31,079 nt of DNA, from the NCBI GenBank assembly GCA_036259515.1, contig DATABP010000705.1, positions 1 to 31,079 on the forward strand, written 5' to 3'. Position numbers and translations under genes: made by a program. Source of the DNA: Thermoanaerobaculia bacterium (GTDB lineage Bacteria; Acidobacteriota; Thermoanaerobaculia; Multivoradales; JBCCEF01). Shown here one piece after another: positions 1 to 31,079 of the stretch; the stretch's first letter is position 1; each line of letters begins with the position of its first letter. The notes beneath the pieces were generated by a model. The model searched no databases and was not told where the DNA came from. It saw nothing but the letters and a program-made list of their open reading frames with translations.

Positions 1-312
1 GCGGAACACCTTCGGCAGCTCCTCGACCGCGTAGACCGGCCCCGCCGGCCGCCGCCGCAGCCAGGCGACCAGCCGCCGCTGCTCGCCGGAGAGGAGATAC
101 GGCGTGCGGCGGCTCTCCAGCGTCCGCACCTCGCCGACGAAGGGCAGGTGCGCGAGCACCCGCCGCGGCGCTCCGCCGGCCCCGGCGACGAGATCGCACG
201 GCGCGCCCCAGCGCTCGGCGAGACCGGAGAGGAGCGGCGTGAGCTGGATCACGTCGCCCATCGCGCCGAAGCGGACGACCAGCGGCCGGGGGGCGGCGGC
301 GGGCTGGCTCAC
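1..312 (-). CDS. Glycosyltransferase family 9 (heptosyltransferase-like), N-terminal part; runs off the window edge
   Basis: Absent from the ORF track. My minus-strand translation from GTG at 312 (GGAGGAG SD upstream) gives SQPAAAPRPLVVRFGAMGDVIQLTPLLSGLAERW..., matching the GT9 N-terminal 'vR.ga.GDv...tP.l..L' motif. The frame is open to position 1. Confidence 0.75.
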   Translation of the reverse strand, partial: MSQPAAAPRPLVVRFGAMGDVIQLTPLLSGLAERWGAPCDLVAGAGGAPRRVLAHLPFVGEVRTLESRRTPYLLSGEQRRLVAWLRRRPAGPVYAVEELPKVFR

Positions 313-487
313 GGCGTCTCCTCCCGGGCGGCACGTCCGGCGGAGCGGCCGCCCTCCGTGGCGGCCGGATCGATCGGCCGGCAGGGACACCGGCCGCGCC
401 GGGGAAGAGACCGCTTCGCTCCGCCCATCCTCGCCTCCTTCGCCTCCTTCGCCGCCGTGGCACCGCCGTTGCGATCCCTCGGCACCG

Positions 488-1684
488 ATGTCGCGCCTCC
501 GCCCGCTCCTCACCCGCTCGCTCGCCGCCGTCGACCACGCCGCCGACCGCGCCCGCCACGGCGTCAAGCGCCGCTACGGCCTGTGGCGCGGGCTGCGCAT
601 CGCCGCCTACTTCGGCTACGCCGGCGAGGAGCGGCTCCACCTCTCCGGCCGGGTGCTCGACGACCAGGCGCGCCACCCGTCCGGCGATCCCTCGCTGTGG
701 ACCAACGCCTGGAACACCCTCCAGCGCATCGACTCCGACGAGGTGCCGGGAGCCCGGGTCGAGCTCGAGCTCGCCGGCGCCACCGCCACCGCCGAGGCCG
801 ACGAGGAGGGATTCTTCCATTTCGAGCTGCCGACGCCGCCCTCGCTCGTCCCCGGCCGCCGCTGGCAGGGCCGGCTGCGGCTGCTCGACCCGGCGGGCGA
901 CGAGGGGGTCACCGCCGAGGCCGCCGGCCTCTACCCCGGCGCGAACAGCCGCTTCGCGGTGATCAGCGACCTCGACGACACGGTGGTGCGCACCGGCGCC
1001 ACCAGCCGGCTGCGGATGACCCGCACGGTGCTCTTCAACGACGCCCGCACCCGGGTGCCGATGCCCGGCATCGGCGCCCTCTACCGCGCCCTCGCGGCCG
1101 GCGCCGGCGGCGACGAAGGCAACCCGGTGTTCTACCTCTCGTCGTCGCCGTGGAACCTGTACAGCCTGTTCGCCGAGCTGCTCCGCCTCCACGGCGTGCC
1201 GGAGGGGCCGATCTTCCTGCGCGACTTCGGCTTCGACCGCGACAAGCTGTGGAAGGCGCCGCACGAGGAGCACAAGCCGGCGCTTGTGCGTCACCTCCGC
1301 GACGTCTATCCGCGGCTCGCCCTGGTGCTCGCCGGCGACAGCGGCCAGAAGGACGCCGAGGTCTACCGCGCGCTCGCCGAGGAGGACCCGGAGCGCGTCG
1401 CCGCCGTCCTGGTGCGCGACGTCAGCCCGGACGCCCGCGACCGCGAGGTGCGCGCCATCGCCCGCGAGCTGGAGCGGATCGGCGTGCCGATGGCGCTGGT
1501 CGGCACCAGCGCCGAGGCGGCCGAGCGCGCCGCCGACCTGGGGCTGATCGCCCGCGACGCGGTCGGCGAGGTGGGCGCCGCCGAGGAGGAGGACCGCCGC
1601 TCCCGCCGCGAGCCGCGCGGCCTCAAGCGCTGGCTCCTCGGCATCTCGTCGGCGCCCGGATCGCCGTCGCCACCGCCGCGCTAG
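488..1684 (+). CDS. App1-family (DUF2183) phosphatidate phosphatase-like protein, 398 aa
   Basis: HAD-like DxDxT motif VISDLDDTVVRT, plus YLSSSPWNLY, GPIFLRDFG and LAGDSGQKDAEVY, all typical of App1. Start moved from 104 to ATG 488. Confidence 0.85.
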   Translation: MSRLRPLLTRSLAAVDHAADRARHGVKRRYGLWRGLRIAAYFGYAGEERLHLSGRVLDDQARHPSGDPSLWTNAWNTLQRIDSDEVPGARVELELAGATATAEADEEGFFHFELPTPPSLVPGRRWQGRLRLLDPAGDEGVTAEAAGLYPGANSRFAVISDLDDTVVRTGATSRLRMTRTVLFNDARTRVPMPGIGALYRALAAGAGGDEGNPVFYLSSSPWNLYSLFAELLRLHGVPEGPIFLRDFGFDRDKLWKAPHEEHKPALVRHLRDVYPRLALVLAGDSGQKDAEVYRALAEEDPERVAAVLVRDVSPDARDREVRAIARELERIGVPMALVGTSAEAAERAADLGLIARDAVGEVGAAEEEDRRSRREPRGLKRWLLGISSAPGSPSPPPR

Positions 1685-1743
1685 ACTTCCCGGCCCCGGC
1701 GGCCGGCCCGCCCCCCTCCCCCTCGTCCGCGGAGATTTCGTCG

Positions 1744-3282
1744 ATGAAGATCCCGTCCCTCGTCCTCAAGCAGCTCTACACCTTCGGGAGTCTCCACAAC
1801 AGCCCCGACGGAGTGGGCTTCGCGCTCAAGAACCGGCTCTCCGACGCCACCCTGGTGCGACTGGGCGAGGTGCGGATCGACGGCCGCGCGTTGGGACCGG
1901 ACGAGGTGCGGCTGGAGCTCGACGGGCAGTGGATCGCCGGCAGCGCGGTCTCGGCCGCGAACCCGGTCCCCTTCCCGCTCCGCCGGGTGGTGCGCCTCGC
2001 CGTGCCGGGCGCGGCCCTGCCCGAGGGCAAGCACGAGATCGCCGTCGACTTCGAGGCGAAGCCCTTCGGCCGGCTGACCCTCAAGGTGCAGGACGCGATC
2101 GCCGCCGAGAAGCCCCGCCGCACCGCCATCCCCTACGACAAGGAGAACGACTACGCGCCCGGGGTGATCGCCGAGCGCCGCCGCTTCGTCGAGGAGTACG
2201 CCGGCAGCAGCCTGGAGCACGTCGGCCACTACTCGTTCGATCCCGGGGTCACCCGCGGCAACATCGAGAACTTCACCGGCGTGGCGCAGGTGCCGATCGG
2301 CTTCGCCGGGCCGATCAACGTCCAGGGCGAGCACGCCCAGGGCGAGTTCCTGGTGCCGCTGGCGACCACCGAAGGCACCCTCGTCGCCTCCTACAACCGC
2401 GGCATCAAGGTGCTCAACCTCTCGGGCGGCGTGCGCTGCACGGTGGTCGGCGACAAGATGCAGCGGGCGCCGGTCTTCGTCTTCGACTCGGCGCGCGAGG
2501 CGCGCGACTTCGCGCTCTGGGTCGACGACCACTTCGACGTCATCCGCGAGCACGCCGAGGCCACCACCAGCGTCGGCAAGCTGCTCGAGATCGACCGCTA
2601 CCTGTCGAACAAGTTCGTCTTCCTGCGCTTCAACTACTCGACCGGCGACGCGGCGGGCCAGAACATGGTCGGCCGCGCCACCTTCGCCGCCTGCTCCTGG
2701 GTGCTCGAGCAGCACGACAACGTGCGCCACTTCTACCTGGAGTCGAACTTCGCCACCGACAAGAAGGGCTCGCAGATCAACGTCATGCGCACCCGCGGCA
2801 AGCGGGTGACCGCCGAGGCGGTGGTGCCGCGCGACGTCCTCGAGCAGCACATGCGGGTGGATCCCGAGACCCTGGTCTACCACTCCCACGTGGCGAACGT
2901 CGGCGCCTTCCTCTCCGGCGCCAACAACAACGGCTGCCACTCTCCGAACGCGATCACCGCCATGTTCATCGCCACCGGCCAGGACGTCGCCAACGTCGCC
3001 GAGTCCTCCGCCGGCATCCTCTACGCCGAGGTCACCCCCGGCCGCGACCTCTACATCTCGCTGACCATCCCCTCGCTGATCGTGGCCACCCACGGCGGCG
3101 GCACCGCGCTCCCCACCCAGCGCGAGTGCCTGGAGGTGATGGGCTGCTGGGGGCGCGGCAAGGTGGGCAAGCTGGCGGAGATCGTGGCCGGCGTGGCGCT
3201 GGCCGGCGAGATCAGCCTGGGCTCGGCGATCTCGTCGCTCGACTGGGTTTCGAGCCATGAGAAGTACGGGCGGAACCGGTAG
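1744..3282 (+). CDS. hmgA: Class I hydroxymethylglutaryl-CoA reductase with an extra ~120 aa N-terminal domain, 512 aa
   Basis: Motifs ENFTG, VPLATTEGTLVASYNRG, TGDAAGQNM, ATDKK, THGGGT and a C-terminal catalytic His (SSHEKYGR). ATG 1744 is in the frame of track ORF 148..3282. Confidence 0.92.
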   Translation: MKIPSLVLKQLYTFGSLHNSPDGVGFALKNRLSDATLVRLGEVRIDGRALGPDEVRLELDGQWIAGSAVSAANPVPFPLRRVVRLAVPGAALPEGKHEIAVDFEAKPFGRLTLKVQDAIAAEKPRRTAIPYDKENDYAPGVIAERRRFVEEYAGSSLEHVGHYSFDPGVTRGNIENFTGVAQVPIGFAGPINVQGEHAQGEFLVPLATTEGTLVASYNRGIKVLNLSGGVRCTVVGDKMQRAPVFVFDSAREARDFALWVDDHFDVIREHAEATTSVGKLLEIDRYLSNKFVFLRFNYSTGDAAGQNMVGRATFAACSWVLEQHDNVRHFYLESNFATDKKGSQINVMRTRGKRVTAEAVVPRDVLEQHMRVDPETLVYHSHVANVGAFLSGANNNGCHSPNAITAMFIATGQDVANVAESSAGILYAEVTPGRDLYISLTIPSLIVATHGGGTALPTQRECLEVMGCWGRGKVGKLAEIVAGVALAGEISLGSAISSLDWVSSHEKYGRNR

Positions 3283-3323
3283 CGGATTGGTTGTTTTCCT
3301 CCGCAGCACGCGCGCTATAGCTA

Positions 3324-3349
3324 CCGACAGACGAGTAACAATTTGTCGG
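3324..3349. promoter_or_regulatory. Inverted repeat CCGACA-N14-TGTCGG upstream of the yoeB remnant; possible operator
   Basis: CCGACA at 3324-3329 and TGTCGG at 3344-3349, in a locally AT-richer intergenic stretch. A TAGAAT -10-like hexamer follows at 3354-3359. Confidence 0.3.
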
Positions 3350-3370
3350 GGGCTAGAATGGAGTAAAGCG

Positions 3371-3571
3371 GTGCACCCGCTTGACAGATCCGTACGTGCG
3401 GGAATCCTGGAGCAGAACCCATTTCAGAGCCCGCCGTCCTTCGAGAAGCTGGTCGGCGATTTGGCGGGAGCGTCTTCCCGCCGGATCAACGTTCGTCACC
3501 GGCTCGTCTATCAGGTCGACGAGCGGGAACTGGTCGTCAAGGTGCTGCGGTTTTGGAGCCACTACGAGTGA
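3371..3571 (+). pseudogene. yoeB: N-terminally truncated Txe/YoeB-family toxin with no antitoxin alongside
   Basis: From 3404 it reads ILEQNPFQSPPSFEKLVGDLAGASSRRINVRHRLVYQVDERELVVKVLRFWSHYE*, the recognisable C-terminal two-thirds of YoeB. The YoeB N-terminal segment is replaced by unrelated sequence. Possible GTG start at 3371 with GGAG upstream (66 aa). Confidence 0.72.
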
Positions 3572-3618
3572 GCCGGCCCGGCTTTCGCTAGCTGGCGTCA
3601 TTCGGTTTCGCACCCGGC

Positions 3619-4908
3619 TCAGGCGGTGAGCTGCTCGATGCGGTCGAGGGCAGCGCGCAACCGGTCGAGGTCCGAAGGTGGCGGCGGCACCATGTTCGGC
3701 CGCCGAGGTGTGCGCTCGGGACGGGAGCGCTTCGCACGCGACAGGTCTCTCGCCGTCGGTTTCCTCCCCGCCGCCTCCACCCACCCGGGCCACGGCTCCC
3801 GCTCCTCCTCCAACACGTCGGTCCGCAGCCGCAGCCCGTGCCGCTCCAGCACCGTCCCGAGCTCCCCCTGCCGCGCCAACAGATCCGCCCGCGTCTGGCG
3901 ATACGCGTGCGCGCAGATGGCCCGGCGGTCGGAGAAGCGGAAGACGTTGGTGAAGAACATCCGGTAGTCGTCGCGGCGGGGCTCGAAGAGGACGACGTCG
4001 GCGTCGGGGAACTCGGTCTGGTAGGCGCGGAGGCCGACGTCGAGGCGGGAGTGGATCAGGGTGCGGAGCGCCTGGGCGAGGACCGTGGGCAGGCCGCGGT
4101 CGACGAGGCGGCCGCGGCGCAGGACGCCCTCTTCGACGGCACGCACGGTGTCGACCGGCACGATCGGGTTGATCGACAGCAGGAGACGGGCGCCCTCCTC
4201 GAGCGCCACCGAGCCGTGCATGGTCTTGAGCAGCACGCCGTCGACGTAATCGCGGCCGTCGATCTCGACCGGCGGGTAGAGGCCGGGGAGCGCCGAGGAG
4301 GCCTGGAGCGCGCGGGAGATCGGCACGTGATCGTAGCCGGGGCCGCCGAAGACGGCCGGGGCGGCGGCGTCGAGATCGGTGGCGACGACGCGCAGGCGGC
4401 CGGGCAGGCGGCGGAAGTCGTCGCTCCGGCCGGGCTGGGCGAACTGGTCGGCGAGGTAGGCGCGGAGCGGCTCGTTGTCGAAGAGGCCCACCGGCAGGGA
4501 GCCGCCGAGCCGCGACAGCACGCCGAACAACCCGCCCTGGCCCGCCTGGCCGACCGCCTCGGCGACCGCGTTGCCGACCAGCCGCGGCAACCCGCCGAGG
4601 CGGCCGAGCCACTCGCGCCGCGCCGGGGTGAACAGCGTCTCGGGGCGGAACGGGTTGTCGGTGCGGTCGGGGTCGGCGGTCACCGAATCGACGATCTCTT
4701 CGATCGGGATGCCGTTGACCAGGCAGGCGCCGAGGATGGCGCCGGAGCTGACCCCGACGTAGACGTGCAGCCGGTTGAGGTCGAGGCCCTCGATCGCCTC
4801 GGAGAGGGCGAGGAGCGCGCCGATCTCGTAGACGGCGCCCTCGGGCGCGCCGCCGGCGAGCGCGAGGCCGATCTGGGGTGGCTCGGAGGACGCGCCGGGC
4901 CGGCTCAA
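3619..4908 (-). CDS. Patatin-like phospholipase/esterase (PHA-granule-associated type), 429 aa
   Basis: Gly-rich loop LALAGGAPEGAVYEIG, nucleophile elbow GVSSG and catalytic Asp in YVDG. TTG start at 4908 overlaps the upstream phasin TGA (TTGA). Confidence 0.85.
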   Translation of the reverse strand: MSRPGASSEPPQIGLALAGGAPEGAVYEIGALLALSEAIEGLDLNRLHVYVGVSSGAILGACLVNGIPIEEIVDSVTADPDRTDNPFRPETLFTPARREWLGRLGGLPRLVGNAVAEAVGQAGQGGLFGVLSRLGGSLPVGLFDNEPLRAYLADQFAQPGRSDDFRRLPGRLRVVATDLDAAAPAVFGGPGYDHVPISRALQASSALPGLYPPVEIDGRDYVDGVLLKTMHGSVALEEGARLLLSINPIVPVDTVRAVEEGVLRRGRLVDRGLPTVLAQALRTLIHSRLDVGLRAYQTEFPDADVVLFEPRRDDYRMFFTNVFRFSDRRAICAHAYRQTRADLLARQGELGTVLERHGLRLRTDVLEEEREPWPGWVEAAGRKPTARDLSRAKRSRPERTPRRPNMVPPPPSDLDRLRAALDRIEQLTA

Positions 4909-5645
4909 GCTCCGCTCTCGCCCGGGCCGCGCTGGCCGCCGCCGGAGGAGGAGCCGCCGGGGCCGGTGGCGGAGCCGGAGCCGGAGCCGGAGCCGGACGC
5001 TCCGCCGAAGGTCGACGATCCGCCCGGCGAAGGCGTCCCCGTCGCCGTTCCCGCGCCGCCGCCGACGATCGCCGTCCCCCCACCGCTCTCCAGCCCGCCG
5101 CCGGTCGGGCCCACCACCACCGGACCGCCGGCGATGCCGCCCGCCGCCTCCGGCGGCTTCGCGACGACGGTCGGGGGCAGCTTCGGGGCCGGCGTCACCG
5201 ACGGCGTCATCACATCCGACGCCGTCACCCCGGCGGTCGCCGTCGAGGTCGCCGGCGTGGCGCGCAGCCGGTCGATCTTGTCGGCCAGCTCCTCCACCCG
5301 GCGGGTGAGGTCGTGGATCTCGTCGCGGGTGGGCACGCCGAAGCGGCGGAGGATGGCGCCCACCCGCTCGTCGAGCGCGTCGCCGACGCCGCCGGCGGCG
5401 CTCTCCGCGTTGGCGCGCAGCTCGTCGGCGGTGGCGCGGGCGCGGTCGCCGGCGCCGCGCAGCGCGTCGAACGGGGTGCCGCGGGTGACCTCCATCTCGC
5501 GCCCGCGGTCGACGAGCTGGCGGAACATGCGGTCGCCGCTCTCCTGCGCCGAGGCGAAGGCGCCGAGGCCGGCGAGCCACACCCGGTGGGCGACGTCGAG
5601 CACGTCCTGGGGAAGGTCGCGGGGGGTCTTCTTCGGCTCGGTCAT
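4905..5645 (-). CDS. Phasin family protein (PhaF/PhaI-like) with a long low-complexity Gly/Ser/Thr/Pro tail, 246 aa
   Basis: VWLAGLGAF...FRQLVDRGREME and GVPTRDEIHDLTRRVEEL phasin motifs. ATG 5645 has a GAGGAG SD. Confidence 0.85.
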   Translation of the reverse strand: MTEPKKTPRDLPQDVLDVAHRVWLAGLGAFASAQESGDRMFRQLVDRGREMEVTRGTPFDALRGAGDRARATADELRANAESAAGGVGDALDERVGAILRRFGVPTRDEIHDLTRRVEELADKIDRLRATPATSTATAGVTASDVMTPSVTPAPKLPPTVVAKPPEAAGGIAGGPVVVGPTGGGLESGGGTAIVGGGAGTATGTPSPGGSSTFGGASGSGSGSGSATGPGGSSSGGGQRGPGESGA

Positions 5646-5661
5646 CGCGGTCGACTCCTCT

Positions 5662-6042
5662 CTAGCGCGGGGTCTCGGTGAGGTGCTCCAGGCGTTCGGA
5701 CAGCCGGTCGAGGCGGGCGGAGAGCTCGGCGAGGTCGCCGCGGGTGGGCAGGTTGGCGCGGTGGAGCAGCGTGTCGACGCCGTGCCGCAGCCTCGCGTCG
5801 GCCTCCTCGGCGAGCCGCTCGGCGCTCTCGGCGGCGCGCGACACGGTGCGGTCGACGGCCCGGAACTGGCCGCCCTCCACCCGCCGGCCGCGCTCGACCA
5901 GGCGATCGAAGGCCTCTCGGCCGCCGCGCTCGATCTCGCCCAGGGCGCCGAGGCCGGCGAGCCAGATGGTGCGGCCGGCGTCGGCGAGGCGATCGGTGGC
6001 GGCGGCGCCGGTGCCGGTCGTCTTCGGCGCGGCATCGCTCAC
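5662..6042 (-). CDS. Phasin family protein (PhaI-like), 126 aa
   Basis: IWLAGLGALG...FDRLVERG and NLPTRGDLAELSARLDRL. GTG 6042 overlaps the phaR stop (GTGA). It is the last 126 codons of track ORF 5662..7758. Confidence 0.85.
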   Translation of the reverse strand: MSDAAPKTTGTGAAATDRLADAGRTIWLAGLGALGEIERGGREAFDRLVERGRRVEGGQFRAVDRTVSRAAESAERLAEEADARLRHGVDTLLHRANLPTRGDLAELSARLDRLSERLEHLTETPR

Positions 6043-6518
6043 GGCTTCTTCCCTCCCCGCGCCGCCGCCGTGCCGCCCGCGGGGGTCGCGCCGGCGGTGG
6101 CCGGGCGGCGGTCGCCCTCGAGGTGCGCCAGCGAGCTCTCCAGCCTCTCCAACTGGCTGCGCAGCCGCTGCATCTCCTCGCGCGCCCGGCGCACCGGAGC
6201 CAGGCGGTCGACGCCGGCCTGGACCAGCCGGTCGACGCCGTGCTGCACCTGCTCGACGCCGGTCGACACCGCCCGCTCGCCGAGCCGCACCAGCTCGTGG
6301 AGCAGCTCGCTGGGCAGGAACGAGGTGCCGCGGCGTCCCTCGTCGAGGATGATCTGGGTCAGGGTCTGCGAGGTGACGTCGGCCGAGGTGGCGTTGTCGA
6401 CCACCCGCACCTCCTGGCCCTCGCGGATCCAGGTCGAGATCTCCTCCAGCGAGACGTAGCGGCTCTCTTCGGTGTCGTAGAGCTTGCGGCTCTCGTAGCG
6501 CTTGATCAGCCGGATCAT
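6039..6518 (-). CDS. phaR: Polyhydroxyalkanoate synthesis regulator PhaR (DNA-binding domain), 159 aa
   Basis: MIRLIKRYESRKLYDTEESRYVSLEEI...VRVVDNATSADVTSQTLTQII is the PhaR N-terminal signature. ATG 6518 has a GGGAGG SD and heads an operon with two phasins. Confidence 0.85.
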   Translation of the reverse strand: MIRLIKRYESRKLYDTEESRYVSLEEISTWIREGQEVRVVDNATSADVTSQTLTQIILDEGRRGTSFLPSELLHELVRLGERAVSTGVEQVQHGVDRLVQAGVDRLAPVRRAREEMQRLRSQLERLESSLAHLEGDRRPATAGATPAGGTAAARGGKKP

Positions 6519-6578
6519 GCGGCGTTCCCTCCCGCTCGTCGTCGGCGGACGATGCAAGACGCGCGCTAGGCGGCGCGA

Positions 6579-6637
6579 ATGCCGCACCAAGATACCGCGC
6601 TGCGGCATGGAGCGTCAACGCGGATGCCGCATCGCGG
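6579..6637 (-). promoter_or_regulatory. Sigma70-like phaR promoter (TTGACG-N18-TATCTT) overlapped by three ATGCCGCA boxes, putative PhaR operators
   Basis: On the minus strand, -35 at 6618-6613 and -10 at 6594-6589. ATGCCGCA occurs at 6579-6586 (+), 6601-6608 (-) and 6624-6631 (+). Segments 6595-6608 and 6624-6637 form a 13/14 inverted repeat. Confidence 0.65.
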
Positions 6638-6677
6638 CGGACGGGAGGACGCCGACCGGAGCACGACAGCCGTCCGC

Positions 6678-7772
6678 TCAGCCGGCTCGCGCTTCCCAGC
6701 GGACGGCCGCCTCCGCCCGGCGGCAGGCTTCGGCGAGCCGCGCCGCCCCGTCGCGGCGGCCGATCTCTTCGAGCCCGACAGAGGCGAGCGCCAGCACCGC
6801 GCCCACCCGGTCGCGCCACGAGCGGCCGCCGCCGCGGGCGCGGTCGAACGCCTCGACCTGCTCGGCGCAGCGGTCGACCAGCTCCGCGGCCCGCGCCAGA
6901 TCGTCGTCCGGCAGCGGCGGGTCGCCGCGATAGAGGCGCAGACGGCCGTCGGCCTCGCCGAGGCCGAGGAAGGCGCGGAACCAGTCGGCCCGGAAGGCGC
7001 CGGTCGCCCCCGTCATCCCGGCGTAATCGGCGATCAGCTCGTCGTGCAGGTGGTTGCGCATCGAGCCGAGGAGGCGCCGCGTCAGGTAGTGCGCCGCCTC
7101 GTGGTCGCGGCGCAGCGCCAGGGAGACGTCGCGCCACGCGGCGTCCTCGAGCCCCAGCGCCGCCGCCGGCACGCCGCTGTAATCGCCGTCGGAGAGGAGG
7201 AGGAGGCGGTCCTGTTAGAGGTGCTTCTCCGCCGCCGTGGGGAGCCTCCCGAGCCTCTCCCGCGCCTCGCGGGCGCGGCTCCAGTTGACGTAGCCCGAGA
7301 CCACCGCCGCCCCCTGTGCCGCAGGCACCGGCACCGGCTCGTTGCGATGGGCGAGCGCCTGGACCAGCCGCACGAAGTCGGGACGGTGCCGCGCGACCAG
7401 GACCGGGATGCGGCCCGCGGGGGTCGGGTGCAGCTCCAGATCGAGCTCGGCGGGTCGTTCGAGGTCCAGCCCGGACGCCTCGGGAAGCTCGTCCAGCGAC
7501 CGGCCCTGCCGCGTCGCGGAGCGGTAGGCGTCGGTCTGCGAGACCCCCTCTCGGACCGGAAAGCCGAGCTGCGGCAGCGCCGTCGCGAGCACGGCGTGAA
7601 CGCCCCGCCGCCTGCCCTCCTCCACCCATCCTGCCCAGCAGGCGACGAACGGCTCGTCGGCCAGCGGCAGGAGGACGCCCTCCTGCACCCGGCCGAGGTC
7701 GAACACCGGCCGGAGGTAGGCGCGCAGGCCGGGCGTCGCCGCCGGAGGTGCGTGCCACGGGGGAGACATCAT
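6678..7772 (-). pseudogene. DUF7005-like HExxH protein interrupted by one in-frame TAA at 7215-7217
   Basis: Track ORFs 7215..7772 and 6678..7172 are in the same frame. Reading through gives ...GYVNWSRA...AEKHL*QDRLLLLSDGDYSGVPAAALGL...RRDHEAAHYLTRRLLGSMRNHLHDELIADYAG. The family name is from recall of similar sequences, not a search. Confidence 0.7.
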
Positions 7773-7906
7773 GCTAATTTAACAGGGCGAGCAACGTCGT
7801 AGCTGCCGTCGACCGCGATGTCATCGAGCGTCGCCACCACCGCCCTCCTCCGCACCGGCTGCCCCTCGGCGCCGCGCGCGGCCGCTCCTGTGGAGGTGGC
7901 GGCGGC

Positions 7907-9175
7907 GTGAAGCCGGGGAAGAAGAGCGCCGACGGGATCTTTCGCCAGGTCGCGCTCGAGCGGCTGTCGTCGCCGGAGCAGCTCGACCAGCTCGTCCAGG
8001 TCACCCGCCCCGGAGGCTGGATCACCCTCGGCGCCTTCACCGTGCTGATCCTCGCCGCCGGCCTGTGGTCCGTGCTGGGCAGCATCCCGATCGTCGCCGC
8101 CGGCGAGGGGATGCTGCTGCGCCCGGGCGGCGTCTCCGAGCTGGTCACCCTCGCCGCCGGTCAGGTCGAGGTGGTCCTCGTCGCCCCCGGCGACCCGCTC
8201 CACAAGGGCCAGGTGGTGGCGCGGGTGCGGCAGGAGGGATTGCAGCGGGAGATCGAGGAGGCACGGGCGCGGCTCGTCGACGTTCGCGGCGACCGCGCCG
8301 AGCTCGCCGCCTACGTCGCCGAGCAGCGCAGCCTGCGCCGCCGGGAGCAGGAGCAACGGCGGGCGAACCTCCAGCTCGGAATCGCCCGTCTGGAGCGCGA
8401 GCTGGCGCTGCTCGAGGATCAGGCGGAGGCGGAGGCGACGCTGCTCGAGGAGGGCCTGGTCACCAAGCAGGTGTTGCTCGCCACCCAGCAGCGCCTCAAC
8501 GCCACCCGCGACGAGCTCGCCGCCCGCCGCCTCGAGCTCGGCGGCTTCGATCTCGTCGACCTCGAGGAGGAGCAGCGCCTCTCCCAGCAGCTCCAGGAGC
8601 GCGACCGCGCGATCCGCGACCTCGAGCTCGAGCTCGGCGAGCTACGCGCCAGCCTGGCCGAGAACGTCGAGGTCGTCTCCCCCCACGACGGCCGCGTGCT
8701 CGAGCTGATGGCCGACCGCGGCGACGTGGTGCAGGTCGGCGACCCGCTGCTCAGCTTCGAGGTCGCCGGCGAGGAGCTGGTCGCGGTGCTGTTCGTCCCC
8801 GCCGCCGAGGGCAAGCGGCTGCGCCCGGGCATGCCGGCGCGAGTGGCGCCGGCCACCGTCAAGCGCGAGGAGCACGGCTACATGGAGGGGGTGGTCCGCC
8901 GAGTCGCCGCCTACCCGTCGACCCCGCGCGGCATCCAGCGGCTGCTCGCCAACGAGGCGCTGGTCGAGCGGCTGGTCGCCGAAGGACCGCCGATCCAGGT
9001 CGACGTGACGCTGCGGCGCGACCCGGGCGCTCCGAGCGGCTTCGCCTGGACCTCCTCGGGCGGTCCCGACGTCGAGATCAGCAGCGGCACGCTGGCCAGC
9101 GGGCAGGTGGTGGTGCGGCGGGAGCGGCCGTTCCGTTGGCTGATCCCCGCGGCGCGGGAGAGCCTCGGCCTGTGA
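7907..9175 (+). CDS. NHLP bacteriocin system secretion protein (HlyD-like membrane fusion protein), 422 aa
   Basis: IFRQVALERLSSPEQLDQLVQVT N-terminal signature, a single TM segment, a long coiled coil, and VKREEHGYMEG and WTSSGGP motifs. GGAGGT SD before the GTG. Confidence 0.92.
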   Translation: MKPGKKSADGIFRQVALERLSSPEQLDQLVQVTRPGGWITLGAFTVLILAAGLWSVLGSIPIVAAGEGMLLRPGGVSELVTLAAGQVEVVLVAPGDPLHKGQVVARVRQEGLQREIEEARARLVDVRGDRAELAAYVAEQRSLRRREQEQRRANLQLGIARLERELALLEDQAEAEATLLEEGLVTKQVLLATQQRLNATRDELAARRLELGGFDLVDLEEEQRLSQQLQERDRAIRDLELELGELRASLAENVEVVSPHDGRVLELMADRGDVVQVGDPLLSFEVAGEELVAVLFVPAAEGKRLRPGMPARVAPATVKREEHGYMEGVVRRVAAYPSTPRGIQRLLANEALVERLVAEGPPIQVDVTLRRDPGAPSGFAWTSSGGPDVEISSGTLASGQVVVRRERPFRWLIPAARESLGL

Positions 9176-11364
9176 GCCGCCTCCGGCTCCCCTGGCGGCG
9201 CCGCAGCCAGCGGCCGCGGCGCGTTCGCACCCCGACGATGCTCCAGATGGAGGCCGTCGAGTGCGGCTCGGCCTGCCTCGGCATCGTGCTGGCGACCTTC
9301 GGCCGCTGGGTCTCGCTCGAGGAGCTGCGCCTCGCCTGCGGCGTCTCGCGCGACGGCAGCAAGGCGAGCAACATGGCGAAGGCGGCGCGGCGCTACGGGC
9401 TCGTCGCGCGCGGCTTCAAGAAGGAGCCGGCGGCACTGCGCGAGCTCCCCGCGCCGATGATCCTGCACTGGAACTTCAACCACTTCGTGGTGCTCGAGGG
9501 GTTCGGCCGCGGCCGCGCGTACCTCAACGATCCCGCCTCGGGCCCGCGCACCGCCAGCGAGGAGGAGCTCGACCAAGCGTTCACCGGCGTGGTGCTCACC
9601 TTCGCTCGCGGCGAGGGCTTCACCCGCGGCGGCAGGCCGCCGAGCCTCCTGCGCGGCCTGCGCCAGCGCCTGGCCGGCAGCGGCTCCGCCGTCGCCTTCG
9701 TGGTGCTCGCCGGTCTCGGTCTGGTGGTCCCGACGCTGGCCATGCCGGCCTTCGCGAAGGCGTTCGTCGACGGCGTGCTGATCGGCGGCCGCGCCGAGTG
9801 GCTGCCGCCGCTGGTCCTGGCGATGACGCTGGCGGCGCTCGTCCTCGGCGCACTGACCTGGCTGCAACAGGTCGGCCTGCTGCGGCTCGAGACACGGATG
9901 GCGCTCGGCGGCTCGAGCCGCTTCCTCTGGCACGTGCTGCAGCTTCCGGTCGAGTTCTTCAACCAGCGCTTCGCCGGCGACGTCAGCAATCGAGTGGCGA
10001 TCAACGACCGCCTCGCCCAGCTCCTCTCCCGCGACCTCGCGGCCAACGCGGTGGCGGCGGCGACGCTCGCCCTCGTCGTGGTCGTGCTCGCCGCCTACGA
10101 TCCGCTGCTCACCCTGGTCGGACTGGCGGTCGTCTCCCTCAACGTGCTGGCGCTGCGCTGGGTGTCGCGGCGACGGGTGGACGGCAACCGGCGTCTGCTC
10201 CAGGAGACCGGGAAGCTCCACGGCACGGCGATCGGCGGCCTCCAGATCATCGAGTCGCTGAAGGCGACCGGCCGCGAGTCGGAGCTCTTCGCCCGCTGGG
10301 CGGGCCACCAGGCGAAGGTGGTCAACGGCCGGCAGGAGCTGGAGCGCCACACCCAGCTCCTGGGCGCGGTGCCGCCGCTCCTGGCGGCGCTCAACACCGC
10401 GGCGATCCTCGGCATCGGCGGCCTGCGGGTGATGGAGGGCCGGCTGACCCTCGGCGAGCTGGTCGCCTTCCAGATCCTGATGGTCAGCTTCACCGCCCCG
10501 GTGGAGAGGATCGTCCAGCTCGGCGGCCGGCTGCAGCTCGTCGAGGGGGACATGAGCCGCCTCGACGACGTGATGCGCTACCCGGTCGATCCCACGGCCG
10601 CGGCCAGCGAGCCGCCGCCCACCACCGAGCCGGCGAAGCTCGCCGGGCGCCTCGAGCTGCGCGGCGTCACCTTCGGCTACAGCCGCGTCGAGCCACCGCT
10701 CCTCGACGGTTTCGACCTGGTGCTCGAGCCGGGGGCGCGGGTGGCGCTGGTCGGCACCACCGGGAGCGGCAAGTCGACGGTCGCCAAGCTGGTCACCGGC
10801 CTCTACGAGCCGTGGGAGGGCGAGATCCTGTTCGACGGGCGGCCGCGCGGCGAGGTCCCGCCGGCGGTGGTCCGCAACTCACTGGCCGCCGTCGACCAGT
10901 CGATCGCGCTGTTCGAGGGCACGGTGCGCGAGAACCTGTCGCTGTGGGACTCGACGCTGCCGCTGCCGCGCATCGTCGCCGCCGCCCGAGACGCCGCCAT
11001 CCACGAGGTGATCGCCGCGCGGCCGGGCGGCTACGACAGCCGGATCGAGGAAGGCGGCGCCAACTTCAGCGGCGGCCAGCAGCAGCGGCTGGAGATCGCC
11101 CGCGCGCTCGCCGGCGACCCCACCCTCCTCGTCCTGGACGAGGCGACCAGCGCGCTCGACCCGGCGACCGAGTCGGCGATCGACGGCGCGCTACGGCGGC
11201 GCGGCGCGAGCTGTCTGATCGTCGCCCACCGCCTGAGCACGGTGCGCGACGCCGACGAGATCCTGGTGCTCGAGCGGGGCAAGGTCGTCCAGCGCGGCAC
11301 CCACGACGAGCTTCTGGCGGACGGCGACGGCGCCTACGCGCGCCTGATCGCCGACGGCACGTGA
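9172..11364 (+). CDS. NHLP-family ABC exporter, C39 peptidase/permease/ATPase subunit, 730 aa
   Basis: VRTPTMLQMEAVECGSACL (catalytic Cys), LHWNFNHFVVLEG (His), YLNDPA, TM region, Walker A GTTGSGKST, signature FSGGQQQR and DEATSALD. GTG 9172 overlaps the upstream TGA. Confidence 0.95.
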   Translation: MSRLRLPWRRRSQRPRRVRTPTMLQMEAVECGSACLGIVLATFGRWVSLEELRLACGVSRDGSKASNMAKAARRYGLVARGFKKEPAALRELPAPMILHWNFNHFVVLEGFGRGRAYLNDPASGPRTASEEELDQAFTGVVLTFARGEGFTRGGRPPSLLRGLRQRLAGSGSAVAFVVLAGLGLVVPTLAMPAFAKAFVDGVLIGGRAEWLPPLVLAMTLAALVLGALTWLQQVGLLRLETRMALGGSSRFLWHVLQLPVEFFNQRFAGDVSNRVAINDRLAQLLSRDLAANAVAAATLALVVVVLAAYDPLLTLVGLAVVSLNVLALRWVSRRRVDGNRRLLQETGKLHGTAIGGLQIIESLKATGRESELFARWAGHQAKVVNGRQELERHTQLLGAVPPLLAALNTAAILGIGGLRVMEGRLTLGELVAFQILMVSFTAPVERIVQLGGRLQLVEGDMSRLDDVMRYPVDPTAAASEPPPTTEPAKLAGRLELRGVTFGYSRVEPPLLDGFDLVLEPGARVALVGTTGSGKSTVAKLVTGLYEPWEGEILFDGRPRGEVPPAVVRNSLAAVDQSIALFEGTVRENLSLWDSTLPLPRIVAAARDAAIHEVIAARPGGYDSRIEEGGANFSGGQQQRLEIARALAGDPTLLVLDEATSALDPATESAIDGALRRRGASCLIVAHRLSTVRDADEILVLERGKVVQRGTHDELLADGDGAYARLIADGT

Positions 11365-14294
11365 GCCTGCCGGCCCCCCGCCCGGCGCCGGAGCGCCCGC
11401 CCGCCTGGGACGAGGAGCTGGTCGCCGGCGGCACGCCGCTCACGCTGGGCGGCAACACCCCCTTTCCCTTGATCGGGCGGCGATCGGCGTGGCGGGTCGA
11501 GAGCGGGCGCGTCGAGGTCTTCGCGGTGGCGCTCGGCGGCGGCCGCCCGCTCGCCCGCGTCCACCTGGCGAGCGCCGACGTGGGTTCCTGGCTGTTCGGC
11601 GGCACCGCCCGCCCGGCCGCCGCCGAGCTCGAGCTCGAGGCGGTGCCGGCGGCCGGCACCCGGTTGGTGCGCGTGGACGAGGCGGCGCTCGCGGCGGCCG
11701 AGTGGCCCGGCGGGCTCGACGAGGCGTTCGGCGTCTGGCTCGACCGCCTCTGCCGCGGCGCGGTACGGCCGCGCCCAGCCCGGATGCCACACGAGCTGGC
11801 GCGGGGGGCGACGCTGGACCTGGTGCCTGACGAGGCGGCGCGACCGTCTCTCGACCCGGTGTGGGCGACGGTGACCGGCCGCTGCCGGCTGTGGGGGGAC
11901 GAGCGGCTCGATCTCCCCGCCGGAGCGCCGCTGCCGCTGCCGACCGCGGCCTGGATCGCCGCCGCCGGCGAGGCGCGGGTCGCCGCCGCCGACGGCCCGC
12001 CCTCCGCCGACGTGGCGCTGACGGGCTACGAGCGGCTCCTGGACCTCCTCCTCGTCCACCTGCGGCATGGCGTCGACGCCGGGCAGTCCGCCGAGCGCGA
12101 TCGCCTGGCCCGCCGTCACGCCGCCGACCGGGCGGCGGTGAGCCGCTCGGCAGCGCGGCTCGCCACCGTGCTCCTACCCCGCCAGGCGGCCGCCGAGACG
12201 ATCGAACCGGGGGGCGATCCGCTGCACGCCGCCGCCCGGTTGGTCGCCGCCACGGCCGGCATCGAGCTCCACCTTCCCGCCGGCCCCGCCGCGGCGCCGG
12301 CGCGCGTCGCCGACGCGCTGAATCTCCTCGGCAGCCGCTCTCGGGTGCGCCATCGCCGGGTGCTCCTGCGCGACGACTGGTGGCGCCGCGACAACGGCCC
12401 GCTCCTCGCCTTCCTCGCTCCCGACGACCCGGCGCAGGGCGAGCGGCGGCCGGTGGCGCTCCTTCCGCTCTCGCCGCGGCGCTATCAGTTGGTCGAGCCG
12501 GTGGAGGGAACGCGCACCGCGGTCGACGCGGCGCTCGCCGGGCGGCTGACCGGCGACGCCTACATGTTCTACCGCCCACTGCCCGAACGGCCGCTCGGGC
12601 CGCTCGACCTGCTCCGCGCGCTGGCCCGCGAAGGCCGCCGCGACGCCGTCGTGATCGTCGCGCTCGGCGCGGTCGGAGGGCTCCTCGCGCTCGCCCTGCC
12701 GCTCGTCACCGGCGCCCTCTTCGGCAGGGTCATCCCCAGCGCCGACCGGTCGCAGCTCGCGCAGATGACGCTCGCCTGGATCGTCGCCGCGCTCGGCATG
12801 AGCGCGTTCCGCCTGGTCCGTGCCCTCGGCCTCCTGCGCGTCGGCGGCCGCCTCGACAGCACCCTCCAGCCGGCGGTGTGGGACCGCCTGCTGGCCCTGC
12901 CGGTCGATTTCTTCCGCCGCTACACGGTCGGCGACCTCGCCGACCGGGCGTTCGGGGTGAGCCAGATCCGGGAGCTCCTCGCCGGCCACGCCGCGACCTC
13001 GCTCCTCGGCGCCGTCTTCGCGGTGTTCAGCTTCGCCCTGCTCTTCTACTTCAGCCCGCCGCTGGCGCTGGCGGCGACCGGGGTCGTCGTGCTGCTCCTC
13101 GCCGTCGCCGCGACCCTCGGCTGGCTGCAGGTGGTGGCGCAGCGGAGGCTCTTCGCGGTGCGCGGACGGATCGCCAGCCTGCTCTTCGCGTTGATCCACG
13201 GCCTTCCCAAGCTGCGCGTGGCCGGCGCCGAGCGCCGCGCCTACGCGCGTTGGGCCGAGCGCTTCGCCGAGCAGCGGCGCCACGACGTCGGCGCCCGCCG
13301 CATCGCCATCGCGCAGACCACCTTCCTCGCCGTCTTCCAGGTGCTGGCGCTCGCCGCGCTGTTCGCGGTCGCCGGGCTGTCGGCGCGCGAGGAGCTGCCG
13401 GTCGGACGGTTCCTCGCCTTCAACGCCGCCTTCGGCCAGGTGCTCGGGGCGGTGGTGGTGGTCGTCCACCTGCTCCCCGAGCTGCTCACCGCGGTGCCGG
13501 TCTACGAGCGGCTCTCCCCGATCCTCACCACCGCTCCGGAGGTCGACGACAGCAAGGCCGAAGCCGGCGAGCTGCGCGGCGAGATCGAGGTCTCGAACGT
13601 CACCTTCCGCTACGCCGACGACCTGCCGAACGTGCTCCACGAGATGTCGCTCCATGCCCGCCCGGGCGAGTTCGTCGCCCTGGTCGGACCCTCCGGTTCG
13701 GGCAAGTCGACCTGTCTGCGGCTGCTCCTCGGCTTCGAGCGGCCGCGGGCCGGCTCGATCTACTACGACGGGCAGGACCTCGCCGGGCTGTCGCTGACCT
13801 CGGTGCGTCGGCAGGTGGGAGTGGTGCTGCAGAACGGCCGTTTGATGGCCGGCACGATCTTCTCGAACATCGTCGGCGACTCCGACCTCGGCATCGACGA
13901 GGCCTGGGAGGCGGCGCGGCTGGCGGGGCTCGACGAAGACGTCCGCGCGATGGCAATGGGCATGCACACCATCGTCTCCGAGGGCGCCGGTACCTTCTCC
14001 GGCGGCCAGAAGCAGCGGCTGCTGATCGCCCGCGCCATCGTCCACCGGCCGCGCATCCTGTTCTTCGACGAGGCGACGAGCGCGCTGGACAACCGGGTGC
14101 AGGAGGTGGTCAGCCGGAGCCTGGAGCGGCTGGAGGCCACCCGCGTCGTCGTCGCCCACCGGCTGAGCACCATCGCGCGGGCGGACCGCATCTACGTCGT
14201 CGACGGCGGGCGGGTGGTCGAGAGCGGCACCTACCGCGAGCTCGTGGCACAGGATGGGCTGTTCGCCCGCCTCGCGTCGCGGCAGACGCTGTGA
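11361..14294 (+). CDS. NHLP bacteriocin system ABC transporter permease/ATPase subunit (no peptidase; N-terminal cNMP-binding-like domain), 977 aa
   Basis: VRHRRVLLRDDWWRRDNGPLLAF, DAYMFYRPLP, Walker A GPSGSGKST, FSGGQKQR and FFDEATSALDN. GTG 11361 overlaps the upstream TGA. Confidence 0.93.
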   Translation: MSLPAPRPAPERPPAWDEELVAGGTPLTLGGNTPFPLIGRRSAWRVESGRVEVFAVALGGGRPLARVHLASADVGSWLFGGTARPAAAELELEAVPAAGTRLVRVDEAALAAAEWPGGLDEAFGVWLDRLCRGAVRPRPARMPHELARGATLDLVPDEAARPSLDPVWATVTGRCRLWGDERLDLPAGAPLPLPTAAWIAAAGEARVAAADGPPSADVALTGYERLLDLLLVHLRHGVDAGQSAERDRLARRHAADRAAVSRSAARLATVLLPRQAAAETIEPGGDPLHAAARLVAATAGIELHLPAGPAAAPARVADALNLLGSRSRVRHRRVLLRDDWWRRDNGPLLAFLAPDDPAQGERRPVALLPLSPRRYQLVEPVEGTRTAVDAALAGRLTGDAYMFYRPLPERPLGPLDLLRALAREGRRDAVVIVALGAVGGLLALALPLVTGALFGRVIPSADRSQLAQMTLAWIVAALGMSAFRLVRALGLLRVGGRLDSTLQPAVWDRLLALPVDFFRRYTVGDLADRAFGVSQIRELLAGHAATSLLGAVFAVFSFALLFYFSPPLALAATGVVVLLLAVAATLGWLQVVAQRRLFAVRGRIASLLFALIHGLPKLRVAGAERRAYARWAERFAEQRRHDVGARRIAIAQTTFLAVFQVLALAALFAVAGLSAREELPVGRFLAFNAAFGQVLGAVVVVVHLLPELLTAVPVYERLSPILTTAPEVDDSKAEAGELRGEIEVSNVTFRYADDLPNVLHEMSLHARPGEFVALVGPSGSGKSTCLRLLLGFERPRAGSIYYDGQDLAGLSLTSVRRQVGVVLQNGRLMAGTIFSNIVGDSDLGIDEAWEAARLAGLDEDVRAMAMGMHTIVSEGAGTFSGGQKQRLLIARAIVHRPRILFFDEATSALDNRVQEVVSRSLERLEATRVVVAHRLSTIARADRIYVVDGGRVVESGTYRELVAQDGLFARLASRQTL

Positions 14295-14316
14295 TCGCGA
14301 GCGGCAAGGAGAGAGC

Positions 14317-14850
14317 ATGCGCAAGGTCCTGTTCGTCTTCGGTCAACTGGCCGACGACGACGTCGAATGGCTGCTGGCGCACGGCCGGCGCCGCCGGCTG
14401 GTCGCCGGCGAGGCGCTGATCCGCCAGGGCGAGCCGATCGACGACGTATTCATCGTGCTCACCGGCCGCTTGCGAGTGGTTCTCGGCGGCGAGCGGCGGG
14501 AGATCGCCCTCCTCGGCGCCGGCGAGATCGTCGGGGAGATGTCGTTCGTCGACGCGCGGCCGCCGTCGGCGACCGTCGAAGCGGTCGAGCCGGCGCAGGT
14601 CTTCGCCGTGCCGCGCAGCCGGCTGGCGGCGCGGCTCGAAAGCGAGCCCGCCTTCGCCGCCCGCTTCTACCGCGCGCTGGCGATCTACCTCTCGACCACC
14701 GTGCGCGAGCGCCATCGGATGCTGCTCGCCGGCGGCGTCACCGGGGGTGGCGAGGACGACGCCGACGAGCTCGACGCGACGGTGCTCGACGGCGTGTCCC
14801 AGGCCGGCGCCCGCTTCGACCGCCTGGTCAAGAGGGTGCTGGCGTCGTAG
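14317..14850 (+). CDS. Cyclic nucleotide-binding domain protein of the type associated with bacteriocin transport, 177 aa
   Basis: MRKVLFVFGQLADDDVEWL, LIRQGEPIDDVFIVLTGRL and GEIVGEMSFVDARPPSATVEA (phosphate-binding cassette). AAGGAG SD before ATG 14317. Confidence 0.88.
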   Translation: MRKVLFVFGQLADDDVEWLLAHGRRRRLVAGEALIRQGEPIDDVFIVLTGRLRVVLGGERREIALLGAGEIVGEMSFVDARPPSATVEAVEPAQVFAVPRSRLAARLESEPAFAARFYRALAIYLSTTVRERHRMLLAGGVTGGGEDDADELDATVLDGVSQAGARFDRLVKRVLAS

Positions 14851-14860
14851 GAGGCCACCG

Positions 14861-17800
14861 ATGCCGTGCCCGTCCTGCCAGTTCGAGAACCCGCCGGCGA
14901 TGCGCTTCTGCGGCCGGTGCGGCACGCCGCTCGAGCGCCCCTGCCCGCGCTGCGGCGCCGCGGCGCCGGCCGGCTTCCGCTTCTGCGGCCAGTGCGGCGG
15001 CCGACTCGACGACGCCGGGACGATCGACCCGCCGCGGGAGCGGCCCTATACGCCGGCGCATCTCGCGCACGACGTCCTCGCCTCCCCCGCCGCGGTGGAG
15101 GGTGAGCGCAAGCTGGTGACCGTGCTGTTCTGCGACGTCACCGGCTCGACCGAGCTCGCCGAACGGCTCGGTCCCGAGGCGATGCACGCGCTGCTCAGCC
15201 GTTTCTTCGAGCTGGCGCTCGCCGAGGTGCACCGCTACGAGGGGACGATCAACCAGTTCCTCGGCGACGGCTTCATGGCGCTGTTCGGTGCTCCGGTCGC
15301 TCACGAGGACCATGCCCGGCGCGCGGTCCTGGCGGCGGTCGGGCTGCAGGCGCGCCTCCTCGGCGAGCAGGAGGACCTGGTGCGCGGCCACGGCGCCGGG
15401 CTGGCGGTGCGCATGGGGATCAACACCGGCTCGGTGGTGGTCGGCGGCATCGGAGACCGGCTGCGCATGGACTACACCGCGGTCGGCGACACCACCAACA
15501 CCGCGGCGCGCCTGCAGCAGGCCGCGGCGCCCGGAACGGTGCTGATCAACGAGGCGACCCGCCGCCTGGTCAAGGACCACGTGCGGCTGCGCCGCCTGGC
15601 GCCGCTGGTCGTGAAGGGCAAGAGCGAGCCGCTGATCGCCCACCGCGTCGTGGGGCCGAACGGCAAGCGCCGCGCCCACGCCGCCGCCGGACGGCCGCTC
15701 ACCTCGTTCGTCGGCCGCCGCCGCGAGCTGGCGCTGCTCGAGGAGCTGTGGCGCGAATCGGCGGCGGGACGCGGCCAGGTCGTCGGCGTCACCGGCCCGC
15801 CCGGCGTCGGCAAGACGCGGCTGGTGCTCGAGCTGCGCCGGCGCCTCGAGCGGCTCGGCGCCTCCTGGCTCCGCGGCGCCTGCGAGTCGTTCGGGCAGCG
15901 GGTGCCCTTCCTGCCGCTCGAGCACATCCTGCGCGACGCATTGCGGCTCGAGGCCTCGCTGCCGCTCGAGGCGGTGGCGCAACGGGTCCGCGAGGCGATC
16001 GCGGCGACCGACCTGCCGGTCGACGAGGCGCTCGCGCTGCTCCTGCGCCTGCTCGGGGGTGCCGGCCCGGGCGCCGGCGAGCGCGACCTCCGGCTCGAGC
16101 GCCGGCGGTGCCTCGAAGTGCTGCAGCAGGTGCTCCTCGCCTTCAGCCGCCGGGAGCCGCTCGTCCTGGAGATCGAGGACCTGCATTGGGTCGACGCCAC
16201 GTCGGAGGAGTTCCTCGACCTCCTGGTCGACGCGCTGCCGCGCGCGCCGATCCTGCTTCTGCTCACCTACCGCACGGGCTACGGACCGCGCTGGCTGGAG
16301 CGCTCCTGCGCCACCCAGGTGCCGTTGCGTGACTTCGGCCCCGACGAAAGCGTCGCCGTGCTCGCCGGCCTGTGGGGAGAGGCGGAGCCCCCGAGGGAGA
16401 TCGTGCGCCAGGTGCTCGACCGCGCGAACGGCAACCCCTTCTTCCTCGAGGAGCTCGGCCGGGCGGTGCGCGAGACGGCGACCGCCGGGCGGCAGGAGGA
16501 GGTGCCGGAGACGGTGCAGGGCGTGCTCACCGCCCGCATCGACCGGCTGCCCGACGACCACAAGCGCCTGCTCCAGGCCGCCTCGGTGTTGGGGCGGGAC
16601 TTCCCGGTCGCGGTGCTGGCGGAGGTGTGGGAGGCGCAGCGGCCGCCCGGCGAGCCGCTCGACCCACTGCTCCGCGACCTCCGCCGCTGGGAGCTGCTCC
16701 ACGAGCTGCCGAGCGTGCGGCCGCCGCGCTACGCGTTCCAGCACGCGCTCACCCAGGAGGTGACCTACCAGGGCCTCCTCTCCGAACGCCGTCGCGCGCT
16801 CCACGCCGCCGCCGCTCGAGCCTACGAGTCGATCTACGCCGGCGACCTCACCGCGGTCTACGACCAGCTCGCCCACCACTTCCCGCGCGCCGACGAGCCC
16901 GCGCCCGCGGTGCGCTACCTCCAGCTCCTCGCCGATCGCGCCGCCCGCCGCACCGGCTTCGCCGAGGCGGTGGAGGCGCTGAGGGAGGCGATGGAGGTCG
17001 CCGAGCGGCTCCCCGAGGAGACCCGCGACCGCGTCGTCGTCGAGCTGGCGATCGAGTCGGCGCGCTGGCTCTTGCCGCTCGCCCGTTTCCCCGAGACCCT
17101 CGAGCTCCTCGAGCGACAGGCCGGACGCCTCGCGCGGCTCGCCGACCCCGCCCTGGCCGGACGGCTCCGGTTCTGGCTCGCCCACACCCACAGCTACCTC
17201 GGCCATCAGGAGGCGGCGACGGCGGAGGCGCAGCGGGCGATCGCCGCCGCCGCCGAGGCCGGTGACCCGGTCACCGAGGGCAAGGCGCGCTACGTCCTCT
17301 CCCGCGACGCCTTCTGGGCCGGCCTCTTCACCCAAGGCTTGGAGCAGGGCAAGCGGGCGGTCGAGCTGCTCCGCCGCGCCGGCGAGACGTGGTGGGAGGG
17401 GCAGGCGCACTGGGTCGACGCCTTCCACCACTTCGTCCTCGGCCGGCCCTCCGAGGCATTGGCGACGATGGAGCGCGCCGAGCGGATCGCCGCCGAGCTC
17501 GGCGACTACCGCCTCGACCCCTCCTGGAGCACCGGCTATTTCCTCACCGTCCTCGGCCGCTGGGACGAGGGCGTCGAGCACTGCCGGCGCGGGATGGAGC
17601 GCGCCCGCGACCCGTTGAACTCCGCGGCCGCGCTGGGCTTCCTCGGCCACGCCCACCTCGCACGCGGCGAGCCCGGGCTGGCCGTCGAGGCGCTCGAACG
17701 CTCGGTGGAGCTGCTCGCGACCAGCGGCTTCCTCCAGCTCCGCGGCTGGTTCCTCGCCTTCCTCGCCGAGGCGCACCTGGCGCGCGGTGAGCGGGAGGAG

Positions 17801-18202
17801 GCGCGGCGCTCGGCTCACGAATCGCTGGCGGTGAACCGGCAGGCGGGCTTCCGGCTCGGCCTCGGGCTGGCCCATCGCGCCCTCGGGCGCCTCGCCACCA
17901 CGGAGCGGCGCCCCGACGAAGCGGCCCGCCAGCTGGCGGAGGCGCTGACGCTCTTCGAGGGGCTCGAAGCGCCGCTCGAGCGGTGTCGCGTCCACCTCGA
18001 CCTGGCGCGCCTGGCGAAGCTCCTCGGGCAGCAGGTCGGCGCGCTGGCGGAGCTCGACGCCGCGCGTCGCGCGCTGCTCCGTGCCGAGCCGGCGACGGTC
18101 GCCGGACGGGCCGACCTCGACGAGGTCGAGCGCCAGGTCCTCGCCTCCGACGGCGCGCGCGCCGCCACAGGTGGCAGGGACGCCTCCGCCGCTGAGGCTT
18201 GA
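14861..18202 (+). CDS. Class III adenylate/guanylate cyclase with double zinc ribbon, AAA/STAND P-loop and TPR-like C-terminus, 1113 aa
   Basis: Zinc ribbons CPSC..CGRCG and CPRC..CGQCG; cyclase motifs VLFCDVTGST, NQFLGDG and YTAVGDTTNTAARL; Walker A GPPGVGKT; IEDLHWVD; GNPFFLEE. AGGAGG SD before ATG 14861. Confidence 0.92.
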   Translation: MPCPSCQFENPPAMRFCGRCGTPLERPCPRCGAAAPAGFRFCGQCGGRLDDAGTIDPPRERPYTPAHLAHDVLASPAAVEGERKLVTVLFCDVTGSTELAERLGPEAMHALLSRFFELALAEVHRYEGTINQFLGDGFMALFGAPVAHEDHARRAVLAAVGLQARLLGEQEDLVRGHGAGLAVRMGINTGSVVVGGIGDRLRMDYTAVGDTTNTAARLQQAAAPGTVLINEATRRLVKDHVRLRRLAPLVVKGKSEPLIAHRVVGPNGKRRAHAAAGRPLTSFVGRRRELALLEELWRESAAGRGQVVGVTGPPGVGKTRLVLELRRRLERLGASWLRGACESFGQRVPFLPLEHILRDALRLEASLPLEAVAQRVREAIAATDLPVDEALALLLRLLGGAGPGAGERDLRLERRRCLEVLQQVLLAFSRREPLVLEIEDLHWVDATSEEFLDLLVDALPRAPILLLLTYRTGYGPRWLERSCATQVPLRDFGPDESVAVLAGLWGEAEPPREIVRQVLDRANGNPFFLEELGRAVRETATAGRQEEVPETVQGVLTARIDRLPDDHKRLLQAASVLGRDFPVAVLAEVWEAQRPPGEPLDPLLRDLRRWELLHELPSVRPPRYAFQHALTQEVTYQGLLSERRRALHAAAARAYESIYAGDLTAVYDQLAHHFPRADEPAPAVRYLQLLADRAARRTGFAEAVEALREAMEVAERLPEETRDRVVVELAIESARWLLPLARFPETLELLERQAGRLARLADPALAGRLRFWLAHTHSYLGHQEAATAEAQRAIAAAAEAGDPVTEGKARYVLSRDAFWAGLFTQGLEQGKRAVELLRRAGETWWEGQAHWVDAFHHFVLGRPSEALATMERAERIAAELGDYRLDPSWSTGYFLTVLGRWDEGVEHCRRGMERARDPLNSAAALGFLGHAHLARGEPGLAVEALERSVELLATSGFLQLRGWFLAFLAEAHLARGEREEARRSAHESLAVNRQAGFRLGLGLAHRALGRLATTERRPDEAARQLAEALTLFEGLEAPLERCRVHLDLARLAKLLGQQVGALAELDAARRALLRAEPATVAGRADLDEVERQVLASDGARAATGGRDASAAEA

Positions 18203-18233
18203 GCGCCTCGATTCGCAAGACGGAGAGTTCGCC

Positions 18234-18263
18234 TTGACTTAATTCGGGGTGCTCGTATATCTT
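18234..18263 (+). promoter_or_regulatory. Sigma70-like promoter TTGACT-N18-TATCTT for the lanthipeptide modification cassette
   Basis: -35 at 18234-18239 and -10 at 18258-18263, in an AT-rich patch just after the cyclase stop. Same -10 and spacing as the phaR promoter. Confidence 0.6.
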
Positions 18264-18350
18264 GGAGTCTCTTGGAGGCGAAAGCGGACGCTCCGGCGCT
18301 CTCGGCAGCCGAGGGAGTCGCCGCTTCAGGACCAACCCGTGTCGATCGAG

Positions 18351-19601
18351 ATGGGACTGGCGAAGGGGGCAGGCGCGGTCGGCGGCCGTGCGCCCTTCTC
18401 GCCGCCGGCAGAACCGGACGAGCCGGGCGCGGAGAGGATCGCCCGCCACCTCCGCCGCATCGCCCGCGACGTCGAGCGCCGCCTCGGCAGCGCGGAGGGC
18501 TCCGAGCGGCGCATCGCGTCGGTTCGCGCCTCCGACGGCCCGCCCACCCCCGACGGCACCTTCGACCTCTACCTCGGCGTCCCGGGGAGCGCCCTCTTCC
18601 TCGCCGCCCTCGCCCGGGTCGACGGCTCCTCCGACGACCGCGAGCGCTGCCTTCGCGCGATCGCGCCCCTGCGGCGGAGCGCAGCGCCCCGGGAGGCGCC
18701 GCCGAACGGCGCGCTGACCGGCACCGCCGGCGCCGTCTACGCGCTGAGCGTCGTCGCGCACCTGCTCGACGAGCCTTCGCTGCTCGACGACGCACACCGG
18801 CTGGCCGACCGCATCGATCTGCGGGCGATCGCCGAGGACCGCTTCCCCGACGTGGCGTGCGGCAGTGCGGGCACCCTCCTGTGCCTCCTCGCCCTCGGCC
18901 CGCGACTCGATCAGCCGGGGCCTCGCGGCCGCACCCCGCGCGATCTCGCCCTGCGCTGCGCCGACCGGCTCCTCGTCTGGTGCGGCGAGGAGCGTCGCGT
19001 GCGGAGCGGCTTCTCCCACGGCGCCTCGGGAGTGGCCACCGCGCTCGCCCGGCTGGCGGCAGTCACCGGCCGTGAGGACCTGGCGTCGGCGGCCCTCCGA
19101 CTGCTCGCCCGCGAGCGCGACCGCTTCGACGCGGCGGCGGGTCGCTGGACGGTGTCGGAGCAGGATCCCCTGGCGTCGCCGTGCTCGTGGTGCTTCGGGG
19201 CGCCGGGTCTCGCGCTGGCGCGCCTCGCGGTCGCCGAGCACGTCGCCCCGTCCCGCGCCGCCGCCCTGCGCGAGGAGGCGGAGACCGCGCTCGAGCAGAC
19301 CCTGACGGCGCCTCCCGACGGCGGCCTCGACCACCTCTGCTGCGGCGTCTTCGGCCGCGTCGAGACGCTCCTCGTCGCACACCGCCTGACCGGCCGCCCG
19401 GACCTCGCGGAGGGCGCCCGCGCGCTCGCCCACCGGGCGCTCGACGCCGCCGAGGAGGCCGGCGGCTTCCGCATCGACCATCCGAGCCTCGCCGCCTCCT
19501 TCTTCCGCGGCGTGGCGGGAATCGGCTATGCCCTGCTGCGTCTCGGGGGCGCGTCGGACCTCCCCTCGCCACTCCATTTCGAAGCTCCGTTCCCGCCATG
19601 A
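18351..19601 (+). CDS. Stand-alone LanC-like lanthionine cyclase resembling the C-terminal domain of LanM; start uncertain (18339 or 18351), ~416 aa
   Basis: Alpha/alpha-toroid GxxG repeats DLYLGVPGSALFLAAL, GALTGTAG, DVACGSAG, GFSHGASG (acid His), WCFGAPG, DHLCCG (Zn ligands) and FFRGVAGIGYALLR. There is no upstream dehydratase domain. Confidence 0.85.
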   Translation: MGLAKGAGAVGGRAPFSPPAEPDEPGAERIARHLRRIARDVERRLGSAEGSERRIASVRASDGPPTPDGTFDLYLGVPGSALFLAALARVDGSSDDRERCLRAIAPLRRSAAPREAPPNGALTGTAGAVYALSVVAHLLDEPSLLDDAHRLADRIDLRAIAEDRFPDVACGSAGTLLCLLALGPRLDQPGPRGRTPRDLALRCADRLLVWCGEERRVRSGFSHGASGVATALARLAAVTGREDLASAALRLLARERDRFDAAAGRWTVSEQDPLASPCSWCFGAPGLALARLAVAEHVAPSRAAALREEAETALEQTLTAPPDGGLDHLCCGVFGRVETLLVAHRLTGRPDLAEGARALAHRALDAAEEAGGFRIDHPSLAASFFRGVAGIGYALLRLGGASDLPSPLHFEAPFPP

Positions 19602-20575
19602 CCGTCGCCGCCGCCGTCGACGTCACGCTGGCCGATCCGCGGCTGACCTCCAGCATCTACTGCGCGGGCCATCTCGACGAGCTCCTGCACCGCGGCGTCG
19701 CACCGCTGTGGCGGGCGAGCCGCGCCGCCGGGGTGGGCGGCTATCTGTGGCTGATGCGCTACGCGCGATGCGGCGAGCACCTCAAGGTGCGCTTCCACGG
19801 CTCGCCCCGCGAGGCGGAGGACCTCCGGAGGGCACTGGCCGACGCGGTCGAGGAGGTCTTCGCGCGACTGCCGCCGCCGACGGCCGCCGAGCGCGAGCTG
19901 AACGAGCATCTGTTCGCGGTCGATCCCGAGGACCTGGCGACGGAGCCTTACCCCGACCGCACGCTGCTGTGGACCCGCTACCGGCGGTGGCCGGGCACGA
20001 TGGGTCGCGAGCCGCTGTCCGACGACCTGGGCCTGGCCGCGCTCTTCACCCGGTGCCTCGGGGCGGGTTGCGAGCACGTGCTCGACGAGCTGGTGCCGGA
20101 CGAGACCGGCCGCTTCCGCCAGTCGCTGCGCACCCGCATCGTCCTCGACCTCCTCCTCTGCGGCCTCTCGACCCTCGGCTTCCCGCCGCGCGAAGCCGCC
20201 CGCTACCTGGACTACCACCGCGACTGGCTGATCCTCGGCGGCGGCGGCGAGCTCGACCCGACGCACCGGCTCTTCGCCGCCAAGCTGGAACGCGAGGTCG
20301 CCGACCTGGCGCCCTTCGCTGGCGCCTACCGGCGGAGCGCCGAGGAGGGCCCCCAGGCCGTGCTCGCGCCGTGGAGCGCCGCGCTCGGCGACCTCGCCCG
20401 GTACACCTGCGAGCTCGCCGGGGTCGACGTGCCCTGGCAGCCGGACGATCCATACGAGCGCGACCAGGTCCTCGCGCCCCTCTTCAAGAGCCTGCACGGC
20501 CTGGCCAACCTGGTTCGCGTCGGGCTCTACAACGAGGCCTACCTGTGCCACCTCCTCGGCCGGGCGCTCGCCTGA
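19598..20575 (+). CDS. Divergent lantibiotic dehydratase C-terminal (elimination)-like domain protein, copy 1, 325 aa
   Basis: YLWLMRYARCGEHLKVRFH resembles the FFxRY...HLRxR motif, and LHGLAN resembles HMxxNR. ATGA overlap with the LanC-like stop. Confidence 0.72.
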   Translation: MTVAAAVDVTLADPRLTSSIYCAGHLDELLHRGVAPLWRASRAAGVGGYLWLMRYARCGEHLKVRFHGSPREAEDLRRALADAVEEVFARLPPPTAAERELNEHLFAVDPEDLATEPYPDRTLLWTRYRRWPGTMGREPLSDDLGLAALFTRCLGAGCEHVLDELVPDETGRFRQSLRTRIVLDLLLCGLSTLGFPPREAARYLDYHRDWLILGGGGELDPTHRLFAAKLEREVADLAPFAGAYRRSAEEGPQAVLAPWSAALGDLARYTCELAGVDVPWQPDDPYERDQVLAPLFKSLHGLANLVRVGLYNEAYLCHLLGRALA

Positions 20576-21564
20576 TGGAGACGACGATGCGACCGCAGCC
20601 GCTGCTGAGCGCCAACATCTACTGCGCGCAAGCCCTCGACGCGTTGATCGCCGAGGTGATCACGCCGTTCTCGCGGCAGGTGTGCGCCGAGGGCTCCTAC
20701 CTGTGGCTGATCCGCCACTCGCGGGGCGGCGAGCACCTCAAGGTCCGGCTCCACGCGCCGCCGGCGATCCAAGACCAGGCTCGACGGCTGCTCGAAGAGC
20801 AGGTGCGCTCCTTCTTCGCCGCGCTGCCGGCGAACGAGTCGGCGGCGGTGCCGGGCCAGGAGCAGCTCGCGGTGATCGATCCCGAGGACGCGGTGGACAG
20901 CCCGTACCCCGACCGCTCGCTCCTGTGGACCACCTACCAGGCAAGCCCGGTGACCTTCGGGGCGCCCATCCTGCTCGAGGATGCGGAGTTCCAGGCCCTC
21001 TTCACCCGCGCGCTCGGCGCCGGGTGCCGCATCGCGCTCGACCTCTTCGCGCCGGCGGCGAGCGAGGGCGCCGTGCCGATCGGCAAGCGCCAGAGCCTGG
21101 TCTTCAAGCTCGTCGTTCTCACCTGGCGGGCGCTGCCGGCCGCGGCGATCGACCGCGCGGGCTATCTCGACTACCACCGCGACTGGCTGGTGCGCTGGAT
21201 GCTCGCCCACTCCGATCCGGCGACGACGACGCGCGAGTCGGTGCTCGATCTCTTCGATCGCAAGGCGGCGACGATGGAGGCGTCGGTCGGCGTCCTGGCC
21301 TCCGCGCTGGCGCAGGAAGACGACGACGGCGAGGCCGAGGGACCGAACGCCGAGTACCAGCGGGCGATCCGCGACTACTTCCGGCAGGTCCAGGGGTTCC
21401 GCGGCGACCCGGCCTACCGGCTCGACCCCTACACCGAGGACGCCGCGTTCCTGCCGCTGTTCAAGGTGCTGCACAACCTCGCCAACGCGATCGGCCTCGG
21501 CATCCGGCATGAGGCGTTCACCTATCACCTGCTGAGCCGCGCCGCGCACCGGGAGCCGAAGTGA
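20575..21564 (+). CDS. Divergent lantibiotic dehydratase C-terminal-like domain protein, copy 2 (tandem paralog of copy 1), 329 aa
   Basis: YLWLIRHSRGGEHLKVRLH, PYPDRSLLWTTY, YLDYHRDWL and PLFKVLHNLAN. TGATG overlap with copy 1. Confidence 0.72.
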   Translation: METTMRPQPLLSANIYCAQALDALIAEVITPFSRQVCAEGSYLWLIRHSRGGEHLKVRLHAPPAIQDQARRLLEEQVRSFFAALPANESAAVPGQEQLAVIDPEDAVDSPYPDRSLLWTTYQASPVTFGAPILLEDAEFQALFTRALGAGCRIALDLFAPAASEGAVPIGKRQSLVFKLVVLTWRALPAAAIDRAGYLDYHRDWLVRWMLAHSDPATTTRESVLDLFDRKAATMEASVGVLASALAQEDDDGEAEGPNAEYQRAIRDYFRQVQGFRGDPAYRLDPYTEDAAFLPLFKVLHNLANAIGLGIRHEAFTYHLLSRAAHREPK

Positions 21565-24296
21565 CCGCCGCTCCGATCCTCGTCCGCGTCGCCGGCCTGC
21601 CGGCCTCTGCGATCGACTGCTTCTCGAGCCCGGAGCTGCTGCACCGGACCGCGCGGAGGAAGGAGGGCGAGGAGCGGCTGAGGGCCCTGCGCGAATCGCT
21701 CGTCGACCTCCTCTTCGGCGAGCTCGCCGCGCAGCCGCCCGAGCTGCGCAAGCTGATGCTCGCCTTGAAACGCGACTGTTTCAATCGGCGACCCCTGGCG
21801 CCCAGGACGGAGGACCCGCGCTGGCCGCGGCTCGGTGACGCGCTGCGCGCTCCCCTCGACGAGGCGGTGCGGCTGGAGCGGCAGCTCGGCCACGAAGAGG
21901 AGGAGATCCGCGACCTCTGGCGGCGCGAGATCCAGCGCGAGCGCGAAGCGTTGCGCGACGTGCTCGACGACCGCTCGCTGCTCCGCGGCGTCTCGCTCGC
22001 CAGTCAGCCGCTGGCGCAGAGGATGGACGCCTTCGAGACGCCGGCCGATCCGCTCCGCCCGAACCGGAAGCAGCGCAAGCTCGAGCAGAGCCTGTTGCGC
22101 TACGTCAGCCGCGCCGCGGTCAAGCTGTCCCCCTACTCCACCTTGACGCGGGTCGGCCTGGGGACCGTCGCCGCGCGGGAGGGCGACGGGTCCCTGGCCT
22201 TCGTCGGCGGCGACTGGGAGGAGACCTCGCTGCTGCGGATGCGCCGCTACATCGCGGATCAGATCGCGATGGTGCTCGCCTACTCCCCGGCGCTTCGCGG
22301 CGAGGTCCGCCTTCGCCTCAACGACACCCTGGAACGGCTGCCTTCCGGGCAGCTCCAGCTCCTGCGCCCGCTGCTGCTCCGCCACGACGAGGAGGCGGGG
22401 CAGCTCCGTTACGCGCGCATGTCGCTCGCGCGCCTGGCGCTCACCGGCCCGGTCTTCGAGCGTGTCCTGGAGGTCCTCGAAGCGGCGCCGGAGGGCCTCC
22501 GCCTGGACGAGATCTGCGACCGCTGCCAGGCGTCGCCGTCCGCCGCGGGCGGCGACGAGGACACGAGGCGCGAGGAGATCGAACGCCGCGTCGGCGCCCT
22601 GCTCGGCGCCGGCGTCGTCCTGCCCGAGCCGGCGTGGAAGTCCGAGGACGTCCACCTCGAGCGAGCGATCGCCGAAGGGCTGTCCGGAACCGACCCGGCC
22701 GTCGTGCCCGCCTCCCTCACCGAGAGCGTCGTCCAATTGGTCGAGCGCGAGTCGGCGTTCGCGTCGAACGGCCAACCGACACTGCGCTCGCTCGAGGAGC
22801 TCAACTCGCTGATCCACACGGTGTGGGACGAGAGCTGCGCGTTGGCCGAGAGCCAGCTCCGACTCCAGTTCCCGGCCGGCGAGAAGTACAACTTCTACGA
22901 GGACGTCTTCCTGAGCTCCGCCGAGCCGTGCCAGGAGATCGCGCAGCTCGACCCGACGGCAGCCGACCAGCTCCTCCTGGTCGGCGACGCCCTCTGGCAC
23001 TTCACCGACTTCTACCAGCCGCGGCGCGAGCTCCTCCTCACCCTCGACCGCCTCATCGAGGAGCGCTGGGGAGAACGCGCCAGCGTGCCCTTCCTGCAGC
23101 TCTTCCAGGAGGCCCAGGAGCTGTGGAAGGACTTCGTCCTCTTCAAGTACGACCAGCGCGAGTGCTTCGATCCCCTCGACAGTCCGGGCATCGAGGCGCT
23201 GCTCGAGACCCGCGAGGCGCTCCGCCACGAGCTCTTGGAGCTCTCGCGGAGCGAGGTCCTGCCGCTCGACCGGCTGCTGGCGATCCGTGACCGCATCCCG
23301 CCGGAGCACCTCTCCGAGCTGGGGGCGTGCCTGTTCGTGCAGCCGCTCGACCGCTCGGGGCGGCGCTGGGTGCTCAACCGGCTGTTCGAGGGCAGCGGAC
23401 GCTACAGCAGCCGCTTCTCCTCGCCGATGCCGGCCACGGTGCGCCGTCACTACCTCGCCCACTTCATCCGTTCCGCGCGGCGGCACCGCGCCGCCGGCGG
23501 CAGCGAGATCGTGGACGTCCTCTACGGGCGCGACAACACGGTCAACCTCCACCATCCGCAGACGGAGAGAGTGCTGGTCATCCCGGGAGAGTCGACGCGG
23601 CTGCCCCGCCACCGGCGGCTCTACCTCAAGGACCTCCGTGTCGAGCGGCAGCCCGGCCGCGGCGTCCCCGTCCTCACCGACGGGCGCGGCCGCCGCCTCC
23701 TGCCCTGCTACTTCAGCGCCATCAACGACATGTACCTGCCGGTGGTGGTCAAGTTCCTCTCCGCCTTCGGACCCTCCTCCGGAGCGGGCAAGGCGATCTT
23801 CCCGTGGCGCACCGAGCAGCGGCGAGGGATCACGGTCGCCGCGCCGCTCGAGGCCGGTCCCCTGCTCCTCCGGCGGCGGCGGTGGATCTTCCGCGCGTCG
23901 GCGCTGCCCCAGGCGCACGGCGACGCCGTCGACCGCTTTCTCGCCCTCGACGGGTGGCGCGGCGAGCACGGCATTCCCCGGCAGGTCTTCCTCATCGAGA
24001 AGATCGACGAGAACGAGACCGGCCAGCCGGTCTTCAAGCCGCAGTTCATCGACTTCGGCTCACCGCTCCTTTGCGACGTGTTCTTTTCGCAGCTCCGCTC
24101 TCCGGAGCAGGAGATCACCCTCGAAGAAGCTCTCCCGACCACCGACGCCTATCCAGCCGACGCGGCAGGGCGACGCTGGGCGGTCGAGCTCGTCGTGGAG
24201 AGCCTGTCGCTCTCGCACCTGTCGACCCATCGTGCCCCTTCCACGCTGAGGCGGCGCCTCGACGCCCGCGACGAGGCGTCACCCCATGAGATCTGA
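21561..24296 (+). CDS. Split LanB: lantibiotic dehydratase N-terminal (tRNA-dependent glutamylation) domain, 911 aa
   Basis: LVRVAGLP start, YVSRAAVKLSPYSTLTRVG (R-x3-K-x-S-P motif), an RRE-like segment (LRLNDTLE...), FYED and GSGRYSSRF. It has no C-terminal elimination domain. GTGA overlap with the upstream gene. Confidence 0.88.
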   Translation: MTAAPILVRVAGLPASAIDCFSSPELLHRTARRKEGEERLRALRESLVDLLFGELAAQPPELRKLMLALKRDCFNRRPLAPRTEDPRWPRLGDALRAPLDEAVRLERQLGHEEEEIRDLWRREIQREREALRDVLDDRSLLRGVSLASQPLAQRMDAFETPADPLRPNRKQRKLEQSLLRYVSRAAVKLSPYSTLTRVGLGTVAAREGDGSLAFVGGDWEETSLLRMRRYIADQIAMVLAYSPALRGEVRLRLNDTLERLPSGQLQLLRPLLLRHDEEAGQLRYARMSLARLALTGPVFERVLEVLEAAPEGLRLDEICDRCQASPSAAGGDEDTRREEIERRVGALLGAGVVLPEPAWKSEDVHLERAIAEGLSGTDPAVVPASLTESVVQLVERESAFASNGQPTLRSLEELNSLIHTVWDESCALAESQLRLQFPAGEKYNFYEDVFLSSAEPCQEIAQLDPTAADQLLLVGDALWHFTDFYQPRRELLLTLDRLIEERWGERASVPFLQLFQEAQELWKDFVLFKYDQRECFDPLDSPGIEALLETREALRHELLELSRSEVLPLDRLLAIRDRIPPEHLSELGACLFVQPLDRSGRRWVLNRLFEGSGRYSSRFSSPMPATVRRHYLAHFIRSARRHRAAGGSEIVDVLYGRDNTVNLHHPQTERVLVIPGESTRLPRHRRLYLKDLRVERQPGRGVPVLTDGRGRRLLPCYFSAINDMYLPVVVKFLSAFGPSSGAGKAIFPWRTEQRRGITVAAPLEAGPLLLRRRRWIFRASALPQAHGDAVDRFLALDGWRGEHGIPRQVFLIEKIDENETGQPVFKPQFIDFGSPLLCDVFFSQLRSPEQEITLEEALPTTDAYPADAAGRRWAVELVVESLSLSHLSTHRAPSTLRRRLDARDEASPHEI

Positions 24297-24307
24297 GCTC
24301 GCGAGTT

Positions 24308-24356
24308 CCTCCTCCCATTCCGGGAGCGAGGTGTTCAACGAGGGAGAATCCCTCGT
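24308..24356 (+). other. Two RNA hairpins directly 5' of the precursor ribosome-binding site
   Basis: CCTC-CTCCC/GGGAG-C-GAGG at 24308-24331, and a perfect 8-bp stem ACGAGGGA-GAA-TCCCTCGT at 24338-24356 ending right before the AAGGAG SD at 24357. Confidence 0.55.
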
Positions 24357-24369
24357 AAGGAGAAGAGAG

Positions 24370-24561
24370 ATGTCGAAGAAGAAGGACGAGCTGGAGAAGA
24401 TCGAGGAGCTCGACGTGCAGGGTCTGTCGGACGAGGAGCTCGAGTCGGTCGCCGGCGGCGCCGAGGCGGCCACCGACGTCGTGTCCTGTTCCTGCTCCTG
24501 CTGTGCGGCCACCGCGACGAATCAGACGCAGTCGCCCTCGCTGGATCCCAGCGGCGGCTAG
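24370..24561 (+). CDS. RiPP (lanthipeptide-like) precursor, 63 aa: 30 aa double-Gly leader plus 33 aa Ser/Thr/Cys-rich core
   Basis: MSKKKDELEKIEELDVQGLSDEELESVAGG | AEAATDVVSCSCSCCAATATNQTQSPSLDPSGG. Strong SD; lies immediately after the LanB gene. Confidence 0.9.
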   Translation: MSKKKDELEKIEELDVQGLSDEELESVAGGAEAATDVVSCSCSCCAATATNQTQSPSLDPSGG

Positions 24562-24577
24562 CGAGCACGGCGATGGA

Positions 24578-24623
24578 CCGCCCGGCCGAGAGCGCCCCAG
24601 CTCGCGGCCGGGCGGCCTTCTTT
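24578..24623 (+). terminator. GC-rich stem-loop after the precursor (leaky terminator or 3' stabiliser)
   Basis: 11-bp perfect stem CCGCCCGGCCG (24578-24588) / CGGCCGGGCGG (24605-24615), followed by CCTTCTTT. The weak U-tract suggests partial read-through. Confidence 0.55.
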
Positions 24624-24642
24624 CGGCGGCGAAGAGAATCCC

Positions 24643-25344
24643 ATGCCAGCCACCGAGACCCTGCGCTGGTACTACTTCATCCCCCGCTGCGGCGGCGAGG
24701 GGCAGCGCTGGTTCGTCGACTATCACGCCTCCCGGTGCATGCAGTTGACGGCCGATCTCGATCGCGCCCTCGTCCTGCTCCGCACGCAGAGGGTGAACGA
24801 GGGTTGCGTGCTGCTCGACCGCTGCGAGGCGCGTCTGGACGCGATGCGGCAGGCGCTCGCGCCCGCGGTGTTGAAGGTCGCCGAACGCTGGTACTTCAGC
24901 ACCGTGGCCTACTACTGGTACGTGGTCGGGGACGCTCCCCGGGCGCTCCTCTTCCTGCGGCAGGCCGAGGAGGCGCTGGTCGCGGCGATCGACCGCGCCG
25001 GTTTCCTCGTCGTCCTCGCCGGCGCGTGCTGCGAGTTCGAGCTCCACCGGGCGCGCGTCGCCCGCTCGGTGGGTGACTGGCCGACCATGCGCGAGCACCT
25101 CGAGGGCGGACGCGCGATGGTCGAGAACCGCCGCCCCCTGTGCGAGCTCGACGGCGGGACGGCGATCCACTTCCGCGACTACGACGGGTTCTTCCGCACG
25201 CTTCGGCCGCGAAGCGAAGAGGAGCGAGCGGCGATCGCGCAGCTCACCGACGCCGGGGTGCGCGCCCGCGGCTTCGAGCTCCACGCCCGCCGGGTCGAGC
25301 TCCTGCCGAACGTCGTGGTGCCGTTCCAGGCCACGGAGCTCTGA
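24643..25344 (+). CDS. Hypothetical helical (TPR-like) protein inside the RiPP cassette, 233 aa
   Basis: Ordinary protein composition, unlike the shadow ORFs. Its TGA overlaps the next ATG (TGATG). I recognise no family motif. Confidence 0.7.
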   Translation: MPATETLRWYYFIPRCGGEGQRWFVDYHASRCMQLTADLDRALVLLRTQRVNEGCVLLDRCEARLDAMRQALAPAVLKVAERWYFSTVAYYWYVVGDAPRALLFLRQAEEALVAAIDRAGFLVVLAGACCEFELHRARVARSVGDWPTMREHLEGGRAMVENRRPLCELDGGTAIHFRDYDGFFRTLRPRSEEERAAIAQLTDAGVRARGFELHARRVELLPNVVVPFQATEL

Positions 25345-26345
25345 TGCTCACCGGGCCCGCGACCCTGCCCTCGGCGGTGAAGCTCGGCGCGAGCTGCTGG
25401 ATCTCCTACAACCTCTACACGTCGTCGGGGGACGAGGCGCTGCGCGGGGTGATCGCTCCCGCCGTCGCCGACCTCCTCCGCCGGCGCTCGATCCGCGGCT
25501 TCTTCTTCGTGCGCTACTTCGACGAGCGAGGGCCGCACCTCCGAGTGCGCCTCGACGTCGCGGAGTCTCGGCTCGAAGAGGCCGACGCCGCCTTCGTGGC
25601 CGGTGTCCTGTCGCGGCTCGACGCGCCGACGCCCGGCGATCGCCTCCTGCCCTCCGAGATCGAGCTGGAGGTCGAGCGCTACGGCGGCCCCGCGGCGCAC
25701 CTCGCCGCGCTCGATTTCTTCTGTCTCTCCAGCCTCCACGCCCTGGAGCACGTCCGCCGCCACCACGCGGCGAGGCCCGTGCAGCGCCTCAAGCTGGCGA
25801 CTTCGCTCCTGCTCTGGCAGGCGTTGGGGTTCGCCCGCACCGTCGAGGAGCTGCGGGCGCTCCTCGACTACTTCAGCGGCTGGCGACCGGCGCTGGCGGC
25901 GGTCGTCGCCAAGGCCGACGAAGCCTTCGACCGGCACCCCGAGGGCTGGTGCGAGCTCCTTCACCGGGCGATCCGCATCGCCGACGAGGCCGCCGAGAGC
26001 GCGGCCGGCGACCTCGGGTCGGCGGGGGCGATCTTCACCGCCTCCCGCGGCCTGTCCCGGCAGACCGAGGAGGTGCCGTCCGCCGCCCGCGCCGAGCTCG
26101 CCCGCAGCCAGATGCACATGACCGCCAACCGCATCGGTCTGAGCAATGCCTGGGAGATCTACCTCTCGCAGATCCTCTGCCGGAGCGCGGCCGCCGCCGA
26201 GGCCGCCGATCCCGCGTTCCTCCCTGGCCTCGAGCGCCGTCTGAGCCACTGGCGAAGCCAGGCGCACCCGGCGGGAGCGGTCGCTCTCGCCGAGCTCGTC
26301 GCCGACGGCCTCGCCCGCTTCGCGGCGGGCTGGCCGTCGAGATAG
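25344..26345 (+). CDS. Thiopeptide-type bacteriocin biosynthesis protein / canonical Lant_dehydr_C elimination domain, 333 aa
   Basis: WISYNLY, FFFVRYFDERGPHLRVR, LEVERYGG and SQMHMTANRIGL...EIYL. Confidence 0.88.
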   Translation: MLTGPATLPSAVKLGASCWISYNLYTSSGDEALRGVIAPAVADLLRRRSIRGFFFVRYFDERGPHLRVRLDVAESRLEEADAAFVAGVLSRLDAPTPGDRLLPSEIELEVERYGGPAAHLAALDFFCLSSLHALEHVRRHHAARPVQRLKLATSLLLWQALGFARTVEELRALLDYFSGWRPALAAVVAKADEAFDRHPEGWCELLHRAIRIADEAAESAAGDLGSAGAIFTASRGLSRQTEEVPSAARAELARSQMHMTANRIGLSNAWEIYLSQILCRSAAAAEAADPAFLPGLERRLSHWRSQAHPAGAVALAELVADGLARFAAGWPSR

Positions 26346-26353
26346 AGCAGCTC

Positions 26354-28747
26354 TCAGTCGGCCCTCATCTCGCGCACGGCGTCGATCGAGCGTGCCCGGG
26401 CTGCCGGGATCCAGCTCGCCAGGAGGCCGATCAGGGCGACGGCGACGACCGCCGCCGAGAAGACGATCGGCTCGCTCGGCGTCGTCGCGTAGAGCTGATG
26501 GCGGAGCAGCCGGCTACCGAGGAGCGCCGCGAGCAGGCCGACGGCGAGCCCGAGGCCGAGCGTGCGCGCCGAATCGCCCAGCACCAGCCGGGCGAGCTGG
26601 CCGGGCAGCGCTCCCAGCGCGATCCGGACCCCCATCTCCCGCCGGCGCGAGACGACCGAGTAGGCCAGCACGCCGTAGATCCCGATCGAGGCCAGGAACA
26701 CGGCGGTCGCCGCCAGAGCGGTGAGCACCGAGGCCGCGAAGCGTTGCCCTGCCGTGGTGGCGGCGATCCGCCGCTCCATCCAGTCGAGGCTCAGCGAGGC
26801 GTCCGGGGCGACGCGCCGCACGATCTCGGACATGCGGGAGGCGAACGCGGCGGACGGCTCGCCCTCGCCCCGCACCGCCACCTCGAGCGTCCTTCCGAGC
26901 AGCGGACGTTGCGCCAGCGCGACGTAGTACTCGAGCTGCGTTCCGGGATCGCTCCGCCAGTGCCTGGCGTCCTCGACCACGCCGACCACGGTCAGCGCGT
27001 GGTCCGGATAGGGATCCATGCCGTCGATGCGGAAGCGTTGGCCGAGCGGGTCGCGGCCGGGCCAGGCGCTCTCGGCCAGGCTGCGGTTGATCACCGCGGC
27101 GTGCGGCGCGCCGGCGGCGTCGCGACGGTCGAACAGGCGGCCGCGGAGGAGCGGGATACGCAGGGCCTCGAAGTAGCCCGCATCGGCGATCCGATAGTGC
27201 GCCAGCGGCACCTCGGAGCCGCCTTCGGTGCGCAAGGGGCCGACGAACTGACCGGCGGCCAGCGGCAGGTGGCTGGCGACGCCCGCCGCCGCGACGCCCG
27301 GCGCGCGCGAGAGCTCGTCGACGATCCGCGCGTAGGTCTCGACGATGGCCGTCGGGTCGCCGCTCGCGAGATCGACGCCGACGGTCAGCACCCCCCGCGG
27401 CTCGAAACCGACGTCGGTGGTGACGATCCGCCAGAGGCTGTGGACCAGCAGGCCGCCGCTCGCCACCAGGACCAGCGCCGCGGCGACCTGGCCACCGACG
27501 AGCAGCCGCCAGACCAGCGACCGGCCGCCGCCGGAGCGCGACCACCCCACCCGCTCCCTGAGGTCGATGCGGGCGCCCCGGCGGAGGAGCGAGAGCGCGG
27601 GGAGCAGCCCGAAGAGCAGCACGCTCAGGGCGCTGACCCCGACCACGAAGAGGAGGGTGCGGCCGTCGACCGCGACCTGATCGAGCCGCGGGATGGGCGT
27701 CGCGGCGCGCCGCAGCAGCCGCAGGCTGGCCCAGGCGAGCGCCAGCCCCGGGACGGCGCCGATCCCGGCGAGCACGGCGTTCTCGGCGAGCAACTGGCGG
27801 AGCAACTGCCAGCGGCTGGCGCCGAACGACGCCCTGATCCCCAGCTCCTGGCGGCGAGCCACTCCCCGCGCCAGGAGCGTGCTTCCGACGTTGACGCAGG
27901 CGATCAGGAGGAGCAGACCGGAGGCCGCTGCCAGCAGGACCAGCGGCCGTGCGGCGCCGCCGACCATCCAGCTCTTGAGCGGCTCCATCGCCACCGCCAC
28001 GGCCGTCGTCTCGGCCGGGAACTCCTTGGCGACGCGGGCGGCGATCTCGTCGAGCACCCTGTCGGCGGCCTCGGCATCGGCGCCCGCGGCGAGCCGGCCG
28101 ACCACCGGCAGCACGTGGTTGCCGCGGACGGTCCACGGGACCGCCCGCTCGAGCGGGAGCCACACGTCCGCGTCGAAGAGGATCGAGAAGCCCGGCGGTG
28201 CCACACCGACGACGTCGAAGACCTCCCCGGCCACCTCGACTCGGACCTGGCCGAGGTCCTCCGGCGCACCGAGAGCGCTCGCCCACAGGCGATGACCGAC
28301 CACCGCGACGGCGGCGGCGCCCGGCCGGTTCTCCTCCGGCCGGATCCAGCGCCCCCTGAACGGCGCCACGCCGCCGACCAGGAAGAAGTCGCCGGTGACG
28401 CTCGACGAGCTGGCGCGGATCGGGCCGCTCGGCGCCCGCACGGTCACCGTGTCCGGCGGGGTGACGGCCGCCATCGCCTCGAAGTGTCGAGCCTCCCGCC
28501 GCCAGTCGGCGAAGTTCGGGTAGGAGGCCCACGCCGCCTGGCCCTCGCGATCCGCCTCGCGGAGCAGCATCAGGCGGTCGGAATCGGGAAGCGGCAGCGG
28601 CCGCAGCAGCACGCCGTCGACGAGGGTGAACATCACCGTCGTGGCGCCGATGCCGAGGGCGAGCGTCAGGGTGACGAGGCCGCTGACGCCGGGCGCCCGC
28701 ACCGCCGCGCGCAGGCCGAGCCACAGGTCGCGTCGCAATCCGCTCAT
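26354..28747 (-). CDS. MacB-like duplicated ABC permease (ADOP-type orphan permease), 797 aa
   Basis: LTLALGIGATT, SYPNFADWR, LLIACVNVGS...RRQELGIRASFGASRWQLLRQLLAE, TTDVGFEPRGVL and GIYGVLAYSVVSRRREMGVRIALGA. No ATPase domain. Confidence 0.93.
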   Translation of the reverse strand: MSGLRRDLWLGLRAAVRAPGVSGLVTLTLALGIGATTVMFTLVDGVLLRPLPLPDSDRLMLLREADREGQAAWASYPNFADWRREARHFEAMAAVTPPDTVTVRAPSGPIRASSSSVTGDFFLVGGVAPFRGRWIRPEENRPGAAAVAVVGHRLWASALGAPEDLGQVRVEVAGEVFDVVGVAPPGFSILFDADVWLPLERAVPWTVRGNHVLPVVGRLAAGADAEAADRVLDEIAARVAKEFPAETTAVAVAMEPLKSWMVGGAARPLVLLAAASGLLLLIACVNVGSTLLARGVARRQELGIRASFGASRWQLLRQLLAENAVLAGIGAVPGLALAWASLRLLRRAATPIPRLDQVAVDGRTLLFVVGVSALSVLLFGLLPALSLLRRGARIDLRERVGWSRSGGGRSLVWRLLVGGQVAAALVLVASGGLLVHSLWRIVTTDVGFEPRGVLTVGVDLASGDPTAIVETYARIVDELSRAPGVAAAGVASHLPLAAGQFVGPLRTEGGSEVPLAHYRIADAGYFEALRIPLLRGRLFDRRDAAGAPHAAVINRSLAESAWPGRDPLGQRFRIDGMDPYPDHALTVVGVVEDARHWRSDPGTQLEYYVALAQRPLLGRTLEVAVRGEGEPSAAFASRMSEIVRRVAPDASLSLDWMERRIAATTAGQRFAASVLTALAATAVFLASIGIYGVLAYSVVSRRREMGVRIALGALPGQLARLVLGDSARTLGLGLAVGLLAALLGSRLLRHQLYATTPSEPIVFSAAVVAVALIGLLASWIPAARARSIDAVREMRAD

Positions 28748-29862
28748 GGAGGACCTCCCGCACCGACCGACCGTGGGAGCGTGAACCGGGCCGGGTCGTC
28801 CCGACAGCCGGCGCGCCCGAAGGTCGAGCGCGCAGACGACCGCAGGAGCTGAACCATCAGGTACGCCTTGGCCTCGGGAGCGCGGCCGGGTACCGCGATC
28901 AACTTGACATGGCTCAGAGCGCGCGCCACCGCGTCGCCGAGACCGGCGCCGTCAGGCCAACGCGGGCAGGCGCTCCAGAGAGTTTCGGCGCCGGTCCAGT
29001 CGGAGAGGGCGTCGCGTTCCTCCGGACGACAGAGGCCGGCGGCGACCAGGCCGTCGAGCAGCGTCCGCCAGCGCGGTTCCCGCCGCGGAAGCCGCCGGAA
29101 GGAGCAGTTGACGCCGAAGCGCGGCCGGACCTCCTCTCCGACGTCGAGCGCGAGATGGTGCGGCTCGGCGTCGGCGGTCAGCGGCCGGAGCTCGCCGACG
29201 GCGCGGCCGGCGTCGGCGCCGGCCAGCCGCTCCACCAGGCGCCGTACGGCGTCGAAGCTCAGGCCACCGATCTCGATCCGCTCCGGCCGACCCGGACGGG
29301 AGAGCATCGAGAACGCGTAGCGCGTCCGCGCCCCGCGCGGCAGCGCCCGCAGCGCCCGTTCCAGCGCGCGCCGATGGGAGGCCGGGATACGGCGTCCCGC
29401 GAGGGCCGCGAAGAGGCCGCTCGCCAAGGGATCGGGCGCTTCGGGCGCGAGGTCCGCCGCGGCGCTCGGCAGCGGCAGCCCGCCCCCGGCGCCGGGCGCG
29501 CCGTCGAGGTCGTACTCGAGCCACAACCAGCGGACACCGCGCCAAGCGCCCCGTCGGCCGCCGCACGCGAAGCGGGTCAGGTGGGACGGCAGGGCGGCGG
29601 CGGGGAGCCGTCGCGCCGTGGAGCGATCCAGACGGATCGAGAGGTCCACCGGCGCCTGGCCGGAGCGGCCGAGCCGCAGCTCGAGCGCCGCCAGCGCGTC
29701 GAGCGGCAACTCGGCGGCGGCGGCGGCCAGGCGACCGAGCGCCGGCAGACCCGCCAGAGTCGGCCGCAGCCGGTCTTCGACGAGTGGCAGGAGCTCCGAG
29801 AGGCGGCCTTCCGACGCCGGCGAGAGTCGGCCCGCGGCGACCGCCTCAGGTTCCCCCACCAC
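28744..29862 (-). CDS. Hypothetical RiPP-associated protein, possibly PT-barrel (ABBA prenyltransferase)-like; start uncertain (29862 or 29859), ~372 aa
   Basis: Motifs ELRL...VDLSIRL, WLWLEYDL, LDVGEEVRPRFGVNC, EPRWRTLLDGLVAAGLC and ALSHVKL...PEAKAYL. Lies between the Nif11 precursor and the permease (ATGA overlap). The fold call is inference only. Confidence 0.6.
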   Translation of the reverse strand: MVGEPEAVAAGRLSPASEGRLSELLPLVEDRLRPTLAGLPALGRLAAAAAELPLDALAALELRLGRSGQAPVDLSIRLDRSTARRLPAAALPSHLTRFACGGRRGAWRGVRWLWLEYDLDGAPGAGGGLPLPSAAADLAPEAPDPLASGLFAALAGRRIPASHRRALERALRALPRGARTRYAFSMLSRPGRPERIEIGGLSFDAVRRLVERLAGADAGRAVGELRPLTADAEPHHLALDVGEEVRPRFGVNCSFRRLPRREPRWRTLLDGLVAAGLCRPEERDALSDWTGAETLWSACPRWPDGAGLGDAVARALSHVKLIAVPGRAPEAKAYLMVQLLRSSARSTFGRAGCRDDPARFTLPRSVGAGGPP

Positions 29863-30175
29863 CGGTGCCGCCGCTGCCCGTGCCGCCGGTGCCGTCGGTG
29901 CCGTCGGTCCCGCCGGTGCCGGTGCCGGTGCCGTCGCCGTTCTCGCCGGTGCCGTCGTCGTCCCAACCGCCCGCCACCTGCTCGAGGTCCTCGTCCTCGA
30001 GCTCCTCGCGGCGAGCGAGGAGCTCCACGGCCTCGTCGGCGTCGAGCCGGTAGCCCAGCTCGGCCGCGCGGCGACGCCAGAGGTCGGGATCCTGCCGAAC
30101 GGCGGCCAACTCGCGGGCGACGTCTTCACGGGCCGCCAGGTCGATCACCAGACGCCGTGCTTCGGTCCTCGACAT
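29846..30175 (-). CDS. Nif11-like leader RiPP precursor, 109 aa: 70 aa leader plus 39 aa Trp-led Gly/Thr/Asp-rich core
   Basis: The leader has Nif11-type features (DLAAREDVARELAAV...AAELGYRLDADEA...ELEDEDLEQVAGG). Core: WDDDGTGENGDGTGTGTGGTDGTDGTGGTGSGGTGGGGT. Very strong SD AGAGGAGGTGA. Confidence 0.88.
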   Translation of the reverse strand: MSRTEARRLVIDLAAREDVARELAAVRQDPDLWRRRAAELGYRLDADEAVELLARREELEDEDLEQVAGGWDDDGTGENGDGTGTGTGGTDGTDGTGGTGSGGTGGGGT

Positions 30176-30249
30176 TCTTCACCTCCTCTTGGCGTCGAGT
30201 TTAACCGAGAACGCTCGGCCGTGCCGCGACGCCCGAGGGGCCGGCCGCC

Positions 30250-31079
30250 CTACCGCGTGTACGACTCCAGCTCGCTCCAGGTGTCCTCTTCGATCACCTT
30301 CTTGACGTCGATCATGAAGCGGTCGGCGTCGGCGCCGTCGACCACGCGGTGGTCGTAGCTGATCGAGAGGTAGCACATGGTCTTGATCGCGATGGTGTCG
30401 TTGCCGTCCTCGTCGCTGGCGACGATCGGGCGCTTCTCGATCGTGCCGACGCCGAGGATCGCCACCTGCGGCTGGTTGATCACCGGGGTGCCGAAGAGGC
30501 TGCCGAAGACACCCGGGTTGGTCACCGTGAAGGTGCCGCCGCGGAGCTCGTCGGGGCCGAGCTTCTTGCCGCGGGCGCGGTCGGCGAGGTCGTTGGCGGC
30601 CTTGGTCAGGCCGGTGATCGAGAGCTGGTCGGCGTCCTTGATCACCGGCACCAGGAGCCCGCGGCCCGGGATGTCCACCGCCATGCCGATGTTGATCGCC
30701 TTCTTGTAGACGATGTTCGCGCCGTCGACCGCGGCGTTGACGTTCCGGTGCTTCTTGAGCGCCGTCGCCACCGCCTTGAAGATGAACGGCATGTAGGTGA
30801 GCTTGGTGCCGTTGGCCTGCTCGAAGCCGCGCTTGGCCCGCGCCCGCGCCCGCGCCACGCGCGAGAAGTCGACGTGGAAGACGGTGGTGACGTGCGCCGC
30901 GGTGTCCTTCGAGTAGCGCATGTGGGCGGCGGTGATCTGACGCACCTTCGACATCGGCTCGATCTCCACCTCCTCGCCCTCGACGTAGGCGGGGACGTGG
31001 AAGTCGGCGATCGGCGAAGCGCCCGACGGCTTGGCGGCGGCCGGGGCCGGGGCGGCGGCGGTGGCGGCGGCCGGCGCGG
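30250..31079 (-). CDS. 2-oxoacid dehydrogenase E2 (dihydrolipoamide acyltransferase), C-terminal catalytic domain; 5' end lies outside the window
   Basis: GGTFTVTNPGVFGSLFGTPVINQPQVAILGVG and LSISYDHRVVDGADA (catalytic His). The frame stays open through an Ala/Pro linker to the window edge, so the track start at 30969 is internal. Confidence 0.95.
   Translation of the reverse strand, partial: APAAATAAAPAPAAAKPSGASPIADFHVPAYVEGEEVEIEPMSKVRQITAAHMRYSKDTAAHVTTVFHVDFSRVARARARAKRGFEQANGTKLTYMPFIFKAVATALKKHRNVNAAVDGANIVYKKAINIGMAVDIPGRGLLVPVIKDADQLSITGLTKAANDLADRARGKKLGPDELRGGTFTVTNPGVFGSLFGTPVINQPQVAILGVGTIEKRPIVASDEDGNDTIAIKTMCYLSISYDHRVVDGADADRFMIDVKKVIEEDTWSELESYTR

Follow-up and report, generated by a model that had tools for sequence, protein, structure and literature searches.

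The gene at 24370..24561 (+) raises the question of how a leader of just 30 residues might direct a single peptide both to a modifying enzyme and to an exporter, and of what may become of the cysteine-rich core behind it. The gene lies in a stretch of 31,079 nt, here called the window, from the MAG of an uncultured soil member of the Thermoanaerobaculia (Acidobacteriota), which comprises 3.4 Mb on 831 contigs and is 75.7% complete; the contig has a GC content of 74%. A first-pass annotation had read the leader as a dual address, in which a class I box of the F(N/D)LD type stands ahead of a double-glycine helix.

The precursor gene and its neighbourhood

The precursor gene, its segments and its flanking signals are as follows:

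24357..24362 (+): Shine-Dalgarno-like AAGGAG, 7 nt 5' of the precursor ATG, read from the sequence
24370..24561 (+): precursor peptide gene, 63 aa plus stop, from ORF reading, GC3 phase and homologues
24370..24459 (+): leader peptide, 30 aa (residues 1-30), ending in V-A-G-G, from alignment and leader statistics
24400..24417 (+): N-terminal leader box I-E-E-L-D-V, positions -20 to -15, conserved acidic/hydrophobic, tracking the LanB pathway
24424..24459 (+): double-glycine export helix L-S-D-E-E-L-E-S-V-A-G-G, positions -12 to -1, from leader statistics
24460..24558 (+): core peptide, 33 aa (residues 31-63), from comparison of 20 distinct family members
24484..24504 (+): S-C-S-C-S-C-C block, from the sequence and family comparison
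24575..24615 (+): GC-rich hairpin followed by a T-rich tract, just 3' of the precursor stop (dG -48.8 kcal/mol, z -2.8)

The open reading frame begins with ATG and runs for 63 codons to a TAG, in a frame that agrees with the third-position GC phase (GC3). Seven metagenome proteins of 44 to 77% identity are homologous to it, and these, like the paralogue sets of three related genomes, keep the same Met start, leader and core. Because a ribosome-binding site and a coding phase are found together with homologues sharing the same Met and a conserved leader and core, 24370..24561 is, on sequence evidence, a genuine gene rather than a fortuitous ORF. Its copy number in its own MAG is one. No Pfam family matches the precursor, phmmer gave no meaningful match among PDB sequences, and the NCBIfam matches, all below cut-off, are to models of the Gly-Gly or thiazolylpeptide type, with no class I precursor model among them. 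The space between a RiPP structural gene and the next gene is the usual place for an attenuator, and the hairpin found there appears to be attenuator- or terminator-like.

The co-directional genes around the precursor were called from GC3 phase, start-codon inspection, Pfam and NCBIfam:

7907..9175 (+): HlyD-type exporter adaptor
9238..11364 (+): C39 peptidase-ABC exporter, NHLM_micro_ABC1 (PF03412, E 9.5e-32; TIGR03796, 1036 bits, cut-off 853)
11361..14294 (+): second ABC subunit, NHLM_micro_ABC2 (TIGR03797, 901 bits, cut-off 709)
14317-14850 (+): cNMP-binding protein
18351..19601 (+): stand-alone LanC-type cyclase with a Cys/Cys/Cys (CCG) zinc-ligand set (PF05147, E 6e-51)
19598..20575 (+): Y, divergent Lant_dehydr_C paralogue, 325 aa, from homology to C2
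20575..21564 (+): C1, divergent Lant_dehydr_C paralogue, 329 aa, from homology to C2, with a predicted fold nearest the TbtD/PbtD aza-cyclases
21561..24296 (+): split LanB, glutamylation part only, 911 aa, TbtB/GodF-like (PF04738, E 8.6e-16; matches to 6ec7 and 9jhq)
24643..25344 (+): Z, all-helical TPR-like protein, 233 aa, from its model and its recurrence
25344..26345 (+): C2, canonical glutamate-elimination protein, 333 aa (PF14028, E 2.5e-34; TIGR03891)

The modification cassette thus reads LanC, Y, C1, LanB, precursor, Z, C2, and most of its junctions are overlaps of 1 to 4 nt (translationally coupled). The LanC frame is open from 18249, its first ATG is at 18351, and a promoter-like site is found at 18234-18263. 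Upstream lie the NHLM-type exporter genes; the C39-ABC protein, the second ABC subunit, the HlyD protein and the cNMP-binding protein all match NHLM export equivalogs above cut-off, and the C39 ABC exporter looks active as judged from its sequence. Between the exporter and the modification genes, 14317-18202 (+) encodes the cNMP-binding protein and a zinc-ribbon/adenylate-cyclase/AAA/TPR regulator, both of which have counterparts of 45 to 68% identity in related loci. On the other strand, at 6678-7772 (-), two adjacent ORFs each match one half of DUF7005 (profile positions 14-175 and 216-359); by sequence the pair resembles a single gene interrupted by an in-frame stop.

Two parts of the leader

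A search for related loci with the single LanB sequence gave no match, whereas an alignment used as the query succeeded. Among 300 genomes of the same order, 47 carry full-length LanB homologues (30 to 37% identity), against only 2 of 401 genomes sampled across the phylum; the LanB family is concentrated in one order. In the alignment-based scan the hosts of LanB loci were MAGs of Thermoanaerobaculia, other Acidobacteriota and some Longimicrobium. Nearly all recovered loci carry one to six Gly-Gly precursors adjoining LanB, mostly just downstream, with cores that are rich in Cys, Ser and Thr and very diverse. The accessory sets differ as well, as some clusters hold LanC and C2 only, others C2 only, many hold C1, with Z or without it, but lack LanC within 10 kb, and others, like the window, hold everything.

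Leader statistics were calculated from 74 distinct Cys-core precursors adjoining LanB homologues, aligned on the cleavage site; positions -20 to -13 played no part in finding these peptides. The consensus is L-(S/T)-D-(E/D)-(D/E)-L-(E/D)-S-(V/A)-(A/S)-G-G at -12 to -1, preceded at -20 to -13 by (I/V)-(E/D)-(N/D/E)-(L/V/I)-(E/D)-(I/V)-E-(P/A/S), where each position holds 1.7 to 2.9 bits of information despite very different cores. The E-L-D-V of the window leader occupies -18 to -15, and its I-E-E-L-D-V is a normal member of the family box. As controls, 15 Trp-core precursors from the same loci were used, one of which lies in the window itself:

28744-29862 (-): Q, unannotated protein adjoining the Trp-core precursor
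29846..30175 (-): second, unrelated Nif11-type Trp-core precursor, with the same -12 to -1 helix and no N-terminal box, from leader comparison

The window Trp-core precursor has a Trp-containing core rich in Gly, Thr and Asp behind its Nif11-type leader; Q-type genes and Trp-core precursors recur in many related loci.

The triplet hydrophobic(-17)/acidic(-16)/hydrophobic(-15), L-D-V in the window, is present in 66 of the 74 Cys-core precursors and in none of the 15 Trp-core precursors, although the latter share the -12 to -1 helix; as all loci were chosen via a LanB homologue, this sampling in part presupposes an association of the box with LanB, and the Trp-core peptides are its only internal control. 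Several of the eight sequences lacking the triplet are near misses or are not precursors. Conservation of the box that holds E-L-D-V in precursors beside LanB, which the first-pass annotation had put forward as a check, is thereby borne out. The helix in turn has the features of a double-glycine leader, namely V(-4), L(-7), L(-12) and G-G at -2/-1, together with a C39 ABC exporter in the cluster. Since the box is found in Cys-core precursors but is missing from Trp-core precursors with the same export helix, the comparison supports a two-part leader, with a box that would serve the dehydratase pathway and a Gly-Gly helix that would serve the C39 exporter.

Double-glycine leaders (ComC, LahT-type substrates) typically have hydrophobic residues at -4, -7, -12 and -15, so that the C39 domain could be the partner of part of the box. 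The E-L-D-V region might then be a mere N-terminal extension of the double-glycine helix, with -15 read by the C39 domain and no separate address for an enzyme; a hydrophobic residue at -15 in 72 of the 74 family precursors agrees with this. It is nevertheless an improbable explanation, as the Trp-core precursors of the same loci do without the box and only five of the 15 are hydrophobic at -15, the window Trp-core precursor has one C39 exporter available to it, and conservation reaches to -20, past the usual C39 footprint.

While the two parts of the earlier dual-address proposal stand, its label for the first part is only loosely right. In place of F-(N/D)-L-(D/E) the family has E/D at -19, where Phe would stand, N/D at -18, L/V at -17, E/D at -16 and I/V at -15; the precursor matches no class I precursor model, and its LanB is not NisB-like. 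Neither the window leader nor the family consensus contains the Bacteroidota motif LxLxKx5L. A Nif11/NHLP leader domain is not recognized either, TIGR03798 giving E 0.048 and 13.9 bits against a cut-off of 32.3, over model positions 45-68 only.

The box is retained where Y/C1 and Z are missing, in 7/7 cases in clusters with LanC and C2 only and in 3/4 cases in clusters with C2 only. As it is kept in clusters without LanC, Y/C1 and Z, its constant partner appears to be LanB with its lyase.

Enzymes, core and proposed modification

The LanB family profile matches TbtB (6ec7, E 4.5e-59) and the goadsporin enzyme GodF (9jhq, E 1.3e-41), while NisB and MibB are not matched at an E of 0.01 or better. 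For this reason LanB is placed, by sequence comparison, in the split-LanB clade of thiopeptide and azole-peptide pathways. The elimination protein C2 scores 78 bits against TIGR03891, above the cut-off of 48, and its R..R, ExxRYGG and HMxAxR motifs are invariant in 18 homologues and align by profile to those of MadB and NisB; phmmer gave no meaningful PDB-sequence match for it. LanC carries the motifs SGFSHG, SWCFG and HLCCG with Cys/Cys/Cys zinc ligands in place of Cys/Cys/His, a set shared with ProcM-type LanM cyclases (HLCCG), and its best NCBIfam match is the C-terminal (cyclase) domain of LanM. A dehydratase (Lant_dehydr_N) gene adjoining the precursor, marked by PF04738, an elimination domain with its catalytic residues, and a LanC with zinc ligands and catalytic His are thus all encoded, as expected of a class I LanB/LanC system. 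Judged from its genes, the precursor would be the substrate of a class-I-type lanthipeptide pathway. In another genome, G023 (L013 / L077), the N-part of LanB and LanC are accompanied by three precursors ending in N-A-C-C, with no detectable elimination protein within 10 kb.

Translation confirms the earlier count of four Cys, six Ser and four Thr in the 33-aa core, with all Cys placed in S9-C10-S11-C12-S13-C14-C15 and a Cys-free tail. To see which of these features are general, 20 distinct members of the core family, from metagenomes and from three genomes with two to five tandem copies each, were aligned on the last S-C-x-C-C. Invariant among them are the residues of S-C-x-C-C-x3-A-T, in the window S11, C12, C14, C15, A19 and T20, with A-T at +8/+9 in 19 of the 20. 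Position S13 is S, T, M or I in the family, the Ser being replaced by M, T or I in 7/20; the full alternating S-C-S-C-S-C-C, with the extra N-terminal S9 and C10, is found in just five of the 20, and neither the length nor the sequence of the tail is constant. Both the Ser/Cys alternation and the Ser/Thr tail, to which the first reading had given weight, are thus present in the window, but in this alignment they are sub-clade and not family features. As three invariant Cys are set against two invariant hydroxy residues, a simple all-lanthionine product is not guaranteed. Interlocked rings are plausible, and overlapping i+3 rings of the nisin D/E kind would be possible.

The Ser- and Cys-rich core, the closeness of LanB to TbtB and GodF of azole-peptide pathways, the resemblance of C1 to pyridine synthases and a weak, sub-threshold precursor match to the thiazolylpeptide model TIGR03892 (E 0.009) might together point to a thiopeptide- or pyritide-like substrate, whose Cys would be turned into thiazoles by a YcaO from elsewhere in the genome or whose two Dha would be joined into a pyridine by the TbtD-like proteins. 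We consider this highly improbable. It had been noted before that the window has no YcaO, which we confirm, and the suggested search of the genome found none in the MAG at its 75.7% completeness; five near-complete relatives with the cassette do have YcaO on other contigs, unlinked to it, and within about 1.5 kb of these YcaO genes there is no Gly-Gly precursor. Formation of a pyridine requires two Dha, but in place of two conserved Ser only one is invariant in the 20 family cores, and C1 reaches 37 bits against the cut-off of 325 of the pyridine-synthase equivalog NF045556. An intact LanC and a Gly-Gly/C39 route for leader removal are also present. In roughly 35 related loci, screened with the window's own proteins and thus not for YcaO-type genes, no thiopeptide-style enzymes were seen beyond LanB and the TbtD-like proteins.

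Homology of the paralogues Y and C1 to C2 has an hhalign probability of 99.2%; both are without the ExxRYGG region and have invariants of their own instead (W44, R47, H54, K56, R58, D102 and R202). As these polar residues are kept, the Y/C1 family looks functional on sequence grounds. A profile of 30 Y/C1 homologues had no PDB sequence match, and phmmer gave no meaningful one for Y. The C1 model (pLDDT 93) is nearest to TbtD and PbtD (TM 0.60-0.67, E about 1e-7), with the LanB elimination domains next. According to the title of PDB 5wa4, TbtD-type proteins bind leader fragments, so that Y/C1 may be leader readers too. Z, whose model (pLDDT 94) is an all-helical TPR-like solenoid with weak TPR matches, is present in 19 of 26 distinct clusters with Y/C1 and was never seen without them. 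A function of Y/C1 as syn-glutamyl lyases (PMC9486935) was considered and rejected, as the conserved ExxR region is missing and a Tyr is kept where syn-lyases have Lys; a link between Y/C1 and adjacent Cys-Cys pairs in the core was dropped, as such pairs occur with and without Y/C1.

These proteins bear on the question of who reads the box. It might be read mainly by Y/C1 or Z instead of LanB, and those proteins, not LanC alone, would then decide the cross-links. The kinship of the C1 model with TbtD and PbtD, one matching structure being TbtD with a leader fragment, is in keeping with such a role, as are the invariant polar residues of Y/C1, the apparently peptide-binding type of the modelled Z fold and the many related clusters that have C1 and Z with no LanC within 10 kb. 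The equal conservation of the box where Y/C1 and Z are missing argues against it, so that we regard it as unlikely, although binding by LanB would be compatible with it as well.

The reading that we favour, with a probability of roughly 0.7, is a class-I-type lanthipeptide pathway in which the two parts of the leader have separate readers and the core is processed by the following steps. Through the box at -20 to -15 the peptide would dock on the TbtB-like split LanB, and perhaps on the TbtD-like paralogues as well. The 911-aa LanB would glutamylate Ser and Thr of the core using Glu-tRNA, and the 333-aa elimination protein would remove the glutamate to give Dha and Dhb. The CCG-type LanC would then add Cys thiols to form thioether rings around the S-C-x-C-C-x3-A-T block. 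Finally, the C39 domain of the NHLM-type ABC exporter would read L-S-D-x-E-L-x-x-V-A-G-G at -12 to -1 and cut after Gly-Gly during export.

More tentatively, the S-C-x-C-C-x3-A-T peptides might not be plain lanthipeptides. The TbtD-like paralogues and the TPR-like protein, guided by the same box, would in that case install an undescribed cross-link or modification and may even replace LanC as the ring closer in LanC-less sister clusters, and in the leader a thiopeptide-style address for the enzymes would be naturally fused to an NHLP-style address for export. Loci that have a C1-type paralogue, in many cases along with Z, but lack LanC within 10 kb (L054, L063, L064, L069, L072, L074, L015, L016) have cores built on C-S-x3-C-S or S-x-x-C-C. 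By their gene content, such loci suggest that a TbtD-like protein may take part in ring closure.

Comparison with described systems

A two-part leader is not new in principle, as other Gram-negative bacteria are known to have this layout. Gly-Gly leaders and C39 proteases have been described for class I precursors from Bacteroidota (LxLxKx5L) and Thalassomonas, and split LanBs and extra elimination-domain homologues, possibly with other chemistry, have been noted in class I clusters (PMC7268733, PMC9680876); extra lyases that alter stereochemistry are also known (PMC9486935). With these Gram-negative systems (pinensin with split PinB1/B2, Ped15.1/15.2, thalassomonasins, viridisins; PMC7268733, PMC9680876) the window shares LanB-type dehydration, LanC, the Gly-Gly end, a C39 ABC transporter, an enzyme-recognition motif upstream of the Gly-Gly helix and, for some of them, a split LanB. 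It differs in its phylum, Acidobacteriota, in an acidic hydrophobic-E/D-hydrophobic box where the Bacteroidota have LxLxKx5L, and in its TbtB/GodF-like LanB, CCG LanC, two TbtD-like paralogues, TPR-like protein and two-ABC NHLM exporter.

Compared to thiopeptide and pyritide systems (TbtB/TbtC/TbtD; MroB/MroC/MroD, PMC9247985), the cassette has a LanB of the same split clade, stand-alone proteins of the Lant_dehydr_C fold with kinship to the pyridine synthases, and an acidic leader with alternating hydrophobic and acidic residues, but it has no YcaO, includes LanC, has one invariant Ser and C39 leader removal, and its paralogues fall below the pyridine-synthase cut-off. In MroA1 the leader contains the stretch D-L-D-I-V-D-L-D-L, and its reader MroB is also a split LanB (PMC9247985). 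The window box looks, by sequence, more like these acidic/hydrophobic boxes than like FNLD. With the NHLP/Nif11-leader RiPPs (TIGR03796/03797) the window shares the exporter equivalogs and the C-terminal leader helix, while its leader, of just 30 aa, has no Nif11/NHLP domain.

The nisin leader has L(-16), D(-15) and L(-14). Nisin-type leaders thus share with the window the L-D/E-hydrophobic part at a similar distance, about 15 to 17 residues before cleavage; the window leader lacks the Phe and would be removed at Gly-Gly by C39 and not by a LanP protease.

The S-C-x-C-C-x3-A-T precursor family is new, in that no curated model among those searched describes it, and literature searches found no description of this acidobacterial family; some of its enzymes are likewise undescribed. 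It is thereby defined in a phylum from which hardly any natural products have been characterised, beside a set of enzymes in which lanthipeptide parts are combined with parts of the thiopeptide type. It is in that set, with its TbtB-like LanB, CCG LanC, two TbtD-like paralogues and TPR-like protein, that new chemistry, if any, would be located. The loci also offer a natural experiment on modular RiPP leaders, as two unrelated precursor families share the export helix and only the LanB-adjacent one has the upstream box, which makes the address for each partner directly testable. At the edge of one related locus (L055:20849, +), there is a further Gly-Gly peptide, whose leader is of another kind and whose core is long and rich in Cys; the same exporter may serve it as a third type of precursor.

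Follow-up and report, generated by a model that had tools for sequence, protein, structure and literature searches.

A stretch of 31,079 nucleotides from a Thermoanaerobaculia bacterium (hereafter the window) probably encodes a soluble prenyltransferase of the ABBA (alpha-beta-beta-alpha) fold, which modifies a ribosomal peptide encoded just upstream of it; the large family of the protein is matched by no Pfam or NCBIfam model. As judged from the sequences and a predicted structure, the enzyme would most likely prenylate the single Trp of the precursor peptide, guided by the leader and before cleavage at Gly-Gly and export. The genes that bear on this reading are the following, with the strand in parentheses.

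7907..9175 (+), HlyD-type secretion adaptor of an NHLP bacteriocin system (TIGR03794, 350 bits, above cut-off)
9175..11364 (+), start approximate, NHLP-type export ABC subunit 1, carrying a C39 peptidase domain at its N-terminus (TIGR03796, 1045 bits, above cut-off)
11361..14294 (+), start approximate, NHLP-type export ABC subunit 2, permease/ATPase (TIGR03797, 899 bits, above cut-off)
14254..14850 (+), small cyclic-nucleotide-binding protein, encoded between the exporter genes and the cyclase gene (PF00027, E 9e-20)
14747..18202 (+), zinc-ribbon/class III nucleotide cyclase/AAA_16/TPR protein (Pfam DZR, Guanylate_cyc, AAA_16 and TPR_12)
26354..28747 (-), ADOP-family duplicated FtsX-type permease (TIGR03434, 713 bits, above cut-off)
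28744..29862 (-), predicted ABBA (PT-barrel) peptide prenyltransferase P0001, 372 aa (AlphaFold2 and Foldseek)
29846..30175 (-), Nif11-like precursor, 109 aa (TIGR03798, E 4e-7, 30.2 bits, slightly below the cut-off of 32.3)

The gene of the predicted prenyltransferase, its predicted fold and its family

The open reading frame at 28744-29862 is a genuine gene with the coordinates given in an earlier note on this DNA. That note had also described an overlap with the precursor gene, which amounts to 17 nt at the 3' end of the latter. Translation starts at a GTG codon at 29862, followed by a second GTG at 29859, and the codon-position GC pattern typical of coding DNA begins at about 29860; the same frame stays open further upstream without that pattern. 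A public gene call gives a protein of 321 aa that begins at residue 52. The longer form is preferred because residues 21-49 form two confidently predicted helices (pLDDT >90) that can be aligned to homologues. The family comprises 1328 cluster representatives at E <= 0.001, which shows that the reading frame is not a product of chance. A scan of positions 26200-30400 for promoters and terminators yielded nothing usable.

The gene product is predicted with high confidence to belong to the aromatic prenyltransferase barrel fold. The earlier note had tentatively suggested this fold, to be given up if the predicted structure were no PT barrel, and the suggestion is supported by both the AlphaFold2 model and the structure comparisons. 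In the model (pLDDT 86.3, pTM 0.85), five alpha-alpha-beta-beta repeats build a 10-strand antiparallel beta barrel, with strands at residues 57-63, 72-78, 110-118, 133-138, 179-185, 194-201, 235-241, 245-253, 311-323, and 330-340 and pairs of helices between them. The alternation of helix and strand that had been read from the sequence is recovered, HVKL (318-321) falling within strand 9 and EAKAYL (330-335) within strand 10. ABBA prenyltransferases make up all of the 50 best Foldseek matches in the PDB, including NphB, DMATSs, PagF, LimF, PirF, and PatF, at E values from 1.4e-6 (NphB, 1zb6) to 7e-3, with modest TM-scores (0.37-0.54) and large rmsd. A structure search of the ESM Atlas retrieves DMATS clusters at TM 0.63 and PTase_Orf2 clusters at TM 0.56.

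P0001 has no match among Pfam and NCBIfam models, including PF11991 (Trp_DMAT), PF11468 (PTase_Orf2), PF19156 (DUF5838), and TIGR04445. None of 122 relatives matches PF11991, PF11468, or PF19156 even at E <= 1, two family profiles find no match among PDB sequences, and a search with PF11991 across 201 genomes of the phylum and 14 control genomes found none. At the level of sequence there is thus no link from the prenyltransferase to any solved or curated ABBA enzyme, which counts against the assignment. Relatives occur also in Cyanobacteriota and Myxococcota. Some are linked or fused to LanC/LanM-type genes, and others are fused to squalene-hopene-cyclase-like terpene cyclase domains (e.g., P0136, P0178, and the cyanobacterial P0240). 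The last of these is 25% identical to P0001 (E 3e-24), with the same motifs retained. Such fusions speak for a prenyltransferase, because terpene cyclase domains need an isoprenoid substrate.

The precursor peptide and its single Trp

The ATG of the precursor gene is preceded by a strong Shine-Dalgarno sequence (AAGAGGAGG). The leader ends in L-EDED-L-EQVAGG (LEDEDLEQVAGG), and the core begins with W and continues as a tail rich in Asp, Gly, and Thr, with a single Trp and no Cys. Searches with tblastn match the precursor to those of two related loci (L001 and L004), and precursors with the same type of leader adjoin the homologue in the other loci. Among 42 related loci, gathered with a narrower family alignment, 41 carry an adjacent GG-leader precursor, as do several more distant loci. 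Trp occurs exactly once in each cognate core, at position 1-4 of the core. Examples are DNWPPA, AWPPP, and DTAWPPPPPPPGP; the cores of more distant members, such as GGWCTPV and HWCSPV, are also single-Trp. In most relatives (e.g., DNWPPA) the core contains neither Cys nor Ser/Thr, and in many it is 5-13 residues long; the core in this window is longer. The co-occurrence with Trp-led Nif11 precursors that the earlier note had proposed as a test is borne out for adjacent single-Trp GG-leader precursors, with one correction. As Trp occupies core position 1 here and positions 2-4 in most relatives, the target would be the single Trp and not specifically an N-terminal Trp.

That a PT-barrel enzyme acts instead on another acceptor, be it the new N-terminal amine, an Asp/Glu carboxylate beside the Trp, or one of the Thr residues in the tail, is unlikely. 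Cyanobactin-type ABBA prenyltransferases are admittedly not confined to Trp but also act on Ser, Thr, Tyr, His, Arg, and peptide termini (PMC12715784; PMC13290415), and the Trp in these cores is often flanked by acidic residues. Trp is, however, the only residue that every core contains, across more than 45 of them; the Asp/Glu, Pro, Gly, and Thr around it are variable or missing, and in most relatives Trp is not the first core residue.

Conserved residues and a proposed mechanism

Residues conserved in the prenyltransferase include E61, D73, W114, E116, D118, R195, D240, R314, H318, K320, K332, and Y334. Among the 122 relatives R195 is invariant (100%), D118, K320, K332, and Y334 are 99% conserved, E61 and D73 97%, and the group H318, K320, K332, and Y334 96-99%. 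The conserved R63, R195, R248, R314, H318, K320, K332, and Y334 recur at i, i+2 spacing on the predicted strands. Position 252 is Asn here, as opposed to Glu in 91% of relatives and Asp in the closest clade; judged from the alignment, N252 could weaken the activity of the predicted enzyme.

The following scheme is one that we infer, as regards Trp as the acceptor, catalysis, leader dependence, the roles of residues, and the order of steps. The Nif11-like leader would dock on the enzyme with both its helical portion and the terminal L(X)4L-E-x-V-A-G-G, and the sole Trp of the core would be inserted at the open end of the barrel. At the opposite end an allylic diphosphate would be gripped by R63, R195, R248, R314, K320, K332, and Y334, while the conserved acidic residues E61, D73, E116, D118, and D240 might coordinate Mg2+ or the indole NH. 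Departure of diphosphate would generate an allylic cation that alkylates the indole. Cleavage of the lipidated precursor after Gly-Gly would then fall to the C39 domain in the NHLP-type ABC exporter of the cassette, and export would follow. The type of leader, together with the overlap of the two genes, suggests action on the full precursor.

Some ABBA-fold proteins are inactive, the cyanobactin homologue PatF among them, and a catalytically dead barrel might likewise serve as a leader-binding scaffold or as a chaperone for the export machinery. Such a role is distinctly unlikely here. PatF does appear among the Foldseek matches, the sequence of the protein matches no active ABBA family, and N252 replaces a largely conserved Glu; the remaining near-invariant charged and Tyr residues are nevertheless all retained, and across the 122 diverse relatives the strand residues show strong purifying conservation, a sign of an active site. 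The prenyltransferase gene is, moreover, the sole modifying enzyme adjoining the precursor in relatives. Very improbable is an ABBA-like barrel that carries out a different peptide chemistry with an electrophile other than a prenyl diphosphate: the fold is a prediction with modest TM-scores and no isoprenoid-supply gene was found among the open reading frames scanned in the window, yet all significant fold matches are prenyltransferases, relatives are fused to terpene cyclase domains, and we know of no chemistry besides prenyl transfer for the ABBA fold.

The conserved cassette and related peptide systems

The predicted prenyltransferase of the window belongs to a conserved cassette, which further comprises an NHLP-type exporter (HlyD, C39-peptidase ABC, and second ABC), a cNMP-binding protein, and the zinc-ribbon/cyclase/AAA/TPR protein. 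The Peptidase_C39 domain of ABC subunit 1 (9229-9612, 117 bits) is likely the protease that removes the GG leader. The reading frame 9261-14294 is not a single ABC gene of 1677 aa: over its initial ~700 codons it merely runs in an alternate frame through the C39-ABC1 gene (~9175-11364); the TIGR03797 match covers residues 985-1675 of that frame. The gene for the cyclase/AAA/TPR protein is convergent with and adjacent to the prenyltransferase gene in 36 of the 42 related loci, at ~50% identity, and is present as a single copy in this genome. In this window a lanthipeptide-type cluster has been inserted between the two genes, and the ADOP gene also lies between them. The lanthipeptide precursor of that cluster (24286-24561) was rejected as a substrate, as its core has no Trp and relatives lack lanthipeptide genes.

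Coupling of the prenyltransferase to the permease had also been noted. The two genes do overlap by 4 nt (ATGA, at 28747) and are translationally coupled, but the arrangement is not conserved, an ADOP gene lying nearby in just 2 of the 42 loci. The genome contains 29 ADOP matches, of which 12 exceed the curated cut-off. With so many copies, and so rarely near homologues of the prenyltransferase, the ADOP permease, considered as the dedicated exporter, was rejected as a conserved partner.

The closest known enzymes, compared by description, are MppC (2025) and the P domain of NctPC (2024). MppC, from the mpp cluster of Moorena producens PAL, is a leader-dependent ABBA prenyltransferase that geranylates a lanthipeptide Trp at C5 (Wakeel, McShan, Agarwal, JACS 2025; PMC12715784). 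Its substrate is the Nif11-led peptide MppE, with a leader ending in ELSDSELEAVAGG, and it favors a macrocyclised core (PMC12715784). MppC-like sequences are unconnected to PagF in similarity networks, and 87 of them adjoin Nif11 open reading frames (SI, PMC12715784). Both MppC and the enzyme described here, the latter by prediction, are soluble alpha-beta-beta-alpha prenyltransferases. Both are paired with a Nif11-like leader ending in L(X)4L-E-x-V-A-G-G (LSDSELEAVAGG in MppE; LEDEDLEQVAGG here) and with a Trp in a short core. They differ in that the precursor here is free of Cys, the host belongs to the Acidobacteriota, and the cassette includes the cyclase/AAA/TPR protein. As the precursor contains no Cys, no lanthionine ring can precede prenylation.

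NctPC, as reported in a review (PMC13290415), is a bifunctional prenyltransferase-cyclase RiPP maturase in which an ABBA-fold P domain is fused to a cyclase, and it geranylgeranylates Trp (Hubrich et al., Chem 2024). The P domain is described there as an ABBA barrel with low similarity to cyanobactin prenyltransferases. In keeping with that account, the family of the prenyltransferase described here includes many prenyltransferase-cyclase fusions; the enzyme of this window, in contrast, has no cyclase domain, and the donor given for NctPC is C20. The cyanobactin F-type prenyltransferases (PagF, LimF, PirF, and KgpF; PF19156/TIGR04445) share the predicted fold and prenylate peptide side chains, including that of Trp, but have no detectable sequence similarity to the enzyme of the window. 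They work after leader removal, on cores processed by PatA/PatG, whereas neither PatA/PatG-type subtilisin proteases nor a PatE-type precursor was found among the genes of the window, in which cleavage and export would proceed via the NHLP-type ABC/C39 system. The prediction would place an enzyme type first characterised in 2024-2025 in Acidobacteria, acting there on simpler, linear peptides.

The expected product resembles ComX of Bacillus in being a secreted peptide of very few residues whose one Trp is prenylated. ComQ, the enzyme that acts in the Bacillus system, is all-helical and trans-IDS-like, with no barrel (PMC13290415), and no sensor of the ComP/ComA type accompanies the cassette. 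It is doubtful, but conceivable, that the cassette makes a ComX-like prenyl-peptide signal, with an ABBA enzyme in place of ComQ and with production or export tied to cyclic-nucleotide signaling; such a tie would pass through the cyclase/AAA/TPR protein, the small cNMP-binding protein, and the NHLP-type exporter. Across five genomes of the order, only the two with the prenyltransferase also have a full-length cyclase protein and an above-cut-off exporter. Alternatively, the cyclase protein may simply be part of the export operon. Its best NCBIfam match is TIGR03903 (TOMM_kin_cyc), below cut-off; a related cyclase protein associated with TOMM/NHLP systems is already curated under that model. 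A signaling role for the peptide is speculation, and the fixed link to the cyclase/AAA/TPR and cNMP-binding proteins suggests second-messenger control or signaling as a testable idea. If the idea holds, Acidobacteriota would possess a communication system based on prenylated peptides.

Prenyl lipidation of peptides alters their membrane behavior and bioactivity, and selective Trp prenyltransferases are sought as biocatalysts. The predicted enzymes of the Thermoanaerobaculia/Holophagales branch are paired with unusually simple substrates, linear single-Trp cores from five residues up to a few dozen in length, which would provide a minimal and easily tested system for leader-guided Trp prenylation. 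A family of this size without a curated model is overlooked by genome annotation and by standard RiPP mining; the pairing in this branch points to a class of small lipopeptides that is widespread in soil Acidobacteria yet has gone unseen.

Gene and predicted fold of P0001

The P0001 protein (372 aa) is encoded downstream of, and partly within, a gene for a peptide precursor:

29846-30175 (-): precursor gene, encoding a 109-aa peptide with a Nif11-like leader and preceded by a strong ribosome-binding site
28744-29862 (-): P0001 gene, an open frame of 372 codons

The P0001 frame opens with a GTG that overlaps the 3' end of the precursor gene by 17 nt. The earlier note described an overlap, and its description of the gene and its neighbors is confirmed as a whole. 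At the window's G+C content of approximately 74%, chance alone can produce long open frames. The P0001 frame is nonetheless a real gene: a coding-type pattern of GC across codon positions sets in near 29860 and is absent further upstream in the same frame, and homologs include 42 close relatives and 1328 cluster representatives of the family at E <= 0.001. The public gene call of 321 aa begins at residue 52 and is probably too short, since residues 21-49 hold two conserved, confidently predicted helices that can be aligned with homologs. Upstream of residue 21 the frame offers just two start codons, GTGs at 29862 and 29859, and one of these is the likelier start.

P0001 matches no family in Pfam and no meaningful family in NCBIfam. 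Searches of PDB sequences with two family profiles, one built from 27 members and one from 122, retrieved no match, and Trp_DMAT, PTase_Orf2, and DUF5838 have no hit among the 122, even at E <= 1. An AlphaFold2 model built with the family alignment is confident (mean pLDDT 86.3, pTM 0.85), with disorder confined to residues 1-14 and 344-372. It is built of five units, each a pair of helices plus a pair of strands, giving ten main strands in all, and the predicted architecture is that of an ABBA, or PT-barrel, enzyme. All of the best 50 Foldseek matches in the PDB are ABBA prenyltransferases (E from 1.4e-6 upward, TM-scores 0.37-0.54), including NphB/Orf2, 5-DMATS, IptA, DMATS1, PriB, CymD, AmbP1, AmbP3, FamD1, and CloQ as well as the peptide enzymes LimF, PagF, PirF, and PatF. 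Independently, structural neighbors in the ESM Atlas include DMATS clusters (TM 0.63) and PTase_Orf2 clusters (TM 0.56). The structure searches returned no competing fold, and the modest scores indicate a divergent member of the ABBA fold. The earlier proposal of a PT barrel is thus supported. The alternating helices and strands read from the sequence, with HVKL and EAKAYL near the end, are also borne out, these two motifs falling on strands 9 and 10, where conservation within the family is highest.

Of the 122 relatives compared, all keep R195; D118, K320, K332, and Y334 are conserved at 99%, E61 and D73 at 97%, H318 at 96%, E116 at 95%, D240 at 94%, and R314 at 93%. On the predicted strands several of these residues recur with i, i+2 spacing (E61/R63, W114/E116/D118, R314/H318/K320, K332/Y334), as expected for side chains that would face one side of a strand. 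By analogy with ABBA enzymes of solved structure, we infer that the conserved strand residues line the lumen and bind diphosphate, and possibly also Mg2+. Position 252 (window 29107-29109 (-)) is the sole near-invariant family position at which P0001 departs: it is Asn here, Glu in 91% of the 122 relatives, and Asp in the closest clade. Asn252 could be a real change, either tuning or inactivating, or a consensus error in the MAG.

The precursor and its candidate acceptor

The precursor leader matches TIGR03798 slightly below cut-off (E 4e-7) and terminates in LEDEDLEQVAGG, and the sole Trp of the core is its first residue. Related loci were gathered from assemblies, genomes of the same phylum, and 42 species-representative genomes; their carriers are mainly Thermoanaerobaculia, Holophagales, and other Acidobacteriota MAGs. 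The co-occurrence proposed earlier between the enzyme and Trp-bearing precursors was found: a GG-leader precursor adjoins the prenyltransferase gene in 41 of 42 loci, mostly ending 9-58 nt upstream, and each core in this set has a single Trp, located among its first four residues (for example DNWPPA, AWPPP, DGWPPA, DTAWPPPPPPPGP, DDGWGTGTPPPPTDGSGGG, and WCGNELTTG). Distant family members accompany NHLP-like or short-leader precursors, also with one-Trp cores such as GGWCTPV, HWCSPV, and GSCVAWSCNNPQ... Because no other residue is constant across cores, Trp is the best acceptor candidate. The target suggested earlier as Trp1 would then be the single Trp of the core, which need not be N-terminal.

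The export cassette and neighboring genes

The plus strand of the window carries an NHLP-type export set, two further cassette genes, and a separate biosynthetic cluster:

in the window (+): HlyD adaptor (TIGR03794)
~9175-11364 (+): ABC subunit with C39 peptidase domain (TIGR03796)
C-terminal 691 codons of frame 9261-14294 (+): second ABC subunit (TIGR03797)
within 14254-18202 (+), preceding the cyclase gene: small cNMP-binding protein
14747-18202 (+): zinc-ribbon/nucleotide-cyclase/AAA_16/TPR protein ("cyclase protein")
18249-26345 (+): lanthipeptide/thiopeptide-type cluster, made up of a LanC-like protein, a protein of 678 aa weakly resembling a pyridine synthase, a LanB-like protein, a precursor whose GG leader precedes an SCSCSCC core, an unknown protein of 233 aa, and Lant_dehydr_C

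Frame 9261-14294 (+) was rejected as a single 1677-codon gene, its first ~700 codons being an alternate frame of the TIGR03796 gene; it exemplifies the misleading long ORFs found at 74% G+C. Elsewhere, two neighboring ORFs at 6678-7772 (-) each match one half of DUF7005 (profile positions 14-175 for one, 216-359 for the other) and look like a single gene split by a stop codon.

The cyclase protein is almost always convergent with the prenyltransferase. Among the 42 loci, 36 have it, at ~50% identity, as the immediate convergent neighbor, and five other related loci (L001, L002, L004, L019, L020) also carry it. The complete order, HlyD-ABC-cyclase facing prenyltransferase-precursor, is kept in two genomes outside the 42. 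The source genome has one copy of the cyclase protein, whose best curated relative is TIGR03903 (TOMM system kinase/cyclase fusion protein), below cut-off. In a small sample of five related genomes of the order, the full-length cyclase protein and an above-cut-off exporter were both confined to the two that carry the prenyltransferase as well. Here the cluster at 18249-26345 and the ADOP-family permease gene (26354-28747 (-)) separate cyclase gene from prenyltransferase; in relatives nothing lies between them. Some related loci (L028, L039, L057, L062, L063, L065) likewise have LanB/LanC genes at their flanks.

The coupling to the permease noted earlier is physical, the P0001 stop and permease start overlapping in an ATGA tetranucleotide, but it is not conserved: ADOP lies nearby in only 2 of 42 loci, and the coupling is local only. 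The source genome (3.4 Mb, 76% complete) has 29 matches to the permease family, 12 above the curated cut-off.

The wider family and characterized Trp prenyltransferases

Several relatives, including P0136, P0156, P0178, and P0240, are fused to squalene-hopene-cyclase-like domains, and such terpene cyclase fusions support an isoprenoid substrate for the family. In a 347-residue alignment, the cyanobacterial fusion P0240 is 25% identical to P0001 (E 3e-24) and shares its motifs. P0172 and P0179 are methyltransferase fusions, and P0242 (663 aa, metagenome) has a LANC_like domain and is an apparent prenyltransferase-lanthionine cyclase fusion. Several cyanobacterial members lie in lasso-peptide-type clusters that also encode a P450 and a small protein with a Nif11 domain. 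At five such loci from Vicinamibacterales and cyanobacteria (L069, L070, L072, L073, L074), family members stand alone or carry an additional domain of terpene-cyclase-like or methyltransferase type. The clusters there further encode an Asn-synthase-like cyclase, PqqD, a protease with a transglutaminase core, a protein resembling HPr kinase, a P450, and a small Nif11-domain protein with C-terminal HDWAMRW.

MppC, an ABBA prenyltransferase that depends on the leader, attaches a geranyl group to Trp C5 of a Nif11-led lanthipeptide; the leader of its precursor terminates in ELSDSELEAVAGG (PMC12715784). MppC-like sequences are unconnected to PagF, and many of them have Nif11 ORFs as neighbors (PMC12715784 SI). 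In NctPC, according to a review, an ABBA-fold P domain is fused to a terpene cyclase and Trp is geranylgeranylated (PMC13290415). Judged by these descriptions, P0001 fits this newly described kind. Its system differs in having a linear, Cys-free core, in cores that are often tiny, and in its cassette, and a literature search turned up no account of the acidobacterial system. The interpretation offered in the earlier note is supported overall: P0001 is quite probably a leader-guided peptide Trp prenyltransferase, the product of which would be cleaved after Gly-Gly and then exported, both by the NHLP-type system.
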